Shown: positions 1 through 64,000 of the stretch, piece after piece
How positions within the stretch are numbered: position 1 is the stretch's first letter
How the letters are laid out: each line of letters begins with the position of its first letter
DNA from: Chloroflexota bacterium
Lineage (GTDB): Bacteria; Chloroflexota; Dehalococcoidia; FW602-bin16
NCBI GenBank assembly: GCA_004297765.1
Contig: SCTZ01000085.1
Span: 10,240 to 74,239 of the forward strand
Direction: 5' to 3'
DNA length: 64,000 nucleotides
The notes under the pieces: model-generated
What the model was told of the DNA's origin: nothing
What the model saw: the letters and a program-made list of their open reading frames with translations, nothing else
The model's database searches: none
Position numbers and translations under genes: made by a program

Positions 1-161
1 TCACGAGCAGGCACAGTATAGCGACTGGGCTGTCAACAGCTGGTTGATGGACCGTTACGAAAGGGTTGAGATGAACGAACCCGGCGGCAGGACGGGGTGA
101 GACCGGCCGCTGCCGGTCTCCACCCCGGCCCGTCCTGGCGCGTCTACGGGTCGGCCTACAT

Positions 162-338
162 CTACGAGACGTATATGCTGATGCACCCGAAGTTCGCATC
201 GGTCGAGCAGTTCGGATCGGCATTGATAACCAGCTTGCCATTGACCAGGTCAAAGTCCTTCTTCGTGCCAGCCCCGCCGAGGGTCAACTGGTCGATCCGC
301 CCATACTCGATCAACTCTGGACTCTTGTACTTGTTCAC
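162..338 (-). CDS. lasso peptide precursor, copy A1 (58 aa; too short for the ORF track)
   Basis: Hand translation of the minus strand gives (M)NKYKSPELIEYGRIDQLTL/GGAGTKKDFDLVNGKLVINADPNCSTDANFGCISIYVS, ending at TAG 164-162. A GGAGG RBS lies 7-10 nt upstream of a TTG-GTG start pair, with an in-frame TGA just upstream. The leader fits the lasso motif YxxPxLx3Gx5Tx and is followed by a Gly1 core. It is a paralog of 2480-2656. Confidence 0.7.
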   Translation of the reverse strand: MNKYKSPELIEYGRIDQLTLGGAGTKKDFDLVNGKLVINADPNCSTDANFGCISIYVS

Positions 339-580
339 CAAGAATCACCTCCTTCCCATGCGGCGTCGGCGCCTGCAGCACCGCTGCATTCTACTTCGGT
401 GCCGCAAGGACCTATGATTGTCCCGAACCGGGTCGCAACAGGGCGATGGCATGCCCGCCTCCACAATCGCGACCCGACCCGGCGCCGCGATTCCACCTCA
501 CCACACGAGACCTCTTTCACGAAGAGCGAAGCGCGATCCCGTGGACGTGGACCACCAATCAGCAAACCCAGCGATGATCC

Positions 581-2341
581 CTATGACAGGGATGAAACCA
601 GAGCATCCCCCGCTGGCCTGGCGCCGGCAAACTGCAAGTCGAACAACTCCCGGTATACTCCGCGATACGCTAACAACTCCGCGTGTGTGCCTTGCTCAAC
701 AATTCGGCCGTTCTCGATGACGAGAATGCGATCCGCCCGCTGAACTGTCGCCAGGCGATGGGCGATGACGAACGTCGTACGGTTTAGCATCAGATTGTCC
801 AAGGCCGCCTGCAGTTGGTGTTCGGAGCGCGCATCCAACGCAGAGGTCGGCTCATCGAGAATCAGAATGCGTGGATCTCGCAAGATGGCTCTTGCGATAG
901 ACAGACGCTGTTTCTGTCCCTCGGACAGATGGGTGCCTCTCTCGCCGACCAGGGTATCCAACCCATTCGGAAGGCGCTCGATGAATTCCCACGCATTGGC
1001 GGACCGGGCCGCGGCGATGATTTGGGTCTCGCTGGCGCCGTCACGGCCAAAGGCGATATTCTCACGAATCGACGTCGCGAACAGATAGGTGTCCTGAAAA
1101 ACAATGGCAATCTGACTCCGCAACCAGTCGAGTGACAGGTCACGCAAATCTGTCCCGTCGAGCAGAACGCGCCCTCTGATTGGATCATAGAAGCGCGCAA
1201 TCAGGCTAACCAATGTCGTCTTTCCGGCGCCGCTGGGTCCCACCAGCGCGATCACCTGCCCGGGCTGCCCCGTTAGGCTCACATCGGCAAGCACGGACTG
1301 ACCTGGAACGTGCTCGAAACTGACATCATCGAAGGCGATGCATCCCCTGATGTTGCTCGGAACCCTGGCCTCAACGCGTTCCTGAACCTGGGGCTTTTGA
1401 TCCAGAAACTCGTAGACCCGGTCTGCCGCTCCGAGCGCCTTTTGCACGCCGCTGACCAGTCTCAAAAGCTGGCCGGCCGGTTGAAACACATACCCGAAGA
1501 GTGAGTTCATCGCGACCAGAGTTCCCACCGTGGCATCGCCCTGCATCACCAGATAGCCACCATAGCCCAGAATCACCAGTGTCACCGCCAGCGAGAACAG
1601 CGACTGGCCAGACTGAATAGCGGTGTCGATCATGACAACGCGCATACGCAGCCTCAACAGCTCACCCAAGGTAGTAAGGAAGCGGATTCGCTGTGCGTGT
1701 TCCTGCCCAAACGCGACGATCTCACGAATACCGGCCAGGTTCTCCTGAATACGCTCGGTTAGCTCTGCGGCCTTTTCCTGTGCTCTCCGTGTTGCCGGAC
1801 GCAGCGGTCGCGTTACCACGGCTGCAGCCACCGACACCAGAGGCGGGGCGACCCCGGCGATGATCGCCAGTTGCGGGCTCAACACGAACATGAGCGCCGC
1901 TCCGAGCAGCAGCGTCGTGATACTCCCCAGCGCCCCAGCGACTGTCGAGCTGAAGAGGTTCGTCAGACTCGGCACGTCATTAGCAAACAGAGACAGGGTT
2001 CGTCCACTATGCTCGCGACGCGAGAACGCCAGCGACAGGGTTTCGCAGTGAGCGAAGACGCGGTGGCGAAAGTGCAGCGTGATCCGCTCGGTGAGATACG
2101 TAGCCAGGGTGGCACCAAAGATTTGGAAGACCGTGGCGACCAGCCAAAGCCCAACATACTGGGCCAGGGTCTCCAGCAGCAGATCTGGCTGCCTGGCCAG
2201 GATGACTTCATCTATCAGTTTCTTCTCTACGAGCGGAAGGGCCAGAACGAGCGGCGGCGTGAGCATGGCCAGCAGCAGCAACGGAACCCAAAGCTTCCAC
2301 AGGGTTCGCGAATCACCCAAAGCACGCAGGAACGTTTTCAT
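581..2341 (-). CDS. ABC transporter, fused permease/ATPase (likely lasso peptide exporter/immunity, McjD-type)
   Basis: 586-aa ORF with an N-terminal multi-TM exporter domain. Walker A GPSGAGKTT, ABC signature LSEGQKQRLSIARA, Walker B ILILDEPTS. It sits between the two precursor copies and downstream of the cyclase. Confidence 0.88.
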   Translation of the reverse strand: MKTFLRALGDSRTLWKLWVPLLLLAMLTPPLVLALPLVEKKLIDEVILARQPDLLLETLAQYVGLWLVATVFQIFGATLATYLTERITLHFRHRVFAHCETLSLAFSRREHSGRTLSLFANDVPSLTNLFSSTVAGALGSITTLLLGAALMFVLSPQLAIIAGVAPPLVSVAAAVVTRPLRPATRRAQEKAAELTERIQENLAGIREIVAFGQEHAQRIRFLTTLGELLRLRMRVVMIDTAIQSGQSLFSLAVTLVILGYGGYLVMQGDATVGTLVAMNSLFGYVFQPAGQLLRLVSGVQKALGAADRVYEFLDQKPQVQERVEARVPSNIRGCIAFDDVSFEHVPGQSVLADVSLTGQPGQVIALVGPSGAGKTTLVSLIARFYDPIRGRVLLDGTDLRDLSLDWLRSQIAIVFQDTYLFATSIRENIAFGRDGASETQIIAAARSANAWEFIERLPNGLDTLVGERGTHLSEGQKQRLSIARAILRDPRILILDEPTSALDARSEHQLQAALDNLMLNRTTFVIAHRLATVQRADRILVIENGRIVEQGTHAELLAYRGVYRELFDLQFAGARPAGDALVSSLS

Positions 2342-2479
2342 GCAAGCTCCGATCCGTCAGCTGTACTGGCAACACAACGGCACTCTTGGACCTCACTAAC
2401 CCCCGCCAGGAGAGGGTGAGGCCGACCGTGGCCGGCCCCGCCCCGGCCCAGCATGGCGCGTCTACGGGCCAGCTTGCGT

Positions 2480-2656
2480 CTACGAGATGAAAATGTTGAT
2501 GCACCCGTAGTTGGCATCGGTCGAGCAGTTCGGATCGGTATTGATGACCAGCTTGCCGTGGACCAAGTCAAAGTCTTTCTTCGTGCCAGCCCCGCCAAGA
2601 GTCAACTGGTCGATCCGCCCATACTCGATCAACTCTGGGCTCTTGTACATGTTCAC
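2480..2656 (-). CDS. lasso peptide precursor, copy A2 (58 aa)
   Basis: This is the C-terminal part of the 77-aa ORF 2480..2713. AGGAGGTGA precedes the conserved TTG-GTG start (GTG at 2656; alternative ATG at 2650). Product: (M)NMYKSPELIEYGRIDQLTL/GGAGTKKDFDLVHGKLVINTDPNCSTDANYGCINIFIS. It has the same YxxPxLx3Gx5Tx leader, Thr at -2 and Gly at core position 1. Confidence 0.75.
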   Translation of the reverse strand: MNMYKSPELIEYGRIDQLTLGGAGTKKDFDLVHGKLVINTDPNCSTDANYGCINIFIS

Positions 2657-2895
2657 CAAGGCATCACCTCCTTTCCACGCAATGTCGGCACCTTCCACAC
2701 CACTCGGCCGCACCAGCGCGCAGCAAGGACTGTCTCTGTCGTAGATCGCGTTGCGGCGAAGTCTGCGACATGTCGGACTTCCATGAGCGCACTCCGTCCA
2801 GGCGCCGCAACTCCACTTCTCTCAAAAACGGGAAGTTCTTCACGATCAGCGAAGCCCAGTCCCGTGGAGGTGGACCGTTCGAAGGCGAGCCTGTG

Positions 2896-4887
2896 TCAAC
2901 TTGCAAAGCCCGTTATTGGCGATAGAAACCCATCGCCAGCGGACGGAACCATCGTGAGCCGCGCGCGCGGGAGCAAGAGCGTGCGCAGCCAGGTTTCCAG
3001 CCCCACCATCTGCGTCACGTAGACGACGTCTACCCCGTCGTCGCCTGCGCGCACATCCAAAAGCCGCTGCCAGAACCTGTCTTGATCCACATAGCCTCTC
3101 CGCGCAATCTCTGACCGCGCCGATGGTCCGAAGACCGCCTCGTAGAGCGGCCACTGTCGCTGCACTTCGTTCACCGACGCCGAACCGAAGTGCACCTTCG
3201 ATGTACGTGTCAGGATGCTGTCGGGAACGATGCCGCGCAGGGCGCGACGCACCAGCAGTTTCGATCCGGCGTAGAACTCGTCAGAGACAGGATGCGGCGC
3301 GAATTTCTGCTCCGGCGGAATCGCGAGAAGAAACTCGTGTAGCCGTCGATCGGCGAACGGGCGCCAGATCTGTATCGGCCACGGCACCGGATGCCGGGCC
3401 ACCTCCGGGGGATACAGTAGGCGATACTCGCTCTCGCGCGAGGGGCTGGAGAAGCGTCGTTTGCACTCCAATGCCAGCCACAACTGCAGATGCCGCTGGG
3501 ACAAATCATCGCGTAACCCCCCTGGCATCCAGGGTGGCAACAGCCGCCTTCCATAACCGCCAATAACGCGACGCGTATACCCGGTCATAAGCCGCTTCTG
3601 AGCGGCCAGCGGCAGTAGAGGAGCCAGCACGTGGAACACGAGTGTCTTCCGCAGTGGCTCTTCTGATAGACTGTCATACTTCGTGAGGTGCTGCCAGAAA
3701 CTCCTCACCTGGCCGCGGCGCAGCAGGGAATCGAAGACCAGCCGCGATCCGCCGACACATGCATCGGCGACATCGCCAGTCAGGATCGCCCTCACTCGCG
3801 CCTCGGTTGCGGCGCCAAAAACGATGTTGCGCACCTCGTTGACGCCCATGTTGGGCGCTTCCATAAACCCACGTGGTTCTGGCTGTAGACGTCCACCGAG
3901 CTTTCCGCACGAGAGAAGCCGCGCCGAAAAGCCATACTTCGCCTGGATATCTGAAATCAAAGGGCGTTCGTCGCAATCCAGACCGCTAAACACGGAACTA
4001 AGGCTAATGAACCCATGATACTTGGCGGATCCGAGCCGGTAGAGTTCCTGGGCAGCACAAACGACCGAGGACGAGTCAAGCCCACCGCTCAATAGGGCGC
4101 CTACCGGACGCGAACTCCGCAGACGCGAGCGCACCACCTGGTAGAAGAGCGTCCGGTAGTGCTCAGCATACTCTTCATCATGGCGATAGCGCAGCTCCCG
4201 CGGGGGCCGCAGCTCCCAGTAGCGCCACACACGCAGCATCTCACGGTCAACGACAAGAGCATGCCCGGCCGGGAGCGCAAGGATCCCCTCGAAGAAGGTC
4301 GCGGCCTGATCCTTGTCGTTCTGAAACATATTCAGAGGAACCAGAGAGTCGCGAATGCACTCCTCATTCGGGACGATGGGCACGCTAGGATCCTGAAGCA
4401 ACTGATGGATCTCCGACGCGGCGGCAAACGATCGGCGATCTGCACGGTAAAAGAGACCGCGCTGTCCGCTCGTATCGCGGGCGCAGATCATGCGTTGCTG
4501 CCGTGGATCCCAGATCATGAAGGCAAAGTCACCGAGCAGGCGCGCGAGAGCGTCCAGCCCCCAGGCGTCGTACGCGTGCAAAATCAACTCGGCGTCACCC
4601 GACGTTGGTTCCAGCCCTGCCGAAAGCCGAGATAGCAACTCGTCGCGATTGTCCAGCCGCGCGTCCGCAATGATGGTACAACCCGACCTAGAGCTGGTAA
4701 CAGGCTGCTGCTCCAAGTCGTCTTCAGGAGTTACGGCCATCTTCGCGAAGCCAAGGACCAGCGCGCCAAAGGACTTCACGCACGTGCCATCCGGCCCGCG
4801 ATATGGAATGGCCGCCAGCATTTTCTGGACGGCACTTTCATCTGCCGGCCGCCCATCCTGATGGAACAGTACAGCAAGACCGCTCAT
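2896..4887 (-). CDS. lasso peptide cyclase (asparagine synthetase-like, McjC-type)
   Basis: Asn-synthetase B fold with PP-loop LLSGGLDSSSVV. The N-terminus MSGLAVLFHQDG is typical of lasso cyclases. ATG at 4887 overlaps the stop of the upstream kinase gene (TGATG), suggesting translational coupling. Confidence 0.9.
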   Translation of the reverse strand: MSGLAVLFHQDGRPADESAVQKMLAAIPYRGPDGTCVKSFGALVLGFAKMAVTPEDDLEQQPVTSSRSGCTIIADARLDNRDELLSRLSAGLEPTSGDAELILHAYDAWGLDALARLLGDFAFMIWDPRQQRMICARDTSGQRGLFYRADRRSFAAASEIHQLLQDPSVPIVPNEECIRDSLVPLNMFQNDKDQAATFFEGILALPAGHALVVDREMLRVWRYWELRPPRELRYRHDEEYAEHYRTLFYQVVRSRLRSSRPVGALLSGGLDSSSVVCAAQELYRLGSAKYHGFISLSSVFSGLDCDERPLISDIQAKYGFSARLLSCGKLGGRLQPEPRGFMEAPNMGVNEVRNIVFGAATEARVRAILTGDVADACVGGSRLVFDSLLRRGQVRSFWQHLTKYDSLSEEPLRKTLVFHVLAPLLPLAAQKRLMTGYTRRVIGGYGRRLLPPWMPGGLRDDLSQRHLQLWLALECKRRFSSPSRESEYRLLYPPEVARHPVPWPIQIWRPFADRRLHEFLLAIPPEQKFAPHPVSDEFYAGSKLLVRRALRGIVPDSILTRTSKVHFGSASVNEVQRQWPLYEAVFGPSARSEIARRGYVDQDRFWQRLLDVRAGDDGVDVVYVTQMVGLETWLRTLLLPRARLTMVPSAGDGFLSPITGFAS

Positions 4888-5912
4888 CAGACCTCCAGAT
4901 CCGCCAGCACCCGTGCACACACCGCGTCCTGGCTGTGGTGACCGTTAGGGAAACTGAGAACGCGTACAGGCACTCGCGATACCAGGCGCGCATAGAACAT
5001 AAAGAGTGCTGCGCTCTGGGCCGGTTGAACAAGGGAGCTCCATGACGTCTGCGCGAGCAGCGTAGTGAGGGACTCGCGCTGGCTTAATTCCTCGATCCGA
5101 ATATCATCATGCCCGCAGGACAGCGGGTCGTAGCGATCGAGCACGTATATGGCGCGCAAGCGGGCGGGCTCTGGCGCGAAGGCATACCGACCGTCCAGGG
5201 CAAACAACTTCTTGTCCACGTTCGGCATCAGCTGAGGCAATTCCTCGGCGAGATCCAGCGTATGCACCGCGGTCTCGTTCCACAGCTTCATGGCCGGCAA
5301 GGCCGGGCCCCCATAGACGCCATCCTCGCGCATAAGCAGGGGCAGGGCATCATCAGTCAACAGCGCTGCCCCGCGACGCAAAAAACTCGCCGCCATGGTG
5401 GATTTGCCTTGACCGTGCGTTCCCAGAAAGGCGACCGCACCCTGCCCGGTCACAACGGCACTCGCGTGCAAGCAAGGGTACCCTAGCTCGCGGAGGACAA
5501 GGATTGAGATCTGGCCAGCGAGCATCAATCCCAGGGTGCGCTCGTTGCCCGACGGTTCTGGATACACGTCCACGTGCCGAGCTCCGGGATGGATGTGGCA
5601 TGTGGCGAGGGAGGGATGACGAATCCAGGTCCCCGTCGGACCAGCGTGCATGACGCAGATGATGTTGCCATGCTGACAGCGCACCTCAGCGACGAGCGGC
5701 TCATCTAGTTGAGCCGGGACTGACGCTGTTTCCATTCGCCGGAAAACCCAATCAGGCGCTTTTTCTTCTGATAAGATGAGCGGCGAGGTGGGCAGACGGA
5801 AATCACTCCGGACAGTCATTCCATACACGGAGTACCAAACTGGCTCCGCCTGTCCACAGATCGCTTCTCCCCGCTCTCGATCGTCACAAGTAGCACATGC
5901 ACTTACTGCCAC
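4887..5912 (-). CDS. HPr kinase/phosphorylase-like serine kinase associated with lasso clusters
   Basis: 341-aa ORF with P-loop FLGTHGQGKSTMAASFLRRGAALLTDD, resembling the HprK C-terminal domain. It lies between the B2 protease and the cyclase, as in kinase-containing (paeninodin-type) lasso clusters. The exact start is uncertain. Confidence 0.72.
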   Translation of the reverse strand: MAVSACATCDDRERGEAICGQAEPVWYSVYGMTVRSDFRLPTSPLILSEEKAPDWVFRRMETASVPAQLDEPLVAEVRCQHGNIICVMHAGPTGTWIRHPSLATCHIHPGARHVDVYPEPSGNERTLGLMLAGQISILVLRELGYPCLHASAVVTGQGAVAFLGTHGQGKSTMAASFLRRGAALLTDDALPLLMREDGVYGGPALPAMKLWNETAVHTLDLAEELPQLMPNVDKKLFALDGRYAFAPEPARLRAIYVLDRYDPLSCGHDDIRIEELSQRESLTTLLAQTSWSSLVQPAQSAALFMFYARLVSRVPVRVLSFPNGHHSQDAVCARVLADLEV

Positions 5913-6439
5913 TACTGCCTCTCCCTCGGAGCCGCATCGGACGACGCACGTGGTCGATGGGCGCCAACGTGTAAGATCGGGGCCGGGCGCTTCTTTCCGG
6001 GGTCGTTGCCGAGCGGCGTGAAGGGCGCCACTGATGCAGCCTCCTCATGCACGACGTATCCCGCCAACTCCACCCAGGCGTGGGCGGCCAACGCCCCGTG
6101 TTCTTTTCTCACCCCGATACGCAGTTCACTGGGAAGTCCTTCGCTAAGAAGCCAGTGGTGTAGACCAAGTGAGCGATGCAGGCACTGGGCACGGATGAAG
6201 TGGTGATGTGATGCGGACTCGATCACTCGCGCATACCGTCGTGCACGCCGATAATCGTCTTTGCTCACGCTGCATCTCTCCGGGTCCGCGATCGGCCGCG
6301 CTTTCTCCAGCACACGCTGGTAGCCGAGGAGCTTCAGCCCAACGTCGATAACAACGAGATGCGCGAACGCACGGAGGTACAGCCATCGATCGGAGTTTGA
6401 CAGCGCCGCGTATCGTCTGAACATTGAAAGCACGCGCAT
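5912..6439 (-). CDS. lasso peptide leader protease B2 (transglutaminase-like Cys protease)
   Basis: Motifs ...RAQCLHRSLGLHHWLLSEGLPSELRIGV...AAHAWVELAG match the Cys/His core of lasso B2 proteins. Start taken at MRVLSMFRRY (6439). Confidence 0.85.
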   Translation of the reverse strand: MRVLSMFRRYAALSNSDRWLYLRAFAHLVVIDVGLKLLGYQRVLEKARPIADPERCSVSKDDYRRARRYARVIESASHHHFIRAQCLHRSLGLHHWLLSEGLPSELRIGVRKEHGALAAHAWVELAGYVVHEEAASVAPFTPLGNDPGKKRPAPILHVGAHRPRASSDAAPRERQ

Positions 6440-6461
6440 TATGCCCCGCCTCTGTGGAGCC

Positions 6462-6743
6462 TCACTCGTCCGAGATCCGCACCAGACCCTTCGCACTCAG
6501 TTGACCGATGAGCTGAAAGAGATCTCGTCGCAGACGATCGGGCTCCACGTCATACTCGGTGAGGAGCTGGCTGGTGATCTCGGATTCGGTCGCACCCTGA
6601 ATAAGAAGCCGCCAGATCCGGGTCCCCACGTCATCCAATCCGTAGTAGATGCCGGTCTTGACGTTCAACAGAATCGCTTCGTCGTCCAGGTTGGCCCAGG
6701 TGACCGATTCATCGATCACTATTCTCCGCTGGAGTGTGGACAT
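6462..6743 (-). CDS. PqqD-family RiPP recognition element (lasso B1)
   Basis: MSTLQRRIVIDESVTWANLDDEAILLNVKTGIYYGLDDVGTRIWRLL...LSAKGLV is a typical PqqD/RRE sequence. GAGGAGG RBS lies upstream of the ATG at 6743. Confidence 0.85.
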   Translation of the reverse strand: MSTLQRRIVIDESVTWANLDDEAILLNVKTGIYYGLDDVGTRIWRLLIQGATESEITSQLLTEYDVEPDRLRRDLFQLIGQLSAKGLVRISDE

Positions 6744-7217
6744 CCCCCTGCCTCCTCGTGTAGCGCATGAAGCAGCCGCACGTTGCTCTCCTTCGGTCAA
6801 GAGGGGCGACCCCGCCATGACCCTCTCGTGCAGTGTCGCCCCCCATGTTCCAAGATAACAGCCAGACGTCTACTATATGTTTCTAGCCTGTTGAGGTTTT
6901 GTTGAGACGGATCGAATGCTCGCACGAATGTTCCCCAGGGGAATTGAACTACAGCAAGGTCCATCAACTCCTCGCTCAGCCACAGCAGAGGAGACCTGCC
7001 CCTGGCCATCTGGCTGGACCTGAGGACATCTACGTCACGTGCCCCTGGGATGGCGCACTTAGTGCTTCGTTCCTCAAGTCCGGCATCCTGTCTGAGAAGA
7101 CCGCTGCGGTTTAGGAAACCGCGGCGGTCTACGGCGGCGGTCCAACTGCGCCGTCTCCGCAACGTGATACTGACTTACGGAACGACGCACTCAGGGTGGC
7201 TGGAAAGGGGCAGAGAG

Positions 7218-7910
7218 TTATGAGGCCTCGGCAACGAACCGATATCCAACACCGTGCAACGCACGAATGGAGCCAGGGCCATTCGACGGCAACGCCAGCT
7301 TCTGACGAAGGTGGCAGATATGCGTCTTCAGTAAAGACGAGTCTCCTCCGTCATGGCCATACCGCCAGGCATATTCGACCAATCGACCCGAGCTAACCAC
7401 TCGTCCGGCATTGCTGACCAGCAGATACAGCAACCGAAACTCCAGCGGCGTCAGTTGGACTCGCCGGTCTCCGCGGCTAGCGCTGTGGGACTCGATATCC
7501 AGCGACAACTCCCCCAGCCGCAGCTCCCGCGTGGGCTCAGGCTCTGTGGTGCTTGCTGCGCGCCGCCAGATGGCACGGATACGCATGGCGAGCTGGCGAA
7601 GGCTGAATGGCTTCGTTACGTAATCGTCCGCTCCATACTGGAAGCCCTGAACTACGTGCTCCTCGTCGTCCAGACCGGTGAGCAGAATAACGGGCGTCGA
7701 GCCGCTCTGGCGGATCCTACGGCACACTTCGAATCCGCTCAAGCGCGGCAATCCCACATCCAGCACGACCAGGTCTGGCTGGTCAGAGCGCCAGCGCTGG
7801 ATGGCCTGGATTCCGTCGCTTGCCGCGATGACGTTGAAGCCTTCTCTCCGCAGACCATAGGACGTAACGTCCAGCAGGTCCAGATCGTCATCAACGAGCA
7901 GAATCCTCAT
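7218..7910 (-). CDS. OmpR-family response regulator
   Basis: Receiver domain (MRILLVDDD, DLVVLDVGLP, KPF) plus a winged-helix output domain (LTPLEFRLLYLL...GVGYRF). The start at 7910 abuts the HK stop at 7907. Confidence 0.9.
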   Translation of the reverse strand: MRILLVDDDLDLLDVTSYGLRREGFNVIAASDGIQAIQRWRSDQPDLVVLDVGLPRLSGFEVCRRIRQSGSTPVILLTGLDDEEHVVQGFQYGADDYVTKPFSLRQLAMRIRAIWRRAASTTEPEPTRELRLGELSLDIESHSASRGDRRVQLTPLEFRLLYLLVSNAGRVVSSGRLVEYAWRYGHDGGDSSLLKTHICHLRQKLALPSNGPGSIRALHGVGYRFVAEAS

Positions 7911-8908
7911 GCAGTGTTCCTCCATACCAGGCGACGTGCGCGGGCCTTCCTGTTTTGCATGCGGTAGATTGGGAGCCGGAACCAGAACGAGGCGCCGTTG
8001 CCGGGCTCGCTATCCAAACCGACTATCCCCCCGTGCAGCCGCACCAGACCATCGACGATGTGCAAACCGAGCCCCAGTCCACCTGCGCGGTTGTTCGCGG
8101 CTGCCGACCCGCGTGCGTATCGCCCGAAAATGCTGGTCCGCTCACCCGGGGCAACGCCGGGGCCGTGGTCGGTCACCCGCACCCGAACCCAACTCGCCGC
8201 AACACAGACAGACAGGTCGATGACATCGCCCTGGTTGCTATACTTGCTAGCATTCGTCAGCAAGTTCACCACGATCTGGCGCAGGAAGAACGGATCACCG
8301 TAAACACAGGGATTGGCCGTTCGTCCAGACAGACGCACCTGCTGATTCTTCCGCTCAAGTAGCGGCTGAACGAGAGCCAGCGCCGACTCTATGCACTCTG
8401 ACAACTGGACCACAGAGCGACGCAGCGGTAGATGTCCAGTCTCAAGGGCGGCCCAAATAGTCAAGTTTTCAGCCAGTCCCTCCAGCCACGTCAGCCCAGA
8501 CTGAAGGCGCGACAGGAGCTGATCGACCTCCTCCGGGTTCAGGTCCGAGGATCCAGCCAGCATTTCCAGGCTCACCTGCATAGTAGCCAACGGGGTACGC
8601 AACTCATGGGCAACAGTGGCCAAGACATCATGCGCCGCCTGATGAGCAAGCCTGGGCTGCTCCACCACAGCGGGCGTCGGATCGGCTTGGTTAAGGCTAG
8701 GCACGGAGACAGAAGAGTCGAAGCTACAAGTTGCCGTGTTCATGCCCTGCCGACCTCCAAACATAGATTCCATACTGTAAATCGACCGCGCCGCGAAATC
8801 TGTAAAGCAGTCGACCTGAAGCGGTCGTATCCGGGCTCGATCAAACGCTCGACCAGTCCGGACAAGATGAATCCGGCGAAGCGAGTCACCGCCGTACGCA
8901 TGGACCAC
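7907..8908 (-). CDS. sensor histidine kinase (HisKA + HATPase only, no TM or sensor domain visible)
   Basis: H-box ATVAHELRTPL, N-box VNLLTNASKYS, G-boxes DHGPGV and GGLGLGLHIV. Only about 85 aa precede the H-box and none are hydrophobic. The true start may be an internal Met (MESMFGG or MNTATC). Confidence 0.82.
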   Translation of the reverse strand: MVHAYGGDSLRRIHLVRTGRAFDRARIRPLQVDCFTDFAARSIYSMESMFGGRQGMNTATCSFDSSVSVPSLNQADPTPAVVEQPRLAHQAAHDVLATVAHELRTPLATMQVSLEMLAGSSDLNPEEVDQLLSRLQSGLTWLEGLAENLTIWAALETGHLPLRRSVVQLSECIESALALVQPLLERKNQQVRLSGRTANPCVYGDPFFLRQIVVNLLTNASKYSNQGDVIDLSVCVAASWVRVRVTDHGPGVAPGERTSIFGRYARGSAAANNRAGGLGLGLHIVDGLVRLHGGIVGLDSEPGNGASFWFRLPIYRMQNRKARARRLVWRNTA

Positions 8909-9602
8909 ACCTCGTCCACCGCACGCATGCGAGGTCGCCCATGGCTAGGGATTCGCAACAACAATGCGCCCTGCCAAGCATGTAGCGAAGCGCGAAAGGG
9001 AGGGGTCACAATGCTTCTTCGGACTAACAGCGACGATCCCAAGGCGTCCGCCGACGCGAGCGAGCCTACTTGCGCCGGCTCCATTCCGTTTTGATAGTAA
9101 GCGTTGATGGTCGCACTTCGGTTGACCAAAGGTTGAGACCCGGTTGAGTCATAGGACCTATGTACCGCATGGCTAGTACTTTTTGGCACGGATTCCTCGC
9201 TGGTGGGTAATCAACGTCGAGACCAAGTGGAGCTTCAGTGGTGGCCATGCGCCTAATGCCACGGTCCGAGCTAGAGGCGAGGTGTACGGACGGTCCGCCA
9301 TCGCGCCCGCCTGGCGTTTCACGGTCGAGCCAAGGCGACAACAGTTGCATCGGCACTCCCGAGCAGCGCTATGCATGCTTTCCCATCGCCCTGTATAGGT
9401 CACCCATCGAACTCACGCGGGGCCGGTACGCAAACCAAGCTTCTGATTGCTAGCGAACCAAGCAAGGGTCTCCCGATGGGCTGCTATTATACTAGACGAT
9501 GAAGCAGTCCCTGTCAAGCTGTGGGTGCCACTTGCTCGAGGAAGGTTGAGGTTTAGTTGTGATGCCCTACCGACTCAACGTTCCCATCCACCATTGCCCG
9601 GG

Positions 9603-10187
9603 TTATAGCAAACGCTTCTGCACGCCAGTGGTTCCGGCCATACTTCGAATCAGATCAAGCGTGGCCAGGCAATCGTGGATGGCCTGATGCTTCTCGTGCT
9701 CGTACTCTTTGCTGCGGGGGAGCTTCTGCCATTGATAGCTGCGGTTGCGCTCGGACCATTGCCCGAAGTAGCGGGCATACTGTTCCATGGCGCAGTCCCA
9801 CTGCACACTCGGCCAGCCGATCTTGTTGCGGGCGGCCGTTTGCTGCAGCAGGCGAGAATCAAACGCGGCGTTATAGCAGATGGCGAGCTTGCCCTCCAGG
9901 ATTGCGGCGAGCTGCGGGAAGATTTCGGGAAAGGTCGGGGCATGCGCCACCATGTCGTCGGTGATGCCATGAATGGCCGTGGCCCGGGCCGGGATGCGGG
10001 ACTGAGGTCGGACCAGCGTATCCATCAGCACACTGCGGTCGTCAGCCACGATGGCAATCTGGATCACTTCGTCTCGCCCATCCAATCCGGTGGTCTCCGT
10101 GTCCAGGACGACCCAATCCGAGCGTGCCAGAAGGGCCCGCGCCCAACGCTGGGCGGCCTCCCGATCGCGTGTGTGCGTATGATTCAT
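9603..10187 (-). CDS. DEDDh 3'-5' exonuclease (DnaQ/epsilon-like domain protein)
   Basis: ExoI VVLDTETTGL, ExoII YNAAFDSRLL, ExoIII HQAIHDCLATLD. Start taken at MNHTHTRD. Confidence 0.8.
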   Translation of the reverse strand: MNHTHTRDREAAQRWARALLARSDWVVLDTETTGLDGRDEVIQIAIVADDRSVLMDTLVRPQSRIPARATAIHGITDDMVAHAPTFPEIFPQLAAILEGKLAICYNAAFDSRLLQQTAARNKIGWPSVQWDCAMEQYARYFGQWSERNRSYQWQKLPRSKEYEHEKHQAIHDCLATLDLIRSMAGTTGVQKRLL

Positions 10188-10460
10188 CCTCTGCCTCTCC
10201 CCGGGTGATAGCACGGCAACCGTGCGGCATCTCGTCATGCAGTATAATAGTGGCGGGGCTCTGGGTGCAAGGCTCATAGACCAACACCACACCAGAGCCG
10301 CTCAGGCGAACCTGGCATCGTTCGTGCAGCGGCTAGTCGCGGCGGCGCGCCGCCGCAGAGCCGAACCGAGCGCCCCACAAGAAGGGCGAGCCTGCGCAAG
10401 GAGTTCTTGCGTGCATTTCGCTATCACTGACTTCGTCGAGAGTCTACCGCAGACGCTATC

Positions 10461-10844
10461 ATGAAGTCACCGGCTGCTCGTCCTGTCGGGCTAACGATCA
10501 TCGCTGTTGTGATAGCCATCAACGGCATCGGCTCCCTGCTAGAGGCGGTCGGTCTCGCAGGGCTGACGATCGGCGCGATTATCAGCACCATCCTGTCGGC
10601 GCTGATCGGACTGGCTTTGCTCTTTCGAGCTTACGGAATCCTGCGGCTCAAACACCGTGCCTGGTTGGCCACGGTGCTTCTCCTTTGCGTACGTAGCGTC
10701 TTCGCCACAGTCAACTTGGTCTACGGTTCGGCCGGCATCGTTGGCACGATCGACGTAGTCGTAAGCCTACTTACTCTTCTGTATCTAATCCGCCCCAGCG
10801 TGCGAAGTCTGTTCGAAGAGAATTCAGCTCGCAAGCACCCATGA
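10461..10844 (+). CDS. small integral membrane protein, unknown function
   Basis: 127-aa ORF with 3-4 hydrophobic helices (GLTIIAVVIAINGIG..., IISTILSALIGLALLF...). No recognisable family. Confidence 0.5.
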   Translation: MKSPAARPVGLTIIAVVIAINGIGSLLEAVGLAGLTIGAIISTILSALIGLALLFRAYGILRLKHRAWLATVLLLCVRSVFATVNLVYGSAGIVGTIDVVVSLLTLLYLIRPSVRSLFEENSARKHP

Positions 10845-11091
10845 CCCCCAGCAAGCTGCAACCAAGGCTCAACGCGCGGATATGAAGGCAAAGTACCCCT
10901 GCTGTCCGGTCTCTGGCACACAGCTTGCGGCCATCCTAGCAAGCAGTACGCTCTGTGGCTCGCCCGACGGTTAGCTACCCGGCCGAAGATGAAGAACAGA
11001 TCCAGCGCGCCGATCTCGGGTCGGACAGGCCATAGTTAATGGCGCCGATGCTGTTGCGCCAATCGTGTACGATAAGAGGAGGGCATCCAAT

Positions 11092-11907
11092 ATGCGAGCG
11101 CTCAAAGCGACGGCCGCCGTAGCCGTCCTCGGACTTGTCCTGACCGCGTGCAGCCAGCAGACAGGACAGAGCCCATCCGGGACGCCCACGGTCAGTGGGG
11201 CCGCGATCACAGAAATACAAATGCAGGCGACGCCGACTGCGAAAGCCAGCGTGACGCCGCAAACCGGTCCAGGGGGCGCCGACACGAACGACATGCGACA
11301 GTCCATGCAAGAGATGCAGCGCGACATGCAGCAACTGGGTCGGCTTGTCCCCCAACTGGACCAGAGCCAGCAGCGGCAGATCGCGCAGATGATGTCCGGT
11401 CTGATGGCGCAGATGAGTCAGCTCATGAACCAGATGCAGCCGGTGATGGACCGCATGACCCCGGATGAGCGGCAGCGAGCGGCTAAGACCATGCAACAGA
11501 TGCGATCCAGTGTCGATAACATGATGCAGAACATGGGTATGGCCCCCACCGAAGGCGCAGCCACCCCCGGACCTATGGGCGACATGGGGCAGATGGGAAG
11601 AGACATGGGTCAGATGCATCAGCAGATGCGCGGTCAGATGCAGATGATGGACGTCCGCCAAGTGCAGCAATTCATGGCCGATATGGGCGAGTTGATGGGG
11701 CAGATGGACCAGTTGATGGGACAGATGGAGGCGGCTATCGGACAACTGAGCCCCGACCAGCGGCAGGCTCTGAGCGACACGGTCGCGGAGATACTGGGTA
11801 CTGTGCGCGAGATGATGCGCAGCGCAGGTGCGCCAATCAGCGTCAGCTCCGCGACGCCATCGGCCTCTGCCTCGCCCGGCATGCCCGAGGCAACGCCCGG
11901 GCCATAG
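11092..11907 (+). CDS. Met/Gln-rich lipoprotein with LTxxQ-like motifs (CpxP/Spy/metal-resistance-like, tentative)
   Basis: Signal peptide with lipobox MRALKATAAVAVLGLVLTAC. Extreme Met/Gln repeats (QMMSGLMAQMSQLMNQMQPVMDRM, GDMGQMGRDMGQMHQQMRGQMQMM). MTPDERQ and LSPDQRQ resemble LTxxQ motifs. Confidence 0.65.
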   Translation: MRALKATAAVAVLGLVLTACSQQTGQSPSGTPTVSGAAITEIQMQATPTAKASVTPQTGPGGADTNDMRQSMQEMQRDMQQLGRLVPQLDQSQQRQIAQMMSGLMAQMSQLMNQMQPVMDRMTPDERQRAAKTMQQMRSSVDNMMQNMGMAPTEGAATPGPMGDMGQMGRDMGQMHQQMRGQMQMMDVRQVQQFMADMGELMGQMDQLMGQMEAAIGQLSPDQRQALSDTVAEILGTVREMMRSAGAPISVSSATPSASASPGMPEATPGP

Positions 11908-12045
11908 CCTTAGGACTTTCGGTGGCTATTGCTCCTAAATTCCCTCCGGACTGCCCGCGGCGCTCGGGTCCGCGGGCAGTCCCCTCAAGTAGTTCGCTCC
12001 GCCGCTCGCCTATCCGGATTGTCTCCAGGCGGTTTGGGTAGCGTG

Positions 12046-12309
12046 TTACCCATCCACCCCTCGATCCGGCAAGACAGCCAGTTCCCATCTGAGCACGGGG
12101 TGTTGATTGGTCACTAGATGATGCGCGGCACAGTCAGAGCCGTGGAACTCCTGGTCGCATAGAGGACAGTAGTAGTTGGTCCCATTCCACCAATGAGACG
12201 ATTGGCGAATGAAAGCCACTTTGGCATCGGTGGCGGTGCGCAGCCCCATTGTTTGCGCCCGCGCTGGAAGAATCAGATCGACTCGCCGAGCACGTGCTTT
12301 GTCAACCAT
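12046..12309 (-). CDS. small hypothetical protein with a C2H2-like metal-binding motif
   Basis: 87 aa from an ATG preceded by AAGAGGA. Contains YYCPLCDQEFHGSDCAAHHL. No family recognised, so coding status is uncertain. Confidence 0.35.
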   Translation of the reverse strand: MVDKARARRVDLILPARAQTMGLRTATDAKVAFIRQSSHWWNGTNYYCPLCDQEFHGSDCAAHHLVTNQHPVLRWELAVLPDRGVDG

Positions 12310-12614
12310 GCGTCCTCTTATCCCAACTATAGATGTTTTTGCCAGCCCATCGGCCGGCCCGCAATGTGCCCACAGCAGCAAGGAGCGTGCCACCGTCAGA
12401 CCGCACACCTTGACAGTTGACACCTACCTCCGCCTCTGCTAGCATGCTAGCGGTGCCGCGACCAACCAGGTCACGGTCGGTCGGCTTCGAGACACGGAGA
12501 CCCAGCCCGGCGGCGTTATTGTCCACCTCGTCCTCCGATCCTGCACTAGCTCGACAGCGGCGGCTGGAACGGCTATACTCAGCCTGCGACCGAATGACGA
12601 AGGAGTCCAACGTC

Positions 12615-14060
12615 ATGACGCACACGCCCAATCCCAGCTATAGCTTCACCCTTCGTTGCGAACTCGACAATCGCCCTGGCATGCTCGGCATGATCCTCTC
12701 TGCTGTCGGGGCCGTTGGCGGGGATATGGGACACATCGACATCGTGAGCGCCGATCGACGCATCATGGTGCGAGATATCACGGTCAACGCCATCGACGAG
12801 CGGCATGCCGTCAAGATCGTCGATCAGGTGCAAAGCCTGCTCGGGGTGCGTGTTGTCAACGTCAGCGACCGGACCTTCTCCGCACACATGGGCGGCAAGA
12901 TCGAAATCGCCAACAAGATCTCGGTGAAGACACGCGACGACCTGTCCATGGTATACACACCCGGTGTGGCGCGTGTTTGCCTGGCCATCGCCGACGAACC
13001 GTCCAAGGCCTTCTCTCTGACCATTCGCCGAAACATGGTGGCCGTCGTCACCGATGGCTCGGCGGTCCTCGGTCTAGGCGATATCGGACCAGGCGCTGCT
13101 CTGCCGGTGATGGAAGGCAAGGCCATGCTCTTCAAGGAATTCGCTGGCGTGGACGCCTTTCCCATCTGTCTCCAGACCCATGACGTGGACGAGATCGTCG
13201 CCACCGTCGAGCGCATCTCGACGTCGTTCGGCGGCATCAACCTGGAGGACATCTCCGCCCCGCGCTGCTTCGAGGTTGAGGAGAGGCTGCGGGAGCGTCT
13301 AGACATCCCGGTCTTCCACGACGACCAGCATGGCACGGCGGTGGTCGTGCTGGCCGCGTTGCTCAATGCGCTCAAGATAGTGCACAAGTCGATCGACGAG
13401 ATACGGGTTGTGGTCAACGGGATGGGCGCGGCCGGCATCGCCTGCACGAAGACCCTCCTGGCTGCCGGCGTCGGCGACATCATCGGATGTGATCGCGAGG
13501 GCGCGATCTACGATGGACGCACCACCGACATGAACCCGGTCAAGCAATGGATCGCCAGGAATACCAACCGCAAAGGCGTACGTGGAACCTTACACACCGC
13601 GATGATGGGGGCCGACGTGTTTCTCGGCGTCTCCGCGCCCGGCGTTGTCGGGGTGGAGGATGTCAAGAACATGGCTCCGGACCCCATCGTCTTTGCCCTG
13701 GCGAATCCGGAACCCGAAATAGCGCCGGAGGATATCTACGGATGTGCGCGCGTGGTGGCCACCGGGCGCAGCGACTATCCGAACCAGATCAACAACGTGC
13801 TCTGTTTCCCTGGCATCTTCCGAGGCGCATTAGACTGCCAGGCGACCCTCATCAACGAGTCCATGAAGAAGGCGGCTGCCAAAGCCATCGCTGAGATGGT
13901 GTCGTCTGAGGAGTTGAGCGAAGAGTATATCGTTCCCAGCGTGTTCAACCGCCAGGTGTCCGACGCGGTCGCCAGGGCCGTCGTCGAGGCCGCCATGGCC
14001 ACTGGAGCGGCCCGTAGGCCAACCGTTCGGCTTCACCCTTCGGCCCGCGCGAAAGAGTAG
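12615..14060 (+). CDS. NAD(P)-dependent malic enzyme with N-terminal ACT domain
   Basis: ACT-like N-terminus (FTLRCELDNRPGMLGMILSAVG), malic enzyme core (VYTPGVA, AVVTDGSAVLGLGDIGP, FGGINLEDI) and NAD-binding VVNGMGAAGIA. GAAGGAG RBS lies before the ATG at 12615. Confidence 0.9.
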   Translation: MTHTPNPSYSFTLRCELDNRPGMLGMILSAVGAVGGDMGHIDIVSADRRIMVRDITVNAIDERHAVKIVDQVQSLLGVRVVNVSDRTFSAHMGGKIEIANKISVKTRDDLSMVYTPGVARVCLAIADEPSKAFSLTIRRNMVAVVTDGSAVLGLGDIGPGAALPVMEGKAMLFKEFAGVDAFPICLQTHDVDEIVATVERISTSFGGINLEDISAPRCFEVEERLRERLDIPVFHDDQHGTAVVVLAALLNALKIVHKSIDEIRVVVNGMGAAGIACTKTLLAAGVGDIIGCDREGAIYDGRTTDMNPVKQWIARNTNRKGVRGTLHTAMMGADVFLGVSAPGVVGVEDVKNMAPDPIVFALANPEPEIAPEDIYGCARVVATGRSDYPNQINNVLCFPGIFRGALDCQATLINESMKKAAAKAIAEMVSSEELSEEYIVPSVFNRQVSDAVARAVVEAAMATGAARRPTVRLHPSARAKE

Positions 14061-14069
14061 ATAGTCCCG

Positions 14070-14819
14070 ATGATTTCGACGTCACTGGCAAGGAAAAGAG
14101 GCGTGGCAGAACAACCGGAGAGATGCCCGTACCTTGGGCTATCATATGATCGCTCCCTCCGTACCGAGTATCCGAACGATGAGCATCGTTGCTTCGCCAA
14201 GGAGACGATGGCACCGATCAGCACCGCTCGGCAGAGAGTTGTCTGTCTGGGTCCGGGATACAGAAGCTGCTGGCGCTTGCCAGAATTGGAGCGCTCCGTT
14301 CGCCCCATCCGTCCCATTCGCCCAGGTCCGAGCGGTTTTGCCCTGCCGCCGCTCGGTCGGGACACGCGGTTGCTTCTCGCCGGCGGGGCTCTGTTGATCG
14401 TGCTACTCCTGGCGATCGTCCAAACGGTGGCCTTCTGGCAAGGCAGTGCGTCCAGCCCATCCAGCCCGGCCGCGGTATCCACCCCACGTCCTGGCGCCTC
14501 GGATGCACCCGCGCGAGCGGCTGGCAACCAGCAATCGGTTATCACTCCAGCCGCGACCGTGACAGATGGCGCGCAGAGCAGTCCTGCTGGGGCGATATCG
14601 GCGCCCTCGCCCACGCCAGTCCCGCCGACTCGGACACCGACTCCGTCTTTGGCCGCTGGTCCGAGCGTCCATGTCGTGGCGTCGGGAGAGACGCTACTCG
14701 TCATCGCCGCTCGCTATGGTGTAACGCTAGACACGCTCATGCGTGCTAATGGGCTTTCCAACGCTAACCAACTGAGCGTGGGACAGAAGCTAATCGTCCC
14801 GCCAGCCACGAATCGCTGA
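14070..14819 (+). CDS. LysM domain membrane-anchored protein
   Basis: C-terminal LysM (VHVVASGETLLVIAARYGVTLDTLMRANGLSNANQLSVGQKLIVP), a central TM helix (LLLAGGALLIVLLLAIV), and a Cys-containing N-terminus (CPYLGL...HRC). Confidence 0.75.
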   Translation: MISTSLARKRGVAEQPERCPYLGLSYDRSLRTEYPNDEHRCFAKETMAPISTARQRVVCLGPGYRSCWRLPELERSVRPIRPIRPGPSGFALPPLGRDTRLLLAGGALLIVLLLAIVQTVAFWQGSASSPSSPAAVSTPRPGASDAPARAAGNQQSVITPAATVTDGAQSSPAGAISAPSPTPVPPTRTPTPSLAAGPSVHVVASGETLLVIAARYGVTLDTLMRANGLSNANQLSVGQKLIVPPATNR

Positions 14820-15144
14820 TGCTGTAGTGCATCATTCCCACCTTCCAGCCCACCACTCATTAGGATAATCGTCCGCCACAGCGCATGGCCTGGCTCTGTC
14901 ATTGTGCGTGCTGCCGCCATCAGAGCAGTTCTCATGAAGATCGAGGAGGCTGGAGACGCGCCGGATCGAAATCACGCCGTCAAACCTCAGCCAAGGCCGT
15001 CGTCCTGGGATTGACGCTGCAACTTCAGTGCCGCGGACTCGCTACCCTTCTCGGATGCTCAGCAATTGTGCGATGTGAGGTAGAGGGTATCTAGAAAGCC
15101 GGGCGAAACATGGCTCGTTTTGGGCAGGCACCAAGCCTACCCGA

Positions 15145-15201
15145 GGGCACATGCAATGTGCCCCTACAGGAGGCGCGATGAAGGGCATATTGCATGTGCC
15201 C
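15145..15201. repeat. pair of REP-like palindromes (GGGCACATGCAATGTGCCC and GGGCATATTGCATGTGCCC)
   Basis: Two 19-bp near-perfect palindromes at 15145-15163 and 15183-15201 in an intergenic region. They belong to the same family as 27734-27753 (GGGCGCAATCAATTGCGCCC followed by CTAC). Confidence 0.7.
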
Positions 15202-15447
15202 TGGGAGCGAGGACGTGCAGACCGCCTTGTCAGATACCCTCGAGCCACGAGCCACGTGGCGCAGAACCTGCAAGGCGGAGAACGGAGCGGTCGGGCTAAT
15301 GACCCGATTGATCGCTCAGCAGCCGATCTGGCGTACCTTGCACAGAGTATGCTGGATGGGTACCATTGATCTTCCCCAATGGCATGGGCGTACTGCCAGT
15401 AGGACAGGCGCAGGAAAGTGCCAGGAAGAAGAGAAGGACGAGCGAGT

Positions 15448-15915
15448 ATGACGGTGTGGGTTGTCGTCGAGGATGCACACAAAGCCGTGGGGCTCCAGTT
15501 GCCGCTGATGATCGTCTCGCCGCTGATCGCCGCGTGCGCCAGCGATCCCAGCAGCTTCGAGGAATTGCTCGGATCGGCTGACTTCTATGCCCACGGGCTG
15601 GCCGGAGCTGTGACGGACGGCCTGCTCGCGTGGGATCGGCGGGACGGAGACCGAGCCGCGTCGGACAAAAAGGTTCCGCGGATCGCGGAGGAACATCCCA
15701 AGCACGACCTGGGACTCTTGCTGGGACGCGCGGGCGATGATGGATTGCTATACATAGACTTGACCGAGCACGCCCTGGTGGTACATGGCAGGGTGGCCGA
15801 AGTAGTCCACAAGCGTGGCGAGGTTGAAATCGTGGATCGGGGCGCACCGACCGGGCGTCGTGTCACTTATCAACTCGGACACAATTGGCAGATCACGGCA
15901 CAACGAGGGGTATGA
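15448..15915 (+). CDS. hypothetical protein
   Basis: 155-aa ORF (MTVWVVVEDAHKAV...) with good codon bias, directly upstream of the Ser/Thr kinase. No recognisable motifs. Confidence 0.4.
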   Translation: MTVWVVVEDAHKAVGLQLPLMIVSPLIAACASDPSSFEELLGSADFYAHGLAGAVTDGLLAWDRRDGDRAASDKKVPRIAEEHPKHDLGLLLGRAGDDGLLYIDLTEHALVVHGRVAEVVHKRGEVEIVDRGAPTGRRVTYQLGHNWQITAQRGV

Positions 15916-15948
15916 GATTCCTAACTTCGAAGGTGAACGAGCAATAGA

Positions 15949-17499
15949 ATGAGCAAGGTCATAGCCGAGCACTACGAGCTGCGGAGCCAGATCGGGCGGG
16001 GTGGGCTAGCGACTGTCTACCAGGCCAGAGATCTCCGCTCGGGCGTGGACGTGGCGCTGAAGGTGGTGCATCAGCACCTATCGGAAGATGCACGCTTTGT
16101 CGCCCTTTTTCGCCAGCAGGCCCTCGCGGCCGCCCGCGTTACGCACACCAACGTGGCGCGGGTCCTCGACTACGGACGCTGGCACGACACATATTACCTG
16201 GTCGAAGAGTTGGTCCACGGCTCCAGTCTGGCCGAGATTCTCGCCAAGCGTGGTCGACTGTCCCCGGTCGACGCGCTGTCCGTCGGGGCAGCCGTCGCCA
16301 CCGCACTAGCCGCGGCCCATGGTCAGCAGACGGTGCACCGCGACCTGCGCCCGGGGAACGTCCTGGTCGACGCTCTCGGCATCGTCAAGGTCACCGACTT
16401 CGGGCTGGCCCAGGCCGCTTCTCAGACGGGACTGACCATGACAACCATGGCGCTGGGCACGGCCTACTACGCGGCGCCCGAACAGATCCAGGGACAACCG
16501 ACCACGCCGGCTGCGGATGTCTACTCCCTGGGCGTGATGCTCTACGAGATGCTTGCTGGACGCCGTCCGTTCGAGGGCTCTAATCCACTGCACGTAGCCA
16601 TGCAACATATCAACGAGGATCCGCCCGACCTGGGAATGCTCGTGCCAGAGCTATCCGAGGCGATCAGACGAAGCATCAATCGCATGCTGGGAAAGGACCC
16701 GCACGAGCGGCTGGCGGATGGGGCGGCCGCGCTGCGTTCGATCTCCTCACTGCCCGAACATGCGCCGCACCACGTCTTCAACGCGAGCCAACCGATTCGT
16801 GTGGGCGGCAGTACGAGACGCGGCGGAAGCAGATTGGCCGGCACCCTGGTCGGATTGTTGATACTGGCGCTGGTGGCCGGCTCTGGCGGCGTTCTGGCCG
16901 TGGCAGGGAGCCAGTACCTTCACGCCCCCAGCATCTCCGAGCTACCCGCTATCACCGATCCACAGGCCGCCGATCCGGCGCCACAGCCCGCGGATATCGC
17001 GGTCCCCTCGCTGGTCGGCCTGAGCCTCAATCAAGCGACAGATCGTCTTGCACAATCCGGCCTATTCCTGGGCTCCGTGGCGAGCCGCGAAAGCTCGCCG
17101 TCCGAGATCGGTGAAGTCGTCGAGCAAACGCCGGCCGCCGGCAAGCCGGTGGCACCTGACACACGCGTTCGGCTGATCCTGGGCTCCGGCCCCGCCGCGC
17201 CCCTGCCCTCCGCAAGCTCGGGAGCATCGCCGCGCCAGTCCACATCACCTGCGCCTTCTCCCATGCCCGATAGGTCGGACTCTCCCACGGCAGAGCCGAA
17301 GTCGCCGACCGCCACGCCGCGTCAATCATCGAGCCCGGCCCCATCCAGCCCTGCGCCGACGCCTGTCGCGACGACGGCGCCGAGCGCACAACCGCAGTCG
17401 GGCGACAATCAAGCCAGCGATGCCACCAAGCCGCCAGCAGGCGGAGCAGTGCAACCACAGGGGACAGCGAATGCCGGGACCAATCAGCAACATCCTTGA
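15949..17499 (+). CDS. Hanks-type Ser/Thr protein kinase with TM helix and one PASTA domain
   Basis: Kinase motifs: GRGGLATVY...ALKV, HRDLRPGNVL, DFGLA, YAAPE. TM helix LAGTLVGLLILALVAGSGGVLAV. PASTA-like VPSLVGLSLNQATDRLAQSGLFLG...RVRLILG. Pro/Ser/Thr-rich tail. Confidence 0.9.
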   Translation: MSKVIAEHYELRSQIGRGGLATVYQARDLRSGVDVALKVVHQHLSEDARFVALFRQQALAAARVTHTNVARVLDYGRWHDTYYLVEELVHGSSLAEILAKRGRLSPVDALSVGAAVATALAAAHGQQTVHRDLRPGNVLVDALGIVKVTDFGLAQAASQTGLTMTTMALGTAYYAAPEQIQGQPTTPAADVYSLGVMLYEMLAGRRPFEGSNPLHVAMQHINEDPPDLGMLVPELSEAIRRSINRMLGKDPHERLADGAAALRSISSLPEHAPHHVFNASQPIRVGGSTRRGGSRLAGTLVGLLILALVAGSGGVLAVAGSQYLHAPSISELPAITDPQAADPAPQPADIAVPSLVGLSLNQATDRLAQSGLFLGSVASRESSPSEIGEVVEQTPAAGKPVAPDTRVRLILGSGPAAPLPSASSGASPRQSTSPAPSPMPDRSDSPTAEPKSPTATPRQSSSPAPSSPAPTPVATTAPSAQPQSGDNQASDATKPPAGGAVQPQGTANAGTNQQHP

Positions 17500-19465
17500 G
17501 TCGCTCCAGGCGGGCGCCTGGGGGAACCTGGTGGACCTGACGGTGGCTTTGCTTCAGGCCGGCGCCGTCCAGTGGCTCTACTTCTGTCTGTCCTGGCTAC
17601 TAGTCAGCTTCGCGTTCCTGCTCCTGTTTGCACGGACGAGCGCGCGCCCCCCCGCGTGGGCAAGCCGACTGTTTCGGCTCGGCATCCTTAGTCTAGCAGC
17701 GCTGGGTTACGCGGCCCTGACGGGGCAGCTTATCCTCGCCGCTGTCTTCTTCCTGCTGACCTGGTACGTCTCGGGACGACTGCAGGAGCGCCTACCCGAT
17801 TGGAGCGTGCTGGGCGTGCAGCACTTCGCCGCCATCGCCGTCGGCTCCTTGCTGCTCCTCCTGCTGATAGCAGCCGATCTGCGCTGGCTGTGGGGAGACC
17901 ATGTGGCCCTGGCCGTGGCGGGCGGCTTCTTCGTGGCCGACGTTCTCATAACCGCCATCTCCATCGGCTACGCCTTCGAGCCTCTGGACGTCTTATGTCG
18001 AGTTCGCTGGCGACGTCTCTTCCCGCCCATCGCCTTCCGCACCGGGTTCTACCCGATGGTATCCATCCACGTTCCGGCCCACTCCGAGCCCGTGGAGATG
18101 GTGAAGCAAACCCTGCGCTCGCTGGTGCAGTTGGACTACCCCAACTACGAGATCATCATGGTGGATGACAACACGGCCGAGCCGGAGCTGTGGGAGCCGG
18201 TGATGGAGTACTGCCGGCAACACGGCATCCGCACCTACCACCTGGAGGCCTACCCTGGCTTCAAGTCGGGCGCCCTGAACTTCGCGCTGGCCCAGATGCA
18301 CCCGGAGGCCCAGATCATCGCGGTGGTGGACTCGGATTACCAGGTCCAGCGTGATTACCTCAAGCGCACCGTGGGTTACTTCGAGAACCCCGAGGTGGCC
18401 TTCGTGCAGACGCCGCAGGCCTTTCGGGAGGTGGACAGCCCATACCTGGAGCGCATCGATCTATCGCAGCGCTACTTTTTTGACGTCGGCATGCGCACGC
18501 GCAACGAGCGCAACGCCATCATCTTCTGCGGCACGATGGGGCTGATCCGCAGAAGCGCCTTGCGACGGGCGGGTGGCTGGGGCGAGTGGTGCGTCACCGA
18601 AGACGCCGAGCTAAGCCTGCGCCTGCTGGGCAAGGGCTACTCCGGCGCGTACATTCATGAGGTCTTCGGGCGTGGTCTGCTGCCGCTGACCTTCGACGAC
18701 CTGCGCAAACAGCGCTTCCGCTGGGCCCTGGGCGGCGTGCAGATTCTCAAAGCCTACCTGCTTCCGCTGCTGGGCCTCGGCTTCGGCGAGCGCAAGCTGC
18801 GTCTTACCCTTTCCCAGCGGCTGGCCTATCTACTGGGCGGATTCGGCTGGTTTGCCGATCTACTGGTGCTCGTCTTCAGCCTGGCCCTGCTCGGCATCGT
18901 GGGCGCCGACATTCTCGGTCTCCGCACTCCCGTGCGTATGCTAAGCGGTCCGCTGCTGCTGCCGCCCCTGCTCTTCATCTACGCGGGCATCCTGCGCACC
19001 GTCTGGGCCCTGCGCCAGAGCACCGGCTGCAGTTGGCTAACGGCTCTCGGCGCCTTCTGGACCTGGCTCAGCTTGAGCCTGACGGTCGCGCGGGCCTGTA
19101 TCAGTGGACTCATCGTCTCCCGGGCCGCCTTCCTGCGCACGCCAAAGACCGGAGACTCGCCGTCGCCCTTCGACGCGCTAGCCAGCCTGCGCCCCGAGTT
19201 GCTCCTGGGTCTGGCCCTCTCGGCCGCCGTCCCGGCCCTGCTCATCCATCAGCCCAGCCTCCAGACGGCCCTGATCTCGGGACTCCTGGCCTGGCATGCC
19301 TGCGTTTACTGGAGCGCCCCCTGGAACGCCTGGGGCTCCTACTCCGGCACCTCCCCAACCTGGCGCCTAGTCGCCCGCGCCGGCATCCTCTTCGCGGTGG
19401 TGCCACTAGCGCTATGGCTGGGGTTGTTGTGGGCACTGCCGGGAATGTCTCTGCGCGGGCTATAG
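17471..19465 (+). CDS. processive family-2 glycosyltransferase, multi-TM (cellulose/chitin/PNAG-synthase-like)
   Basis: GT2 core DYPNYEIIMVDDNT, DSDY, TEDAELSLR and the QxxRW motif (KQRFRWALGG), flanked by several TM helices. Start taken at MPGPISN (17471), which overlaps the kinase 3' end. Confidence 0.85.
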   Translation: MPGPISNILESLQAGAWGNLVDLTVALLQAGAVQWLYFCLSWLLVSFAFLLLFARTSARPPAWASRLFRLGILSLAALGYAALTGQLILAAVFFLLTWYVSGRLQERLPDWSVLGVQHFAAIAVGSLLLLLLIAADLRWLWGDHVALAVAGGFFVADVLITAISIGYAFEPLDVLCRVRWRRLFPPIAFRTGFYPMVSIHVPAHSEPVEMVKQTLRSLVQLDYPNYEIIMVDDNTAEPELWEPVMEYCRQHGIRTYHLEAYPGFKSGALNFALAQMHPEAQIIAVVDSDYQVQRDYLKRTVGYFENPEVAFVQTPQAFREVDSPYLERIDLSQRYFFDVGMRTRNERNAIIFCGTMGLIRRSALRRAGGWGEWCVTEDAELSLRLLGKGYSGAYIHEVFGRGLLPLTFDDLRKQRFRWALGGVQILKAYLLPLLGLGFGERKLRLTLSQRLAYLLGGFGWFADLLVLVFSLALLGIVGADILGLRTPVRMLSGPLLLPPLLFIYAGILRTVWALRQSTGCSWLTALGAFWTWLSLSLTVARACISGLIVSRAAFLRTPKTGDSPSPFDALASLRPELLLGLALSAAVPALLIHQPSLQTALISGLLAWHACVYWSAPWNAWGSYSGTSPTWRLVARAGILFAVVPLALWLGLLWALPGMSLRGL

Positions 19466-19572
19466 CCTCGATGACGCCTGGTCTGTCGCCCAGCCGGCTT
19501 ATCATGGTGCTGTTCCCCAAGACTGGGCTGGTTTTGATGTCGACGACATCATCGGGCTAGCGAACTCACAAT

Positions 19573-19715
19573 CCCCTTTCTCTTCGCAAAGAGAGAGCAT
19601 ACCTGTTCCCTCCTCCTTTGCGAAGGGATAGCATACCTGTTCCCTCTCCCTTTGCGAAGGGATAGCATACCTGTTCCCTTTCCCTTCGCGAAGGGAGAGG
19701 GTTAGGGTGAGGGTC
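19573..19715. repeat. four tandem copies of a ~34-bp hairpin unit (CTCYCCTTTGCGAAGGGAKA + GCATACCTGTT)
   Basis: Direct reading: ...ctcttcgcaaagagagagcatacctgtt / ccctcctcctttgcgaagggatagcatacctgtt / ccctctccctttgcgaagggatagcatacctgtt / ccctttcccttcgcgaagggagagggttagggtgagggt. Confidence 0.8.
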
Positions 19716-19821
19716 CCCCGGGCCACTGATTTCACAAACGTCTCTACTGCAAGTCCCATGGTGGGATCTTATCCACCCGTCAGCATTGGCTCCGATCGGC
19801 GGCCCATAGGCGCCAGGCGCT

Positions 19822-19866
19822 AAACCCTCACCCTGGCCCTCTCCCTTCTGCGGAAAGGAGAGGGGA
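19822..19866. repeat. inverted-orientation copy of the same hairpin element
   Basis: aaaccctcaccctggccctctcccttctgcggaaaggagagggg mirrors the gggagagggttagggtgagggt end of the tandem array. Confidence 0.65.
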
Positions 19867-19989
19867 CCGTCTCGTGGTCGCCATCACGAACTTCCTGATG
19901 GGAAAGAGTATAACTGTCCCCTCTACCTCTCCTTGCGTTAACAAATAGTAAACAAATAAGCGCTCTGGCTGATGAACGGTCAAAAGTTA

Positions 19990-20018
19990 TTGACAGCAGC
20001 GACCTAGCTTGCTACAGT
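19990..20018 (+). promoter_or_regulatory. sigma-70-like promoter (TTGACA-17 nt-TACAGT)
   Basis: TTGACA at 19990-19995, a 17-nt spacer, then TACAGT at 20013-20018, about 200-260 nt upstream of the NHL gene. Confidence 0.55.
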
Positions 20019-20107
20019 ATCGCTGCACTTCTGTTACAAGCAAACTTGGGAAAGCGTCGATCCCAGATCTGTAACGTGGTCACCTCGGTCTGGTGGAGCT
20101 ACTGCTG

Positions 20108-20139
20108 AAACCGACCCTTCGATATGCGGGTCGGTTTTT
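20108..20139 (+). terminator. intrinsic terminator inside the 5' leader of the NHL gene (attenuator, riboswitch expression platform, or sRNA end)
   Basis: AAACCGACCC-ttcgatatgc-GGGTCGGTTTTT: an 8-10 bp GC-rich stem plus a U-tract. It lies about 85-115 nt downstream of the predicted promoter and 75-135 nt upstream of the candidate start codons. Confidence 0.6.
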
Positions 20140-20273
20140 GTGCCCAGACTCTCGGACAGAGACCCGCGCGGTTGTCCTGTGTCTGAACGTATCAAGAACG
20201 CGAGGAGGCAGCCATGATGAACAAACCGGTGAAAGGGCCGAGTTGGGTCCCTGGTGTGACGTGCAAAGGGGCA

Positions 20274-22898
20274 ATGGTGATGAAGCTTCTCTTGGCTGCG
20301 TTGCTTGTGGCTATGCTGGCGGGCGCTGTCGTTGGGAGCGCGGCGGACGATTACGTCTTCCTGGCACAGTGGGGTAATGAGGGAAACGGGCGGTTCAACA
20401 ACCCCTTAGGGATCGCGGCGGATTCCGCCGGCAACGTCTACGTCGTGGACTCCGGGAACAGCCGCGTCCAGAAATTCACGAGTACTGGGACCTTCCTCAC
20501 AAAGTGGGGCTCCTCGGGTGGCAGCGTCGGGCAGTTCCGCAACCCGAATGGGATCGCGGTCGACTCCACCGGGAACGTCTACGTCGCCGACACCGACAAC
20601 AATCGCGTCCAGAAGTTCACCAGCACGGGCAGCTTCCTCACCGCCTGGGGCTCCTCAGGGGGCGGCAACGGGCAATTCCAAAACCCGTCCGGTATCGCTG
20701 TCGACGCAACTGGCAACGTCTACGTAGCTGACCCCGGAAACAATCGTATCCAGAAGTTCACCGGCACAGGTACCTTCCTGACCGCCTGGGGCTCTGCCGG
20801 AAGTGGGAGCGGTCAGTTCATCAACCCGGCTGGGATCGCGGTCGACTCCTTAAGCAATGTCTTCGTCGCGGACTCCGGCAACGACCGCATCCAAAAGTTC
20901 ACCGGAACAGGCGGCTTCCTTGCAACCTGGGGCTCCTCTGGCGTCGGAGACGGGCAGTTCATCCGCCCCTCCGAAATCGCTCTCGATTCGGCTGGCAACG
21001 TCTATGTAGCGGACTCCGGCAACGATCGCGTCCAGAAGTTCACCGACACCGGAGGCTTCCTGACTAAGTTTGGCTCCTTCGGCTACGGCTGGGGACAATT
21101 CAGGAACCCGTACGGAATCGCCGTTGACCCCGCGGGCAGTGTGTTCGTTGCCGACAACGGCAACAATCGTGTCCAGAAGTTTGGCAGCACGGGGACCTAC
21201 ATAGCCGGCTGGGGATCTCATGGCGGCCCTTCGTTCCCTAGTAGCGGCGATGGGGAGTTCAGCTCTCCGGAGGGGGTCGCGGTCGACGCAGCCGGTAACG
21301 TCTACGTGGCTGACCGGGAGAACAGTCGCGTCCAGAAGTTCACGAGCAGCGGGAGCTTTCTCACGAAGTGGGGCTCCTCGGGCTCCAACAACGGACAGTT
21401 CGGCTGGCCGAGCGGCATCGCTGTTGACGCTGCGGGTAATGTCTACGTGGCTGAAGCGTGGAACGACCGTGTTCAGAAGCTTACCAGCAACGGGAGCTTC
21501 CTCACCAAATGGGGCGCCCGCGGTGTCGGCAACGGGCAGTTCCAGGGTCCGCACGGGATCGCAGTCGACGCTGCGGGCAACGTCTACGTGGCTGACTCCG
21601 GGAACAGCCGCATCCAGAAGTTCACGAGCAGCGGGAGCTTCCTCACAAAGTGGGGCGCCTCCGGCAGCGGCAACGGACAGTTCCATTGGCCGAACGGCAT
21701 TGCCATCGACGCTGCGGGCAACGTCTACGTGGCTGACTCCGGGAACAGCCGTATTCAGAAGTTCACTGGCACAGGGAGCTTCCTGGCCGCCTGGGGCTCC
21801 TCAGGCAACGGCAACGGACAGTTCTATGGACCGAACGGCATTGCTGTCGACGCTGCGGGCTACGTCTACGTGGCTGATGGAACGAACAATCGTGTCCAGA
21901 AGTTCACCAGCACGGGAGGTTTTCTCACAACCTGGGGCTCCCAGGGCCGCAGCAAAGGTCAGCTCCTCAACCCGTATGGCATCGCGATCAACGCCGCGGG
22001 CAGCGTCTACGTTGCAGATCGCAACAACCAACGCATCCAGGTGTTCGCTCTCGCCTCTTCGGGCGGAACACCCACCCCCACGGCTACCAGCACGCCAACG
22101 GCGACGCCCACACCCTCGATCACGCCGACGCCGACGGTCACCAGCACGCCGACCAGGACACCGACGCCCACGCCAACCCCAGCACCCGCCGTCGCCATTC
22201 GCAACGTGCAGGCCTCGCCCAACCCCTTCAACCCGTCGCAGACGGGAACAACCCTGAGCTTTGATCTCACGGCCTCCTGTGGCAACACCCTGGCCGCCAT
22301 CTTCGACATGAATGGGGCAGGTGTGCTGAAACACTGGGCTCTGGGCGCACGGTCAGCGGGCACGCAAAGCGTAGCGTGGGATGGCAAGAACTCGGCGGGC
22401 AGCACTCTGGGAGAGGGCATGTATGCCTTCTTTGCCGTCTGTCTGGATGCGGGAGGCAACGCCATAGCCGTCGGCTCAGATCTCGTCAACATCAGCCCGA
22501 TTATCTACAACATGACGATCACTCCGGAACCCTATTACCCGCAGACAGGCATCGCCACCCTTGGCTTCAACCTGTCACTGGCGAACGGGGGCTTCACCAC
22601 GGCGGTAATCCTCGATTCGCAAGGTACGCAGGTCAAAGCGTTCCTCTGGCAGATCAGCCCTTCCGCGGGATCCGTCAGCTACCTCTGGGATGGGAAGGAC
22701 AACGGAGGGAACGTAGTGCCGAACGGGCGCTACTCCTACGTAGTAGCGGCCGTGGACCCGAGCAACATGAGTCAGATGCACGTTGGGGTCGTGCTGTTAG
22801 ACGTGGGCACGCCGCTGGCCGCTGGGGCCGCGCAGGCAGAGCCATGGGCACAGGAAGCAACCGAACAACTCCGCAAGATAGCCAACGGCTCACGCTAG
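20274..22898 (+). CDS. secreted NHL-repeat protein (12 blades) with Thr/Pro linker and two FlgD-Ig-like C-terminal domains
   Basis: Signal peptide MVMKLLLAALLVAMLAGAVVGSAA. Twelve ~47-aa repeats of the form GQFxxPxGIAVDxxGNVYVADxGNxRIQKFTxxGxFLTxWGSxG. TPTPT linker. C-terminal FlgD-Ig-type modules (VAWDGKNSAG...GMYAF; YLWDGKDNGGNVVPNGRYSY). Confidence 0.85.
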   Translation: MVMKLLLAALLVAMLAGAVVGSAADDYVFLAQWGNEGNGRFNNPLGIAADSAGNVYVVDSGNSRVQKFTSTGTFLTKWGSSGGSVGQFRNPNGIAVDSTGNVYVADTDNNRVQKFTSTGSFLTAWGSSGGGNGQFQNPSGIAVDATGNVYVADPGNNRIQKFTGTGTFLTAWGSAGSGSGQFINPAGIAVDSLSNVFVADSGNDRIQKFTGTGGFLATWGSSGVGDGQFIRPSEIALDSAGNVYVADSGNDRVQKFTDTGGFLTKFGSFGYGWGQFRNPYGIAVDPAGSVFVADNGNNRVQKFGSTGTYIAGWGSHGGPSFPSSGDGEFSSPEGVAVDAAGNVYVADRENSRVQKFTSSGSFLTKWGSSGSNNGQFGWPSGIAVDAAGNVYVAEAWNDRVQKLTSNGSFLTKWGARGVGNGQFQGPHGIAVDAAGNVYVADSGNSRIQKFTSSGSFLTKWGASGSGNGQFHWPNGIAIDAAGNVYVADSGNSRIQKFTGTGSFLAAWGSSGNGNGQFYGPNGIAVDAAGYVYVADGTNNRVQKFTSTGGFLTTWGSQGRSKGQLLNPYGIAINAAGSVYVADRNNQRIQVFALASSGGTPTPTATSTPTATPTPSITPTPTVTSTPTRTPTPTPTPAPAVAIRNVQASPNPFNPSQTGTTLSFDLTASCGNTLAAIFDMNGAGVLKHWALGARSAGTQSVAWDGKNSAGSTLGEGMYAFFAVCLDAGGNAIAVGSDLVNISPIIYNMTITPEPYYPQTGIATLGFNLSLANGGFTTAVILDSQGTQVKAFLWQISPSAGSVSYLWDGKDNGGNVVPNGRYSYVVAAVDPSNMSQMHVGVVLLDVGTPLAAGAAQAEPWAQEATEQLRKIANGSR

Positions 22899-23073
22899 AG
22901 GTTGGGTGTGCCATCGGGAGGAGCCCGGGATGGGCTCCTCCCGATGCAGTTGTTCCAACCGGTCGCCATCTCAGGATGCGCAACGGTCGCGTGGGGGCGC
23001 GGCGTCAACGGATCGAGAGCGGATAAGCGGATAGGTCTATCTTCTAGTAATCATTCCTTCCTTCGACACGCTG

Positions 23074-23481
23074 TCAGCGAGAGCGCGGGCAGCGGAGCCC
23101 CAGGCTTCGGTGTAGCGCTAGATCCACTGCGGCCATCTTGTCGACACTGAGCCGACCAATCGGACGCAAAATGTTCTCCCCTCTCGGGGGCAGTATGCGC
23201 ATGGTCGCGGGGTCAGATGAGATCGTCCGCAGTTGCGCGCAGTTGACGACGCTGCGCTCAGGAAGCCCTGACTCGTGAGGCTCCACAACCACCATGAACG
23301 GATAGTGGGGATCGGGGACGGTCCTGGTTATGATCGCCACGATCGTCGTGGGGCTAAAGCGGTTGCCAAGGTCGTTCTGAATCACAAGCGCCGGTCGTAG
23401 TCCGCCTTGCTCCCTCCCTTTTTTCGGCTCGAAATCGACCCAGTAGATCTCACCCCTCCGCACTGGGTTTCTCCGGTGCAT
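23074..23481 (-). CDS. mazF: MazF/PemK-family mRNA interferase toxin
   Basis: RRGEIYWVDFEPKKGREQGGLRPALVIQND...TIVAIITR...VVNCAQLRTIS is the canonical PemK/MazF pattern. It overlaps the upstream antitoxin gene. Confidence 0.85.
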   Translation of the reverse strand: MHRRNPVRRGEIYWVDFEPKKGREQGGLRPALVIQNDLGNRFSPTTIVAIITRTVPDPHYPFMVVVEPHESGLPERSVVNCAQLRTISSDPATMRILPPRGENILRPIGRLSVDKMAAVDLALHRSLGLRCPRSR

Positions 23482-23764
23482 CGGGCCACGCGGCGTCTTC
23501 CTTGATCACTTCCCAGAACGACTCCATCCCCTCCTCGGAGAGATCGAGGTTCTCCTGCGCCATGGTCTTGTACCCGGCGACCATTAAGGCTTCGATCTCA
23601 TGCTCCTCGATCTCCGCGATCATGGCGTCAATAGCCTCCGATCGGCTGACGCCGCGCTCACGAGCCTTGCGGTCCGCATACTCCACCGACTCGGGCCGAA
23701 GGGTCACGGTAACCTTCTCGCGACGCCCCTCGGACGACGGGGCGCGGCCAGTACGCCTGTTCAT
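23450..23764 (-). CDS. ribbon-helix-helix antitoxin (MazE-like partner)
   Basis: 104-aa acidic protein with an RHH-like segment (KVTVTLRPESVEYADRKARERGVSRSEAIDAMI). It overlaps mazF by 32 nt. Confidence 0.7.
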   Translation of the reverse strand: MNRRTGRAPSSEGRREKVTVTLRPESVEYADRKARERGVSRSEAIDAMIAEIEEHEIEALMVAGYKTMAQENLDLSEEGMESFWEVIKEDAAWPDAPEKPSAEG

Positions 23765-24020
23765 AGCTCGCTCCTTTCCCGTGATTTGGAAACCATCTCA
23801 GAACTGCGAGATCTGTTAGTCATCAACGTAAGCATACCACTGAATAGTACGATACTCCAGCGTACCACTGGGGTGTACACGCAATCGTACCTCACCGACC
23901 TAGAGGTTGACAGATGCCCTGAACCAGAATACCATGTGGGCGTCGATTCGGTTAGCAGAGTTCCCCAGGGGTGGTTCGATGGACAGCAGCAGCAGGTGTC
24001 GCAGCAACCTCCGTTGTCGA

Positions 24021-26789
24021 ATGACAAGGCGTTTGGGCCTCGGATCGGGGGTTTTCCTCGGAAAGCATTGGCATGTCTTGTTCATCGGGGTACTGGTGGC
24101 CATGACCCTCTGGCCCGCTGCGCCAGCCCAGTCCCAGCTGCCCCCATCGACTCCGGGGCAATCGTCCGTCGTCTCCTCTGCACCTCTTTCCGGAAACGCC
24201 ACGGTGGACGAGATCCAGGGTTTCAAGCTCCTCACGGCGCGCGAGGGTTGGGTGCAGATTCACCAGCAGCTCTTCTGGACCAGCGATGCCGGGCTCAGTT
24301 GGATAAATATCACGCCCCAGTTGGGTCAGTCTGCCCTTCCCGCGGTCTTCTTTCTCGATCATAGGCACGGCTGGGCCGTTCTGACCGGCCCCGCTGCCGT
24401 CGGGTCCGGCGGGTACGCCATCGCTCGAACTTCAGATGCGGGCAAGACGTGGCAGGCTCAGCCTCTCTCGCTGTTTCGTCCGGATGATGTGGATGCCCTT
24501 GTCGGCAACTTCTACCTGCGGTTTGTTACACCTCAGACCGGCTGGCTTGTCACCAAACGTGCCACCAGCAGGAATTTCAGTGTAGGTGCCCTCTTCAGAA
24601 CCACTGACGGTGGCAGGAGTTGGACGCGACTCACGATTCCCATCGGCGAGCCGGTCTATTTCGCCACCGAGCAACTGGGCTGGGTCGCGGGTGGTCCCGC
24701 CGGGGATCAGCTTTACCGGACCCAGAATGGCGGACAGACCTGGGAGCGCCAGAGAGTGGATGACCCGGCATCGGGCGGCGGTCTTCAGCGAATCTACCGG
24801 CTCCCTCGCTTGGAGACTCCGCAAACCGGGACCCTGCCGGTCATCGCGACCAACGGCAGCGAAACCTCGATCGAGTCATATGCCACGCGGGACGGCGGTC
24901 GGCAATGGGAGCTCGTCTCACGCACGCCGCTGGGCAATCGAATAGATCCGGCCGCTCGGTTCCCGTTGGTCAGCCTCGGCACGGGACAGACTATCACGGT
25001 GTTGCCAAACTCCGGGCGGCTGTTGAAGACCGCCAGCGACGGACAAACCAGCGAGGTGCGCGACCCGGATGGCACGTCCTCCCACCTGGTCGAGCTAGAT
25101 GCCGTCACGCCGAATCTGGCCTGGGGTCTCTACAAATCGAGCCGGTGCGAGGTCACCGCCCAGACCGATGGCAGCCGCCCCGCCCGATGCACGTCAGAGA
25201 GCAGGCTGGTTAGTACGACCAATGGCGGCCAAACGTGGCAAGCTTTGAATCTGCCCAGCGCTAACGCGCGCGCCGCGGAGGGCTCCACCAACGCACTGCG
25301 GACCGTAGTGGGGCAAGGCTTCGATATCTGTATGATTCCCAGCCTCGACGTTCTTAGCAATTGGATAGTGAACAGCCCATATCGATCTGTCAACCTCTAT
25401 ATCGGAGGCTCTGTTTGGGCCTGTCGTAACTCGCCCTGGGCGGCCTCCCGTCTCACGGCCTCCTACATCCTTCAGGTAAGTCAGCAGGGCTGGATGTTTT
25501 TCCCCACCTGGGTTGGGCCGCAGGCCCCCTGTTACTCCGATGAGGCCTGGATGGTGATGAGCTACGACCCGACCACGGCCTTCAATCAGGGCACCGCGGA
25601 AGCCAACGCGGCCAGCGACCGCGCGGCCAATCTCGGCTTGCCACCGGGCTCGGTCATCCACTACGACATGGAAGCCTACAACACCACCATCAGTGCGTGT
25701 CGCAACGCCGTCAAGTCCTTCGTCTCCGGGTGGTCCCGGCAGATTCGCGCCCGAGGCTATTCGGCCGGACTCTACGGAGCTGGCTGCGGCACGGCCATGA
25801 GCGACTTCGCCAATATCCCCAACGTGCCCAACGAGGTCTGGCTGGCTCATTGGATTTACTCGGCGTACAACCCCTCCGCTTCTGTCTGGGGCGTCGCCTG
25901 CACCTCGGATACCCTCTGGGTGGGCCATCAGCGGCTTCGTCAGTACGCGGGCAACGTCTACGAGACCTGGGGTGGCGTGACGCTGAATATTGACATCGAC
26001 GTGCTGGACGGCACCCTCAGCAACACCGCACCAGCGCCAGCCACGCCCACTCCAACCCCGACTTGGACGTCGACGCCTACCTTCACGTCCACTGCAACCC
26101 GCACCGCAACCGCGACGTCGACCCGAACCTTCACATCCAGCCCGACAGCAACCAGGACAGCGACTCCGACCTTCACGCCCAGCCCGACTCGCACATGGAC
26201 GGCCACCCCGACCGCGATCGCGGCCGGCATCACCTCTCCGCGCAACTGGGATACCGTCACCACATCGCCGCTGGCCGTTCGGTTTGCGGGCAGCAACGTC
26301 AGCGCGGTCCAGTTCTGGGCCTTCTATGACCTCGGCTGGCATGAGTTGGGCACAGACACCAACGGGACCGACGGCTGGGGTGTCAACTGGAATTGGAACG
26401 GTATCAGCAGCCAACTGGTGAAGCTCACTACCGTGATGCGGGATACCGGCAACAACATCAGCGTGGACTCTGGCGGCGGTGCGTATGTCCTGCTCCAGGC
26501 TCCCTGGGGACTGATCGCCCCCGCCAACGGAGCGACCATCACGAGCTGTCCCCTCACCCTGCAGGCCTCGGCCAGTGGGGCGGCCGTGGTCCAGTTCTGG
26601 GCCTTCTATGACCTCGGCTGGCACAACCTGGGCACGGACATGAACGGGACCGACGGCTGGAGTGTCTCCTGGAACTGCGCCGGGATCACCAACCAGCAGA
26701 TGAAGCTGACTACGGTGATGTGGGATAGCAGTGGCAACCCGACCGTCGACCCAGGTGGAGGCGCCCTGGTCACTCTCCAGGCGCCCTAG
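24021..26789 (+). CDS. secreted multidomain protein: BNR/Asp-box beta-propeller + DUF1906 (Rv2525c-like glycoside-hydrolase-like) + TP linker + duplicated C-terminal beta domain
   Basis: Six SxDxGxTW-type boxes (TSDAGLSW, TSDAGKTW, TTDGGRSW, TQNGGQTW, TRDGGRQW, TTNGGQTW). A DUF1906-like region (GQGFDICMIPS...VNLYIGG...GSVIHYDMEAYN). A TPTPT linker. Two ~100-aa repeats (VQFWAFYDLGWH.LGTD.NGTDGW.V.WN). The start is uncertain (24021 or upstream). Confidence 0.75.
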   Translation: MTRRLGLGSGVFLGKHWHVLFIGVLVAMTLWPAAPAQSQLPPSTPGQSSVVSSAPLSGNATVDEIQGFKLLTAREGWVQIHQQLFWTSDAGLSWINITPQLGQSALPAVFFLDHRHGWAVLTGPAAVGSGGYAIARTSDAGKTWQAQPLSLFRPDDVDALVGNFYLRFVTPQTGWLVTKRATSRNFSVGALFRTTDGGRSWTRLTIPIGEPVYFATEQLGWVAGGPAGDQLYRTQNGGQTWERQRVDDPASGGGLQRIYRLPRLETPQTGTLPVIATNGSETSIESYATRDGGRQWELVSRTPLGNRIDPAARFPLVSLGTGQTITVLPNSGRLLKTASDGQTSEVRDPDGTSSHLVELDAVTPNLAWGLYKSSRCEVTAQTDGSRPARCTSESRLVSTTNGGQTWQALNLPSANARAAEGSTNALRTVVGQGFDICMIPSLDVLSNWIVNSPYRSVNLYIGGSVWACRNSPWAASRLTASYILQVSQQGWMFFPTWVGPQAPCYSDEAWMVMSYDPTTAFNQGTAEANAASDRAANLGLPPGSVIHYDMEAYNTTISACRNAVKSFVSGWSRQIRARGYSAGLYGAGCGTAMSDFANIPNVPNEVWLAHWIYSAYNPSASVWGVACTSDTLWVGHQRLRQYAGNVYETWGGVTLNIDIDVLDGTLSNTAPAPATPTPTPTWTSTPTFTSTATRTATATSTRTFTSSPTATRTATPTFTPSPTRTWTATPTAIAAGITSPRNWDTVTTSPLAVRFAGSNVSAVQFWAFYDLGWHELGTDTNGTDGWGVNWNWNGISSQLVKLTTVMRDTGNNISVDSGGGAYVLLQAPWGLIAPANGATITSCPLTLQASASGAAVVQFWAFYDLGWHNLGTDMNGTDGWSVSWNCAGITNQQMKLTTVMWDSSGNPTVDPGGGALVTLQAP

Positions 26790-26840
26790 TAGTGAAGCCC
26801 TTCTCTGTGGCACGCCCCTTGCCGGGCAGACCGGAGGGGC

Positions 26841-27353
26841 ATGCTGACCGCCAATCCTTTGATGGAGGTGCTGGACGTGAATTTGGGTCTATTGCTGCTG
26901 CGCCTGGTCGTCGGGGGAATCTTCGCCGTGCACGGCTATCCGAAGCTACTGGGCGGACCGGAGAAGCCGGTGGGACCGGAGGCGGCCCGTTTCCTCGGGC
27001 CTGGATTCGTGCAGGCGATGCAGAGCGGTCAGTCTGGATTCGCAGAGGCATTACGAGGGATGGGCGTTCCGATGCCCGGCACGATGGCTCCTCTGATAGG
27101 TGCCGTAGAGCTTTTCGGTGGCTTGCTCCTGATGCTGGGCTGGTTCACCCGCCTGACAACAATCCTCCTGAGCCTCGACATGGTCGTGGCCATTCGTAAG
27201 GTTCATTGGCAGAGCGGGCTGGTCGGACCTACAGCGTCGGAGTTCCCACTCTCGCTCCTGGGCGGTTGCCTGGCGCTGTTCTTCGCGGGACCCGGCAAGC
27301 TCTCGCTGGACGAGCTGCAGTCGGCTCTGCTCGGAGTGTTCCGGAGGAAGTGA
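26841..27353 (+). CDS. DoxX-family membrane protein
   Basis: LGLLLLRLVVGGIFAVHGYPKL... with 4 TM helices and VELFGGLLLMLG, typical of DoxX. Confidence 0.8.
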   Translation: MLTANPLMEVLDVNLGLLLLRLVVGGIFAVHGYPKLLGGPEKPVGPEAARFLGPGFVQAMQSGQSGFAEALRGMGVPMPGTMAPLIGAVELFGGLLLMLGWFTRLTTILLSLDMVVAIRKVHWQSGLVGPTASEFPLSLLGGCLALFFAGPGKLSLDELQSALLGVFRRK

Positions 27354-27439
27354 GTTGACACGAGGTTACTCTCAAAGCTGCGCTCATGGAAGCTGCGTCA
27401 TCGGTGAGGGGGTCCATTGGCGCCGGCGTGCCAAACCGG

Positions 27440-27600
27440 GCGAATTGTATCCAACCGAGCGCCGCCCGGGGCTGAAGCAGCCGGGCTGATTTAGCGAAGC
27501 CCGCTGAACCGGGCTGGCCTCGCTGACGTCAGCCCGCTTGAGCGGGCTTTGTTGGACTAGCGCGCTCGCTTTAGCGGCGCGGGGCGCCGGAGCAGAAGGA
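27440..27600. repeat. cluster of GC-rich REP-like hairpins (GCCCGCT..AGCGGGC type)
   Basis: gaagcccgctgaaccgggctgg and cagcccgcttgagcgggctttg hairpins in an intergenic region. The 80-aa minus-strand ORF over them has no coding character. Confidence 0.55.
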
Positions 27601-27733
27601 CGCCCTGCAGCACACGGTTGAGCCATCCGCGCTTCGCAGTCGACCGCCCACTTAGCTCAATGCGGATAGGGCGCGATGATGGTCTTTAACAAAATGGCGT
27701 GGTACATACTCGGACGCTGTTCCTCGCCCCCCA

Positions 27734-27753
27734 GGGCGCAATCAATTGCGCCC
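27734..27753. repeat. REP-like palindrome GGGCGCAATCAATTGCGCCC(CTAC)
   Basis: A perfect 8-bp-arm palindrome. Same consensus GGGCRCA...TGYGCCCCTAC as 15145-15163. Confidence 0.7.
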
Positions 27754-27837
27754 CTACTCACAAGATGTACCTCGTTTATTTGTTGACGACCATAGTCGCG
27801 CCTCTACGATGTGGGTACGATAGGTTCTCCGCGCGCC

Positions 27838-28989
27838 TTACCGGAGCCTCGGGGTTTCGCCGGACGGGCTGGGCGTCTGCGACAGAGCTAGGTTGCCCTT
27901 TTGATGATACTGGTCGAAGAGCGCACCCCAGGGGGATTCTCGACGCCATAGCTCGAACTTCTGGCGGTCGCGGAAGTTCCAGCGATAGTAGTCGTGGTAG
28001 ATCTCCGAGACCAGATATGTGAGGTTGGCGATAGGCGTGTGGAAGATCAGCTTCTGCAAATGACGTGTCGGTCCATACCAGGAGAGGTAGCCCAGGAAGC
28101 TGTGGAAGGTATGTCCGACCTCGAATTGCCAGTTCTCCCCGCTCACGTCGTCGCCCACTAACTCGATCTGGCGTGGGTCGCCTGTGCCCAATCCGCGCTC
28201 CTGAGCGATCCGGATGTACTTCAGCGACAGCGGATCGAAGCCCATCATCTTGGCCGCCACGGCATCGATGGCCACCTGATCGGACGAGGCCAGGATCACG
28301 TTCTTGGTCTCCGGCAGCATCACACGTGGTCCGGGGCCGTTGCCGGCCGTCGTCCCGTCCATCACGGCGAAGACGCCGGGGTGGATCTCCTTCTGGATTG
28401 ACAGGAGATCGACCAGCGTCTCGTGGATCCAGGAGTGCGTGTAGTGCCGCTTCTCGCTGAGGAGCCCGCCAAAGGCGTTCTTCATCGCCCCGGTCGTCGT
28501 GGTGTAAATGTGGCACTTGGTGGTGGGCAGGTGCACCATGTTCTTGCCGATGAAGTAGTCGGGGATGCGGATGCCGTCGGGATAGATGCGCGGCAGCACT
28601 AGCAGAGGCTTCTTGGGTTTGTACTCCACCCAGCGCATATCGGAGCCGCGGAAGTTGAACAGCACGGGCACGTCGTGAGCCCGGCAGATCGGCCAGTAGC
28701 CGTTCAGATCGGTGCCCTTGAAGGCGTTGGTGACCACCGTCCGGTTCTGCACGCAGCTCAGATCTTCGAAGCCCGCCTTGCGGAGTCCGAGAATCGTCCC
28801 CTCCAACTGCCAGGGCGTGGTGTTTGCCCCAGGAAACGGGAAGTGCCAGGAGATATTATCCTTCAGCATCGTCGTCACGCCTGGGGTCAGATACTTCTGA
28901 ACCTCCGCCAGCTCCAGTAGCCTCTGGTAATCCTCCAGGACAGTCTCGGGCCGCGTCCGCAGCACGGCCACCTTAGCGCGCTCGCTCAT
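27838..28989 (-). CDS. DUF362 domain protein
   Basis: 383-aa ORF. KVAVLRTRPETVLEDYQRLLELA...MLKDNISWHFPFPGANTTPWQLEG...AVMDGTTAGNGPGP matches my recollection of the DUF362 family. No function assigned. Confidence 0.7.
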   Translation of the reverse strand: MSERAKVAVLRTRPETVLEDYQRLLELAEVQKYLTPGVTTMLKDNISWHFPFPGANTTPWQLEGTILGLRKAGFEDLSCVQNRTVVTNAFKGTDLNGYWPICRAHDVPVLFNFRGSDMRWVEYKPKKPLLVLPRIYPDGIRIPDYFIGKNMVHLPTTKCHIYTTTTGAMKNAFGGLLSEKRHYTHSWIHETLVDLLSIQKEIHPGVFAVMDGTTAGNGPGPRVMLPETKNVILASSDQVAIDAVAAKMMGFDPLSLKYIRIAQERGLGTGDPRQIELVGDDVSGENWQFEVGHTFHSFLGYLSWYGPTRHLQKLIFHTPIANLTYLVSEIYHDYYRWNFRDRQKFELWRRESPWGALFDQYHQKGNLALSQTPSPSGETPRLR

Positions 28990-29181
28990 GTAGCTCTGTC
29001 CCCTTCCTGCATGCTTTCGGGACCATTATAGCATATGCGGCGGGATTGCCATTTTCACGGCTGGAGCGATAGATCTACCGGTGGTTAGAGCGGCCGCTTA
29101 TCCAGCATGACAGAGCCGGGCTGCAATGGTATGATGTGAAACAACACTCGACCCGCACGACGCCAGCCAGGAGATAAGCGT

Positions 29182-30615
29182 ATGCCTGTCGAACCTTCTC
29201 CCGCGCCCCTATCGGTGCGTGCCAGCGCCTCTCGGATGGGATCGGAGTTGCTGTCGCGTCTGGCCGATATCGTGGGCGAGCGTCACTTGCTGAGCGAGCG
29301 GGAGGATCTGTACTGCTACGGCTACGACGGAACGGCGCAGCACGCGCTGCCGGATGCTGTCGTGCTGCCCGCGAATACGCGGCAGGTGGCTGAGGTGCTG
29401 AAGCTGGCCAACGCGCGGCACGTGCCCGTGGTGCCGCGCGGAGCAGGTACAAACCTGAGCGGTGGGACGGTACCTATCCAGGGAGGCATCGTGCTTGCCC
29501 TGACCCGCCTGGATCAACTTTTGGAGATCGATCGGGCCAATCTCACCGCCACTGTCCAGCCGGGTCTGGTGACCGCTAAGCTGCACGAAGCCGTCGAGCG
29601 GCAGGGACTCTTCTATCCGCCGGACCCGGCTAGCTACTCCGTCTCGACCCTTGGCGGCAACGTAGCCGAGGGGGCTGGAGGACCACATTGCTTCAAGTAC
29701 GGCACGACCAAAGACTACGTGCTCGGGCTGGAAGTGGTGCTGGCCAGCGGGGATGTCCTCCGAACCGGCGGCAAGACCGTCAAGAACGTGAGCGGCTACG
29801 ATCTGACCCACCTGTTCGTTGGGTCCGAGGGGACCTTGGGCGTGGTGACCGAAATCACGGTCCGGCTAATCCCCCTGCCCGAAGAGCGACACACGATGCT
29901 GGCCGTCTTCGACACCCTGGAGGATGCTGCCCGTCTGGTCTCCAATATCGTGGCCGCTCGCATCGTGCCGGTGACTCTGGAGCTAATGGACGAGGTGGTC
30001 CTCCGGGTCGCGGAGGCCAGCCATCCCATAGGGCTCCCACTGGACGCCGAAGCCGCTCTACTGATTGAGGTCGATGGCAACCGCGAGGAGGCACGGCACC
30101 AACTCGAGCGCGTGAGTCAGATCCTGGACTCGAGCGGCGCGCGCCAGGTGCGGGTGGCCCGCACGCCGGCCGAGGTTGACGAGCTATGGAGTGCACGCCG
30201 GGCGGTAAGCGCCTCCCTCAGCCGCCTGTGTGCGGTCAAGATCAGCGAGGACGCGACAGTTCCTCGCGCGGCGGTGCCTGAGATGGTCAGGCGCATCAAA
30301 GCCCTGGCCCGAGAGCACCGGATCGAGGTCGCCGTCTTTGGCCATGCGGGCGACGGCAATCTGCACCCAGCGGCCCTGCTCCAGGATCGGACACCTCAGG
30401 AGATGGAGCGGGCCGACCGTTTCTTCGCGGATATTTTTCGGGCGGCCCTGGAGCTCGGTGGGACGCTCACCGGCGAGCACGGCATCGGTGTGTTTAAGGC
30501 TCGCTTCCTAAGCTTGCAGCATGGCGCCGCGGGAGTCGCCGCCATGAAAGCAATCAAGGCTGCTCTGGATCCCAACGGCATCCTTAATCCAGGCAAGATT
30601 TTCGGGCAAGTTTGA
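29182..30615 (+). CDS. FAD-linked oxidase (GlcD / D-lactate dehydrogenase family)
   Basis: PCMH-type FAD-binding domain (VVLPANTRQVAEVLKLANARHVPVVPRGAGTNLSGG) and a C-terminal FAD-oxidase domain (GTLTGEHGIGVFK...LDPNGILNPGK). Confidence 0.9.
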   Translation: MPVEPSPAPLSVRASASRMGSELLSRLADIVGERHLLSEREDLYCYGYDGTAQHALPDAVVLPANTRQVAEVLKLANARHVPVVPRGAGTNLSGGTVPIQGGIVLALTRLDQLLEIDRANLTATVQPGLVTAKLHEAVERQGLFYPPDPASYSVSTLGGNVAEGAGGPHCFKYGTTKDYVLGLEVVLASGDVLRTGGKTVKNVSGYDLTHLFVGSEGTLGVVTEITVRLIPLPEERHTMLAVFDTLEDAARLVSNIVAARIVPVTLELMDEVVLRVAEASHPIGLPLDAEAALLIEVDGNREEARHQLERVSQILDSSGARQVRVARTPAEVDELWSARRAVSASLSRLCAVKISEDATVPRAAVPEMVRRIKALAREHRIEVAVFGHAGDGNLHPAALLQDRTPQEMERADRFFADIFRAALELGGTLTGEHGIGVFKARFLSLQHGAAGVAAMKAIKAALDPNGILNPGKIFGQV

Positions 30616-30630
30616 TCAAGGAACACGAAC

Positions 30631-31869
30631 ATGGCTTCGCGACTATTCGGCCTCGTTATTCTGATCGCGATCACATCGGCCCTTAGCACGTTCGCGACTG
30701 TCACATTGATGCGCTACGAGGGCGGACGGCTGCTGTCATACATCCCGACCTTGCCGTCCGCCGGCGCAATATCCACGCCAAGCCCAACCACTCCGGCAGC
30801 GCTCTTGCCAACGCCGCAACCCGCGGCACCCCTGAGCGCCCCGCCGTCGACCGCCGCGGCGCCCTTGCTCCGCCCGAGTGAGGAAGTAGCCGTGCGCATC
30901 GCACGGGAGGCCGGACCGGCCGTAGTCAACATCACCAGTATCGCTACCACCTATGACTTCTTCTTCAACCCGGTACCGCAGGAGGGCATCGGCTCGGGAT
31001 TCATGATCGACGCCAACGGGCAGATCCTGACCAATAATCACGTGGTAGAGAACGCGGAACGGCTCGAGGTCACGCTGGTCGACGGATCGAAGTTTCCCGG
31101 CACGCTAGTTGGGCGAGATCCGTCCAATGACGTCGCGATTGTGCGCATCAATGCACCGGCGGAGAAGATCCATCCTCTCAAGCTCGGCCGATCGTCCGAC
31201 CTGGCCGTGGGGCAGCAGGTTCTGGCCATCGGTAACCCGTTCGGGTTCGATCGCAGCGTGACTACGGGCGTAGTGAGCGCGCTGGGCAGGACGCTGCGCG
31301 CATCCAACGGGCGCCTGATCTCCGGGATCATCCAAACCGACGCGGCCATCAACCAGGGCAACTCGGGAGGTCCCTTGATCAACAGCCAGGGCCAGGTCGT
31401 GGGCATCAACACCGCGATCTTCAGCCCGAGCGGGGGCTCCGTCGGGATCGGGTTCGCCGTCCCCGCGGATACGATCGCACGCCTGATGCCCGAGTTGATC
31501 GCCAAAGGTCGCGTGCCACATTCATGGATGGGAGCGTCTTTCCAGGACGTCACGCCCGACCTGGCGCGGGCGCTGAGTCTTCCCGCCACTCAGGGCGTAC
31601 TCGTGGCGCAGATAATAGCCCGCGGTCCGGCGGCGAAGGCTGGACTACGCGGAGCGACGCGCGTTCAGCGTATCGGCAACATCCGCGTTCAAATCGGAGG
31701 GGACTTCATCGAAGCGATCGACGGGGTGGCCATCAAGAACGCCGACGATCTTCAACTATTCCTGGATTCGAAGAGAAGCCCGGGCGACACCATCCTACTG
31801 AGGATCTACCGGGACGGGCAGGAGCAGACGATAGAGCTGACGCTGGGAGAACAACCGAACGGTCAGTGA
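30631..31869 (+). CDS. HtrA/DegP-family serine protease with PDZ domain
   Basis: N-terminal TM anchor. Catalytic triad contexts TNNHVV, DVAIVRI and GNSGGPLIN. A C-terminal PDZ domain (GVLVAQIIARGPAAKAGLR...). Confidence 0.9.
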   Translation: MASRLFGLVILIAITSALSTFATVTLMRYEGGRLLSYIPTLPSAGAISTPSPTTPAALLPTPQPAAPLSAPPSTAAAPLLRPSEEVAVRIAREAGPAVVNITSIATTYDFFFNPVPQEGIGSGFMIDANGQILTNNHVVENAERLEVTLVDGSKFPGTLVGRDPSNDVAIVRINAPAEKIHPLKLGRSSDLAVGQQVLAIGNPFGFDRSVTTGVVSALGRTLRASNGRLISGIIQTDAAINQGNSGGPLINSQGQVVGINTAIFSPSGGSVGIGFAVPADTIARLMPELIAKGRVPHSWMGASFQDVTPDLARALSLPATQGVLVAQIIARGPAAKAGLRGATRVQRIGNIRVQIGGDFIEAIDGVAIKNADDLQLFLDSKRSPGDTILLRIYRDGQEQTIELTLGEQPNGQ

Positions 31870-31876
31870 GAGACCC

Positions 31877-33121
31877 CTAGCGCTGGCTTGCATCCGTGGC
31901 GTACGCCTGGAACTCCTCCAGAGTTCGGCCGGCTTCCGTCGGCGCGCTTGCATTCCAGTCCGGCTGGATGGCCACGAACTTATCCTGCCAGGGATCGCCG
32001 GGGACTCCGGTGTGCGGGGTAAGATACGTGGCGGGCGTGAAGTGGCTGGACAGCCATTCGGCGATCGGGATGTAGCGATCCTCGCCCAGCCAATTGCGCG
32101 CCCCTTTGTTCGGGTCGGCTACGTAGACGCCAAGGATCCTGGCCCGCGGATACTTGGAATACGGATCGCTGTCCGCTCGCACACCGCGCACCAGCACGTA
32201 GTGGTCGCCGCGCCAGATCAGAGCGACCGAGGGCTGTTTATAGGCCGGGTTAGCGATGAACCAGGCCATGACCTTGGTGGCCTCCATGGCATTGTCGTAG
32301 CGGTAGTGGTTGAAGCCGCGCTCAGGCATCGCATTATGGGCCGCCGAAGCCACCGCATACGGGGAGGCGTTCCACTCGTCAACCGTGAAGCCCATGTTAT
32401 GCTCCAGCTCCCAGTCCCACAAGCTCTGCTGAGCCTGATAGTCCGGTCCCGTCCTGTAGCCGTTGTACTCGGCCCACATCTGGATGTCGGCCGGATCACA
32501 CCATACGGCGGTCATTTGCCGTCGAAAAGGTATCGGCAGATCTAGATCAAACTGCGCCTCCGCTGGAGAGAGGTACTCAGCGTAGGCATAGCCGCTGAGA
32601 CCACTGAAGCCGACCTTCCACCAGACGGCTCCATCGTTGGCTTCCTGCACGTCCACGCGCGTCCCGGCGGGCATGGTGGAGAGGACGGCAGCATCGAAGG
32701 TAGGTCCAGATCGCAAGCGCAGGGAGGTGCTCACCACAGCCTGGCGTATGGTGGCAGAGGCAAGCGGCGCCGCCGATGGCTGGCTCTCGAAGCGCTGCAG
32801 ATACGGGGTGGCAGCCCAGCCGTTCACGCCGCCGAACGTAACCGGATACCAGCTATCGGTCTGCGAGCCGCGCACGGTGACCTGGCTCCCGTTCGGCATC
32901 AGAGCAAGCACCTCGGCATCCAGTGATGGAGCGGCCCGCAGGTTGAGTCCGCCGTCGGCCGCGACGATGGCCTCGTCATCCGCGATCGCGGCGTCCCGGG
33001 GCAGCACACCGAAGACCACTGCCGCGATGAGCGCCAGTCCCAGGAAGACGAATCGGTTGATCCGATGCCGGAAAACATCGTGTCGTTCGGCCGTGATTCC
33101 AGTTGCGTGCGGGTCGTGCAT
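31877..33121 (-). CDS. membrane-anchored protein with two SH3b domains and a papain-like (C39-like) C-terminal domain
   Basis: TM helix FVFLGLALIAAVVFGV. Two SH3b repeats (LNLRAAPSLDAEVLALMPNGSQVTV...WYPV; LRLRSGPTFDAAVLSTMPAGTRVDV...WWKV). The C-terminal region has a candidate Cys (TAVWCDPA) and His (RGDHYVLVRG). Start taken at MHDPHATG. Confidence 0.65.
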   Translation of the reverse strand: MHDPHATGITAERHDVFRHRINRFVFLGLALIAAVVFGVLPRDAAIADDEAIVAADGGLNLRAAPSLDAEVLALMPNGSQVTVRGSQTDSWYPVTFGGVNGWAATPYLQRFESQPSAAPLASATIRQAVVSTSLRLRSGPTFDAAVLSTMPAGTRVDVQEANDGAVWWKVGFSGLSGYAYAEYLSPAEAQFDLDLPIPFRRQMTAVWCDPADIQMWAEYNGYRTGPDYQAQQSLWDWELEHNMGFTVDEWNASPYAVASAAHNAMPERGFNHYRYDNAMEATKVMAWFIANPAYKQPSVALIWRGDHYVLVRGVRADSDPYSKYPRARILGVYVADPNKGARNWLGEDRYIPIAEWLSSHFTPATYLTPHTGVPGDPWQDKFVAIQPDWNASAPTEAGRTLEEFQAYATDASQR

Positions 33122-33526
33122 GCCACAGACTCCCATCGGCGGTCTCTGTCCAGACACCTGACGCTGACGTACCCATCCCTTGCATCTTCCCAGCCGTACT
33201 ACACGTGACCTGCTCAGAAATCCTGGTCGGTGTAGACCACAGAGGCGCGCCCTGGGAGCGTCCGCCTGAGGCGGGCGCGTGCCTTGGCTGACGTGCGGGC
33301 AGAATGCCCGCGCTCCCAGCCAAGGCCATTTCCAATAATGGCCAGGCCGCAAGCTTACATCCACGCCGAGCGGTCGCGCGCACGCAGGTTGTCCGGAGTG
33401 ATACCGCGGCGCGATGTCACAAGGCGTGCTGCAGTAGGAGGCGTCTCATCGGCGAACAGGATGCGCCTTCACTGTCGATGTACGCTCCGGACCATAGCAC
33501 ATACCGGAACGACCGTCAAGTTGCCT

Positions 33527-34270
33527 CTACTGGAATATCACGTTGAATTGTGCGATCGGAGGCACTTCCGCTCCCAGCAACGGGCTCGATTGCGTGCGAA
33601 TGAATACCTGGTAGTTGCCCTTGCGTGGGAATTGAACGTTGTTGCCATAGCGCAACTGGTTGACGTTGCCATCGGCTGGAACGAGCGGAGCCAGCCCCTG
33701 ATCCGCCAAGACCGGTTTCCCGTCGCGCAGAATATCCATCGATACCAGCAGGTAAGGCACGACCTGTCCGGTCGTCTTATCCTTGACCTGGACGGCTACG
33801 TGTCGCAACATCTGTCCCTTGTCGGAGTCGGACGGCGGGTTCTGCGACGGGTCGAAGTTGTTGGTGATCCTGATCATGCTGCCACCCACAACGGCGGACC
33901 CCTTGGCGTCAGCCGTCTTCTTGTTGTTGCTGCTCTGCTTGCTACTGCTCGATGTGTCCGAGTCCTCGCTGCTGTCAGACTGCTTCGCAGGGTCAAACAT
34001 GTACTGCGCGGTGTCAACCGTGAGCACCATCGAAACGTTGCCCACTGTCACCGTGGCAGGCGTTATCGTCGCGTTCCCAGCTTGAGTCGTGCCGGTTCCG
34101 GCCTGACCCTGCAGCCCTGGCGGTATGGAACCGGTTTGACTATCGGAGTTCTGTTCGATCACGTCCTGGTTGCTGTTCCCAAGTCCCTGGCACGCTGGCG
34201 TAACCAGCAGCCCAGCCAGCACGATCAACGTGATGAGCGAGCCAACAATATGCCCTTTCAACCGCATCAT
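33527..34270 (-). CDS. lipoprotein, unknown function (C-terminal region faintly like Fe2+-transport P19/Tp34-type beta-sandwich)
   Basis: AGGAGGAG RBS followed by MMRLKGHIVGSLITLIVLAGLLVTPAC (lipobox). A Ser/Asp-rich linker. The C-terminal ...LRYGNNVQFPRKGNYQVFIRT pattern resembles that family only weakly. Confidence 0.5.
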   Translation of the reverse strand: MMRLKGHIVGSLITLIVLAGLLVTPACQGLGNSNQDVIEQNSDSQTGSIPPGLQGQAGTGTTQAGNATITPATVTVGNVSMVLTVDTAQYMFDPAKQSDSSEDSDTSSSSKQSSNNKKTADAKGSAVVGGSMIRITNNFDPSQNPPSDSDKGQMLRHVAVQVKDKTTGQVVPYLLVSMDILRDGKPVLADQGLAPLVPADGNVNQLRYGNNVQFPRKGNYQVFIRTQSSPLLGAEVPPIAQFNVIFQ

Positions 34271-34578
34271 TCTCCTCCTGCCCCACCGGGCATATGGGCC
34301 AGTTACGCCGACGCGCCCAACATTCCAGATTCCGGTACACCCCGACGTCGGGCTGCGTCCGTGCACCACACCCATCCTGAAGCGATTATCCGTTCGGTAG
34401 AGGTGCATCTTCCATGCCCGCCGAGTCCGGTCGCCCGGATAGGACGGGGAGCGTCGATCTCCTCACCTATCCATCAAACGATCAAGCATGGCACTTGAAA
34501 GGCTAATCAGCAACCGGTAGAATTGGCGGCAGAGTCACCATTGCGCGCTCCGGCTTTTGCTCGACGGGGAGGTAGCAG

Positions 34579-35619
34579 ATGATCGAAGTGTCAGCCCGGG
34601 ACGGAAGCGCAGATGCGCTTCTATTCGAAGCGAACATCGATATCGGTCCTCACTTCACCTTTCCTCACTTGAAACGGGCCTGCCTGACCTCTTCGTCCCT
34701 CACCGTTCACACTAGGATACCCCTGGTAATCCCGCTCAAGTCCATCGAGAGTGTTCGACTCAGGCGCTGGTGGCTGTCCGAGCGGGCGATCGAGATACGT
34801 TATGTCGATGGCGTCAGCCGCAAGTTGCGCTTCTCGGTGAGCAATCGTCTCGCGACAGATCGACGCGCTACGCAGGACTTCTTCCAAGCCATTGAAGCGG
34901 CCAGAGGAGGCACTGCAGCTTGGAAGATACCATCAGGCGTATTCCCGGCACAGCTTGCGCCTGTTTACGCCCAAACCGTACACCAAATGCGGAAAGAGAT
35001 CGGCAGTTGGGGGAAATGGCTGATGGGTGTCGGTATTGTTTCACTGGTGCTCAACAACTTTCTCGACCCGACCTGGGGCATCGTGTTGATCCTCGCGGGG
35101 CTCCTATCCTTCAAGATCAAGGAGCCATGCCTGCTCATCGTCTACGGATGCACGCTAGTCTGGGCCGCGATCCTGAATATCGCCTCCGCGAGTCCCTCTG
35201 TGGCCGGGGTGATGGGTGTGCAGTTGATTCTCGCATTCACGGTCTTCAGCCGCTACCCGCGCTACGACAGGGCCTTCCGGAAATACGCGGCGGCCGTCGT
35301 TGCCGAAGGGCAGTCCACGCCCATGTCGCCCTACGCGGCGCATTTCCCGCTGGCGAGCATGTTGCTGGGTTTGGGAACACTGATGGCTCTGTGCGGACTG
35401 ATCCTCGCGGTAGCTTTTGGCATCGGTCCGCACATAGCTCAGATCGGATCAGTGGTTGATCGCCTTTTCGCGCTCGACTTCTATTTTGCGGCGGCCGCCT
35501 TTACGCTCGGGCTGGCCGCACTACTGCGCGATGGCGGCAACCGCCTGCAGAGCGCGGTGGGTATGGGTCTCGGTCTAACGGCGATTTGGATTATCCTTTT
35601 CCTTACGATCGCGCGGTAG
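34579..35619 (+). CDS. membrane protein, soluble N-terminal domain + 6-7 TM helices, unknown function
   Basis: 346-aa ORF. About 130 aa are soluble at the N-terminus, followed by repeated hydrophobic helices. No recognised motifs. Confidence 0.5.
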   Translation: MIEVSARDGSADALLFEANIDIGPHFTFPHLKRACLTSSSLTVHTRIPLVIPLKSIESVRLRRWWLSERAIEIRYVDGVSRKLRFSVSNRLATDRRATQDFFQAIEAARGGTAAWKIPSGVFPAQLAPVYAQTVHQMRKEIGSWGKWLMGVGIVSLVLNNFLDPTWGIVLILAGLLSFKIKEPCLLIVYGCTLVWAAILNIASASPSVAGVMGVQLILAFTVFSRYPRYDRAFRKYAAAVVAEGQSTPMSPYAAHFPLASMLLGLGTLMALCGLILAVAFGIGPHIAQIGSVVDRLFALDFYFAAAAFTLGLAALLRDGGNRLQSAVGMGLGLTAIWIILFLTIAR

Positions 35620-35988
35620 GCTGATCTCCATGGGCTCGTCCTGCCTTATGATCACAAGCTGGCGACTCAGTAACACCTCTCATCCACTAGGTAGCTGGCA
35701 CGCGTCTTGCGGGCTACGCGCCTCGGGTTCACCCTTTTCAACTGAAGGCGCCAACGCTTCCCTATCACTTGTCACACACTTTCTCAGGACCGCCAGGCGT
35801 TGGGCCAGCTGTGCGGGGGAGGAAGGTTTCGCCATGCGGTAGAACGCCCCTCAACCTCTCAAGGCGATCTAGCAGGCGACTCCGATGAAACGCTTTCAGG
35901 TCTTCTTAATCCACGTGCTAACCGCTTGCATGGCAAGGGGCTTTCTGCTATCATGACGGCGTCTTCCAAGTAACGCACATATGAAATT

Positions 35989-36351
35989 ATGAAGAGTGTC
36001 CTGATAGTAGAGCCTGACGAGCCCCTCGCTGCGCTGCTGGAGCTCGTCCTCCAAGAAGACGGATACACGATCACCCTTGCTCACAACCTCGATGAAGCAA
36101 GGGATATTCTCTGTCGTTCCCACTTTGACGCTATCATCACCGAGGCATTCAACCAGGGCAATCTTTTCAGTTTCGATCCTCGCTTCCTTTCTGATCTGCA
36201 GGCGGCCGCTGGCAACACGCCCATTGTCCTCTGCTCGACCGACACCTACGCTCTTGGGCTACGAACGGGCGACTTTGGATTGGCAGACGTTATCTCCAAG
36301 CCATTGGACATAGACGACCTGCCGCGCAAGATGCGGAAGGTGACAGGGTAA
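35989..36351 (+). CDS. stand-alone receiver-domain protein with Glu at the phospho-acceptor position (atypical/pseudo-receiver)
   Basis: CheY-like fold: VLIVEPDEP..., FDAIITEAF (Glu where the phospho-acceptor Asp is expected), IVLCSTD, ISKPLD. Confidence 0.65.
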   Translation: MKSVLIVEPDEPLAALLELVLQEDGYTITLAHNLDEARDILCRSHFDAIITEAFNQGNLFSFDPRFLSDLQAAAGNTPIVLCSTDTYALGLRTGDFGLADVISKPLDIDDLPRKMRKVTG

Positions 36352-36371
36352 TCCCAGCAACAACCGGTCCC

Positions 36372-36935
36372 TCAGGCTCCCTTTGATTCCTCACGCCAGC
36401 CTGAGCGCGGGTCTCGCAGCAACAGATCGAGTCGGAACTCGTAGTCCTCGACGTCGATCTCGCCTCGGATGTAGCGATCCTTCAGGATGTCTACCAGCGC
36501 ATCGAGATACTGCTGCCGGCTGATAACTCCCGCGGCGTAGCGTTCGCGAAGTAGATCCGACGACCCATCGTGGCCGTTCCGTCCGTCCCAAATGTCTCGG
36601 TCTCGTCCGATCTGTACGAGTGCGTCCACATACTGCTGCCGCGTCAGCTCACCACCCGCAAAGCGCTGGTAAAGAATATCCTCGGCCCCTCTGGACCGGA
36701 TGCGGTTTCTGGCGCCTCCCGCCCTAGTTACCGCCAAGACCACTACGAGGACCACGACGAACAGTACCATCACTTGAAGAGCCATCCAGATAACCTCCCC
36801 GATGATGACTGGCGCCCCGACGATCGGTCCCACAAACTCACCCCCAGATACCCATCCGCAATGCGCTCTGAAACGATTGGCATGCGCGCCAGTCGCACCA
36901 AACGTTGGAGCGCTGTGGAATAAATAGTCCCACAA
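36372..36935 (-). CDS. membrane protein with repeated SHOCT domains
   Basis: TM helix MALQVMVLFVVVLVVVLAV, then SHOCT-like repeats (YQRFAGGELTRQQYVDALVQI; LRERYAAGVISRQQYLDALVDILKDRYIRGEIDVEDYEFRLDLL). The start is uncertain (36935 or 36785). Confidence 0.65.
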   Translation of the reverse strand: MWDYLFHSAPTFGATGAHANRFRAHCGWVSGGEFVGPIVGAPVIIGEVIWMALQVMVLFVVVLVVVLAVTRAGGARNRIRSRGAEDILYQRFAGGELTRQQYVDALVQIGRDRDIWDGRNGHDGSSDLLRERYAAGVISRQQYLDALVDILKDRYIRGEIDVEDYEFRLDLLLRDPRSGWREESKGA

Positions 36936-37063
36936 CTTGAATGCGCAGCAGAACGTGTTCCAAGCAAGGACTGAACAGTGGTCTTATCGGTTTGACCGAC
37001 CGAGGCTGATGGCCTACAATCTTCCTCGGCAGCCATGTTTCATGCTGTACGTGCGGTTTAGGA

Positions 37064-37621
37064 TTGAGAGCAGACACTATGATGAGACAGAGCACACCGT
37101 CGCGCGTGGTCGATGAGGACAGACCCGAGCCCAAGCAGATCGTAATCTATACCGACGGTGCGTGCCTCGGCAACCCTGGTCCGGGGGGGTACGGGGTTGT
37201 AATTCTATGCGACAATCAGCGCAAGGAGCTGTCAGGTGGTTTTCGCCTGACCACCAACAACCGCATGGAGATTATGGCGGCGATCGTCGGATTGCGTGAG
37301 TTGAAAGACTCCTGTTCTGTGACCCTCTACACCGACTCCCAATACCTGTCCAACGCCATGAGCAAAGGCTGGGCAAAACGCTGGCGTGCCAACGGCTGGA
37401 TGCGCAACAACAAGGAGAAGGCTCTCAACCCCGACCTGTGGGAGCAACTACTGGGGCTGTGCGACCGGCATGTTGTGAGATTCGTCTGGGTCCGGGGCCA
37501 CGCCGGCAACCGGGAGAATGAGCGCTGTGATCAACTCTCGTGGCAGGCCGCCCGACAACGCGGCCTACCGCACGATCCGGGCTACGAAGGTCCCGCTCAG
37601 CGCGGTCTCAGCCTTCGCTAG
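37064..37621 (+). CDS. rnhA: ribonuclease HI
   Basis: [56 protein letters not shown]: the DEDD catalytic contexts of RNase HI. Confidence 0.9.
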
Positions 37622-37721
37622 AGTACCATCAGGAGACCAGCACGGACCTATCCCCGCGCCACCCTTTCGTTGAGCGAAGAGGTTTCAGACTCCTCCCCGA
37701 GCTCATCGTCTGACGACACCA

Positions 37722-37750
37722 TTGAACGGCTCGCCGATTTGGGCTATAAT
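37722..37750 (+). promoter_or_regulatory. sigma-70-like promoter for tRNA-Gly (TTGAAC-17 nt-TATAAT)
   Basis: TTGAAC at 37722-37727, a 17-nt spacer, then TATAAT at 37745-37750, about 40 nt upstream of the tRNA 5' end. Confidence 0.65.
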
Positions 37751-37790
37751 GTTCCCAAGCAGACTCGTTCGCGGGTCTGGTCTGAAGTTC

Positions 37791-37865
37791 GCGGGAGTAG
37801 CGCAGTGGTAGCGCACCTGCCTTCCAAGCAGGCTGTCGCGGGTTCGAGTCCCGTCTCCCGCTCCA
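37791..37865 (+). tRNA. tRNA-Gly (anticodon TCC), CCA encoded
   Basis: Manual cloverleaf. Acceptor GCGGGAG/CTCCCGC; D-arm GCGC-AGTGGTA-GCGC; anticodon arm CCTGC-CTTCCAA-GCAGG (TCC); T-arm GCGGG-TTCGAGT-CCCGT; then T-CCA. Confidence 0.9.
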
Positions 37866-37883
37866 AGTCCCTAATTTCCCCCG

Positions 37884-37918
37884 AAATCCGCCCCACTGGA
37901 GGGCGGATTTTCCGTTTT
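37884..37918 (+). terminator. intrinsic terminator after tRNA-Gly
   Basis: AAATCCGCCC-cactgga-GGGCGGATTT followed by tccgtttt. Confidence 0.7.
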
Positions 37919-38081
37919 CCGCCCCGAAAACGACCCCCAGTGGGGAATTGCGCAAATCGGCGTCTCGCAGGAAACGTGCTAGTGCGTTCCTGCCTTCCCC
38001 GGGAATCGCGGTCCACGGACTCTTTACTTGTCCCGGACTTGTCTCCCAGACAATTATCAAGGAAGGGAGACAAGTAGTAAG

Positions 38082-38894
38082 ATGGGCGCGAAGAGGTGGA
38101 ACGAATTGAAACCTGACAAACTCAAACTGGATAGCCTGAAGGGGCACTTCGAGGTCTTCAACCGCAGCGAGGGCAAGTCGCCCAAGACCGTGATCTGGTA
38201 CAACGAGACCTTGAAGGATTTCATCGCGTTCCTTGAGAAGGAGGGAATCCCGCCATCGCTGGCGACGGCCGATGAGATGGCGGTACGCCGCTACATTCTC
38301 GACCTGCAGAATAGGAAAGTCCACGGCAGGCCAATATCCAGCCATTCGGTAAACAGCCGCGTCCGAGCGCTGCGCGTATTCTACAACTGGCTTTACAACC
38401 AGAAATACACGAAGCGTAATTTGTTGGAGAAAGTCAGGCCGCCCAAGGCAGAGGAGAAGATCGTTGAACTCCTGACGGAGTCGGAGATAGCACGCCTTTT
38501 CGCTGCCTTCAACCCCAATACCGCGTTGGGAGCTCGCAACATTGCCATCATTGCTACGTTGCTAGACTGTGGGCTACGGCGGTCGGAAGCCATCGATCTC
38601 AAGGATGAAGACGCCAAACTCTCCGACGGCTACGTCAAAGTTATGGGCAAGGGGAGAAAGGAACGGATGGTGACCCTGGGTTCCACCAGCCAGCGAGCCT
38701 TGCCTCACTACCACCATCCCTTCCGTTCAGAGCAAGCCAACCCCATCACCATCGCCAACTTCTTCCTCAGCTGCCAGGGCTATCCCTTCACCTCATCAGG
38801 ACTGACAAGCATGATCGTCATACCATGGGAGCGTTCTGGTGTTCCGCGTCTGCACGTCTATTTTCGCTTCAGGACGCCGAGCGCAATATGTGTA
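38082..38894 (+). pseudogene. tyrosine recombinase (phage-integrase family), C-terminally truncated/degenerate
   Basis: SAM-like N-domain (TVIWYNETLKDFIAFL...RALRVFYNWL) and the first catalytic Arg context (ATLLDCGLRRSEAIDL, VMGKGRKER). After ...GLTSMI the H-x-x-R and Tyr region is unrecognisable. The frame then runs antisense into hbd, whose stop is at 38895. Confidence 0.7.
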
Positions 38895-39752
38895 CTATTC
38901 CTTGTTGTAGTCGTAAAAGCCCTTTCCGAATTTGCGTCCGAGCAGCCCAGCCTCTACCATCTGCCGCAGCAGCTGTGGCGGGCGGAACCGCTCCCCGAAC
39001 GTGCCCAGCAGACCCTCACCGGCGTGGAAGTGGATATCGAGACCGGTGTAGTCGGCGAGCTCGAAGGGTCCCATGGGATGATTCAGCCCCAGCTTGAGGG
39101 CCTTGTCGATATCTTCCCTGCTGGCCACGCCCTCCTCCAGGATACGCATGCACTCGTATTCGAAGGCGATCAGTGCGCGGGTGACAATGAAGCCCTGGGA
39201 GTCCTTGCACATGACCGTTTCTTTGCCGAGCATGTGAGAGATCTCCTCTATCTTCCGAGCGACCTCATCGGATGTCAATAGCCCGCGGACGATCTCAATT
39301 AGGCGCATCACGGGCGGCGGATTGAACCAGTGCATTCCAATAACCCGCTCGGGCCTCTTGGTGGCGCTGGCGATGGAGGTAATGCTGAGCTCGGAGGTGT
39401 TGCTGGCCAGGATTGCATCGGGACGGCAAACGCTATCCAACTCCGCAAAGATGTTCCTCTTTAGATCTAGGCGCTCGGGAACCGCCTCGATAACCAGGTC
39501 CGCCTGCTCGGCAACGGCCCGGAGGTCAGAACTGGGCTTGATGCGCGCCATCACCTGTGGCATGGCCTCCGCCTGCAGCTTCCCAGATTTCACCATGCGG
39601 GCAAGGCTGAACTGGATGGTCGATAGGGCCCGGTCCAAGATCTCCTCCGAGATATCCACCAGAACGACGTCGAAGCCGCTCAGGGCGCAAACCTGGGCGA
39701 TGCCGTTGCCCATGGTGCCGCTGCCGAGTGCCAGGATCTTTTGCACGGTCAC
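38895..39752 (-). CDS. hbd: 3-hydroxyacyl/3-hydroxybutyryl-CoA dehydrogenase
   Basis: KILALGSGTMGNGIAQVCALSGFDVVLVD Rossmann motif, plus a C-terminal 3HCDH domain (...NHPMGPFELADYTGLD). Confidence 0.9.
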   Translation of the reverse strand: MTVQKILALGSGTMGNGIAQVCALSGFDVVLVDISEEILDRALSTIQFSLARMVKSGKLQAEAMPQVMARIKPSSDLRAVAEQADLVIEAVPERLDLKRNIFAELDSVCRPDAILASNTSELSITSIASATKRPERVIGMHWFNPPPVMRLIEIVRGLLTSDEVARKIEEISHMLGKETVMCKDSQGFIVTRALIAFEYECMRILEEGVASREDIDKALKLGLNHPMGPFELADYTGLDIHFHAGEGLLGTFGERFRPPQLLRQMVEAGLLGRKFGKGFYDYNKE

Positions 39753-39891
39753 AATAATGCTCCTTTACACACTGGTGATTTTGGAATCTACGCCAACGGA
39801 TGACGGACGCCAATTCGCCCTCATCGCCGGAGGTTCAACGTTAACCGTGTGACCCCGAGCAAAGAGGCGTGAGGGCAAACCAGGCCGTGGA

Positions 39892-41085
39892 CTAATACTC
39901 CTCGCGCTCGAATATGGCGGCCATGCCTTGTCCACCGCCGACACACATGGTCACCATGCCGTAGCGCCCCTGGCGGCGTAGGAGTTCGTAGATCATCGTA
40001 GTCGTCAAACGAATGCCGGTGCAGCCGAGCGGATGTCCTAGCGCAATAGCGCCGCCGTTCGGGTTGACCTTGGCAGGATCCAGTCCAAGCTCTTTGATGC
40101 AGTAGACAGCCTGACTGGCAAAGGCCTCGTTCAACTCGATCACGTCCATGTCGTCCGCAGTCAGGCCGACCTTCTTGAGCACCTTGGGCACGGCGGACAC
40201 AGGACCGATGCCCATCACGCGCGGATCGACTCCAGCGACGGAATAGGCTCGATAGGTCACCAGCGGCTTGATCCCCAGGTCTTTGGCCTTCTCTTTGCTC
40301 ATCATCACCATGGCAGCCGCTCCGTCATTCATACCAGATGAGTTGCCAGCGGTAACAGACCCGCCTGTCCTAAATGCCGGCGCAAGTCTGGCGAGACCCT
40401 CCAGAGTCGTCTCGGGACGCGGATGCTCATCTGTATCCACGACGACGGCCGGGCCCATCTTTTGCGGGATCTCCACCGGGACAATCTCGTCCTTGAAGCG
40501 ACCTGCTCGTATGGCGGCGATGGCCCGCTTCTGGCTCTCCAGGGCGAATGCGTCCTGCTCCTCTCGGGAGATGTTGAACTTTTCGGCCACGTTCTCCGCG
40601 GTGTCTCCCATGACCATCTCGCCGTAGATTTCCGGAGGGGAGGAAAACGGACCACCGAACGAATCGAGCAGCAACTGCGGGCCGCGCTGATACGGGTTCG
40701 GCATCTTCTCCAGAAGGAAGGGGGCGCGGGACATGCTCTCCAGTCCAGACGCTATCACAATCTCCGCGTCCTCATTCAGGATCACCTGCGCGGCCGTCAC
40801 GATAGCCTGCAGCCCAGAGCTGCACAGCCGATTGACGGTCTGCCCAGGGACGTGCACGGGAAAGCCAGCCTTTACCAACGCCCAGCGCCCCACGTTCGAC
40901 GCCCGGCCTGCCGGCAGCGTGCATCCCATGATGACATCCTCGACCACGCCAGGATGGATACGAGCACGCCGGACCGCCTCCTTGAGAACATGTACCGCCA
41001 GATCACCCGGCGCCACATCGCGCAGAACTCCCGCGTGACGCCCTACGGCCGTTCGGCATGCCGATACGATCACCACCTCTCGCAT
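39892..41085 (-). CDS. acetyl-CoA C-acetyltransferase (thiolase II)
   Basis: Active-site contexts [26 protein letters not shown] and CVGGGQG. Confidence 0.9.
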
Positions 41086-41151
41086 TCCAAACCTCCTCGT
41101 CGACTCTCTTCAATCCACCGGGGCTCGCGGAAGCGGGAGTTACGAAGGGGA

Positions 41152-42099
41152 CTAGCCGCCCTTCTTCACCTGTGCGAGAAGTTCCGGCAGAATCGCGTAC
41201 AGGTCGCCCACGATGCCGTAGTCGCTTACCTTGAAAATCGGAGCGTCCGCCGCCTTGTTAATCGCAACGATCGTCTTTGCGCGCGTGATGCCGACCGTAT
41301 GCTGGATCTGACCGGAGACGCCGACCGCCAGGTAGAGCTTGGGCGCGGCCTTCACCCCGGTGAGTCCTACTATCCGATCCTCCGAGAGCCAGTGCAGGTC
41401 CATCCCAAGCGGTCGCGTGCAGGCGATCTCCGCTCCTATCGCGTCCGCGAGATCGCTGACCATTCGCAGGTCGTCTTGGTTGATCAATCCCTTCCCTACC
41501 GCGATGATCCGCTCAGCCTCCTCCAACCGCACGCCCTCTCTCGCCTTAGGCTTGCGCTCAAGCAGCCTCTTCTTTTTGCCTCCGGCGGCTAGCTCAACAT
41601 CGACCGTCTGTCCGGTCCGAGAAGCATCGCGCTCCGGACGACCAAAAGCGTAAGGCATGACCGCGTACACTTTTCTAGCAGTCAGAACCTCCTCAGTGGC
41701 CACCGAGTTGCCACCGAGGGTGTAGCGATCCGCCAGTAGCACGTCTCCCTCACGGCGCAAGTCGATCACATCCGTGACACAGCCGGCGCCCAGCCGCGTG
41801 GCAAGCCGCGCGGCGATCTCCTTGCCACGTTTGGTCGAAGAGATGAGGTAGATATCCACGCCGACCGTGTCCGCCAGCCGCGCGAGCGTCCCCGCGAGAT
41901 CGCTTTCGTCGGCCACGCCCTCCGCGGAGACGCGATACACTATGTCTGCGCCATTGAAGAAGCACTCGTCGACCGCGCCAGGCACACCATCCGACAGCAG
42001 CAGCGCAGCAACCCGGTCGCCCTGGCATAGCTCCGCGGCCTTGCCCAGCAGCTCATACAGCCCGCCGCTCTCTTCCGAAAAAGCAAGAATCTTCGTCAT
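41152..42099 (-). CDS. etfA: electron transfer flavoprotein alpha subunit (EtfA/FixB)
   Basis: C-terminal FAD-binding region ...LYLAVGVSGQIQHTVGITRAKTIVAINKAADAPIF...DYGIVGDL. Confidence 0.9.
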   Translation of the reverse strand: MTKILAFSEESGGLYELLGKAAELCQGDRVAALLLSDGVPGAVDECFFNGADIVYRVSAEGVADESDLAGTLARLADTVGVDIYLISSTKRGKEIAARLATRLGAGCVTDVIDLRREGDVLLADRYTLGGNSVATEEVLTARKVYAVMPYAFGRPERDASRTGQTVDVELAAGGKKKRLLERKPKAREGVRLEEAERIIAVGKGLINQDDLRMVSDLADAIGAEIACTRPLGMDLHWLSEDRIVGLTGVKAAPKLYLAVGVSGQIQHTVGITRAKTIVAINKAADAPIFKVSDYGIVGDLYAILPELLAQVKKGG

Positions 42100-42107
42100 T
42101 GTCTATC

Positions 42108-42893
42108 TCACCTCGTGATGGCTCCGTCCTTAAGGAGTGAATCGAGCAGGCATTTCACCACGTCTTCCGTCGCGCCTTCGTAGGTGATCCCTTTGCGACT
42201 GATCCGGGGTGCCACGTTCCGCGTGCGCTGGACCAGCTTGTCGACGGCGATGCGCTGGGCATCCAGTCCGAGGTCGTTGACCGTCCATTCCTGGACCGGC
42301 TTCTTCCCCGCCTTCAGGATGTCCGTCAGGGAGGGCAAGTGCGGCTCGTTGATCTCGGTGGTGACGCTCACCACGGCTGGGAGTTGGACCTCGACAGACT
42401 CGTAGCGATCTTCCAGATCACGCACGCAGCGCGCGATCCCTCCTTCGATCGAGATCTCCCGCACTCCCGTCACGCCAGGAACGCCCAGCAACTCGGAGAG
42501 AGTCGGCGCGATCAGCCCGGCATAGTTATCGATGGATCCCTCGCCCAGCAAGAGCACGTCGAACGCGCCGATCCGTTCTACGGCCTTGGCAAGTACCGTC
42601 GCCACGGCCGCCTCGTCCGCATCCGCGAGCCGCTCGTCTACTACCAGCCGGGCTTCGTCGGCTCCCATGGACAGGACCTCTTTGACGGTCTTCTTGAGGG
42701 TCTGTCCACCCGCGCTCACCACGACGACGCGACCGCCATGCTGGGTGCGCAGATGGATGGCGGTCTCGACCGCGTTCTTGCTCAGGTCCTCGATCTCCAG
42801 CGGCAGGCCGACCAGCTTCGGCTCGCCGGTGTTGTCGTCGATCCGCACCTGGTCCAGGTCGACCGCCTGTTTTACGCAGACCACAAATTCCAT
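42108..42893 (-). CDS. etfB: electron transfer flavoprotein beta subunit (EtfB/FixA)
   Basis: MEFVVCVKQAVDL...NAVETAIHL...VVVVSAG...DVLLLGEGSID: a typical ETF beta subunit. Confidence 0.9.
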   Translation of the reverse strand: MEFVVCVKQAVDLDQVRIDDNTGEPKLVGLPLEIEDLSKNAVETAIHLRTQHGGRVVVVSAGGQTLKKTVKEVLSMGADEARLVVDERLADADEAAVATVLAKAVERIGAFDVLLLGEGSIDNYAGLIAPTLSELLGVPGVTGVREISIEGGIARCVRDLEDRYESVEVQLPAVVSVTTEINEPHLPSLTDILKAGKKPVQEWTVNDLGLDAQRIAVDKLVQRTRNVAPRISRKGITYEGATEDVVKCLLDSLLKDGAITR

Positions 42894-42911
42894 ATGGCAG
42901 AGAACCTCCTC

Positions 42912-43199
42912 TTACCCCAACCGATACTGCACGCCGCAGCCGCCTTCCGGATACTCCCAGGTCAGATGGCTGCACACCACCAGACAGGTTCCGCATTCCA
43001 GGCAGCCCTCGTAGTTGAGCACGATCTGACCGTCCGCGCCCAATGAGTACAGGTTGCCCGGACAGATGCGCAGACACCAGCGCTCTCGACAAACCGCGCA
43101 CCGCGCCTGGTCGGGCAGAATGTGCGCAGCCTTAGCTATCTTGTAGGTGTTCAACCCCAGCTTCGCCTCGATGGACAGCTTTTCCTGCTCGTAGGTCAT
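42912..43199 (-). CDS. fixX: FixX-type ferredoxin-like protein
   Basis: Only the last 95 aa of the 307-aa ORF look coding: MTYEQEKLSIEAKLGLNTY...CAVCRERWCLRICP...CLECGTCLVVC. Its ATG overlaps the fixC stop (ATGA). Confidence 0.85.
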   Translation of the reverse strand: MTYEQEKLSIEAKLGLNTYKIAKAAHILPDQARCAVCRERWCLRICPGNLYSLGADGQIVLNYEGCLECGTCLVVCSHLTWEYPEGGCGVQYRLG

Positions 43200-44482
43200 A
43201 GCATTCGATAGCCTCCTAGCGCATCGCCCAGCAGCTTGAGAACCGAGACGCGGCTCGTGATCTCCCTGCGCGCAGCGCGAGAAAACCGCTCCTTGGGACT
43301 CCCATTGAAGAACATGGTCTGCTCCAGAGCGGCGCAAGCCAGATCCGGATAATCCCTGTAGAGACGCTGATTGTCTAGCAGATGCTGGGCCTTGCCAAAG
43401 GTTCCGAAGTCCCGGCCCACGAAGCTCCCGCGCAGTAGCCTGTCGAAGCGCGACAGCTTCGCGCGGGAGAGATCGCCGGCTTCTCGGGCCTCTTTGATAG
43501 CTCGAGCCGCAAGCGCTCCGCTGGCTATCGCATAGTCCATGCCGCGCACCGTTAGCCCCATGTTCAAGCAGAGGCCGGCGGCATCGCCGACGACCAGGAC
43601 GCCGTCCCCTACCAGGGTTTGAGGTATGACCGCGGCCTCCGGGATGAGGTGGGCAGCGTACTCGACCGTCCGTCCGCCTTTGACCAGGCGCTTGATCGTG
43701 GGATGCGATTTGAGACGCTCGGTCAACTCGGAGACCTGGAAATCTGCCCCCATGGCCGCCGCTATTTCCACCACCAGTCCAAGAGAGAGGCTCTCGCGGT
43801 TCGTGTACAGGAAGCCACCCCCCTTCGCACCGCACGACGGGAAGCCGACCATGAGCATGGCCGCGCCTTCGTTGCCCTCCAGGTTGAATCGATCCTCGAT
43901 GGTGCCGCGCGGAAGCTCGATGATCTCCTTAGCGGCGACCGCGCAGTGCTTCGGATGCGGTCGTCCCAGCAGACCAAGCTTCCGTGCAAGAAGAGAATTG
44001 ACGCCATCGGCGAGGACCACCACATCGGCATCGACCGTATCCCCGGCCGAGCGAACCCCGCAGACCCGCCCATCCACCGTCGCCAACTCGTCGACTTTCA
44101 TCTTCGTGACGATCAGTCCACCGGACTCTTCCACCTTCGACGCCAGCCACTGATCGAAGGTGCCACGGAGAACGCTATGGCTATGATAGGGGGCGGTCCC
44201 AAAGCGCGAGCTGAACAACTCCACACTAACGGACGCCTCGCCGTTCATGAAACAGAGAAGCTCGCGATTGACGTGCCGCTCGAAAGGAGCGTCGTCCCAC
44301 AGCCCTGGCAGCAACTGATCCAGCGATAGGGTGTAGATTCGCCCTCCGCTGACGTTCTTTGCACCAGGGTAGTCGCCACGCTCCACCACCAGCACCGGGA
44401 TCTCCTCCCGCGCCAGCGCGTAAGCGCAGGCGAGGCCGGCAAGGCCAGCCCCGACCACGATAACGTCGAACTTCTCCCCCAT
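43196..44482 (-). CDS. fixC: ETF-quinone oxidoreductase FixC (FAD-dependent)
   Basis: FDVIVVGAGLAGLACAYALA dinucleotide fold. The 428-aa length and the fixC-fixX coupling are typical. Confidence 0.88.
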   Translation of the reverse strand: MGEKFDVIVVGAGLAGLACAYALAREEIPVLVVERGDYPGAKNVSGGRIYTLSLDQLLPGLWDDAPFERHVNRELLCFMNGEASVSVELFSSRFGTAPYHSHSVLRGTFDQWLASKVEESGGLIVTKMKVDELATVDGRVCGVRSAGDTVDADVVVLADGVNSLLARKLGLLGRPHPKHCAVAAKEIIELPRGTIEDRFNLEGNEGAAMLMVGFPSCGAKGGGFLYTNRESLSLGLVVEIAAAMGADFQVSELTERLKSHPTIKRLVKGGRTVEYAAHLIPEAAVIPQTLVGDGVLVVGDAAGLCLNMGLTVRGMDYAIASGALAARAIKEAREAGDLSRAKLSRFDRLLRGSFVGRDFGTFGKAQHLLDNQRLYRDYPDLACAALEQTMFFNGSPKERFSRAARREITSRVSVLKLLGDALGGYRML

Positions 44483-44596
44483 CCTATTACCTCAGAAGAA
44501 CCGGCACAATCCCACGGTCAGTTGATCAGTATCCGACCGATCCGTCGGATCCGGCGGATCGATCGGATCTGCAGCAGTGCACGTTACCAGACATGC

Positions 44597-45805
44597 CTAC
44601 TTGTACGGGATAAATTCCTTCCCCAGCAGCTCACGCCCCAGGATGACCCGCATGATGTTCAGCGCCCCCTCGGCGCCCACCATGTAGGACATGACACCCC
44701 GCAAGCCCATCTCCAGCTCGTTCTCCTTCGTGTAGCCCGCCGCGCCGTACCACATCATGGCCCGCTTGACCGTCTCGAAGGCGATCTGCGGGGCAAAGAG
44801 CTTCGCAATGCTGACGATCTTCGTGATCTCCGACTGCATGTACGAATCGGGATGCGGGTTCTGATCGATGAGCGACGCGGCCTTCAACACGGCCAGCTTG
44901 ATCATCTCCGTCATGCCATACTGATCGGCGATCTCGAACTGGACGCCCTCGAACTTGCCGATCGGTCGCCCAAAGGCCTCGCGTTGCTTGACGTACTCGA
45001 TGCCGACCTCCAACGCTCGCTCGGCGGCGCCCACACACGCTGCCGCGACTTGGGTGCGGGCCGCGTTGAAGCCGGACATGGCGTAGTAGAAGCCCTTGTC
45101 TTCCTCTCCGAGGAGGTACTTGGCCGGAACCTTGGCATCCTTGTAGAAGATCCCGCCGGTCGAGATGCCCATCCGTCCCATGTCCTTGTACTGCGTGACC
45201 GTGATGCCTTCCGTACGAATCGGGACGTAGATGAAGCTCATGCCGTTGTAGCCCCGCGAGGGGTCGGTGCGCACGAGCGTGAGATGTCCTCCACCCTCGG
45301 GTAGGCGCTGGGCGCTCTCGATGACGCCACTGCAGAAGGCCTTCTCTCCGTTAAGAACGTAGTAGTCACCCTCACGCCGAGCCGTCGTCTTGGTGTTGGC
45401 CAGGTCGGACCCACCGCCCGGCTCGGTCGTTGCAATGCCAATGAAGGCGTCGCCAGCGACCACGGGGGGGAAGACTTCCCGCTTGGCCTGCTCCGTGCCG
45501 AATAAATTGAGGATATATGACCAGCCGGCCTCCAGGAGGTAGAATACGGCGGTAGCCATGCTGATGTCGCCCCGACCGATCTCGACGGCCGCCAGCGCGG
45601 TCATCATGGCCGTCGCGCCCGCTCCGCCGTAGCTCTCCGGAATGCCGATGCCTAGAAGCTTGAGCTCAGCCATCTGTTTGAGCAAATCCAGCGGGATCTG
45701 CTCGGTTTCGTCGATCTCGCGCGACCGTGGGCGCAGTCGTTTCTCGCAGAACTCGCGTACCACTTTCTGGAACAGTTCCTCGTCCTCTGTTAGACGAAAG
45801 TCCAC
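44597..45805 (-). CDS. acyl-CoA dehydrogenase
   Basis: 402 aa with ACAD N, middle and C domains (…GIATTEPGGGSDL…, …YTKENELEMGLRG…). Confidence 0.9.
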   Translation of the reverse strand: MDFRLTEDEELFQKVVREFCEKRLRPRSREIDETEQIPLDLLKQMAELKLLGIGIPESYGGAGATAMMTALAAVEIGRGDISMATAVFYLLEAGWSYILNLFGTEQAKREVFPPVVAGDAFIGIATTEPGGGSDLANTKTTARREGDYYVLNGEKAFCSGVIESAQRLPEGGGHLTLVRTDPSRGYNGMSFIYVPIRTEGITVTQYKDMGRMGISTGGIFYKDAKVPAKYLLGEEDKGFYYAMSGFNAARTQVAAACVGAAERALEVGIEYVKQREAFGRPIGKFEGVQFEIADQYGMTEMIKLAVLKAASLIDQNPHPDSYMQSEITKIVSIAKLFAPQIAFETVKRAMMWYGAAGYTKENELEMGLRGVMSYMVGAEGALNIMRVILGRELLGKEFIPYK

Positions 45806-45863
45806 GATGCAAGCCTCCTTGTGATGATCTGGCTGCGATATGCAATGCTGCCGCCGATCGGAC

Positions 45864-46637
45864 TCAGCGGTCGGTCCACGATGGCGGTCGCTTTTCGAGA
45901 AACGCGGATAGTCCTTCGCTCGCGTCGTGAGTACTCATCAGGTCCTTCAGATAAAGCGCTTCGACTTCGTCCAGTGCTGTACTGAAGCTGCCCCGTACAC
46001 CCGCCCGTGCAGCTCGCATGGTCAATCGCAGCGCGCTGCCACTCAACGCCTGGAGACTCCCAATCATGTTTTCGGTTGCCGCCGGCAGTTGATCCAGAGG
46101 CACCACTTTGTTGACCAGTCCCAACCGGCAGGCCTCAGTCGCGTCGACCGGCTCACCGGTAAGCAGGAGCTCCAACGCCCTCTTCGACGAGACAAGTCGC
46201 GGGAGGATCACGGCCGCGATGGGCGGGAATACCCCGGCCTTTATCTCTGGCTGGCCGAACCGTGCGTTGTCTGCAGCAATAACCATGTCGCAGAACAGCG
46301 CAAGCTCGCATCCTCCCCCTAAAGCTGCCCCCTGAACGGCCGCCAGCGTGGGAATGGATAACTGATCGAGATGGCGGAATATGCCGTGAAACAACGAAAT
46401 CATCTCGTCGACTTTATCCCTTGTGTGCTCCTCGATACTGACGCCAGCGGAGAAGTTACGTCCTTCCGCTCCGATGACAAGCAGCTTGACCGCCTCGTCG
46501 TTCACAAGCTCCAAAGCGTGGTTGATCTCGCGCATCATGGCGATATCGAGGATGTTGAGAGGAGCGCGCTTGAGGGTAAGACGAGCGATTCTACTCTCTA
46601 CTGCGAACGCTATGTGTTCAAAGTCCATGTAACTCAT
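45864..46637 (-). CDS. enoyl-CoA hydratase (crotonase); candidate cyclohexa-1,5-diene-1-carbonyl-CoA hydratase (Dch/BamR)
   Basis: Crotonase fold (LTLKRAPLNILD..., GRNFSAGVSIEEH, AVQGAALGGGCELALFCD). The Dch assignment rests only on adjacency to bamA. Confidence 0.8.
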   Translation of the reverse strand: MSYMDFEHIAFAVESRIARLTLKRAPLNILDIAMMREINHALELVNDEAVKLLVIGAEGRNFSAGVSIEEHTRDKVDEMISLFHGIFRHLDQLSIPTLAAVQGAALGGGCELALFCDMVIAADNARFGQPEIKAGVFPPIAAVILPRLVSSKRALELLLTGEPVDATEACRLGLVNKVVPLDQLPAATENMIGSLQALSGSALRLTMRAARAGVRGSFSTALDEVEALYLKDLMSTHDASEGLSAFLEKRPPSWTDR

Positions 46638-46685
46638 TCCTCATGCTCGGAATGGAACCCGGCTTCACGCCGGAAAGACACGCGC

Positions 46686-47822
46686 TCAGCTCTTCGACTC
46701 CGGCCGTGGCATTACGGCTTCCATGAACTCCTCGTCTATTGGGTGCCCCTCCGCCAGGAGTTGACGATACCGCACGAAGTCGATCACCTCGGATCCCGTT
46801 AGCTTGCGAGTGCTGAAAGCACCGAATCCCATGAAGGCTTCCGTTGACATGTTGGCCGCCAGCCAATGGCGGTTGACTGTCTTCATCTGGTCCCAGAAGT
46901 ATTTCTTCTTCGCCCTGATCCCTTCCACCGACTTGATCAGACAACCCGGGAAGAGGTTGGTGAGCTTCCAGACGAGCTGGTCAATGGCTGCATCTAGCAA
47001 GCTGAAATCTATCTGGGCCGAGCGGAGGAAGGCCTGGGCTGCCTTGGCAGCCTCACCGGTCACACCCTCGCCATAGACGATCTCCCCGTCATCTACGTAG
47101 CGATCGGTGATTATGGCGGGGTTGGGAACGAACTGGCCATCCTTCTTGAGAACGCGGACGACGCGACTGATCAGACCCAGCCGTTTCATCTTATACGCGC
47201 TCCAGAGGTCGCAGGAAACGCAGCTCCACATGGCGTCTTCGATGGAGAGATACCACGGCAGAAAGTCCGTGGAACCGCCATCGGGCGCGGAGCCGTGGCG
47301 AGGCCCGGCTTGACCGAAAACCGCCGTGTCGCCAGCTATCGACACATCGCAAGCCATCCCTGTCTCCTGCCCACCGGCTACCCGCATTCCATTGACCCGG
47401 CAGATTGTTGGCTTCTTGCAATTCAGAATAGCGTCGATCATGCCATTGAACAGGTCCATGTACAGACCGTACTCGTTAGGCCGCGCGGAATAGTATTCGG
47501 CGTATTCCTTGGTATTGCCGCCGGAGCAGAAAGCTCGATCGCCAGCGCCTGTGAACACCACGGCCACCACGCTCCGGTCCATAGATGCCCGATGGAAACC
47601 AGCGGTAACCCCCTTGACCATTGCCGTGGTGTAGGCATTGTACTGCGCTGGGTTGTTTAGGGTTACCCAGGCGGTGTTGAGACCGGGAACGGCTCGCCCC
47701 TCGGCATCGCGCACCGGCCGTAACTCGTACGTGACCGATGGCGGCTCAGTGCCAAACCATTCGTCCCGCCACAGATCATGATCCTTGATGCCATCCTCTC
47801 TTGGAAGCCAGGTCAGCGTCAC
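46686..47822 (-). CDS. bamA: 6-oxocyclohex-1-ene-1-carbonyl-CoA hydrolase (ring-cleaving, BamA/Oah-like)
   Basis: 378-aa extended crotonase. FTGAGDRAFCSGGNTKEY, NEYGLYMDLFNGMIDAILNCKKPTICRVNGMRVAGGQE and FGQAGPRHGSAPDGGSTDFLPW match my recollection of BamA/Oah sequences and their ~380-aa length. Confidence 0.72.
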   Translation of the reverse strand: MTLTWLPREDGIKDHDLWRDEWFGTEPPSVTYELRPVRDAEGRAVPGLNTAWVTLNNPAQYNAYTTAMVKGVTAGFHRASMDRSVVAVVFTGAGDRAFCSGGNTKEYAEYYSARPNEYGLYMDLFNGMIDAILNCKKPTICRVNGMRVAGGQETGMACDVSIAGDTAVFGQAGPRHGSAPDGGSTDFLPWYLSIEDAMWSCVSCDLWSAYKMKRLGLISRVVRVLKKDGQFVPNPAIITDRYVDDGEIVYGEGVTGEAAKAAQAFLRSAQIDFSLLDAAIDQLVWKLTNLFPGCLIKSVEGIRAKKKYFWDQMKTVNRHWLAANMSTEAFMGFGAFSTRKLTGSEVIDFVRYRQLLAEGHPIDEEFMEAVMPRPESKS

Positions 47823-47832
47823 ATGTTCCTCC

Positions 47833-48735
47833 TTAGGCAGTCACAGCCTCACCCAAAAGTTTATCTATCGCCGGTGCCTCGATCAGCAGGTCATCCACAA
47901 AAGCCTCTGCTTTCCTTGTCAGCAGACTGTGATAGCTCTGGAAAAGCTCTTGCGCTCTGTCGCCCAGCCAATCATCGGGAAGCAGATCCGCTGGGAGATT
48001 AGGATCGATGTAGGGGAGTTGACGGTACTCGTGAATCAACTCGAAACGACGAGTGAAATGCTCGCGGGAACTGTCGAGGTCAGGCTCAGCAAGCATGGAC
48101 TGGTACTGTGGCTCATAGCGGCTAATGAACTCCGCGTATTTCTTGGTGAGCGCCTTCGTGTTCCAGCACCGTTCGACGATCTCGCGATCCGAGGTGCGAC
48201 CATGGCGTACGCCATAGAACGTCTCCACATATCGTCGGACTTGGAGTTCGTCTAATACGACCTCGACATCCTGACGACAATCATGAGGCGATATCCACGT
48301 CGATTGATTCAGACGGCCAAACCCCAACCAAGCTAGCCGTTCTCGCAAACGGTTGCGCAGTTCTCGTTGCTTTTCATCGATTTGATAGATCACGACCAGC
48401 CACTTGCCATCCCAGGGATCCTTCCGGGGATGAAAGATGCGCTGGACACCCTCTCTCAACAAGACGGCACCCTTAGGCGTGAGCGAGTAGTAGCTGTTCC
48501 GCCCATGCTGACGAGTCCGAAACCATCCGCGACTGGACATCCTCGACAGCGTCGACCGAACGGCTTGATCCGACGCGCCGAAACAACTCATTATCTCTAT
48601 CAGGCTCCCCACCCACGCCTCACCGCCACGGTGCTGCAGGTAGTCGCCATACAGAGTGAAAAGGAGATTCTGCGTTCTGTTAGGCATTATTCTCTTTCCT
48701 GGACTTTTTGTATCAGGACCCTCAGGGTAGGACAA
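47833..48735 (-). CDS. paaX: PaaX-family transcriptional repressor
   Basis: LLFTLYGDYLQHRGGEAWVGSLIEIMSCFGASDQAVRSTLSRMSSRGW: a PaaX N-terminal wHTH plus a PaaX C-terminal domain. Confidence 0.85.
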   Translation of the reverse strand: MSYPEGPDTKSPGKRIMPNRTQNLLFTLYGDYLQHRGGEAWVGSLIEIMSCFGASDQAVRSTLSRMSSRGWFRTRQHGRNSYYSLTPKGAVLLREGVQRIFHPRKDPWDGKWLVVIYQIDEKQRELRNRLRERLAWLGFGRLNQSTWISPHDCRQDVEVVLDELQVRRYVETFYGVRHGRTSDREIVERCWNTKALTKKYAEFISRYEPQYQSMLAEPDLDSSREHFTRRFELIHEYRQLPYIDPNLPADLLPDDWLGDRAQELFQSYHSLLTRKAEAFVDDLLIEAPAIDKLLGEAVTA

Positions 48736-48844
48736 CGCCCTAACGCCAAGCCACCCGGCCGAGCGCGACGCATTGCAGTGAGCGGCTTCGGCGTTGGGGC
48801 AGCGCGTGATGATATTATCACGCGATATTTCCTATGTCAATCCC

Positions 48845-49678
48845 CTATCCCGCAGCCTTTCTAACTATGGTTCTCTTCCCCTCAGAAAGAGGAGGCGGAA
48901 CAGCCTCGCCAGATAGCTTCCTCACCGCATCGAATTGAGCCGGGCACACCTCTTGACACGTTCCGCATCTGATGCATTTTTCCTGTTCAATGACGTGGAC
49001 ACAGTTCTTGGCGCTGATGATCGCCTCCACCGGGCATCTCCTCGCGCAGATCATACAGGCCTGGCACTTCCCCGGCTCGATATAGTACGATGCCACGCCA
49101 CGGAACAAGGCCTCTATTTCTTCCCGCGTGAAAAACGTGTCATATTCTTCTTCATTAGTAAGACGTGTCCTCAGCTTCTCCTTCTTCACCTGCTTGATGT
49201 AGGGCACTAACTCCCTAACTATTGTAAGCTTGGCTCTTAGTTCTTCTTTGTCTATCCCCTCACCTGTGGCAAGGGGTCCTAACTCCTTTACCTTCTTGAC
49301 AAACGCATTCGTCACTTCGGCAAAGCGGATCCCTTCGCCGGCAGACATGAACTCGATGCTTAACCTTTCCGGGTTAAGCCCTACGTGCTCCATGATTCTT
49401 CTGCTGAGAAGCGCCGTGTTCAGGGCATGATAGTTGCCCTGAGTGACGTAGTTGCACTCATTCAAGCGGCAACCGCCGATGAACACCCCATCCATTCCAT
49501 TGGAGAGGGCCCGGAGCACAAACTCCAGATCGACTCGACCGGAACACATGACGCGGATCAGCCTGATTTCTGTTGTCAGTTGCAGTCTGGAAACTCCAGC
49601 CAGGTCAGCAGCCCCGTATGCTCACCAGTGACACACAAAGCCTAGGATTCGCGGTTTGAATTCACGTGCTGCGCTCAT
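48845..49678 (-). CDS. bamF: MvhD-like/2x[4Fe-4S] ferredoxin fusion (BamF-like) with in-frame TGA (putative Sec) at 49624-49622
   Basis: The ORF track starts at 49549 (MCSGRVD...). Reading upstream in the same frame gives MSAAREFKPRILGFVCHW-TGA-AYGAADLAGVSRLQLTTEIRLIRVMCSGRVD. The TGA sits where the MvhD consensus CNWCSY(A/G)GAD has Cys. C-terminal CQACMICARRCP...CIRCGTCQEVCP. Confidence 0.75.
49585..49600 (-). promoter_or_regulatory. candidate bacterial SECIS hairpin for the bamF TGA
   Basis: Minus strand GCUGGA-GUU-UCCAGAC, starting about 21 nt after the UGA. The stem is short, so this is only suggestive. Confidence 0.35.
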
Positions 49679-49713
49679 GCGTTCTCTCGTCCTTTGTTAG
49701 TAGCGTTTTGTGA

Positions 49714-52700
49714 CTACACAACTCCAACCAGTGCATCAACGTGTTTCGTGATCTCTTCCTCTGGAGCTGCCGCGTCGATTTGGGCTATCAACGCTTCATC
49801 GGTAAAGTGCTTCAGTTGAATAGCCCCCGCAGGGCACTTGGCGTTACAAAGCCCACAGCCTTTGCAGAGAACAGGATTAACGACCGACTTCTTGCCATTG
49901 CGTGTCTCACGCAGCTGTATGGCACCATACGTACAGGCGAGGACGCATTCCCCACAGCCGAAACACTTCTTCTCGTTCACCTCGCACACAGAGCCGGAGG
50001 CGACGACCGTATCATGGGAGAGAAGCGTTACCACCCGGCCTGCAGCTCCATAAGCCTGATTGATCACTTCCGGTATATGCTTGGGATAGTGCGCCATGCC
50101 ACACAGATAAACACCGTCCGCGCCAAAGTCGACCGGTCTCAATTTGACGTGGGCTTCCTTAAAGAAGTCATCCGGTCCCAAAGAGGCCCCGAATGATTGA
50201 GCTAGCTCTTTGTTTCCCGCCGGGGGAATGACCGCGGCAGCCAGAGCCACTATGTCGGCGTCTATCTCGAGCTTCTTCCCCAGGATGGGATCCGTCACGG
50301 TTACCCTTAGAACGGACCTGCCGCCCTCCTGAACAGCTTCCACTTGAGGCTTATCCTGTGGCTCCCAGCGGATGAACCTAACATCTTTGCTCGCCGCTTC
50401 CCGGTAACTATCCTCTTTGAACCCATAGGTTCTGATATCCCGAAAGAGAACGTAGACGTCCATCTTTGGATTCTTGTCTTTCAGCGACAAGGCATTTTTG
50501 ATGGACTCGCTGCAACAGACCCGGCTGCAGTAGTTTCTGTCTTCATTCCTACAGCCTACGCATTGGATCATTACCAGACTCTCGGCGCTTAGCACCCTTT
50601 CATCGCCTTGGTTGATCCTCTCGTCTAGTTCCAGGTGCGTCAATACCCTGTCATCTTCTCCATACAGGTATTCGGAGGGTTTGTATAAATCAGCACCCGT
50701 GGCGATGACGGTTGCGCCATGCTGTATCTCTGTGAGCCCTCGATAGGACTTTACCTTGGTCACGAAATTTCCCACATAGCCGGTGGCTTCCGTGATCGCG
50801 GCGTCCGTATATACATGTACCGAGGGGTGCTGGTAGACCTTGCGTATGAGGTCGCGCAGGTATGCCTGGACATCCAGCCTTTCGAGAGTGGTGTGGATCC
50901 TGCGTGCCATCCCTCCCAGATCCGCTTCCTTCTCCACCAGGTGGACCTCGTGTCCCTGGTTGGCTATGGAGAGGGCACAGGTCAGACCGGCTATGCCTCC
51001 GCCTACCACCAGGGCCGCCTTGTTTACAGGCAGATCGAATTCCTGCAGCGCCTCCAAACGGGCAGTTCGTGCCACCGACATCCGGATCAGATCCTTGGCC
51101 TTCTGGGTGGCTTCTTCCTTCTCCTTGGTGTGAACCCAGGAGCAATGTTCTCTAATATTGGCCATCTCGCAGTAGTACTGATTGATTCCCGCCTCCCGAA
51201 GGGTGTCCCGGAACAGCGCTTCAAGGGTCCTGGGGGAGCAGGCGGCGATGACCACTCGATTGAGCCCTTTTTCTTTTGCCAGGTCCGATATATCTTTGGC
51301 GGAATTAGTGGCACACGAGAATAGCTGCTCTGTCGCATAGACCACGTTGGGCAAGGTCAAGGCATATTCAACCGCGGAAGGAACATCGACCGTCCTTCCG
51401 ATATTCGCTCCACAACGACACACAAAGACACCAACCCTGGGCTCCTCTGTCGAGACATTCCTTTCTAGCGGATAGACCCTTTCCGTGGACAGCTTCCCTC
51501 GCCTGTAGTCGAGGAGCTCGCCAACCTGAGATCCAGCTCCGCTGGCGGTGAAAACCGACTCGGGAATGTCCATGGGCCCCTGGAAGGCTCCGCTTGCAAA
51601 GATCCCAGGTCTGGTGGTGGCCAAAGGATTGGAAGGACTTGCTTGGCAGAATCCGTGTGAGTTCAGCTCTACGCCGAACTTCCGGGCCAGGTCCTTAGAA
51701 GCCTCCGGTGGATTCAATCCTACGGACAGGACCACCATGTCGAACTCTTCTTCTTTGACGCCATCGTCGGGCGTGGCATACCGTATGGTGACATTCTTGG
51801 TTTTAGGGTCCTCTCTAACTATCGACACGTAGCTTCTGATGAAGCGAACCCCGGGAAGTTGCTCTGCCCGTTGGTAGTAGCGCTCGAAATCCTTGCCGTA
51901 GGACCGGATATCGTTGTGGAATATCGTACAGTCGGCCTCGGTGTTATGCTCTTTGGTCAAGATCACCTGCTTTTGAGCATAGGTGCAGCATACGGCTGAG
52001 CAATAGCTGTTATTACCCGGGGTTACCGCCCGTGAGCCGACGCACTGAATCCAGGCTATATTGTGGGGATGCTTCTTGTCCGAAGCACGCAGCACCTCTC
52101 CCTCGTATGGACCGGTGGTGCATAGCAGACGTTCATAGTCCATGCTGGTTACCACGTTCTGTATCCACCCGTAGCCGTATTCGTCAGCCACCGCAGGATC
52201 GAACGGCTCAACGCCAGGCGACAGAATTATCGCCCCTACCTTTACCTCCAGCTTCTCCCTCGTTTGAGTGAAATCGATGGCCTTGTTCTCGCATACGCGC
52301 TCGCAGATGCCACATTTCTTCTCTTTGAGGTAGAGACAGCTTTCATCTATATATGTGACAAGCGGGACTGCCTGGGCGAAGTAGATATGGATAGCCTTGT
52401 TCTGCGATATCTCCTGATTGAACTTGTCAGGGTACTTGACAGGGCAGTATTGCACGCAGGTAGTACAACCCGTGCATACGCTCTCAACAACATATCTGGG
52501 CTTCTTGACCAACGTTACGCTGAAGTTTCTAGCCTCACCTTCTACACTCGCAACGTCGGTATAGGTCAGGACCTCGATGTTAGCGTGCCGGTCGACCTCG
52601 ACCAGTTTGGGTGAGAGTATTCACATCGAGCAGTCGTTGGTGGGAAAGGTCTTGTCCAGTTGGGCCATGTGGCCACCAATGGCCGGGCCTTTCTCGACAA

Positions 52701-52839
52701 GGTAGACCTTGAAACCCGCGTTGGCGAGATCGAGCGAGGCTTGAATGCCGCTGATCCCTCCACCAACGACCATGACGTCTCCAAAACTACTGTTTCCGAG
52801 GCTCTTTCGCAGCTGTTCTACGATTCGTTCGTTTTCCAC
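49714..52839 (-). CDS. bamE: HdrA-like FAD/FeS oxidoreductase, ~1041 aa (BamE-like) with in-frame TGA (putative Sec) at 52623-52621
   Basis: The 72-aa ORF 52621..52839 (…[51 protein letters not shown]) ends at a TGA. The same frame continues [20 protein letters not shown]... into the 932-aa ORF. The HdrA consensus here is TNDCSMC(U)IL.PK. There is a second dinucleotide fold ([17 protein letters not shown]) and several CxxCxxCxxxCP clusters. GTG start at 52839. Confidence 0.8.
52588..52605 (-). promoter_or_regulatory. candidate bacterial SECIS hairpin for the bamE TGA
   Basis: Minus strand CUGGUCG-AGGU-CGACCGG: a 7-bp stem with a GGU-containing apical loop, starting 15 nt after the UGA. Confidence 0.45.
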
Positions 52840-52891
52840 TTTCTATCGCCCCATCAGGCTTTGCGTCCGCACACTGTCCCGGTTAGCCATA

Positions 52892-54043
52892 CTAAACTAC
52901 TTCCTGGAGAATCTCCGTGATGTCCTTAACCTGTATGGCCTCGGCATAATCCAGGACCGCGCTGGTATCCTCGAAATTGGTGATGCAATAGGGGCAGGCA
53001 GTAACCAGCTCCTCAGCCCCAAGCCCAATGGCCTCATCCATTCTGATGTTGGAGAACCTTTCGGACTTGGGCGTTTCCATCCAAATCCTGCCTCCTCCCA
53101 TTCCGCAACACAGGCTATTCTCCCGCTTCTCAGCCATCTCAACTAACTGTAAGCCGGGTATCCTCTTTAGGGTCTCTCGGGGTGCGTCGTATACGCCATT
53201 ATGTCGACCCAGATAACACGGGTCGTGATATGTCACCTTCTTGCCGTACTCCTGGCTGATCTGAAGCCTTCCCTCGCTGATGAGCTCGAACACATACTGG
53301 GAAGTATGGACCACCTCGAAATTCACCTTGAACTCGGGGTACTCGTTCTTGAAGGTGTGGTAGCAATGAGGAGAAGACACCAGGATCTTCTGCACGCCGT
53401 TATCGATAAAGGCTTTGATGTTTTCCCTGGCCAGGCGTTTGAATAGCTCCTCATTACCTGCCTTTCGGATGCTTTCTCCACAGCAGTTCTCGCTGGAGCC
53501 GAGTACTCCGAAATCTACCCCCGCCTTATTGAGGACCCTGGCCGTAGCCTGGGCTACCTTCTTTAGTCTAGGGTCGTAGCTGCTATAGCAGCAGGGGAAA
53601 TACAACACTTCCATTCCTTCGGCGAATGGTCTTACAGACAGACCCTGGGCCCAATCCGCCCTGTTCTGGCGGTTTTCGTTGAAGGGATTACCCTGGGAGG
53701 TCAGACCTGCGCTGATACTGCGGATAAGCTTGGCACCGGCAGGGAAAACGCCATACCCCGTCGCCATTCTGCGCACGGCTACCATGTCGTCTATCTGCTT
53801 TACCTGCCTGGGACATAGTTGATGGCACTTTCCACAGGTGGTGCAGCGCCAGATCTCTTCGCTTTCTATCTCGGTCAGACCGAAAGTGGCCTCGCGAATC
53901 AGCTTGCGCATACTGAACTGTCTGACCCTGTTCCAGGGACAGACAGTATCGCACTTGCCGCATTGATAGCAGAGCTTGACGGCGTCGCCGCCTTTCTCTT
54001 TTATCTCATCGATGACTTCTTTGAAAGGGGCTACTGTCTCCAT
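52892..54043 (-). CDS. bamD: HdrD-like FeS protein with CCG domains (BamD-like)
   Basis: N-terminal 2x[4Fe-4S] (CYQCGKCDTVCP, CTTCGKCHQLCP) and two Cys-rich CCG-type domains (YFPCCYSS...CCGES; HDPCYLGR...CCGMGGG). Confidence 0.8.
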   Translation of the reverse strand: METVAPFKEVIDEIKEKGGDAVKLCYQCGKCDTVCPWNRVRQFSMRKLIREATFGLTEIESEEIWRCTTCGKCHQLCPRQVKQIDDMVAVRRMATGYGVFPAGAKLIRSISAGLTSQGNPFNENRQNRADWAQGLSVRPFAEGMEVLYFPCCYSSYDPRLKKVAQATARVLNKAGVDFGVLGSSENCCGESIRKAGNEELFKRLARENIKAFIDNGVQKILVSSPHCYHTFKNEYPEFKVNFEVVHTSQYVFELISEGRLQISQEYGKKVTYHDPCYLGRHNGVYDAPRETLKRIPGLQLVEMAEKRENSLCCGMGGGRIWMETPKSERFSNIRMDEAIGLGAEELVTACPYCITNFEDTSAVLDYAEAIQVKDITEILQEVV

Positions 54044-54052
54044 CCACCTATC

Positions 54053-54592
54053 CTAGCCCTTCTGTGACATCCGGGCGAGGCTATCAATCACATTCTGCAA
54101 CCCAAATTTGTCAACCAATGAGTTCAGCCCGGTGTCCATGTCGCTCAGCCTCTCTTCTTCTTCGGCCTCTTCCTCAGCTTCTTCGTAAGTCAGAGCGTCA
54201 GTAATGCACCACTGAACGCACAAGGGTTCTTCCTGTGGCGGATCGTCTTCACACATATCGCATTTTACAGGAAGACCGGAATCGGGCTCGTGGAAAAGCG
54301 TCCTGGATGGGCAGGAAGCTCTACAGAAGTCACAGTCGCTGTATTCCTTTCCGTCAATGACATATCTGTTCTTGCCCATACATTCGGAGGCAGTATACTG
54401 ACCCGCGTAAACAGGAAGATATACGTCTCTTATTGGCTCACGAACCACCCGAATTCGGGACCTCTCTGGATTATTACTGCTATATCTTGGCGTCGCGTGA
54501 AAGGCGGAGCAGATCACCTCACATGCCCGGCAACCATTGCACAGATCGGGATCAATCTTGACCTTCTTGACCTTCTTCTTAGTTTTGCTCAT
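54053..54592 (-). CDS. bamC: 4Fe-4S ferredoxin-type subunit (BamC-like)
   Basis: 179 aa with CNGCRACEVICS, CDFCRASCP, CDMCEDD...CVQWC and an acidic tail. Its start overlaps the 3' end of bamB by 14 nt. Confidence 0.8.
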   Translation of the reverse strand: MSKTKKKVKKVKIDPDLCNGCRACEVICSAFHATPRYSSNNPERSRIRVVREPIRDVYLPVYAGQYTASECMGKNRYVIDGKEYSDCDFCRASCPSRTLFHEPDSGLPVKCDMCEDDPPQEEPLCVQWCITDALTYEEAEEEAEEEERLSDMDTGLNSLVDKFGLQNVIDSLARMSQKG

Positions 54593-56546
54593 TTGTTATG
54601 ATCGCTCTCTGTTCTAAGTCCTCGGCGACGTAACCTAGACCCAATTCATGCAAGGACTCTTTCGTCGGAATACCCTGATTATCCCACCCCTTGAATGTGT
54701 AATACGCGTCCAAGAGCTTCTCTTCCAACTCGGGAAATCTTCTCTTCCAATGGTCCTCTGGTGGCTTGTCGTCAACTCTCCTCAGGCCTCTTCTTACGTT
54801 GAAGGCTCTTATCAGACTTCGGTTCCTCCTATATACCTGCGCGAGTTTGGCTTCATCCATATTGATCCCGGTCGCGGCTGAGATAAAGTCCGGGTAATTG
54901 TGTATGTGATATGGGGGCTTCAGGGGAAACGAAGACAAACCTGCGCACATCCCGACTGCATCATCGATGTAGTGCATCTTCTCTTGCCAGTCAACGATAT
55001 CAACGGACATGTCAACAGTTGGGTAATAGGGATTTGAGCGTTCTCCACGCGGTTCCCAGTCCAGAAAGTATTGCCTGAACCTTTCATCAGGAACCTGGAT
55101 CCAATCTTCGACAAAGCCTTCCCTCTCCTTGAGCGTGGGAAAAGGCTCCTGGGGGAACTGCCCTTCAATTTGGGTGATGTTTGCCTTCTCGCCGGTGGCG
55201 TACATCAAGAAATAAACGGGATTCAGCATTCCAAGCTTGAGAGGCAGCTGCTCATGTTTCTTGATGTTATTGTGTGCATATGCTTCTGCGCCGTTACCGA
55301 TGTGTTGGGCCGCCCAATACGTGCCATCGGCCAACACATCTCCGATCCCTTCTCGCCGAACAATTCTATCAAGTAGCCAGTAGAATCTCCCTTCTGTATC
55401 GGACGGCATTCCTGGCATATCCTGGTCAGTCAAAATGCCCGCTTCATAAAGCTCGAGGGCAAAGGCCATAGTCTGCGGGGTTGAGAATCCGTCCACGCCA
55501 TACTCTGTAGCGCGTTGAGCGATTCTAAAACCAAAATCCAGGTCTGAAAAGGCTGCCATGGTATAAGTGAGTTTCGAGTAGCATTTCATCATGTAAGTAG
55601 AAATGCCCGGGACTGTAATTGTTGCCCCACATTTCATCGGACAGTTGTAGCAACTTATCAACCGCTTTCGCACAGTCTCCTGGGTCTCTCGCCATTTCTC
55701 TTCGACGTCCGCAGTCCAAAAGTCCCTTTTCCGAACGCGGGAGTTTCCCCACATAAAACTGGTGGTATGCCACTTCTCATCGACGATTTTCATCTCTTGT
55801 GGTGATCCAAGTCCAGCCAAGATGGGCATCACCCCAGGAACAGGCTTATCTGCTCGGTATTGAATATAATCCAGCACCTGGTTGCACAACTCGATAAACT
55901 CAGCCGGTCGGGCAATATTGAGGTCCTTTGTTCCCCGAACGGCTATCGCCTTTATCCCTTTGTCTCCCATAACAGCGCCTATTCCGAGTCGGCTAGCACT
56001 GGATCTGCCATGCTCGATGGAAGCCATAAAGACTCTATTTTCGCCGGCCAGGCCGATAGCAGCCACCTGAGCTCTCGGTTCATTCAACTCTTGTCGAATG
56101 AGTTCCACAGTTTCGACAGCGCCTTTACCCCGCAAGTGAGAGGCATCACGTATTTCGACTTTGTCGTCGTGTATCCACAAGTAAACGAGATCAGGGGACT
56201 TGCCGCGAAAGATCACTTTGTCGTAACCGGCATACTTCAATTCTGGAGCCCAAAATCCCCCCATCATTGAGTATCCCATGAACAAAGTCTGAGGAGAAAT
56301 GGTAGAAACGATGGTACGATTAGCACCAATAGCGGGTGTGCCACATAAGAGGCCGGTGCCAAATACGAGGAGATTATCAGGAGAAAAGGGTCCAGTTTCA
56401 GGGGGGACCCTATCCCACAATATCTTGACGTTAGTGCCTAGCCCCCCTAGATGAAGCTCTGTTAATTTTGGATCAGTCTCAACCCTCTCAATGTTCCCCC
56501 GAGTTAGATCGATTTCTAGATTATACCCTGTCTCTGCGTACCTCAT
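54579..56546 (-). CDS. bamB: aldehyde:ferredoxin-oxidoreductase-family tungsto/molybdopterin enzyme (BamB-like active-site subunit of class II benzoyl-CoA reductase)
   Basis: 655 aa from MRYAETGYNLEIDLTRGNIERVETDPKLTELHLGGLGTNVKILWDRVPP...GFWAPELKYAGYDKVIFRGKS. AOR N-terminal and domains 2/3 run throughout. The N-terminus closely resembles my recollection of Geobacter BamB. Operon order is B-C-D-E-F. Confidence 0.82.
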   Translation of the reverse strand: MRYAETGYNLEIDLTRGNIERVETDPKLTELHLGGLGTNVKILWDRVPPETGPFSPDNLLVFGTGLLCGTPAIGANRTIVSTISPQTLFMGYSMMGGFWAPELKYAGYDKVIFRGKSPDLVYLWIHDDKVEIRDASHLRGKGAVETVELIRQELNEPRAQVAAIGLAGENRVFMASIEHGRSSASRLGIGAVMGDKGIKAIAVRGTKDLNIARPAEFIELCNQVLDYIQYRADKPVPGVMPILAGLGSPQEMKIVDEKWHTTSFMWGNSRVRKRDFWTADVEEKWRETQETVRKRLISCYNCPMKCGATITVPGISTYMMKCYSKLTYTMAAFSDLDFGFRIAQRATEYGVDGFSTPQTMAFALELYEAGILTDQDMPGMPSDTEGRFYWLLDRIVRREGIGDVLADGTYWAAQHIGNGAEAYAHNNIKKHEQLPLKLGMLNPVYFLMYATGEKANITQIEGQFPQEPFPTLKEREGFVEDWIQVPDERFRQYFLDWEPRGERSNPYYPTVDMSVDIVDWQEKMHYIDDAVGMCAGLSSFPLKPPYHIHNYPDFISAATGINMDEAKLAQVYRRNRSLIRAFNVRRGLRRVDDKPPEDHWKRRFPELEEKLLDAYYTFKGWDNQGIPTKESLHELGLGYVAEDLEQRAIITNEQN

Positions 56547-56724
56547 TTCAAGCCCCCTCTCGTCACTATCGGCTGACGATCTTGAACCGGTTCGCCTAGT
56601 TCGTTGCGGCTCGTCATTCCTCCACGGCTCTGGCTCAACTCTACTGAGGAGGTGTTGATGGTCCACGTGACTTACCGGTGCGTTCACCAAGTCCATAGCG
56701 CTTTCGCAGTGGCGGACCGCCGTG

Positions 56725-58460
56725 CATTGGTTACAAGGTTAACGTAGATTACGTGCGAATGGCAGCCATATCGTCGTTGGATTGGCATCCAACATGGTGG
56801 GCGTCCTGGCCGGTAAGCTGAAGTGAGCCCCCCGGCTCCACTAAGCTACAGAAAGGACGCCCGAGATGATTGTAACTCGTCAGGACCAGACAGTGGTCGA
56901 GACCGAGCACGCGCTGCTCATCGCGTGTGGACGGTTTGCCGAGCAGGTTGGATTGCTTGCAGCGCTGGAGCAGGTGCCCTTCAAGATGAAGACCATTGAC
57001 CGTAGCCCCGAGGAGAAGACCGCCGAGCTTCTCGCCCACATCCTCGCTGGCGGCATGCATGTCAACGAGTTGGCCAAGAGTGCCCACCCGCTGGTGAAGG
57101 ATCAGGCGGTGGCCGAAGCGTGGGGGCAGAAGACCTTCGCCTCGGTCTCGGGCGTCTCCGACCTCTTGCGCTCGGTCTCGCAAGATACTGTCGAGGCTCT
57201 CACGGCGCAACTGCGCCAGGTGCTCGCGCCCCATCGCCGACGCATTCTGCGCGACCTGAGCCCGTCCTTCCTGGTCGTGGACCTTGACCTCACGGGCCTG
57301 GTGGTCAGCGATCAGGCCACGACGTACGAGGGCGCCGACTTTGGCTACATGGGCGAACTCGACGGAGTCGGCCGCGGCTACCAGTTCGCCCGTGCCCAAC
57401 TGGTCGGTCAGACGGATGCTTTTGTCCTCGGAGGCTTCCTCCACCCAGGACGCACGGTCGAGACCCATTGTCTGCGCGAACTGGTGGCGCTCATCGAGAC
57501 CGAGGTGGGGAGACCACGCCGGCGGGTCGAGTTGGTCGAGAGCCGTCTGATCGACCTCGAGCAAAAGTTGGCCGAGGTCGAGACCGCATTGACCAGGCGC
57601 GAGGCTGGCGGCGCGTTCTTGCGGCGACGCGTGCGGCGCCTGGAACGCGAGCGTGAGCGGCTTCAGACGCAGTTGGAGTGCCTGCGAACCCGGCGGGATG
57701 AGCTGACGGCCGAGAATGACGCCAACCCGAATCCCCGTCGGATCATCTTGCGCCTGGACGGGGGCTTTGGAGATGCGGCCAAGCTCGCCTGGCTCTACGA
57801 GCAGGGCTACGACTTCGTCGTCCGGGCCCACAACCATCGGGTGTCCGAGCGTCTGCGCTGTGAGGTCGGCTTGAGTTGGCAGAAGGTGAGCAAGAACGGC
57901 TTCATGGCCGAGAGTCAGCAGACCAGCCTCGGCGATTGTCCCTACCCAATGCGGTTGTTCCTCTGTAAGCAATGGTGGGGCGACAAAAGACCAGAACGTT
58001 GGTCGGCCTTGATCGTGACGCCGACTCTGAAGTCCGCACAGTGGCCGACCCGACGGGTCGGCGTCTTCTATGACGGGCGCCAGGTCATTGAGGCAGGCAT
58101 CAAAGAGGGGAAGGGGATCTTTGCCAGCCGTCACCTGCCCACGCGTCACCACGCGGGCATCGCCTTCTACGAGGAGTTGGTACTCCTGGCTCAGAACCTG
58201 GTTCGCTGGTTTCGTCGGCAGTTCCTGGGTAACACGGTCCTGGCCGCTGCCAGCGTCAAAGAACTCGTCCGCATCGGCGCCAACAGCCGAGCGCAGGTGC
58301 TGCACCGCGGCGAGGCGCTCTCGCTGACTTTCGCCGTGGATAGCCCATGGCACGGTATCACTCTGTCGCTCAAGACCCAGTTTAGCTACCAACTTTGGCT
58401 CCCGATGCTTGACGATCTCGTCTCTATTCGCACGTAATCTGCGCTAACTTGTAACCAATG
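56725..58460 (+). mobile_element. intact insertion sequence (1736 bp) with ~36-bp terminal inverted repeats and 9-bp target-site duplication
   Basis: IRL cattggttacaaggttaacgtagattacgtgcgaat (56725-56760). The reverse complement of IRR (58426-58460) is cattggttacaagttagcgcagattacgtgcgaat. The flanking direct repeat ACCGCCGTG lies at 56716-56724 and 58461-58469. Confidence 0.88.
56866..58437 (+). CDS. DDE transposase (IS4-superfamily-like; family not certain)
   Basis: The 523-aa ORF fills the IS and its stop lies inside IRR. LVVDLDLTG and ILRLDGGFG are DDE-like contexts. A 9-bp TSD is compatible with the IS4 family. Confidence 0.8.
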   Translation: MIVTRQDQTVVETEHALLIACGRFAEQVGLLAALEQVPFKMKTIDRSPEEKTAELLAHILAGGMHVNELAKSAHPLVKDQAVAEAWGQKTFASVSGVSDLLRSVSQDTVEALTAQLRQVLAPHRRRILRDLSPSFLVVDLDLTGLVVSDQATTYEGADFGYMGELDGVGRGYQFARAQLVGQTDAFVLGGFLHPGRTVETHCLRELVALIETEVGRPRRRVELVESRLIDLEQKLAEVETALTRREAGGAFLRRRVRRLERERERLQTQLECLRTRRDELTAENDANPNPRRIILRLDGGFGDAAKLAWLYEQGYDFVVRAHNHRVSERLRCEVGLSWQKVSKNGFMAESQQTSLGDCPYPMRLFLCKQWWGDKRPERWSALIVTPTLKSAQWPTRRVGVFYDGRQVIEAGIKEGKGIFASRHLPTRHHAGIAFYEELVLLAQNLVRWFRRQFLGNTVLAAASVKELVRIGANSRAQVLHRGEALSLTFAVDSPWHGITLSLKTQFSYQLWLPMLDDLVSIRT

Positions 58461-58470
58461 ACCGCCGTGT

Positions 58471-58526
58471 CTGCCAGGGGTGGGGCGGCGGGGTGGGGAG
58501 GGGGCCCCCCGCCCCACCCCTGGCAG
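58471..58526. repeat. perfect 18-bp-arm GC-rich hairpin / G-tract element next to the IS
   Basis: ctgccaggggtggggcgg ... ccgccccacccctggcag. The + strand carries five G4-5 runs (GGGG T GGGG CGGC GGGG T GGGG A GGGGG). Confidence 0.75.
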
Positions 58527-58698
58527 ATAGTCCCCGAAGACTACTCGCCGTGGCGAGAGCCGTCCGCCGCTACGAATGTCCATTTGAGTCGGTGGACGAA
58601 CCAGCTATTCGTTATGCTCAAAATGGGACTCGGCTTTGCACGCGATAGACGCTCGCTCATTCTATCGTCTCTGGTCGCGGCAGTTCGGAAAACGCCAT

Positions 58699-58918
58699 AC
58701 CGCCGGTTCTGTCTAACCGTGATCTATGTCAGTCCCCGGCTCTGGCGTAGGGGCACTGCGATAGGATGTTACCACACGATATCTGCCGTGTCAATTTCCT
58801 TGTTACCTTACCGAACGATTGACACAGCGGATATGGCGTGGTAACATCCTATGGCAGTAGACCAACGCCAGAGACGGCGCCTGACATAGCTCTCCGCAAG
58901 GCAGACGGCCTGGCGGTG
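58699..58918. repeat. ~220-bp imperfect palindrome (MITE-like or paired inverted repeats)
   Basis: Nested inverted matches: accgccgg..tctgtct / aggcagacggcctggcggt; ctatgtcag / ctgacatag; tctggcgt / acgccaga; ggatgttaccacacgatatctgccgtgtcaat / attgacacagcggatatggcgtggtaacatcc. Confidence 0.65.
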
Positions 58919-59092
58919 TGACGTTATCCGACTGAGCGACTTGACCCAGTAGTGCCTGCAATTGCGCTCACTCCCACCGAGTGGCGAGGAGCTTGACCAG
59001 TTGTTCCAGCCAGATTCGTGGCTAGAATGCGCCAATGTGGCCACGCAACAATCACTTTGCCAGAAATAAGTGCCTAGGGAGAGAGCAAGGAA

Positions 59093-60121
59093 ATGAAAGC
59101 GGCGGTCTTCTATGGTCCAAACCAACCGCTCGAAGTGCGAGAGGTTCCCACACCTCAGCCCGGCCTCGGTCATGTACTCGTTCGTGTGGCCGCTTGCGGT
59201 GTCTGCCACACCGATTTGCACTACATCGACCATGGCGTGCCAACGTTCAAGAAGCCCCCACTTATCTTGGGGCACGAAGCCTCCGGCACAATAGCCGAGC
59301 TGGGGCCGGGCGTCGCCCGATTTAAAGAAGGCGATCGGGTGTTGCTGCCTGCCGTGTATGGTTGCGGGACATGTGCGTCCTGTCGCGGCGGCCGCGAGAA
59401 CATCTGTGAACAGATGGTGATGTTCGGCAACAACGTCGACGGCGCCTACGCGGAGTACATCGTCGCGCCGGCAAAGGATTGCCTGAGGCTGCCGGAAGAG
59501 GTTCCGCTGATCGAGGGCTGCATCATCGCCGACGCAACGACGACGCCCTATCACGCGGTGGTCAACCGAGGGCGTGTGACGCCAGGCGATGCCGTCGTCG
59601 TTTTTGGATGCGGTGGAGTTGGACTGAATATTGTGCAGATCGCCTCGGCGCTGGGGGCCTCGGTCGTGGCGGTCGATTTGGACGACGCCAAACTAGGCTT
59701 AGCTCGGCAGCTAGGGGCGCTGGGGGTGGTGAATCCCCGATCTATCGAGCGAGTGGATCGAGAGGTGCGAAAGCTTACCGGCGGTGGCGCCGACATTGCC
59801 TTTGAGGTCATCGGCAACCCAGCGACGATGGAGCAGGCCTTTTCCTGCGTCAAGACCGGTGGTCGCATGGTGATCGTGGGCTACGCCGACAAGCCGATGG
59901 CGCTGGACGTCCGGAGGGTCATGTATCGAGAGATGGAGGTCGTCGGATCGCTCGGCTGCCGCGCTCTGGACTATCCACGGGTCATCGAGCTGGCGCGCCA
60001 GGGCAAGATCAAGGTCAAAGAGCTGGTAACCGGGCAGTTCGGACTCGACGACATCAATGCCGCGCTGGATGTGCTGCGTCGCGGCGAGGGCGTCCGCTCA
60101 GTGATCGTTCCGAACGCCTAG
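59093..60121 (+). CDS. Zn-dependent alcohol dehydrogenase family; candidate 6-hydroxycyclohex-1-ene-1-carbonyl-CoA dehydrogenase (Had/BamQ)
   Basis: MDR/Zn-ADH motifs ([39 protein letters not shown]). The Had call is based on context only; Had enzymes belong to this family. Confidence 0.82.
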
Positions 60122-60325
60122 CGCTCTATGACCTGCGAATCGATACGCGGCCGTCCCAACCAGGCCTACGAATCAACATGACTCAGGCATTCCTGCTGCC
60201 CACCCCCTCTCCTCAGGGTTTGGGCCATGTAGATCTTGCGGCCGCCAGAGGCGACCGCAAAATCCAGAAACCGGAGTGAGGTGGGGAACCTCGATTGAAC
60301 GAAGAAGTCACAGGGAGGAAGAGAC

Positions 60326-61495
60326 ATGCGCAGAGTAGCGATTGTCGCGGGGGGACTTGCAAAGTTTGGCGTTCGCCAGGCCAGCTACCGCGACCTCATT
60401 TCTGAGGCGGGGAAAGCGTGCTTCGACAACGCCGAGAATGTGTCCCCCAAGGATATTGAGGGCTATATTCACTCTTCGACCATGCCCGAGCGGTTCGCCT
60501 TCCAAACCCATGTTGCGCCTATGGGCGCCGAGACCCTCGGCATCAAGCCGAGCAAGATGATCCAACGTGTGGAGAACCTGTGCGCGAGTGGGTCCTGCGC
60601 GATTCGCACGGCCTACATGGCCATCGCTTCCGGAGTTCTCGACGTAGCCATGGTTCTGGGCGTCGAGAAGATGAACATGCCAGACCCGATCGAGGGCTTC
60701 CTCCATATGGCCGCCGCGCCCGATCGCGAGTGGGACTCGACCCAAGGACTGAGCGCCCCCGGGTTTTTCGCACTTGTGGCCAAGAAACACATGCGCGAGT
60801 ACGGGACCACGGAGGAGCAACTGGCTATGGTCTCCGTGAAGAACCACGATAACTCGACACGAAATCCCCTCGCTCAGTTCACCAAGCCGGTGACGCTGGA
60901 GCAAGTGCTCGGCGGACGCCCGATCGCGACCCCGCTAAAGCTGCTGGATTGCTCGGCCATGACGGATGGCGCGGCCGCTATCATCCTGGCCTCAGAGGAA
61001 CGGGCGCGGGAAATGACCAACAAGCCAGTGTACATTCGGGGCACCGGACAGGCGGCAGGTGGCAACAACCTAGCCAACGTGCTAGGGTGGACGACATGGC
61101 CTGCGCTCAAGACGGCGGCGGAGTCCGCCTACAAAATGGCCGGGATCACCTCCGCCGATGTCGACGTGGCCGAGATACACGACTGCTTCAGCATCTCAGA
61201 GATCATAGAGTACGAGGATCTGGGCTTCTGCGAGAAGGGCGAGGGCGGATCCTTCATCGCCGCCGGAAAGTCCGGCTATGGCGGAGAGGTTGTGGTGAAC
61301 TCCAGCGGAGGACTTCTCGGACGCGGGCACCCCTTTGGTGCCACAGGGATCGCCCAGGCGCTAGAGATCTTTGCCCAGTTGCGCGACGAGGCCGGTGACC
61401 GGCAGGTGCCAGGGGCCAAGATTGGCCTTACGCACAATCTGAGTGGCATGTCCACGGAGCATACAATCCTGATCTACGGGAGAGACCAGAAGTGA
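60326..61495 (+). CDS. thiolase-like protein (SCP-x / archaeal-type, DUF35-partnered)
   Basis: 389-aa thiolase fold with nucleophile context ENLCASGSCAIRTAYMAI and C-terminal GGLLGRGHPFGATG. The next gene is its usual DUF35 partner. Confidence 0.85.
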   Translation: MRRVAIVAGGLAKFGVRQASYRDLISEAGKACFDNAENVSPKDIEGYIHSSTMPERFAFQTHVAPMGAETLGIKPSKMIQRVENLCASGSCAIRTAYMAIASGVLDVAMVLGVEKMNMPDPIEGFLHMAAAPDREWDSTQGLSAPGFFALVAKKHMREYGTTEEQLAMVSVKNHDNSTRNPLAQFTKPVTLEQVLGGRPIATPLKLLDCSAMTDGAAAIILASEERAREMTNKPVYIRGTGQAAGGNNLANVLGWTTWPALKTAAESAYKMAGITSADVDVAEIHDCFSISEIIEYEDLGFCEKGEGGSFIAAGKSGYGGEVVVNSSGGLLGRGHPFGATGIAQALEIFAQLRDEAGDRQVPGAKIGLTHNLSGMSTEHTILIYGRDQK

Positions 61496-61932
61496 CAGAG
61501 AACGCAAGCGAAGTGTACTACAGCACGCTGGATCTCTTTCCGCAGCAGACGGTGGAGCACAACAAGCTGTACAAGTTCTTCGACAATCTGCGAGGGGGGA
61601 TGCTGACCACAAGCCAATGCGAAGAGTGCGGCACCGTCCCCTGGCCCCCGCGCACGGTGTGCCCATCCTGTTTCTCGGACAAGCTTCGGTGGATAGAGCT
61701 TCCCAGCAGAGGCAAAGTCGATGTCTTCACGGTGCAATGGGCTGGTCACCCGCCCGTCCTAGACACTCCGCTAATCCTGGCCATGGTCTCTCTGCCTGGC
61801 GCTCCCGCGATCGTCGCGCGCATCGTGGATACTGCACCGGACGAGATGGAGGACGGCTGTGAAGTGGAGTTGGTCGTCCTGCCCGTGGAGCGTGATCGCG
61901 TGACCTACGCCTTCCGCAAGGTTACACAATGA
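61492..61932 (+). CDS. DUF35 OB-fold/Zn-ribbon acyl-CoA-associated protein
   Basis: Rubredoxin-like CEECGTVPWPPRTVCPSCFS followed by an OB-fold. It overlaps both neighbours by 4 nt. Confidence 0.85.
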   Translation: MTENASEVYYSTLDLFPQQTVEHNKLYKFFDNLRGGMLTTSQCEECGTVPWPPRTVCPSCFSDKLRWIELPSRGKVDVFTVQWAGHPPVLDTPLILAMVSLPGAPAIVARIVDTAPDEMEDGCEVELVVLPVERDRVTYAFRKVTQ

Positions 61933-62732
61933 GTTTTGAAAACATTCTGTACGCCAAGCAAGATCACGTCGCCATCATCACCCTGAACCGCGCCGATAAT
62001 CTCAATGCGTTCCACGATGGCATGCTGGGTGAGTGGTCCGCGGCAATCGAAGATGCAAAAAGGGACGGCGACATCCGCGTGGTGATAATCACCGGGGCCG
62101 GACGTGGCTTCTGTTCTGGAATGGATGTGAAGTCTGCCTTGAAGGACGGCTCCACGGGAGGAATGACGCCCATTGCCCAGCGGCGAACCCCTCTACGCTA
62201 TTCAGTGCACCAGGTACCATTGGCCCTCCGCAACTTGGAGAAGCCCTACATCGCGGCGATCAACGGTGCGGCCGTGGGCGCGGGGATGGATATGGCCAGC
62301 ATGGCTGATATCCGGATTGCCTCCGCGCAGGCTCGCTTCGGGATGACGTACGTGAAGATGGGACTCGCGCCGGGCGATGGCGGCTGCTACTATTTGCCCC
62401 GCATCGTGGGCATGCAGCGGGCGCTGGAACTGATCTGGACCGGGCGCATCTTCGATGCAGAAGAGGCGCTGGCGATCGGCTACGTTCTGAAGGTGGTGCC
62501 GCACGAGCGGCTGATGGATGCGACGCTCGAACTGTCGGCTCAGATCGCCGAGAACGCACCGATCGGTGTGCAGCTAGCCAAGAAGCTGGCCTACCAGGCG
62601 GAGCTACTGGACGTGACGCGCGCGCTGGATCTCTCGGAGACTGCGCTCAGCATTTGCCGCAGCACGGAGGACTCCCTGGAAGGACCTATGGCCTTCGTGG
62701 AGAAGAGGAAGCCGCAGTTCAAAGGTCGGTAG
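61929..62732 (+). CDS. enoyl-CoA hydratase/isomerase
   Basis: VAIITLNRADNLNAF, ITGAGRGFCSGMD, AAINGAAVGAGMDMA: a crotonase signature. Confidence 0.9.
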   Translation: MSFENILYAKQDHVAIITLNRADNLNAFHDGMLGEWSAAIEDAKRDGDIRVVIITGAGRGFCSGMDVKSALKDGSTGGMTPIAQRRTPLRYSVHQVPLALRNLEKPYIAAINGAAVGAGMDMASMADIRIASAQARFGMTYVKMGLAPGDGGCYYLPRIVGMQRALELIWTGRIFDAEEALAIGYVLKVVPHERLMDATLELSAQIAENAPIGVQLAKKLAYQAELLDVTRALDLSETALSICRSTEDSLEGPMAFVEKRKPQFKGR

Positions 62733-62748
62733 AGTTGCACAGCTCTAC

Positions 62749-63681
62749 ATGGAGGGAGGCAAGTTCGACATGATGGTCAAGGACAAGGTGGCTATCGTGA
62801 CTGGTGCAGGGCGTGGCATCGGCAGAGCTATCGCGCTGCTCATGGCCGAGCATGGCGCCAAGGTCGTCGTCTGTGACTACGGGGTCAGCGTCAACGGTTC
62901 GGAGCCGTCCAGCGGGCCAGCTGAGGCGGTGGTCAAAGAGATCAAGGAAAAGGGCGGCGAGGCTATCGCGATAGCCGACGACGTGAGCAACTTCGAGGCG
63001 GGACGTCGCATCGTCCAGGCCGCCCTGGACACCTTCGGGCGCCTTGATTGTCTGGTGCAGGTGGCCGGCATTCTGCGCGAGCGCATGATCTTCAACATGG
63101 CCGAGGACGAGTGGGACGACGTGATCCGGGTGCACCTGAAGGGACACTTCAACCTGATGAAGTTCGCCACGGGCATCATGCGGCAGCAGGGCTCCGGCTC
63201 CATCATCACCTTCACATCGGTGGCCGGTCTGGAGGGCAGCCCCGGCCAGCCGAACTACTGCGCGGCCAAAGCGGGGATTGTGGGACTGACGTGCAGCACA
63301 GCCCTGGCCATGTCCAAGTACAACGTCACGGTTAACTGCATCGCTCCCAGCGCGATCACGCGAATGACAGGGCGATTGGCCGGGCCAGCGGCCCAAGCGA
63401 TGACCGACGCTGGCGAGCCAGAGGATATCGCGCCGTTGGTGGTCTTCTTGTGCAGCGAGCAGGCGCGCCATGTCACGGGGCAGGTCTATACGGCGGAGGG
63501 CTACAAGATTGCCATCTGGTCGCATCCCAGGGAGATCCGGACGGTGTCCAACCATGAGCGGTGGACACCGGAGAGGATCGCGGAGATCTTCGAGAATCAG
63601 CTCGGGCAGGATGAGCTGTCCCGCTTCAAGAGGTTGGATATTCCGCTCCCCGGTCGGGCGACATCCGAGTTCGGCAATTAG
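62749..63681 (+). CDS. short-chain dehydrogenase/reductase (MFE-2-type 3-hydroxyacyl-CoA dehydrogenase-like)
   Basis: VAIVTGAGRGIGRAIAL, FTSVAGLEGSPGQPNYCAAKAG (S...YxxxK), NCIAPSA. Confidence 0.88.
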   Translation: MEGGKFDMMVKDKVAIVTGAGRGIGRAIALLMAEHGAKVVVCDYGVSVNGSEPSSGPAEAVVKEIKEKGGEAIAIADDVSNFEAGRRIVQAALDTFGRLDCLVQVAGILRERMIFNMAEDEWDDVIRVHLKGHFNLMKFATGIMRQQGSGSIITFTSVAGLEGSPGQPNYCAAKAGIVGLTCSTALAMSKYNVTVNCIAPSAITRMTGRLAGPAAQAMTDAGEPEDIAPLVVFLCSEQARHVTGQVYTAEGYKIAIWSHPREIRTVSNHERWTPERIAEIFENQLGQDELSRFKRLDIPLPGRATSEFGN

Positions 63682-64000
63682 CAGGTACACGCGTCGTGGT
63701 GTCAGTCCTGCCGCTTATCCCCAGATGGCAGCATGATGGAGAAGGCGGAAAGCACAGTGCTGGAGGGTTTGTCTCCCGTCCGATCCAGCAAAGCACGGAG
63801 TCTGGCCCGGCCCATCCCAAGCGAGGCAAGGGCTACTATTGTCGGAAGCCTGGGCCACCGATCGTGGTCCCCGGCCTCCACTGGTTGGGCGTCTTGGTCA
63901 CGGGCTGGGCAGGCGTGTGGGAGCGGCGTCCGCTCACGCTGGAAGCATGGCAGTGGTGCGCCAACCCGCTGCCACAGACAGAGGCGACGGAGAAATCCCT

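Follow-up and report, generated by a model that had tools for sequence, protein, structure and literature searches.

The 64,000-nucleotide stretch of Chloroflexota DNA analyzed here (contig SCTZ01000085.1, positions 10,240–74,239; hereafter the window) carries a lasso-peptide gene cluster, in which the ORF at 4887–5912 is, judged from its sequence, an intact HprK-like P-loop peptide kinase. The best explanation of our data is a competent HprK-like RiPP kinase, co-translated with the leader peptidase B2 and the cyclase C, that phosphorylates the precursors A1 and A2, most likely at their C-terminal Ser; we give this reading a probability of about 0.5. By analogy, both precursors are probably substrates. 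The final Ser is a likely but not a settled target, because the kinase belongs to an unstudied branch of its family.

The lasso-peptide locus and the kinase gene

The genes of the locus follow the order B1-B2-K-C-A1-D-A2. The features are as follows:

6462–6743, minus strand: B1, PqqD-like RiPP recognition element (Pfam/NCBIfam PqqD match)
5912–6496, minus strand: B2, transglutaminase-like leader peptidase (Transglut_core3 / NF033537)
4887–5912, minus strand: K, predicted HprK-like RiPP precursor kinase, ORF of 341 aa
5349–5468, minus strand: kinase catalytic core HASAVVTGQGAVAFLGTHGQGKSTMAASFLRRGAALLTDD, with H149, Walker A G164–S171 and metal-binding D187-D188
2896–4888, minus strand: C, lasso cyclase (Asn_synthase / NF033535)
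2480–2656, minus strand: precursor A1 (ORF), terminal Ser codon TCG at 2483–2485
581–2341, minus strand: D, ABC exporter (Pfam/NCBIfam matches)
162–341, minus strand: precursor A2 (ORF), terminal Ser codon TCG at 165–167

The location of the kinase between B2 and C, given in the preliminary description, was confirmed: the frame is open over 341 aa and overlaps both neighbors. Its GTG start overlaps the stop of B2 (TAGTG; the B2 TAG occupies 5912–5914) and is preceded by a Shine-Dalgarno-like run, GGGAGAGG; its TGA stop shares bases with the ATG at which the cyclase starts (TGATG). The kinase is translationally coupled to both B2 and C. The cyclase likely starts at the ATG at 4886–4888; in the longer cyclase ORF, residue 12 is the first that the NF033535 alignment covers. 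The database gene call for the kinase (P0001, 282 aa) is too short. Since kinase homologs conserve residues upstream of the 282-aa start (Y27, G31, S36, L40, and P41), the longer coordinates are to be preferred; the exact start, between 5912 and about 5843, is uncertain.

The association of such kinases with lasso-peptide genes is constant. Homologs from Chloroflexota, Cyanobacteriota, Actinomycetota, Acidobacteriota, Planctomycetota, and other phyla adjoin B1/B2/C/D genes at most of those loci whose sequence reaches past the kinase. The clade of the window kinase was present in about 6% of the sampled Chloroflexota genomes.

Fold, catalytic residues and phylogenetic position of the kinase

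The protein consists of a beta-rich N-terminal domain (about residues 25–120) and a P-loop catalytic domain. The catalytic core was delimited from the ORF translation and from motif equivalence with BsfK, PadeK, ThcoK, SyanK, and PsmK. The Walker A motif reads G164-T-H-G167-Q-G169-K170-S171, with H149 upstream and D187-D188 downstream. In an alignment of 47 sequences, H149, G164, G169, K170, D187, D188, K234, and R260 were invariant, and the catalytic residues were kept in 137/137 wider homologs, regardless of the last residue of the precursor. The eight residues whose importance mutagenesis has established (H, G, G, G, K, S, D, D) are present with spacing identical to that in BsfK. The alignment was also inspected for a missing P-loop or missing catalytic residues, the loss that was to speak against phosphorylation of the precursors at the C-terminal Ser, and H149, G164/G167/G169, K170, S171, D187, and D188 were all intact. 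According to three reports (PMC9266682, PMC8498205, PMC6993621), lasso-peptide kinases modify the C-terminal Ser of the linear precursor, and the H-K-D-D residues are essential in them.

Family models recognized the protein poorly. The scores were 16.1 bits with Pfam PF07475 (Hpr_kinase_C; cut-off 33.3) and 24.8 bits with NCBIfam TIGR04352 (HprK_rel_A; cut-off 200). Lasso kinases of other clades also fell below the TIGR04352 cut-off, and none of the NCBIfam models captures any lasso kinase clade. Many of the kinase homologs bear a precomputed PF27840 annotation. The AlphaFold (AF2) model was of high confidence (pLDDT 92, pTM 0.89), and Foldseek matched it to PEPCK (E = 6e-8) and to HprK/P (1KKL/3TQF/1JB1; E = 1e-5 to 1e-4, TM normalized by target 0.56–0.60). 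A profile search against PDB sequences also retrieved HprK/P (3TQF) with the H...GKS...DD register preserved. The kinase-like nature of the protein, weak by family models, is firm from the motif, the AlphaFold model, and the fold matches. HprK/P and the ATP-dependent PEP carboxykinase have the P-loop fold and the catalytic His/Lys/Asp-Asp in common with the window kinase. The N-terminal domain is a different one, the window kinase has no HPr context, and its predicted substrate is a RiPP precursor.

Scores under curated thresholds and best fold matches to PEPCK, a small-molecule kinase, would also suit a protein that phosphorylates no peptide, whether a kinase acting on some other kind of substrate or a nucleotide-binding scaffold or assembly factor that serves B2/C. 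We consider this highly improbable: the residues vital by mutagenesis in BsfK and in paeninodin-type kinases are conserved here, all eight with the same spacing, every characterized HprK-like protein of RiPP clusters is a precursor kinase, and the matches to PEPCK stem from the fold common to the superfamily and from a longer alignment.

The window kinase was placed in a separate Chloroflexota clade (support 99), which includes both kinases of the Tbi cluster of Thermobaculum terrenum. The segments of PadeK, ThcoK, BaceK, PapoK, PsmK, and SyanK best matched a clade of Cyanobacteriota, Bacillota, and Acidobacteriota kinases, and the window kinase ranked only about 99–113 of 137 against these characterized C-terminal-Ser kinases, as compared over segments of about 80 aa. 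These references are partial sequences (about 80 aa) from Supplementary Fig. S10 of PMC10368454; full-length BsfK was taken from the methods of the same paper. A kinase from a Clostridia MAG, used as a query aimed at the named Bacillota kinases, retrieved only relatives that were unnamed, cyanobacterial, or from Acidobacteriota. The family label "paeninodin-type," applied to this kinase initially, was therefore abandoned, since the proven C-terminal-Ser kinases fall in a different clade.

Precursor C-termini and the predicted phosphate acceptor

A1 and A2 have a leader in common, which ends in A1 as ...YKSPELIEYGRIDQLTL and contains the YxxPxL motif as YKSPEL, with T(−2)L(−1) before the core. 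The core comprises 38 aa with two Cys, GGAGTKKD...GCINIFIS in A1 and GGAGTKKD...GCISIYVS in A2. Both precursors do end in Ser (...IFIS and ...IYVS) while nearby tail residues diverge, four of the last ten being different (Y/F, N/S, F/Y, I/V). This pattern had been taken as a sign of selection for a modification site. Two paralogs alone do not carry it beyond chance, and we rejected the argument: A1 and A2 arose by a recent duplication, are 91% identical at the nucleotide level, and close alike with TCG for Ser followed by TAG, so the shared Ser is uninformative on selection. Of their 59 codons 44 are identical, with 7 nonsynonymous and 8 synonymous differences. Thr5, Ser24, and Thr25 are also the same in both.

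More informative numbers came from the precursors of related clusters. A protein-database search with the precursor as query gave no matches, small ORFs not being called in that database; the related precursors were instead found by translating the fetched loci in six frames and scanning them with a leader HMM. Among 23 distinct precursors of the window clade, 11 (48%) ended in Ser and none in Thr, and S/T occupied the last or second-last position in 19. Both the terminal Ser, relative to a Ser content of about 10%, and S/T at −1 or −2 were enriched over the 23 precursors (permutation p = 5e-5 each). After removal of the window's own two peptides, the values were p = 2e-4 for terminal Ser and 5e-5 for S/T at −1/−2. 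Because of these counts, we favor an acceptor at the C-terminus, at roughly even odds. Outside the clade, 63/103 distinct associated precursors ended in Ser (background 10%); this set includes SyanA (...GELTFS).

Terminal Ser is not a conserved feature within the window clade, where the remaining 12 precursors have G, F, P, A, H, L, R, or V as their last residue. Precursors were assigned to 98 of the 137 kinases, 39 being without one, and all 137 keep H-K-D-D. The rule that presence of the kinase means a Ser-ending precursor was rejected, as 35/98 kinases pair only with non-Ser precursors. Kinases with Ser-ending and non-Ser-ending partners are intermixed on the tree; for example, the kinase of locus L065 (...SGGR) is sister to that of L004 (...FNIS) with support 95.

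Another hydroxyl may serve as the acceptor, the terminal Ser being incidental. Thr5 of the macrolactam ring, which comes closest to the site used by BsfK and LppK, is one candidate, and Ser24/Thr25 just after the first Cys are others; all three residues are invariant between A1 and A2. Both of these HprK-like kinases target core Ser3 with strict regioselectivity, and BsfK is as near to the window kinase as any characterized kinase (rank 9/137 with full-length BsfK; 35% identity). More than half of the clade precursors lack a terminal Ser, with their kinases still intact. S/T was found at ring positions 2–5 in 18/21 clade cores, an enrichment confounded by the fact that ring positions of lasso peptides are generally rich in Gly, Ser, and Thr. 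The remaining three cores have none there, and no ring or internal position bears S/T in all clade cores. A Ser3 site like that of BsfK and LppK was rejected for this locus: core positions 1–5 are G-G-A-G-T, with Ala at position 3 in both precursors, and a Ser3-type site is unavailable because the core has no Ser/Thr at positions 2–3. An internal acceptor also leaves unexplained the Ser-only enrichment at the last residue and the S/T enrichment at the second-last. Overall, we regard such a site as possible but rather unlikely.

[quoted passage not shown] The intact motif and the enrichment of hydroxyl residues at the extreme C-terminus within the clade favor it. The paralog argument and the paeninodin-type affiliation no longer do, and the 12/23 clade precursors without a final Ser, together with the Ser3 specificity of BsfK and LppK, weigh against it.

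By analogy with all characterized members of the HprK-like RiPP kinase family, the kinase would phosphorylate linear, leader-bearing A1 and A2 with Mg2+ and with ATP or a different NTP. The B1 recognition element would hold the YxxPxL leader and likely present it to both the kinase and B2. Phosphorylation would precede leader removal by B2 and closure of the G1-D8 ring by C. The acceptor would be the last core residue, Ser38 (Ser58 in A1, Ser59 in A2), through its side-chain hydroxyl, and it possibly receives more than one phosphate.

A phosphate at or near the C-terminus could itself be an intermediate, a handle for a phospho-linked sugar as in pseudomycoidin, with the glycan enzymes encoded beside the cluster or elsewhere in the genome. 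Downstream, 147 nt from A2 and in the same orientation, begins a gene for a Bac_transf sugar-phosphate transferase of 242 aa. After it come GFO/MocA, DegT, Wzy_C, GT4, and hexapeptide-transferase genes; these neighbors resemble an ordinary cell-envelope polysaccharide locus. Many related clusters are adjoined by Bac_transf, WecG, GT4, GT41, or NTP_transf_5 genes, a co-occurrence seen in these loci alone. PsmN is known to add hexoses to phospho-Ser. The only PsmN-like NTP_transf_5 gene of the genome is absent from the cluster itself and lies with PAP2, two GT4 genes, and one rSAM/SPASM gene on a 6.3-kb contig. LPP/paeninodin-type clusters have also been noted in glycosyltransferase-rich loci. 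Sugar attachment would be an extension of C-terminal phosphorylation, not a true alternative to it, and we consider it improbable. The same low likelihood applies to a wider proposal for the whole clade, that its kinases have a relaxed C-terminal register (Ser at −1 or S/T at −2 of a short post-Cys tail) and that the phosphate is the attachment point of a sugar or sugar-phosphate for flanking glycan enzymes; the products would then be phosphoglycosylated, disulfide-containing long lasso peptides.

Bac_transf, NTP_transf_5, and GT4 enzymes were repeatedly observed to flank clusters of the clade.

Related systems and implications

The kinase, B1, and the precursor are all closest to proteins of the Tbi ("therbactin") cluster of T. 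terrenum ATCC BAA-798 (TbiA-alpha/beta, TbiB1, TbiB2; TbiB1 structures 5V1U/5V1V). Identity to the window kinase is 42% for one Tbi kinase and 38% for the other, and TbiB1 (5V1U) is the best solved-structure match of the window B1 (E = 1e-15). The local order B1-B2-K-C-A is the same, and the precursors are homologous, with a YxxPxL leader, a G1-D8 ring, and a core of 37–44 aa with at least two Cys, the last of which is followed by a short tail. In contrast to the window, Tbi has two tandem K-C modules, and its precursors do not end in Ser (TbiA-alpha ...ACVRF, TbiA-beta ...CLTGSV), although their kinases keep all catalytic residues. The accessible parts of the Tbi literature deal with leader recognition and cleavage only, and no report of phosphorylation was found there; therbactin was not among the known phosphorylated lasso peptides as of 2023 (PMC10368454).

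PadeK, ThcoK, BaceK, PapoK, PsmK, and SyanK are, like the window kinase, HprK-like P-loop kinases of split-B lasso clusters. In these paeninodin/SyanK-type systems, the H...GxxGxGKS...DD motif is identical to that of the window kinase, the precursors end in Ser as here, and the kinases act on the linear precursor, as expected for the window kinase. The differences lie in the kinase clade, in gene order (C-A-K-B1-B2-D or A-B1-B2-C-K-D (PMC5067487) vs. B1-B2-K-C-A-D-A), in the core (about 20–27 aa without Cys vs. 38 aa with two Cys), and in the terminal Ser, which is near-universal there vs. 48% in the window clade.

BsfK of Bradymonas sediminis (PMC10368454), also from a split-B lasso cluster, is 35% identical to the window kinase over 171 aa, and its residues H148-G163-G166-G168-K169-S170-D186-D187 correspond to the window motif with an offset of one residue. 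Its activity is stimulated by the B1 RRE BsfB1 (PMC10368454). BsfK phosphorylates ring Ser3, and in its precursor BsfA the last residue is Asp and leader position −2 is Ile, whereas the window precursors have Thr at −2 and Ala at core position 3. LppK of the linear polyphosphorylated peptides of Bacillota (PMC13381572) likewise combines an HprK-like kinase with a discrete RRE, in a system without cyclase or B2; it polyphosphorylates a single Ser, core Ser3, of the leader-bearing precursor (PMC13381572).

The presence of an HprK-like kinase in a lasso cluster is insufficient by itself to infer phosphorylation of a C-terminal Ser. Phosphorylated lasso peptides are known from few systems only, in Bacillota and Proteobacteria, and the appeal of lasso kinases is that they modify peptides under guidance of a leader and with tolerance for sequence. 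The locus represents a third clade of lasso kinases, which includes the structurally studied Tbi system of T. terrenum. Where the kinases of this clade place the phosphate would show how site choice evolved in this enzyme family, and would establish the true structure of the long lasso peptides with two Cys, therbactin among them.

Cluster organization and identity of the kinase

A complete split-B lasso-peptide cluster was found on the minus strand of the window (162–6743). Its genes, in the order of transcription, are:

6462–6743, minus: B1, PqqD RiPP recognition element (domain match)
5912–6496, minus: B2, transglutaminase-like peptidase (domain match)
4887–5912, minus: kinase, 341 aa (open reading frame)
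2896–4888, minus: C, Asn-synthetase-like cyclase (domain match)
2480–2656, minus: precursor A1
581–2341, minus: D, ABC exporter (domain match)
162–341, minus: precursor A2

The kinase ORF is translationally coupled to both B2 and C. Its GTG start, preceded by a GGGAGAGG run, shares one base with the B2 stop (TAGTG), and its TGA stop overlaps the ATG of C (TGATG). The public gene call (P0001) is only 282 aa long: its start is placed some 59 codons too far downstream, and it lacks the conserved N-terminal segment Y27...P41. The long form is right because Y27, G31, S36, L40, and P41, all upstream of the public start, are kept in the aligned homologs and residues 25–120 form a confident beta-rich N-terminal domain in the AF2 model. 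The exact start is uncertain since residues 1–19 are unconserved and disordered. A perfect 9-bp GC-rich hairpin (GAGACCGGC-AGCG-GCCGGTCTC) lies 3' of the A2 stop (99–120, minus), and a similar GC-rich stem was observed 3' of A1, near 2420–2445. These hairpins may be attenuators or stabilisers fixing the precursor:enzyme ratio.

Family models scored the protein below their thresholds (Pfam Hpr_kinase_C, 16 bits with a cut-off of 33.3; TIGR04352, 24.8 bits with a cut-off of 200). Its kinase nature is nevertheless firm from the motif, the alignment, and the AF2 fold. An alignment of 47 homologs (36–66% identity) contained ten invariant columns, including H149, G164, G169, K170, D187, and D188. 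The catalytic stretch (5349–5468, translated) reads HASAVVTGQGAVAFLGTHGQGKSTMAASFLRRGAALLTDD, and its H-G-G-G-K-S-D-D motif has spacing identical to that of BsfK, a kinase of core Ser3, in which H148-G163-G166-G168-K169-S170-D186-D187 was validated by mutagenesis (Duan et al., PMC10368454). The same study found this motif common to the C-terminal-Ser kinases PadeK, ThcoK, BaceK, PapoK, SyanK, and PsmK. The residues also agree with the catalytic 'His-Lys-Asp-Asp' that a review (PMC9266682) cites from Zhu et al.; the D158A/D159A variant of PsmK had no activity (PMC6993621). The AF2 model (pLDDT 92, pTM 0.89) matched ATP-dependent PEP carboxykinases and HprK/P catalytic domains, and a profile search of PDB sequences returned the same families. 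The P-loop and catalytic residues are thus intact, which leaves standing, on this point, the proposal of the preliminary description that the protein phosphorylates the C-terminal Ser of both precursors in the paeninodin manner. We consider it an active precursor kinase acting, with B1, on the leader-bearing peptide (probability about 0.8); a non-kinase or non-peptide role takes the remainder and is improbable.

Related loci and precursor C-termini

Loci with kinase relatives (144) were fetched from genomes and metagenomes, and more contigs were added later. Unannotated precursors were recovered by a leader HMM (Y/W-x-x-P-x5-G-x5-T-x) over six-frame translations. Homologs of B1, B2, C, and D adjoin the kinase in most loci where the contig is long enough, and this set occurs in Chloroflexota, Cyanobacteriota, Actinomycetota, Acidobacteriota, Planctomycetota, Rhodothermota, Bacillota, and Alphaproteobacteria. 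In seven Acidimicrobiia loci (L129, L034, L040, L043, L055, L030, L132), the kinase-bearing frames are 845–1071 aa long, a length pointing to a fused extra domain or to long upstream read-through before the true start.

The tree of 137 kinases comprised three main groups. One (Cyanobacteriota, Bacillota, Acidobacteriota, and others) holds the ...TFS precursors, SyanA (...GELTFS) among them, and the best matches of the PadeK, ThcoK, BaceK, PapoK, PsmK, and SyanK catalytic segments. In the Acidimicrobiia group, nearly all precursors end in Ser (...GTS, ...GTVS). The window kinase belongs to the remaining, essentially Chloroflexota group (33 sequences, support 99) and ranks only 99th–113th of 137 against each characterised C-terminal-Ser kinase. 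Some cyanobacterial SyanA-like precursors carry an extra tail (...LTFSGTF, ...LTFSETPMRG; L028/L126, 8748–9326, and L033/L122, around 10654–10888), placing the usually terminal Ser internally. In one Chloroflexota genome (L165, G331:C62, 7231–10081), the kinase belongs to the SyanK-like group, but its partner precursor (...GLICS) is of the Chloroflexota type, long and with two Cys; this genome also carries a cluster of the window clade (L166, ...CASTSG).

A locus of Thermobaculum terrenum (L164) falls within the window clade and encodes two precursors that match TbiA-alpha and TbiA-beta of 'therbactin' in every residue (sequences from the supplement of PMC10368454). Identity to the window kinase is 42% and 38% for the two Tbi kinases, and TbiB1 (5V1U/5V1V) is the best solved relative of the window B1. 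The Tbi precursors end in ...ACVRF and ...CLTGSV, whereas those of the window end in Ser. Both this locus (G287:C2, 8300–17300) and L003 contain tandem kinase-cyclase modules, with two kinases, two cyclases, a single B1/B2 pair, and two different precursors.

Among 23 distinct window-clade precursors, 11 end in Ser, none in Thr, and 12 in G, F, P, A, H, L, R, or V. H-K-D-D is present in all 137 kinases whatever the precursor ending, and Ser-ended and other partners are mixed on the window-clade part of the tree; therefore, a terminal Ser is not required for an intact kinase in this clade. At least 11 cores (11 of the first 21) have Ser or Thr as the penultimate residue, and 19 of the 23 have it at one of the last two positions. 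Tail-shuffling permutation gave p = 5e-5 both for last Ser and for Ser/Thr in the last two positions, and 2e-4 and 5e-5, respectively, when A1 and A2 were removed; the sequences are related, and these values are indicative only. As judged from sequence, the enrichment points to modification at the extreme C-terminus, perhaps less strictly positioned than in the paeninodin group.

Candidate acceptor residues

The preliminary description had read selection for a modification site from the two paralogs. This argument carries no weight: A1 and A2 share 91% of their nucleotides, with 44 of 59 codons identical, and both end in TCG-TAG. Genes that have diverged so little would be expected to keep the same last codon, and selection on it is not inferable. 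Of 15 differing codons, 8 are synonymous and 7 nonsynonymous, and 4 of the latter, all conservative, fall within the last ten residues.

Targets of HprK-like RiPP kinases are not always C-terminal. In BsfA, whose last residue is Asp, BsfK phosphorylates Ser3 of the ring (PMC10368454), and the linear peptide substrate of LppK is polyphosphorylated at Ser3 (PMC13381572). Full-length BsfK is as close to the window kinase as any characterised enzyme (35% identity over 171 aa), A1 and A2 each contain Thr5, Ser24, and Thr25, and 18 of 21 window-clade cores have Ser or Thr at ring positions 2–5, although this frequency is confounded by rings being Gly/Ser/Thr-rich anyway. Another hydroxyl as the acceptor appears unlikely, and the terminal Ser has about an even chance at this locus. 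The exact BsfK/LppK site was ruled out, positions 2–3 of the window cores being Gly-Ala. Polyphosphorylation, seen for ThcoK, SyanK, PsmK, and LppK, would be possible by analogy.

Glycan genes and novelty of the clade

A sugar-phosphate transferase gene (Bac_transf) starts 147 nt downstream of the A2 stop on the same strand, followed by genes for a GFO/MocA oxidoreductase, a DegT aminotransferase, a 786-aa protein, an O-antigen-ligase-like Wzy_C protein, GT4, and a hexapeptide transferase (window 1–14 and the contig upstream of the window; L170, 1620–10253, minus). The 786-aa protein beside Wzy_C had no Pfam match. Bac_transf, WecG, GT4, GT41, GT87, or NTP_transf_5 (PsmN-like) genes adjoin many related clusters; Bac_transf homologs were observed at L145, L075, L164, L007, L025, L046, and L016. 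The sole NTP_transf_5 gene of the genome lies on another contig (C173, 6.3 kb; L173, 560–6205), where its neighbours encode a PAP2 phosphatase, two glycosyltransferases of family GT4, and a radical-SAM/SPASM protein; this same set also flanks the related clusters L147, L149, and L153. In pseudomycoidin, PsmN puts hexoses on phospho-Ser (PMC6993621). As a lead rather than a result, these glycan genes may act on the lasso peptide.

Neither lasso peptides bearing phosphate nor HprK-like kinases are new in themselves; our literature search found no paper tying Chloroflexota lasso clusters to phosphorylation. The new elements are the gene order B1-B2-K-C-A-D-A, previously undescribed, and a distinct Chloroflexota clade of predicted lasso-precursor kinases, which 24 of the 401 Chloroflexota genomes sampled contain. 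The precursors of this clade have long cores with two Cys (at least two in all 23, the last one 3–8 residues from the end) and a non-canonical C-terminal rule.

Follow-up and report, generated by a model that had tools for sequence, protein, structure and literature searches.

In the window, a stretch of DNA of 64 kb analysed here as a whole, bamBCDEF encodes a short form of benzoyl-CoA reductase, an ATP-independent enzyme of the tungsten/selenium type (class II). We favour the reading that this enzyme works without BamGHI, the three subunits that deal with NADH, and that the ACAD–FixCX–EtfBA cassette in its neighbourhood is a separate unit that serves its own acyl-CoA dehydrogenase (ACAD). 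BamGHI is absent both beside bamF and genome-wide, and a 2x[4Fe-4S] domain of the BamH type replaces the winged helix of the adaptor subunit BamF.

All genes discussed lie on the minus strand in the order bamBCDEF, paaX, bamA, crotonase, ACAD, fixC, fixX, etfB, etfA, thiolase and hbd, with intergenic gaps of -14 to 139 nt between bamB and hbd. The sequence-only reading had described paaX, bamA, a crotonase, an ACAD and fixC–fixX–etfB–etfA after bamF in place of bamGHI, and this gene order was confirmed. The bamB gene (54579–56546) encodes the tungsten AOR-type catalytic subunit and matches the AOR NCBIfam model; its product shares 79–85% identity with BamB of 80 public bam loci (81% for Geobacter sp.). 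The bamC gene (54053–54592) encodes an Fe-S subunit with Fe-S family matches, 63–81% identical to BamC of related loci. The product of bamD (52892–54043) is an HdrD-like subunit with HdrC/HdrB-type matches and shares 62–81% identity with BamD of related loci and 72% with that of Geobacter sp. The bamE gene (49714–52845) encodes a double HdrA-like selenoprotein carrying the bifurcating FAD (HdrA2 model, 795 bits); it contains a single in-frame TGA at NDCSM-U-ILSPK, and read-through yields about 1040 aa. The bamF gene (48845–49678) is of the ferredoxin type. An in-frame TGA at CHW-U is the selenocysteine codon of the MvhD/FlpD domain, which is followed in the product by a middle domain and, at the C-terminus, by the 2x[4Fe-4S] domain. 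A second bamBCDEF copy, likewise without bamGHI, is located at C53:6416–14187.

Downstream of bamF lies a gene for a PaaX-like repressor (47833–48735), whose product matches Pfam PaaX, PaaX_M and PaaX_C and scores 244 bits against TIGR02277, slightly below the cut-off of 265. It is followed by bamA/Oah (46686–47822; TIGR03200, 557 bits, cut-off 464) and by a dienoyl-CoA hydratase-like crotonase gene (45864–46637; TIGR03189, 199 bits, under the cut-off of 292). Beyond the cassette, a thiolase gene (39892–41085) and the 3-hydroxyacyl-CoA dehydrogenase gene hbd (38895–39752), both assigned by Pfam, encode lower β-oxidation steps. Between bamF and paaX a consensus match, TTGACA-17-TAATAT with TG, marks a promoter-like site (48803–48840, minus strand), which is overlapped by a 22-bp palindrome. 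Judged by its match to the consensus, this site is a possible PaaX-controlled start of a lower-pathway unit; such a unit would extend from paaX and bamA to hbd and include the ACAD–FixCX–EtfBA cassette. The short gaps and the shared strand are also compatible with a single long transcript spanning bamB to hbd, and with a tighter functional link than our preferred reading assumes.

The genes bamF and paaX follow each other on one continuous contig, and no NuoE-, NuoF- or NuoG-like genes were found within the 64-kb window. The sequence-only reading had allowed for bamGHI elsewhere in the genome and had suggested looking for NuoE/F/G-like genes near other hdr or aor genes. The genome searched is 99.9% complete and comprises 256 contigs. 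It contains four NuoF-domain genes: one belongs to complex I on C234, one lies on the 4-kb contig C81, and C209 carries the other two within a formate-dehydrogenase cluster; genome-wide, none of the four adjoins hdr or aor genes. The relocation of bamGHI was thus not borne out. It is very unlikely, in our estimate, that the NuoE/NuoF-like genes of C209 or C81 supply the BamGHI function in trans. The best candidates are the NuoE-like and NuoF-like proteins encoded at C209:46691–50186, with 35–37% identity to BamG and 51% to BamH, the latter being the best BamH match in the genome. True orthologues share 71–80% (BamG), 64–73% (BamH) and 66–76% (BamI) identity, and the candidates fall well under this 64–80% range. 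Furthermore, the NuoF-like protein is a 1010-aa NuoF–GltD fusion within the formate-dehydrogenase cluster and lacks the BamH ferredoxin domain, the genome contains no BamI homologue, and both of its BamF copies, in the window and on C53, lack the winged helix on which BamI docks. Such a function may nevertheless be encoded at a distance. For strain NaphS2, homologues of BamB–F and BamG–I have been reported in separate clusters, the BamG–I homologues there being proposed as unlinked (PMC2988823).

The two types of BamF are colinear over ~195 aa and then split into either an HTH_5 winged helix (255 aa in total) or two Fer4 domains (about 277 aa). In the window BamF, Pfam places FlpD at aa 11–134 and the two Fer4 domains at aa 199–248. 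Its C-terminal domain is 51.5% identical to BamH aa 541–639 (55% for the C53 copy), and in most ferredoxin-type loci the Fer4 domain and tail share 57–72% identity with BamH aa 557–641. In the Geobacter complex the C-terminus of BamH accepts ferredoxin, and the C-terminal winged helix of BamF docks BamI (Appel et al. 2026, bioRxiv 10.64898/2026.04.10.717634). The BamF type was counted in a biased sample, the 80 loci most similar to the window BamB, nearly all of them from MAGs; there bamGHI follows bamF in all 12 loci of the winged-helix type and in none of the 27 of the ferredoxin type. Both types are scattered over the BamB+BamE tree, which requires nine changes, at least six of them forced by well-supported branches, and the six independent phylogenetic pairs all agree (sign test, p = 0.031). 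A deletion and fusion junction can be seen in the sister loci L027 and L028, whose DNA is about 90% identical. The 3′ part of bamF in L027 matches that of bamH in L028 at 86% DNA identity, the join lies near aa 196 of BamF and aa 558 of BamH, and a DUF3795 gene takes the place of bamI. The proposal that an Etf/Fix module stands in for BamGHI does not hold: where BamGHI is lost, BamF is remodelled and contains the ferredoxin-entry domain of BamH. Ferredoxin-type BamF without BamGHI is a widespread architecture, whether ETF genes are nearby or not. ETF genes follow bamF in 9 of the 27 short-form loci, there together with EMO (ETF:menaquinone oxidoreductase).

The cassette begins with the ACAD gene (44597–45805), whose product contains three ACAD Pfam domains. 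Its best named models, AcrC (250 bits), cyclohexanecarboxyl-CoA DH (221 bits) and GDH (199 bits), all score far under their cut-offs. The fixC gene (43196–44482) encodes an ETF:quinone oxidoreductase flavoprotein. On the E. coli models its score is 405 bits for FixC and 392 for YdiS, both under the cut-offs, and against FixC of T. maritima (7KOE_C) it reaches 247 bits. The ferredoxin-like subunit encoded by fixX (42912–43199) matches Fer4 and ETF-QO 4Fe-4S (FixX model, 52 bits). The etfB gene (42108–42893) encodes the FixA/YdiQ-like small subunit with the Pfam ETF domain. The FixB/YdiR-like large subunit encoded by etfA (41152–42099) contains ETF and ETF_alpha domains and reaches 194 bits on the YdiR model and 169 on the FixB model, again under the cut-offs. 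The best NCBIfam models for the Fix/Etf proteins of the cassette are thus those of E. coli YdiR, YdiQ, FixB, FixA, FixC and YdiS. The window EtfB has none of the segments MGPPQA, GADTxAT and DGDT(A/G)QVG when compared with four solved bifurcating EtfBs; these segments are common to CarD, C. difficile EtfB and T. maritima EtfB, and LctB carries the close variants MGPMQS and GADVVATS. Its loop, GEGSIDNYAGLIA, belongs to the FixA/YdiQ type of E. coli, with G(E/D)GSxDxY in common, and bam-linked ETFs carry a different one, GRQAADWGAGQVG. On these sequence features the window ETF is a non-canonical one of the FixAB/YdiQR type known from E. coli, and it is probably non-bifurcating. Overall, EtfA and EtfB nevertheless score higher against bifurcating ETFs (87–146 bits) than against group-1 ETFs (50–110 bits), and for this reason a second FAD may be present.

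ACAD orthologues (51–53% identity) adjoin fixCX in L048, G025 and G037, and the order ACAD–FixC–FixX–EtfB–EtfA recurs in G025 and G037 at 45–53% identity; in these two genomes BamB was not found and no BamA scored above the cut-off. In L048 the cassette is divergent from the bam genes, and a separate EMO–EtfBA pair lies directly behind bamF. The GC content is 0.50–0.54 for bamBCDEF and paaX and 0.60–0.635 for the genes between ACAD and hbd, both included, with a genome value of 0.607; by composition the cassette is host-like, unlike the low-GC bam island, and we read it as separate and host-native. The cassette probably serves its own ACAD rather than replacing BamGHI, a role that the sequence-only reading had allowed for as an alternative.

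In the Geobacter-type scheme, electrons pass via BamI to BamE and BamF, and BamD is the high-potential exit, which docks an ETF as acceptor (Appel et al. 2026, also the source for the roles of BamGH and ETF/EMO). For the short form we infer the direction and partners of electron flow as follows. Reduced ferredoxin alone would feed BamF and BamE, and the BamE flavin would bifurcate as usual. The low-potential electron would travel through BamC/BamB to the ring, and the high-potential electron through BamD to an ETF. The cassette ETF would link its own ACAD to the quinone pool through FixCX. By analogy with Geobacter BamOP it may additionally take the electron of BamD, with FixCX in the role of EMO. 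By our estimate, each ring reduced with ferredoxin as the sole input would cost more reducing power than it does in Geobacter, and extra reduced ferredoxin would be needed.

Two other readings bring the cassette closer to the reductase. It is possible, although we doubt it, that Etf/FixCX is the dedicated high-potential exit, with the ETF docking BamD, FixCX replacing the membrane EMO and service to the ACAD being secondary. The acceptor of Geobacter BamD is an ETF, the bam clusters of D. multivorans contain ETF genes (bamOP), BamD is 72% identical to that of Geobacter sp., and ETF genes with EMO follow bamF in a third of the short-form loci. No EMO–EtfBA pair lies beside either bam copy of the genome; the closest ETF is the Fix-type pair. 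However, other parts of the genome contain five EMO-like genes and at least seven further ETF pairs, L048 has both EMO–EtfBA and the Fix cassette, the EtfB loop is unlike that of bam-linked ETFs, and the cassette differs in GC from the bam island and is found without bam genes. Unlikely, in our view, is a FixABCX-type bifurcating complex that oxidizes NADH, reduces quinone and delivers reduced ferredoxin to the BamGHI-less reductase. The strong match of FixC to bifurcating T. maritima EtfABCX, the overall scores of EtfA and EtfB and the good supply of reduced ferredoxin that a ferredoxin-only reductase with an entry domain in BamF needs would all suit it. Against it, EtfB lacks all three segments, and according to Garcia Costas 2017, as cited in PMC6085437, group 2 ETFs alone are considered bifurcating. 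The cassette always has its own ACAD and is present in genomes without BamB or BamA, and its nearest named relatives serve ACAD-family enzymes. Of the wiring to the reductase suggested earlier, the accepting role is, given Appel et al. 2026, no longer far-fetched; the FixABCX-style low-potential supply is not supported, because the bifurcating segments are missing and the loop is of the FixA/YdiQ type.

With the bifurcating FixABCX/EtfABCX systems of Azotobacter vinelandii and Thermotoga maritima (7KOE) the cassette shares four subunits and homologous FixC and FixX; unlike them, it includes an ACAD, and its EtfB lacks their segments. The component set of ACAD, EtfB, EtfA, FixC and FixX is that of E. 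coli CaiA–FixABCX and YdiO–YdiQRST, whose models score best for all four Fix/Etf proteins and whose FixA/YdiQ loop is shared. The cassette differs from these systems in that EtfB is only 31–34% identical to theirs, all scores are under the model cut-offs and the gene order is another. Its ACAD has AcrC as the best model and so does not resemble CaiA or YdiO. Both E. coli systems are themselves poorly characterized. The reductase is best compared with Geobacter metallireducens Bam[(BC)2DEFGHI]2 with its ETF (BamOP) and EMO, known also from Desulfosarcina cetonica (Appel et al. 2026). BamB to BamF are orthologous, with 56–81% identity to a Geobacter sp. locus, and the two systems have both selenocysteine codons and the BamD exit in common. 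As with bamM–P in Geobacter, genes of the lower pathway (bamA, hydratase, thiolase, ACAD, ETF) are found close by. Unlike Geobacter, the window genome has no BamG, BamH or BamI, its BamF ends in the BamH-type, ferredoxin-accepting 2x[4Fe-4S] domain instead of the BamI-docking winged helix, and the adjoining ETF is of another type, paired with FixCX instead of EMO.

The genes of the class II benzoyl-CoA reductase are located on the minus strand of the window, in one unbroken gene string that extends from bamB to hbd with a spacing of -14 to 139 nt between the genes. The string starts with bamB (54579-56546), which overlaps the next gene, bamC (54053-54592), by 14 nt, and continues with bamD (52892-54043), bamE (49714-52845), and bamF (48845-49678). 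These are followed by paaX (47833-48735), bamA/oah (46686-47822), the genes for a crotonase (45864-46637) and an acyl-CoA dehydrogenase (ACAD; 44597-45805), fixC (43196-44482), fixX (42912-43199), etfB (42108-42893), etfA (41152-42099), a thiolase gene (39892-41085), and hbd (38895-39752). The product of bamA/oah scores 557 bits against a curated cut-off of 464, and the other genes are assigned by Pfam and NCBIfam matches. The BamB protein shares 79-85% identity with BamB of 80 bam loci obtained by a BamB scan of public genomes. The HdrD-like BamD, the double HdrA protein BamE, and the MvhD protein BamF are all present. The genes bamE and bamF each contain a single in-frame TGA at a conserved position, corresponding to selenocysteine at NDCSM-U and CHW-U, respectively. 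No NuoE-, NuoF-, or NuoG-like gene follows bamF in this string. The sequence-only reading, in which the Etf/Fix genes are found in the string and bamGHI are missing after bamF, is thereby borne out by gene calls with domain support.

The same reading had allowed that bamGHI might lie elsewhere in the genome, with the Etf/Fix module simply serving the ACAD. The second half of this suggestion stands as the most likely one; the first half fell with a genome-wide search for NuoE/F/G-like genes. The genome comprises 5.6 Mb in 256 contigs, with a completeness of 99.9% and a contamination of 9%. It contains four NuoF-domain genes: one within a complete operon for complex I (contig C234), one on the 4-kb contig C81, and two on contig C209, which belong to a cluster with formate dehydrogenase genes at its end. 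The best BamH match is encoded at C209:47154-50186 and shares 51% identity. Its product is a 1010-aa NuoF-GltD fusion that lacks the C-terminal ferredoxin domain of BamH. True orthologues from distant lineages share 71-80% (BamG), 64-73% (BamH), and 66-76% (BamI) identity with the products of a Geobacter sp. locus. Because the best NuoF-like protein falls below the BamH range and is encoded in a different context, BamGHI is judged to be absent. A BamI homologue was not found in the genome, and the HydBC-like input module formed by BamGHI is missing from both the window and the genome. The C209 cluster itself (C209:46691-57593, outside the window) is of the formate dehydrogenase type, with two NuoE/NuoF sets, one of which includes the 1010-aa fusion, and probably encodes an NAD(P)/ferredoxin-linked formate dehydrogenase.

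A second copy of bamBCDEF is located on contig C53 (C53:6416-14187), and bamGHI genes are missing there as well. BamB and BamC of the two copies share 61-62% identity (BamB 61%), BamD and BamE 88%, and BamF 84%. The C53 copy looks like a conserved electron module joined to a different catalytic module, which perhaps acts on another aryl-CoA. Two thiolase-like genes, a crotonase gene, a gene for a 462-aa protein, and an SDR gene lie ahead of it, and the whole segment (C53:803-14187) is a low-GC island (0.516 versus 0.604). The genome is rich in CoA-ester genes, with 54 crotonase-family matches, more than 27 ACADs, at least 8 ETF pairs, and 5 EMO-like (ETF:menaquinone oxidoreductase) genes. This load is unusual in comparison with the genomes of 1.4-2 Mb of its classmates.

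The main point of interest is the short-form reductase with its fusion of BamF to the ferredoxin domain of BamH. In the public loci three arrangements occur after bamF: bamGHI, a membrane HdrD-like gene with etfBA (the EMO/ETF pair), or neither. Two forms of BamF can be distinguished, which align colinearly over about 195 residues and then part. The Geobacter form has 255 aa, with a winged helix at its C-terminus (Pfam HTH_5 at aa 204-245). The window BamF has 277 aa and lacks this BamI-docking helix; in its place the protein carries two CxxCxxCxxxC motifs at its end, matched by two Pfam Fer4 domains (aa 199-248). In most loci the ferredoxin domain and tail of BamF share 57-72% identity with residues 557-641 of BamH; for the window BamF the value is 51.5%. 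The winged-helix BamF is followed by bamGHI in all 12 loci with readable downstream DNA, the ferredoxin-type BamF in none of 27, and both copies in the genome studied here also lack these genes. The two types are interspersed in a BamB+BamE tree, in which nine changes are needed and at least six are forced by well-supported branches. The independent contrasts are concordant in six out of six cases (sign test, p = 0.031). The bam locus nearest to that of the window comes from a Chloroflexota MAG, and the genome itself is assigned by inference to Chloroflexota, where it is probably Dehalococcoidia-like.

The origin of the fusion can be followed at the sister loci L027 and L028, the DNA of which is about 90% identical. 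The 3′ end of bamF in L027 aligns with the 3′ end of bamH in L028 (86% DNA identity), so that BamF, near its residue 196, is joined to BamH near residue 558. L027 has lost the winged helix, bamG, and the core of BamH, and a DUF3795 gene (163 aa) stands where bamI was. At the DNA level the junction corresponds to L027:17452-18590 and L028:17578-20833. A single simple deletion does not account for all short forms, since bamI was also lost and replaced in L027 and the pair L056/L081 shows no junction trace at the DNA level. Some of the loci carry an extra gene for a protein of about 270 aa between bamD and bamE (L008:13696-14499, L025:13687-14499), annotated as FdhD in ORM2a (PMC13101534). In the window no gene lies between bamD and bamE, which are 46 nt apart.

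Reduced ferredoxin and NADH enter the Geobacter enzyme through BamGH, a confurcating module of the HydBC type (Appel et al., bioRxiv 10.64898/2026.04.10.717634). External ferredoxin is accepted there by the C-terminal domain of BamH with the clusters H1 and H2, BamI is contacted by the winged helix of BamF, and bifurcation is performed by BamE. The high-potential electron passes from BamD to an ETF (BamOP) and then to a membrane EMO (Appel et al., bioRxiv 10.64898/2026.04.10.717634). The 2026 structural model places two bifurcation modules in series, BamGH confurcation preceding BamE bifurcation. We propose that all the short form retains of this input is the entry site for ferredoxin, now on BamF at the docking position of BamI, and that it would be driven by reduced ferredoxin alone. 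With donors near -500 mV and acceptors near -620 mV and near 0 mV, such an input would by our rough estimate be thermodynamically feasible. On the same rough reckoning each ring would cost the short form more reduced ferredoxin than it costs the Geobacter enzyme. No account of this form of the class II benzoyl-CoA reductase was found in the searchable literature.

The GC content of bamBCDEF and paaX is 0.50-0.54, as is that of the second bam copy, whereas the genes from the ACAD gene through hbd have 0.60-0.635, matching the genome (0.607). By its composition, too, the ACAD-Fix-Etf cassette stands apart from the reductase genes, and the bam genes have the appearance of an acquired island next to native beta-oxidation genes. 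An intact transposase gene (523 aa; 56866-58437) lies 319 nt upstream of bamB, and a decayed integrase-like ORF (38028-39281) is located at the hbd end, so that the aromatic-degradation gene block is flanked on both sides. The gene at 59093-60121 likely encodes the Had/BamQ step and is separated from bamB by the insertion sequence. A promoter-like site, TTGACA-17-TAATAT (10/12, with TG), is located between bamF and paaX (48803-48840, the promoter itself at 48812-48840). A near-perfect palindrome of 22 bp, CGCGTGATAATATCATCACGCG, with one central mismatch, overlaps this site and is a candidate PaaX operator. With these elements, the genes from paaX and bamA to hbd would form a separate, PaaX-controlled lower-pathway unit. 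The window holds no second copy of the palindrome, and nothing therefore points to a control of bamB by the same element.

The sequence-only reading pointed to FixABCX complexes as known bifurcating systems and put forward the hypothesis that the Etf/Fix module supplies or accepts the electrons for the reductase. Some features of the proteins agree with bifurcation and others conflict with it. The product of fixC clearly belongs to the ETF:quinone oxidoreductases of the FixC type, with 247 bits against 7KOE_C of T. maritima and 405 bits on the E. coli FixC model, and both FixC and FixX are present as partners of the ETF. For EtfA and EtfB, the scores against solved bifurcating ETFs are somewhat above those against ETFs of group 1. 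EtfB was compared with four solved bifurcating EtfBs (CarD, LctB, and the EtfBs of C. difficile and T. maritima), Paracoccus EtfB, and E. coli FixA/YdiQ. Three segments conserved in the four bifurcating proteins, MGPPQA, GADTxAT, and G(R/K)QAxDGDT(A/G)QVG, are all missing from the window EtfB, which has AGGQTL, ADADEAAVA, and GEGSIDNYAGLIA at these places. The loop GEGSIDNYAGLIA matches GDGSSDLYAQQVG of E. coli FixA and GEGSGDLYAQQVG of YdiQ; the ETFs encoded behind bamF together with an EMO carry a different loop, GRQAADWGAGQVG. Bifurcation is held to occur in group 2 ETFs only, according to Garcia Costas 2017 as reported in PMC6085437. The best models for the Etf/Fix proteins are YdiR (194 bits, cut-off 528), YdiQ (159, 338), FixC (405, 610), and YdiS (392, 466), and each score remains under its cut-off.

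The proposal that this module takes the place of BamGHI is unsupported, and the cassette most likely serves the ACAD as a general connection to the quinone pool. The order ACAD-FixC-FixX-EtfB-EtfA is shared by the window, the locus L048 of a Chloroflexota MAG, and two other genomes of the phylum, G025 and G037. In the latter two, the cassette proteins have 45-53% identity, and neither BamB nor BamA above the cut-off was found. The window ACAD has generic short-chain ACADs as its PDB matches. Its identification as a Desulfococcus-type glutaryl-CoA dehydrogenase is excluded (199 bits, cut-off 470); 27 other ACADs of the genome outscore it on this model, none above the cut-off. An orthologous relationship to cyclohexanecarboxyl-CoA dehydrogenase was also rejected. 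By analogy with BamOP, the ETF might accept the electron of BamD, a possibility we consider rather unlikely. An EMO gene (membrane, HdrD-like, about 690 aa) is not found beside etfBA in the window, EMO-like genes exist elsewhere in the genome, and EMO-EtfBA follows bamF in 9 of the 27 short-form loci. L048 has both the cassette, divergent from its paaX-bamA-...-bamBCDEF genes, and EMO-EtfBA directly behind bamF, and for this reason the cassette is not simply an EMO stand-in. A scheme with both ends of the reductase rewired is improbable as a whole. In it, ferredoxin alone would enter through the BamF::BamH domain, and the neighbouring ETF-FixCX complex would regenerate it from NADH as a bifurcating system of a non-canonical kind that uses quinone to accept the high-potential electrons. 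A relay of two complexes would then replace the single BamGHI confurcation module.

The general ACAD-to-quinone link is of lesser interest than the reductase, and adjacency of the cassette by itself is no proof of wiring to it. The BamGHI module is missing from 27 of 39 sampled public clusters, and all that these retain of it is the ferredoxin-entry domain, as a fusion with BamF; they belong to Chloroflexota, Syntrophus, and Desulfobacterales, among other lineages. Should the short form prove active, an HdrA-type module would suffice for ring reduction beyond the ferredoxin potential, and the NADH-saving module would be an exchangeable accessory. Gene surveys based on bamB-I would then under-describe most environmental enzymes.

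In comparison with the Geobacter complex Bam[(BC)2DEFGHI]2, the window encodes BamB, BamC, BamD, BamE, and BamF without BamGHI, and its BamF carries a ferredoxin domain of the BamH type instead of the winged helix of Geobacter BamF. On the exit side the comparison is with BamOP and EMO, and reduction of an ETF by BamD is demonstrated for Geobacter only. The Etf/Fix genes are best compared with the FixABCX/YdiQRST-type modules of E. coli, where the FixA- and YdiQ-type ETFs accompany the ACAD-family enzymes CaiA and YdiO. The window contains the same set, namely an ACAD-family gene together with etfB, etfA, fixC, and fixX.

Follow-up and report, generated by a model that had tools for sequence, protein, structure and literature searches.

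Structure of the bamE Gene

In the 64-kb stretch of DNA studied here (the window), gene calling divides an HdrA-like gene into two ORFs at a TGA codon, and the question is whether translation ends at this codon or the codon is read as selenocysteine (Sec). We consider it highly probable that bamE is one intact selenoprotein gene, whose UGA codon 73 is decoded as Sec by means of the gene's own 18-nt hairpin, a bacterial SECIS element. The features of the gene are:

49714..52839, minus strand: bamE, 1041 codons and a TAG stop, encoding the double HdrA-like flavo-iron-sulfur subunit of a class II (tungsten) benzoyl-CoA reductase, with predicted Sec at codon 73
52630..52632, minus strand: Cys70 (TGC), partner thiol of the CxxU motif, read from the sequence
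52621..52623, minus strand: UGA, predicted Sec U73, second Cys/Sec position of the C70-S-M-U73 motif
52588..52605, minus strand: candidate SECIS hairpin, 7-bp stem CUGGUCG/CGACCGG with loop AGGU at 52598–52595, within the coding sequence

The frame runs on the minus strand from GTG 52839 to TAG 49716–49714 and comprises 1041 sense or Sec codons with exactly one internal stop, TGA 52623–52621, in the context TNDCSM-U-ILSPK. This single frame agrees with the preliminary description, according to which the TGA splits one selenoprotein of ~1041 aa into ORFs of 72 and 932 aa. The 72-codon ORF extends from GTG 52839 through ATG 52626–52624 and ends at the TGA. It had been assigned the N-terminal FAD fold, and Pfam indeed places this fold at BamE residues 21–60, while the 932-aa part carries a second Pyr_redox_2 module (~610–750) and C-terminal Fer4 domains. 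The TTG start of the latter ORF, suspected to be an artefact, is merely the first start codon past the TGA (TTG 52512), and the alignment proposed as a check was made: the two pieces are collinear with full-length BamE/HdrA proteins (111 full-length homologues). The protein thus joined has the size and architecture of BamE, that is, ~1000 aa, two HdrA/TrxR-like FAD modules and ferredoxin domains, and is 73–88% identical to homologues of ~1030 aa. Both parts evolve under similar constraint, with dN/dS of 0.03–0.14 in the 72-codon piece and 0.08–0.12 in the remainder; dN/dS relative to the bamE gene of metagenome contig L124 is about 0.1.

Conservation of the TGA Codon

Among the best 120 BamE homologues, 111 are full-length proteins (73–78% identity, ~1030 aa, N-termini resembling the 72-aa piece), and all 111 have Cys in the U73 column, the motif there reading DCSMC; the other nine all end prematurely just past the Sec/Cys site. 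The genomes of at least 119 species, as well as four metagenome contigs (L001, L002, L124, and L125), have TGA itself at this very codon, with the frame open on both sides in every case. About 95 of the TGA matches listed are BamE orthologues (68–82% identity) in the bamBCDEF context, and remote HdrA paralogues are also among the matches with TGA at the homologous codon. The closest relatives of the window's BamE, 85–88% identical, are P0002 (a Chloroflexota MAG) and L124; both have the same split, and the L124 gene keeps the same single TGA.

The preceding cysteine, Cys70, is invariant in every Sec-type and Cys-type sequence examined. The U73 column aligns without gaps with Cys197 of methanogen HdrA (PDB 5ODC), which, together with TGA in at least 119 genomes, bears out the earlier claim that this very residue is Cys or Sec in HdrA proteins. 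Hence the site shows an in-frame TGA opposite a conserved Cys, with coding sequence conserved on both flanks, and TGA-bearing orthologues exist in other organisms (at least 119 species genomes). Judging from these alignments and from the hairpin described below, the in-frame TGA of bamE is almost certainly a selenocysteine codon.

Candidate SECIS Element

A 7-bp stem with an AGGU loop (CUGGUCG-AGGU-CGACCGG) had been reported 15 nt after the UGA and proposed as a plausible bacterial SECIS. It is located as described, at 52605–52588, and spans nt +19 to +36, that is, 18 nt, with one U-G wobble among the seven pairs. The consensus model of bSECISearch (PMC13188914) has a loop of 3–9 nt, an upper stem of 4–16 bp, a UGA-to-loop distance of 16–37 nt, MFE of –7.5 kcal/mol or lower, and a G at loop position 1 or 2 or at both, with G or U as the usual next base. 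The bamE hairpin agrees with each of these rules: it has a 4-nt loop on a 7-bp stem; the loop reads A-G-G-U, with G27 kept in 111 of 121 Sec-type sequences and G28 invariant; the loop lies 22 nt from the UGA (15 unpaired nt and the 7-nt stem arm); and the energy is –9.7 kcal/mol. Scanning of positions 48500–53000 with Rfam yielded no match at E ≤ 1.

The hairpin is the minimum-free-energy structure, and taken alone it has z = –2.7, but the fold of the 67 nt after the UGA is not unusually stable compared to shuffled sequences (z = –0.77). Thus a single-sequence fold leaves room for chance, and it is the comparative data that show the hairpin to be more than that. Across 121 Sec-type sequences the hairpin is 95% paired; in this main group there is essentially no covariation or compensatory change because the sequence hardly varies. 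In place of covariation we used the entropy of synonymous codons, with Cys-type genes as a control. The hairpin codons CUG GUC GAG GUC GRC CGG are near-invariant in TGA-bearing genes (0.07–0.69 bit, compared to 1.0–2.0 bit for the flanking codons), whereas in 115 Cys-type genes, where this hairpin is absent, these six codons show ordinary variation (0.74–2.1 bit). The best local hairpin has a median energy of –10.2 kcal/mol in Sec-type and –3.8 kcal/mol in Cys-type genes, and a hairpin of –7.5 kcal/mol or lower is present in all 121 Sec-type sequences, but only in 9.6% of the 115 Cys-type ones. This pattern of codon usage indicates that selection at the RNA level acts on the hairpin only in genes that have TGA at the Sec/Cys site; with the four published rules, such freezing of synonymous sites upholds the proposed SECIS.

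Remote Sec-type HdrA paralogues have another 7-bp hairpin, which is displaced by 5 nt and has the loop GGUC, as in Escherichia coli fdhF. The stems of these hairpins do differ by compensatory changes (GGAUGUC/GACAUCC, GGAGGCC/GGUCUCC, and GGAUGCC/GGCAUCC). The bamE element shares with the fdhF SECIS its position in the coding sequence right after the UGA and GGU in a small apical loop, the hairpin tops being GC-AGGUC-UGC in fdhF and CG-AGGUC-GA in bamE. It differs in that the loop is 5 nt farther from the UGA (G28 U29 compared to G23 U24 in fdhF) and the stem lacks the bulged U.

The Companion TGA in bamF

The preliminary description also noted another in-frame TGA in the adjacent gene:

48845..49678, minus strand: bamF, 277 codons, FlpD/MvhD domain and C-terminal 2x[4Fe-4S] domain, with an in-frame UGA at 49624–49622 (codon 19)
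49599–49587, minus strand: small hairpin of bamF, CUGGA-GUU-UCCAG

This TGA proved real: its context is FVCHW-U-AYGAAD, the gene is otherwise intact, and among the fetched loci 61 FlpD/MvhD genes have the same TGA, mostly with conserved GCUGGAGUUUCCAGAC. This recurrence of the companion TGA also favors the Sec reading of bamE. The fold of the bamF region does not differ from shuffled sequences (z about 0). Scanning of the 64-kb window for further in-frame TGA splits gave, beyond bamE and bamF, only look-alikes formed by adjacent ORFs.

Operon Structure and Genomic Neighborhood

Pfam identifies five consecutive minus-strand genes in the order bamB-C-D-E-F at 56696–48845, with bamE in its expected place. 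The three genes upstream of bamE are:

54579..56696, minus strand: bamB, tungsten subunit of the aldehyde:ferredoxin-oxidoreductase type (Pfam AFOR_N and AFOR_C), most tblastn matches in other loci at 55–81% identity
54053..54592, minus strand: bamC, poly-ferredoxin (Pfam Fer4 families), 56–72% identity to other loci by tblastn
52892..54043, minus strand: bamD, HdrD-like protein with two CCG domains (Pfam CCG, 3e-36) and Fer4, 59–81% identity to neighbors of Sec-type bamE elsewhere

The operon adjoins oah/dch/had, ETF and thiolase genes. The oah, dch and had genes link it to the benzoyl-CoA pathway: Oah scores 557 bits with TIGR03200 (cut-off 464); the Dch-like and Had-like genes score under their NCBIfam cut-offs. 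After bamF, where bamGHI, the NuoE/F/G-like NADH/ferredoxin module, would be expected, Pfam finds a gene of a PaaX-like regulator; tblastn with the BamG/H/I-like proteins of loci L001 and L123 matched in the window only the Fer4 tail of BamF. The bamGHI genes may be located elsewhere in the genome, or may be dispensable for this form of the enzyme. The form of BamF with the Fer4 domain is common to 27 other Sec-type loci.

The operon differs from its surroundings in composition, the G+C content being 0.50–0.55 over 48–56 kb, compared to 0.60–0.63 in the rest of the window, and a gene of an IS1380-like transposase abuts bamB. The best matches of the flanking GlcD come from Chloroflexota and share only 62% identity with it, while BamE is 75–88% identical to proteins of several phyla. 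The bam operon thus looks laterally acquired. In the 64-kb window we found none of selA, selB, selC, and selD (NCBIfam on 30 of the larger ORFs; ARAGORN reports only tRNA-Gly and no tRNA-Sec).

Alternative Explanations

The latter observations fit an alternative in which bamBCDEF has recently moved into a host lacking the Sec machinery, so that the TGA terminates translation and both bamE and bamF are truncated and non-functional despite their selenoprotein ancestry. The low G+C content of the operon, the transposase gene next to bamB, the uneven identity of GlcD and BamE to their best matches, the latter spread over several phyla, and the absence of sel genes from the window are all expected in this case. 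Still, apart from the TGA, bamE and bamF show no defect over their 3.1 and 0.8 kb, the split is kept in both P0002 and L124, with a single TGA in L124 and dN/dS of about 0.1 relative to it, and Sec-containing formate dehydrogenases have been reported from other Chloroflexota (PMC5736913). We therefore regard this scenario as improbable, and it is the least improbable of those considered here.

Two further explanations seem very improbable. In one of them, the gene is genuinely split, and a 72-residue FAD-fold peptide assembles non-covalently with a separately initiated protein of ~930–950 residues. This is the two-piece model given by gene callers both here and in relatives, but the called start points vary between relatives, and in the 17–36 codons that separate the TGA from any possible restart, the encoded residues are conserved and can be aligned with both full-length homologues and HdrA structures; moreover, the stop is TGA, rather than TAA or TAG, and stands in place of a conserved Cys in every case. 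In the other, equally improbable, UGA is reassigned to Trp or Gly, or a sequencing error has turned TGC or TGT into TGA. UGA reassignments exist in some uncultured bacteria, and we see nothing that specifically favors either possibility here. On the contrary, TGA ends ordinary genes of the window (dch, for example, matches its NCBIfam profile over the full length and has TGA 45866–45864 as its stop codon), the TGA with its dedicated hairpin is present in more than 120 independent assemblies, and homologues have Cys there, the usual counterpart of Sec.

Comparison With Known Systems and a Possible Mechanism

Selenoproteins of the HdrA family and BamE have already been described (PMC1794560, PMC5109826), and the bamE gene of the window adds a member. 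HdrA and FrhD/MvhD rank among the major selenoprotein families of bacteria, and Sec-HdrA is often found in an operon with Sec-containing MvhD/FrhD (PMC1794560); the HdrA selenoprotein family occurs in methanogens and in Deltaproteobacteria/Firmicutes (PMC1794560, PMC13188914). Archaeal Sec-HdrA genes have the SECIS in the 3′-UTR (PMC13188914), unlike the in-frame hairpin of bamE. For Desulfococcus multivorans, PMC5109826 lists five selenoprotein genes with UGA and SECIS, and bamE (dmul_C24500/10) is among them. Many fetched Desulfobacteraceae genomes have the site and hairpin identical to ours, and the D. multivorans site is assumed from these relatives to be the same; the host there belongs to Desulfobacterota, and here probably to Chloroflexota.

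In the cryo-EM structure of the Geobacter metallireducens BCRII, Sec19 of BamF is visible, and Cys59-Cys62 of BamE form a dithiol/disulfide switch beside the bifurcating FAD, 3.4 Å from cluster E3 (preprint 10.64898/2026.04.10.717634). The window shares with Geobacter the bamBCDEF module and Sec at the same position of BamF, but the second position of the BamE pair is Cys in Geobacter rather than Sec; the excerpted selenoprotein listing for Geobacter in PMC1794560 does not include HdrA. Besides, Geobacter has bamGHI, whereas the window has none, and in its BamF a ferredoxin domain is added at the C-terminus. The pair Cys70/U73 probably corresponds to Geobacter Cys59/Cys62, since Cys70 and U73 are the first two Cys/Sec residues of the window's BamE; this match is by motif position, rather than by alignment with the Geobacter sequence. 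The resulting offset of 11 would place Geobacter Lys280 at Q291, while the Lys is actually at 290, which implies a one-residue indel somewhere between.

HdrA structures (5ODC, 7BKB, and 8RVU) have the TrxR-like FAD domain in common with the N-terminal 440 residues of BamE (E = 1e-117 to 1e-120), as well as the motif TNDCS(I/M)C-ILAPK, with U73 opposite Cys197. In methanogen HdrA, Cys197 ligates a [4Fe-4S] cluster of the N-terminal Fe-S domain (PMC9012536); BamE differs from it in having two fused HdrA modules and lacking that domain.

By analogy with the E. coli paradigm, the hairpin would bring SelB-GTP-Sec-tRNA(Sec) to the ribosome at the moment the UGA enters the A site. BamE, the predicted product, has 1041 residues and is the HdrA-type flavin-based electron-bifurcating subunit of the tungsten (class II) benzoyl-CoA reductase; in this subunit, Sec73 would replace the second cysteine of a C-x-x-C motif beside the bifurcating FAD. 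Given the Geobacter Cys59-Cys62 disulfide and cluster ligation by methanogen HdrA Cys197, we suggest that Cys70-Sec73 may act as a thiol/selenol (selenenylsulfide) pair on the low-potential branch feeding BamC/BamB. A second Sec, U19 of BamF, would lie close to the [2Fe-2S] cluster of that subunit. One may speculate, although this is rather doubtful, that in this lineage selenols stand on both sides of the proposed thiol/selenol relay (BamF-U19 and BamE-C70/U73), and that the form without BamGHI and with the Fer4-fused BamF is a streamlined, ferredoxin-fed, doubly selenium-dependent class II BCR, which spreads from phylum to phylum (in the present case probably into Chloroflexota) as a cassette whose SECIS is near-invariant. 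The streamlined, ferredoxin-fed character is suggested because the BamGHI input module is missing and a ferredoxin domain is fused to BamF.

Significance

For annotation, the ORFs of 72 and 932 aa, as well as the split bamF, are to be merged into two selenoprotein genes; left unmerged, they make the organism appear to lack a functional ring-reducing enzyme. The bamE and bamF Sec findings do not overturn current understanding. The position of Sec73 is one that, in the BCRII structure of Geobacter, lies on the electron path of low potential (the Cys59-Cys62 switch), and the natural alternation of Cys and Sec (~100 Sec-type orthologues compared to more than 100 Cys-type) provides a comparison set for the role of this pair in HdrA-type electron bifurcation. 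In deep-sea Chloroflexi single-cell genomes, a 2017 study found the class I enzyme and not class II (PMC5736913). The locus studied here points to selenium- and tungsten-dependent anaerobic degradation of aromatic compounds in a probable Chloroflexota bacterium.

Reading frame and genomic context of bamE

The HdrA-like gene bamE is cut in two by the ORF listing (52621–52839, 72 aa, and 49714–52512, 932 aa with a TTG start), because the ORF lister restarts at the first start codon past a stop. The preliminary description took the two pieces for a single selenoprotein gene of ~1041 aa, and the single gene is confirmed: there is one frame of 1041 codons with a single internal stop, the TGA of codon 73 (U73), which is almost certainly a Sec codon. 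Together with its same-strand neighbours, bamE forms the bamBCDEF arrangement of class II (tungsten) benzoyl-CoA reductase (BCR), with the following features in and beside it (protein types of the bam genes from Pfam).

56866–58437, plus: IS1380-family transposase-like ORF, directly adjoining bamB
54579–56696, minus: aldehyde:ferredoxin-oxidoreductase-type protein (bamB position)
54053–54592, minus: poly-ferredoxin (bamC position)
52892–54043, minus: HdrD-like CCG protein (bamD position)
52839–49714, minus: bamE, from GTG at 52839 to TAG at 49716–49714
52623–52621, minus: internal TGA of bamE, read from the frame
52605–52588, minus: hairpin CUGGUCG-AGGU-CGACCGG, 15 nt past the UGA, predicted minimum-energy fold
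49678–48845, minus: bamF, MvhD/FlpD protein downstream of bamE, TGA at codon 19 (FVCHW-U-AYGAAD)

Pfam assigns the FAD-binding fold to the 72-aa piece, as had been claimed, and a second pyridine-nucleotide-disulfide-oxidoreductase module and the C-terminal 2x[4Fe-4S] domain to the 932-aa piece. By comparison with homologues, the 36 codons from the TGA to the TTG are conserved coding sequence, so the TTG start is indeed an artefact. Between the window bamE and four metagenome relatives, dN/dS is 0.03–0.14 for the 72-codon piece and 0.08–0.12 for the remainder, and therefore both sides of the TGA have been kept as protein-coding. A reassigned code does not account for the internal TGA, since other genes of the window end normally at this codon, e.g., the dch-like gene, which is aligned with its profile end to end and stops at TGA.

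Also near the bam genes are those for a PaaX-like regulator, Oah (TIGR03200; 557 bits, above the cut-off of 464), a dienoyl-CoA-hydratase-like protein, an acyl-CoA dehydrogenase, thiolases and a Had-like dehydrogenase, as well as ETF alpha, ETF beta and a FixC-like oxidoreductase (flavoprotein), the last three at 41152–44482, 5–8 kb downstream of bamF in the shared orientation. The ETF genes agree with a 2026 report in which ETF serves class II BCR as high-potential electron acceptor. At the left end of the window, 581–6496 may be a lasso-peptide cluster, with an MsbA-like ABC exporter (581–2341) adjoining a lasso-peptide-cyclase-like asparagine-synthetase homologue (2896–4920; 345 bits against NF033535, below the cut-off of 525) and further ORFs alongside.

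Cysteine or selenocysteine at codon 73

For the homology search the two pieces were joined and U73 was written as Cys; the best 120 relatives were examined. Of these, 111 are full-length (~1030 aa, 73–78% identity; Pelotomaculum, Desulfoscipio, Syntrophorhabdales and others), and all 111 have an N-terminus like the 72-aa piece and DCSMC at the U73 site, so both pieces are collinear with full-length homologues, and the sense codon in this column is that of Cys. All of the remaining nine, among them the protein of the window itself, break off just past the site. Among solved structures, residues 1–440 match HdrA (E = 1e-117 to 1e-120), U73 aligning without gaps with Cys197 of HdrA 5ODC (TNDCSIC-ILAPK), in methanogens a ligand of the partner protomer's N-terminal [4Fe-4S] cluster (PMC9012536).

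Scanning one-genome-per-species contigs with the back-translated pattern TNDC(S/T)(M/I)-TGA-IL.PK yielded at least 119 stretches, all of the matches listed being in frame on both sides of the TGA; thus the proposed choice of Cys or Sec at this HdrA residue holds. Four metagenome loci (L001, L002, L124, L125) have exactly one in-frame stop each, the homologous TGA. Among the matches listed, ~95 loci encode BamE orthologues (68–82% identity) flanked by bamB/C/D/F, and ~25 encode remoter HdrA paralogues (38–53%). A Syntrophorhabdaceae chromosome (OY762209.1, 5,508,164 bp) apparently carries both a Sec-type (TGA) bamE, L027, and a Cys-type one, L122, which is followed by bamF and bamGHI-like genes.

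In Geobacter class II BCR, studied by cryo-EM in 2026, a BamE Cys59–Cys62 disulfide is seen in one conformational state, with cluster E3 at 3.4 Å and the bifurcating FAD at 13.3 Å, and the authors propose a low-potential electron relay via this disulfide (10.64898/2026.04.10.717634). Counted from the N-terminus, C70 and U73 come first among the Cys/Sec residues of the BamE encoded here; motif mapping therefore suggests that they would correspond to this pair, the register being uncertain by one residue farther down the protein.

The probable SECIS hairpin

The consensus of bacterial SECIS, which lie inside the coding sequence, is a 3–9 nt loop with G, as a rule next to G or U on its 3' side, within the first two positions, a 4–16 bp stem, 16–37 nt from UGA to the loop, and MFE of at most –7.5 kcal/mol (PMC13188914). 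The hairpin proposed earlier as a plausible SECIS is predicted to fold at the described position and agrees with these rules (loop AGGU of 4 nt, stem of 7 bp, spacing of 22 nt, –9.7 kcal/mol). Pairing of the helix is 95% over 121 Sec-type sequences, with almost no covariation, because its sequence hardly varies; it is the synonymous sites that are informative. Synonymous-site entropy of the six hairpin codons (CUG GUC GAG GUC GRC CGG) is 0.07–0.69 bit in Sec-type genes and 0.74–2.1 bit in 115 Cys-type genes; codons flanking the hairpin in Sec-type genes mostly have 1.0–2.0 bit. The median energy of the best local hairpin is –10.2 kcal/mol in Sec-type vs. –3.8 in Cys-type genes, and –7.5 kcal/mol is reached by 100% vs. 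9.6% of sequences, the nominal P value of this comparison being inflated by the relatedness of the sequences. No Rfam family matches 48500–53000 at E <= 1.

Remote paralogues with Sec in the same column (38–53% identical to BamE; L005, L006, L013, L021, L031–L033, L038, L041, L044, L058, L059, L069, L079, L089, L090, L094, L114) have a different hairpin, at +24 to +41 nt past the TGA, in most of them 5 nt further downstream, with loop GGUC. Its stems differ between subfamilies by compensatory changes (GGAUGUC/GACAUCC, GGAGGCC/GGUCUCC, GGAUGCC/GGCAUCC). Hairpins of both Sec-type bamE and the paralogues present the GGUC/AGGUC apex of the Escherichia coli fdhF SECIS, whose sequence was verified across 5,419 genomes of this species. 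In several of the paralogue loci, the Sec-type HdrA is paired with a Cys-type MvhD.

The companion TGA in bamF

The in-frame TGA of the adjacent gene, also described earlier, is present: bamF codon 19 is equivalent to Sec19 of Geobacter BamF (10.64898/2026.04.10.717634), and the same TGA, mostly followed by conserved GCUGGAGUUUCCAGAC, occurs in 61 FlpD/MvhD genes of the fetched loci. By tblastn, no bamG, bamH or bamI (NuoE/F/G-like) was found in the 64 kb window, the sole match being the C-terminal 2x[4Fe-4S] part of BamF (48854–49150), which shares 62% identity with the C-terminal end of NuoF-like BamH from L001. Sec-type loci have a BamF-ferredoxin fusion in 27 cases and a short FlpD(+HTH) form in 20; bamGHI follow bamF in L001 (short form) and in two Cys-type loci (L122, L123). 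The window BCR may be a variant with a different electron-input module.

Decoding and lateral acquisition

The bam operon, including the SECIS, has probably been acquired laterally, given the drop in G+C (0.50–0.55 over bamBCDEF, within 48000–58437, vs. 0.60–0.63 in the rest of the window), the adjoining transposase-like gene, and the contrast between flanking housekeeping-type GlcD, whose best named matches are Chloroflexota MAGs at only ~62% identity, and BamE, for which identity is 88% with a protein from a Chloroflexota MAG and 75–82% with Desulfobacterota and Bacillota proteins. With such an origin, and with no tRNA-Sec within the 64 kb window and no selA, selB or selD among 30 of its larger ORFs, there is a small chance that the host is unable to decode Sec in bamE and bamF; however, both genes are intact, purifying selection is evident in L124, the closest relative with DNA compared (85% identity), where the one internal stop is again this TGA, and Sec-containing formate dehydrogenases are reported in other Chloroflexota (PMC5736913).

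A tRNA-Gly(TCC) gene (37791–37865) is directly followed by a XerC/XerD-like tyrosine recombinase gene (38028–39281), past which lie the thiolase/ETF/acyl-CoA-dehydrogenase/dch/oah/bam genes. An integrated island comprising the entire aromatic-degradation cluster might have its boundary here. Sec-type bamE loci with the bacterial-type in-frame hairpin are also binned, unexpectedly, to MAGs of Candidatus Bathyarchaeota (L004), Hyphomicrobiales (L066) and Pseudomonadota (L014), reflecting either contaminated binning or gene transfer. Decoding through an in-frame bacterial SECIS would be surprising in an archaeon.

Relation to known selenoproteins

Among bacterial selenoproteins, HdrA and FrhD/MvhD rank with the commonest families (PMC1794560), BamE of Desulfococcus multivorans is listed as a UGA/SECIS gene (PMC5109826), and Sec19 of BamF is seen structurally in Geobacter (10.64898/2026.04.10.717634); hence Sec in bamE falls within a known selenoprotein family. 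Mildly new are the probable Chloroflexota host of a Sec-type bamE, the near invariance of the SECIS across phyla, and the combination of Sec-type bamE with a ferredoxin-domain BamF and with bamGHI absent from the 64 kb. The assignment of Sec in bamE is almost certainly correct, and it is useful for annotation.
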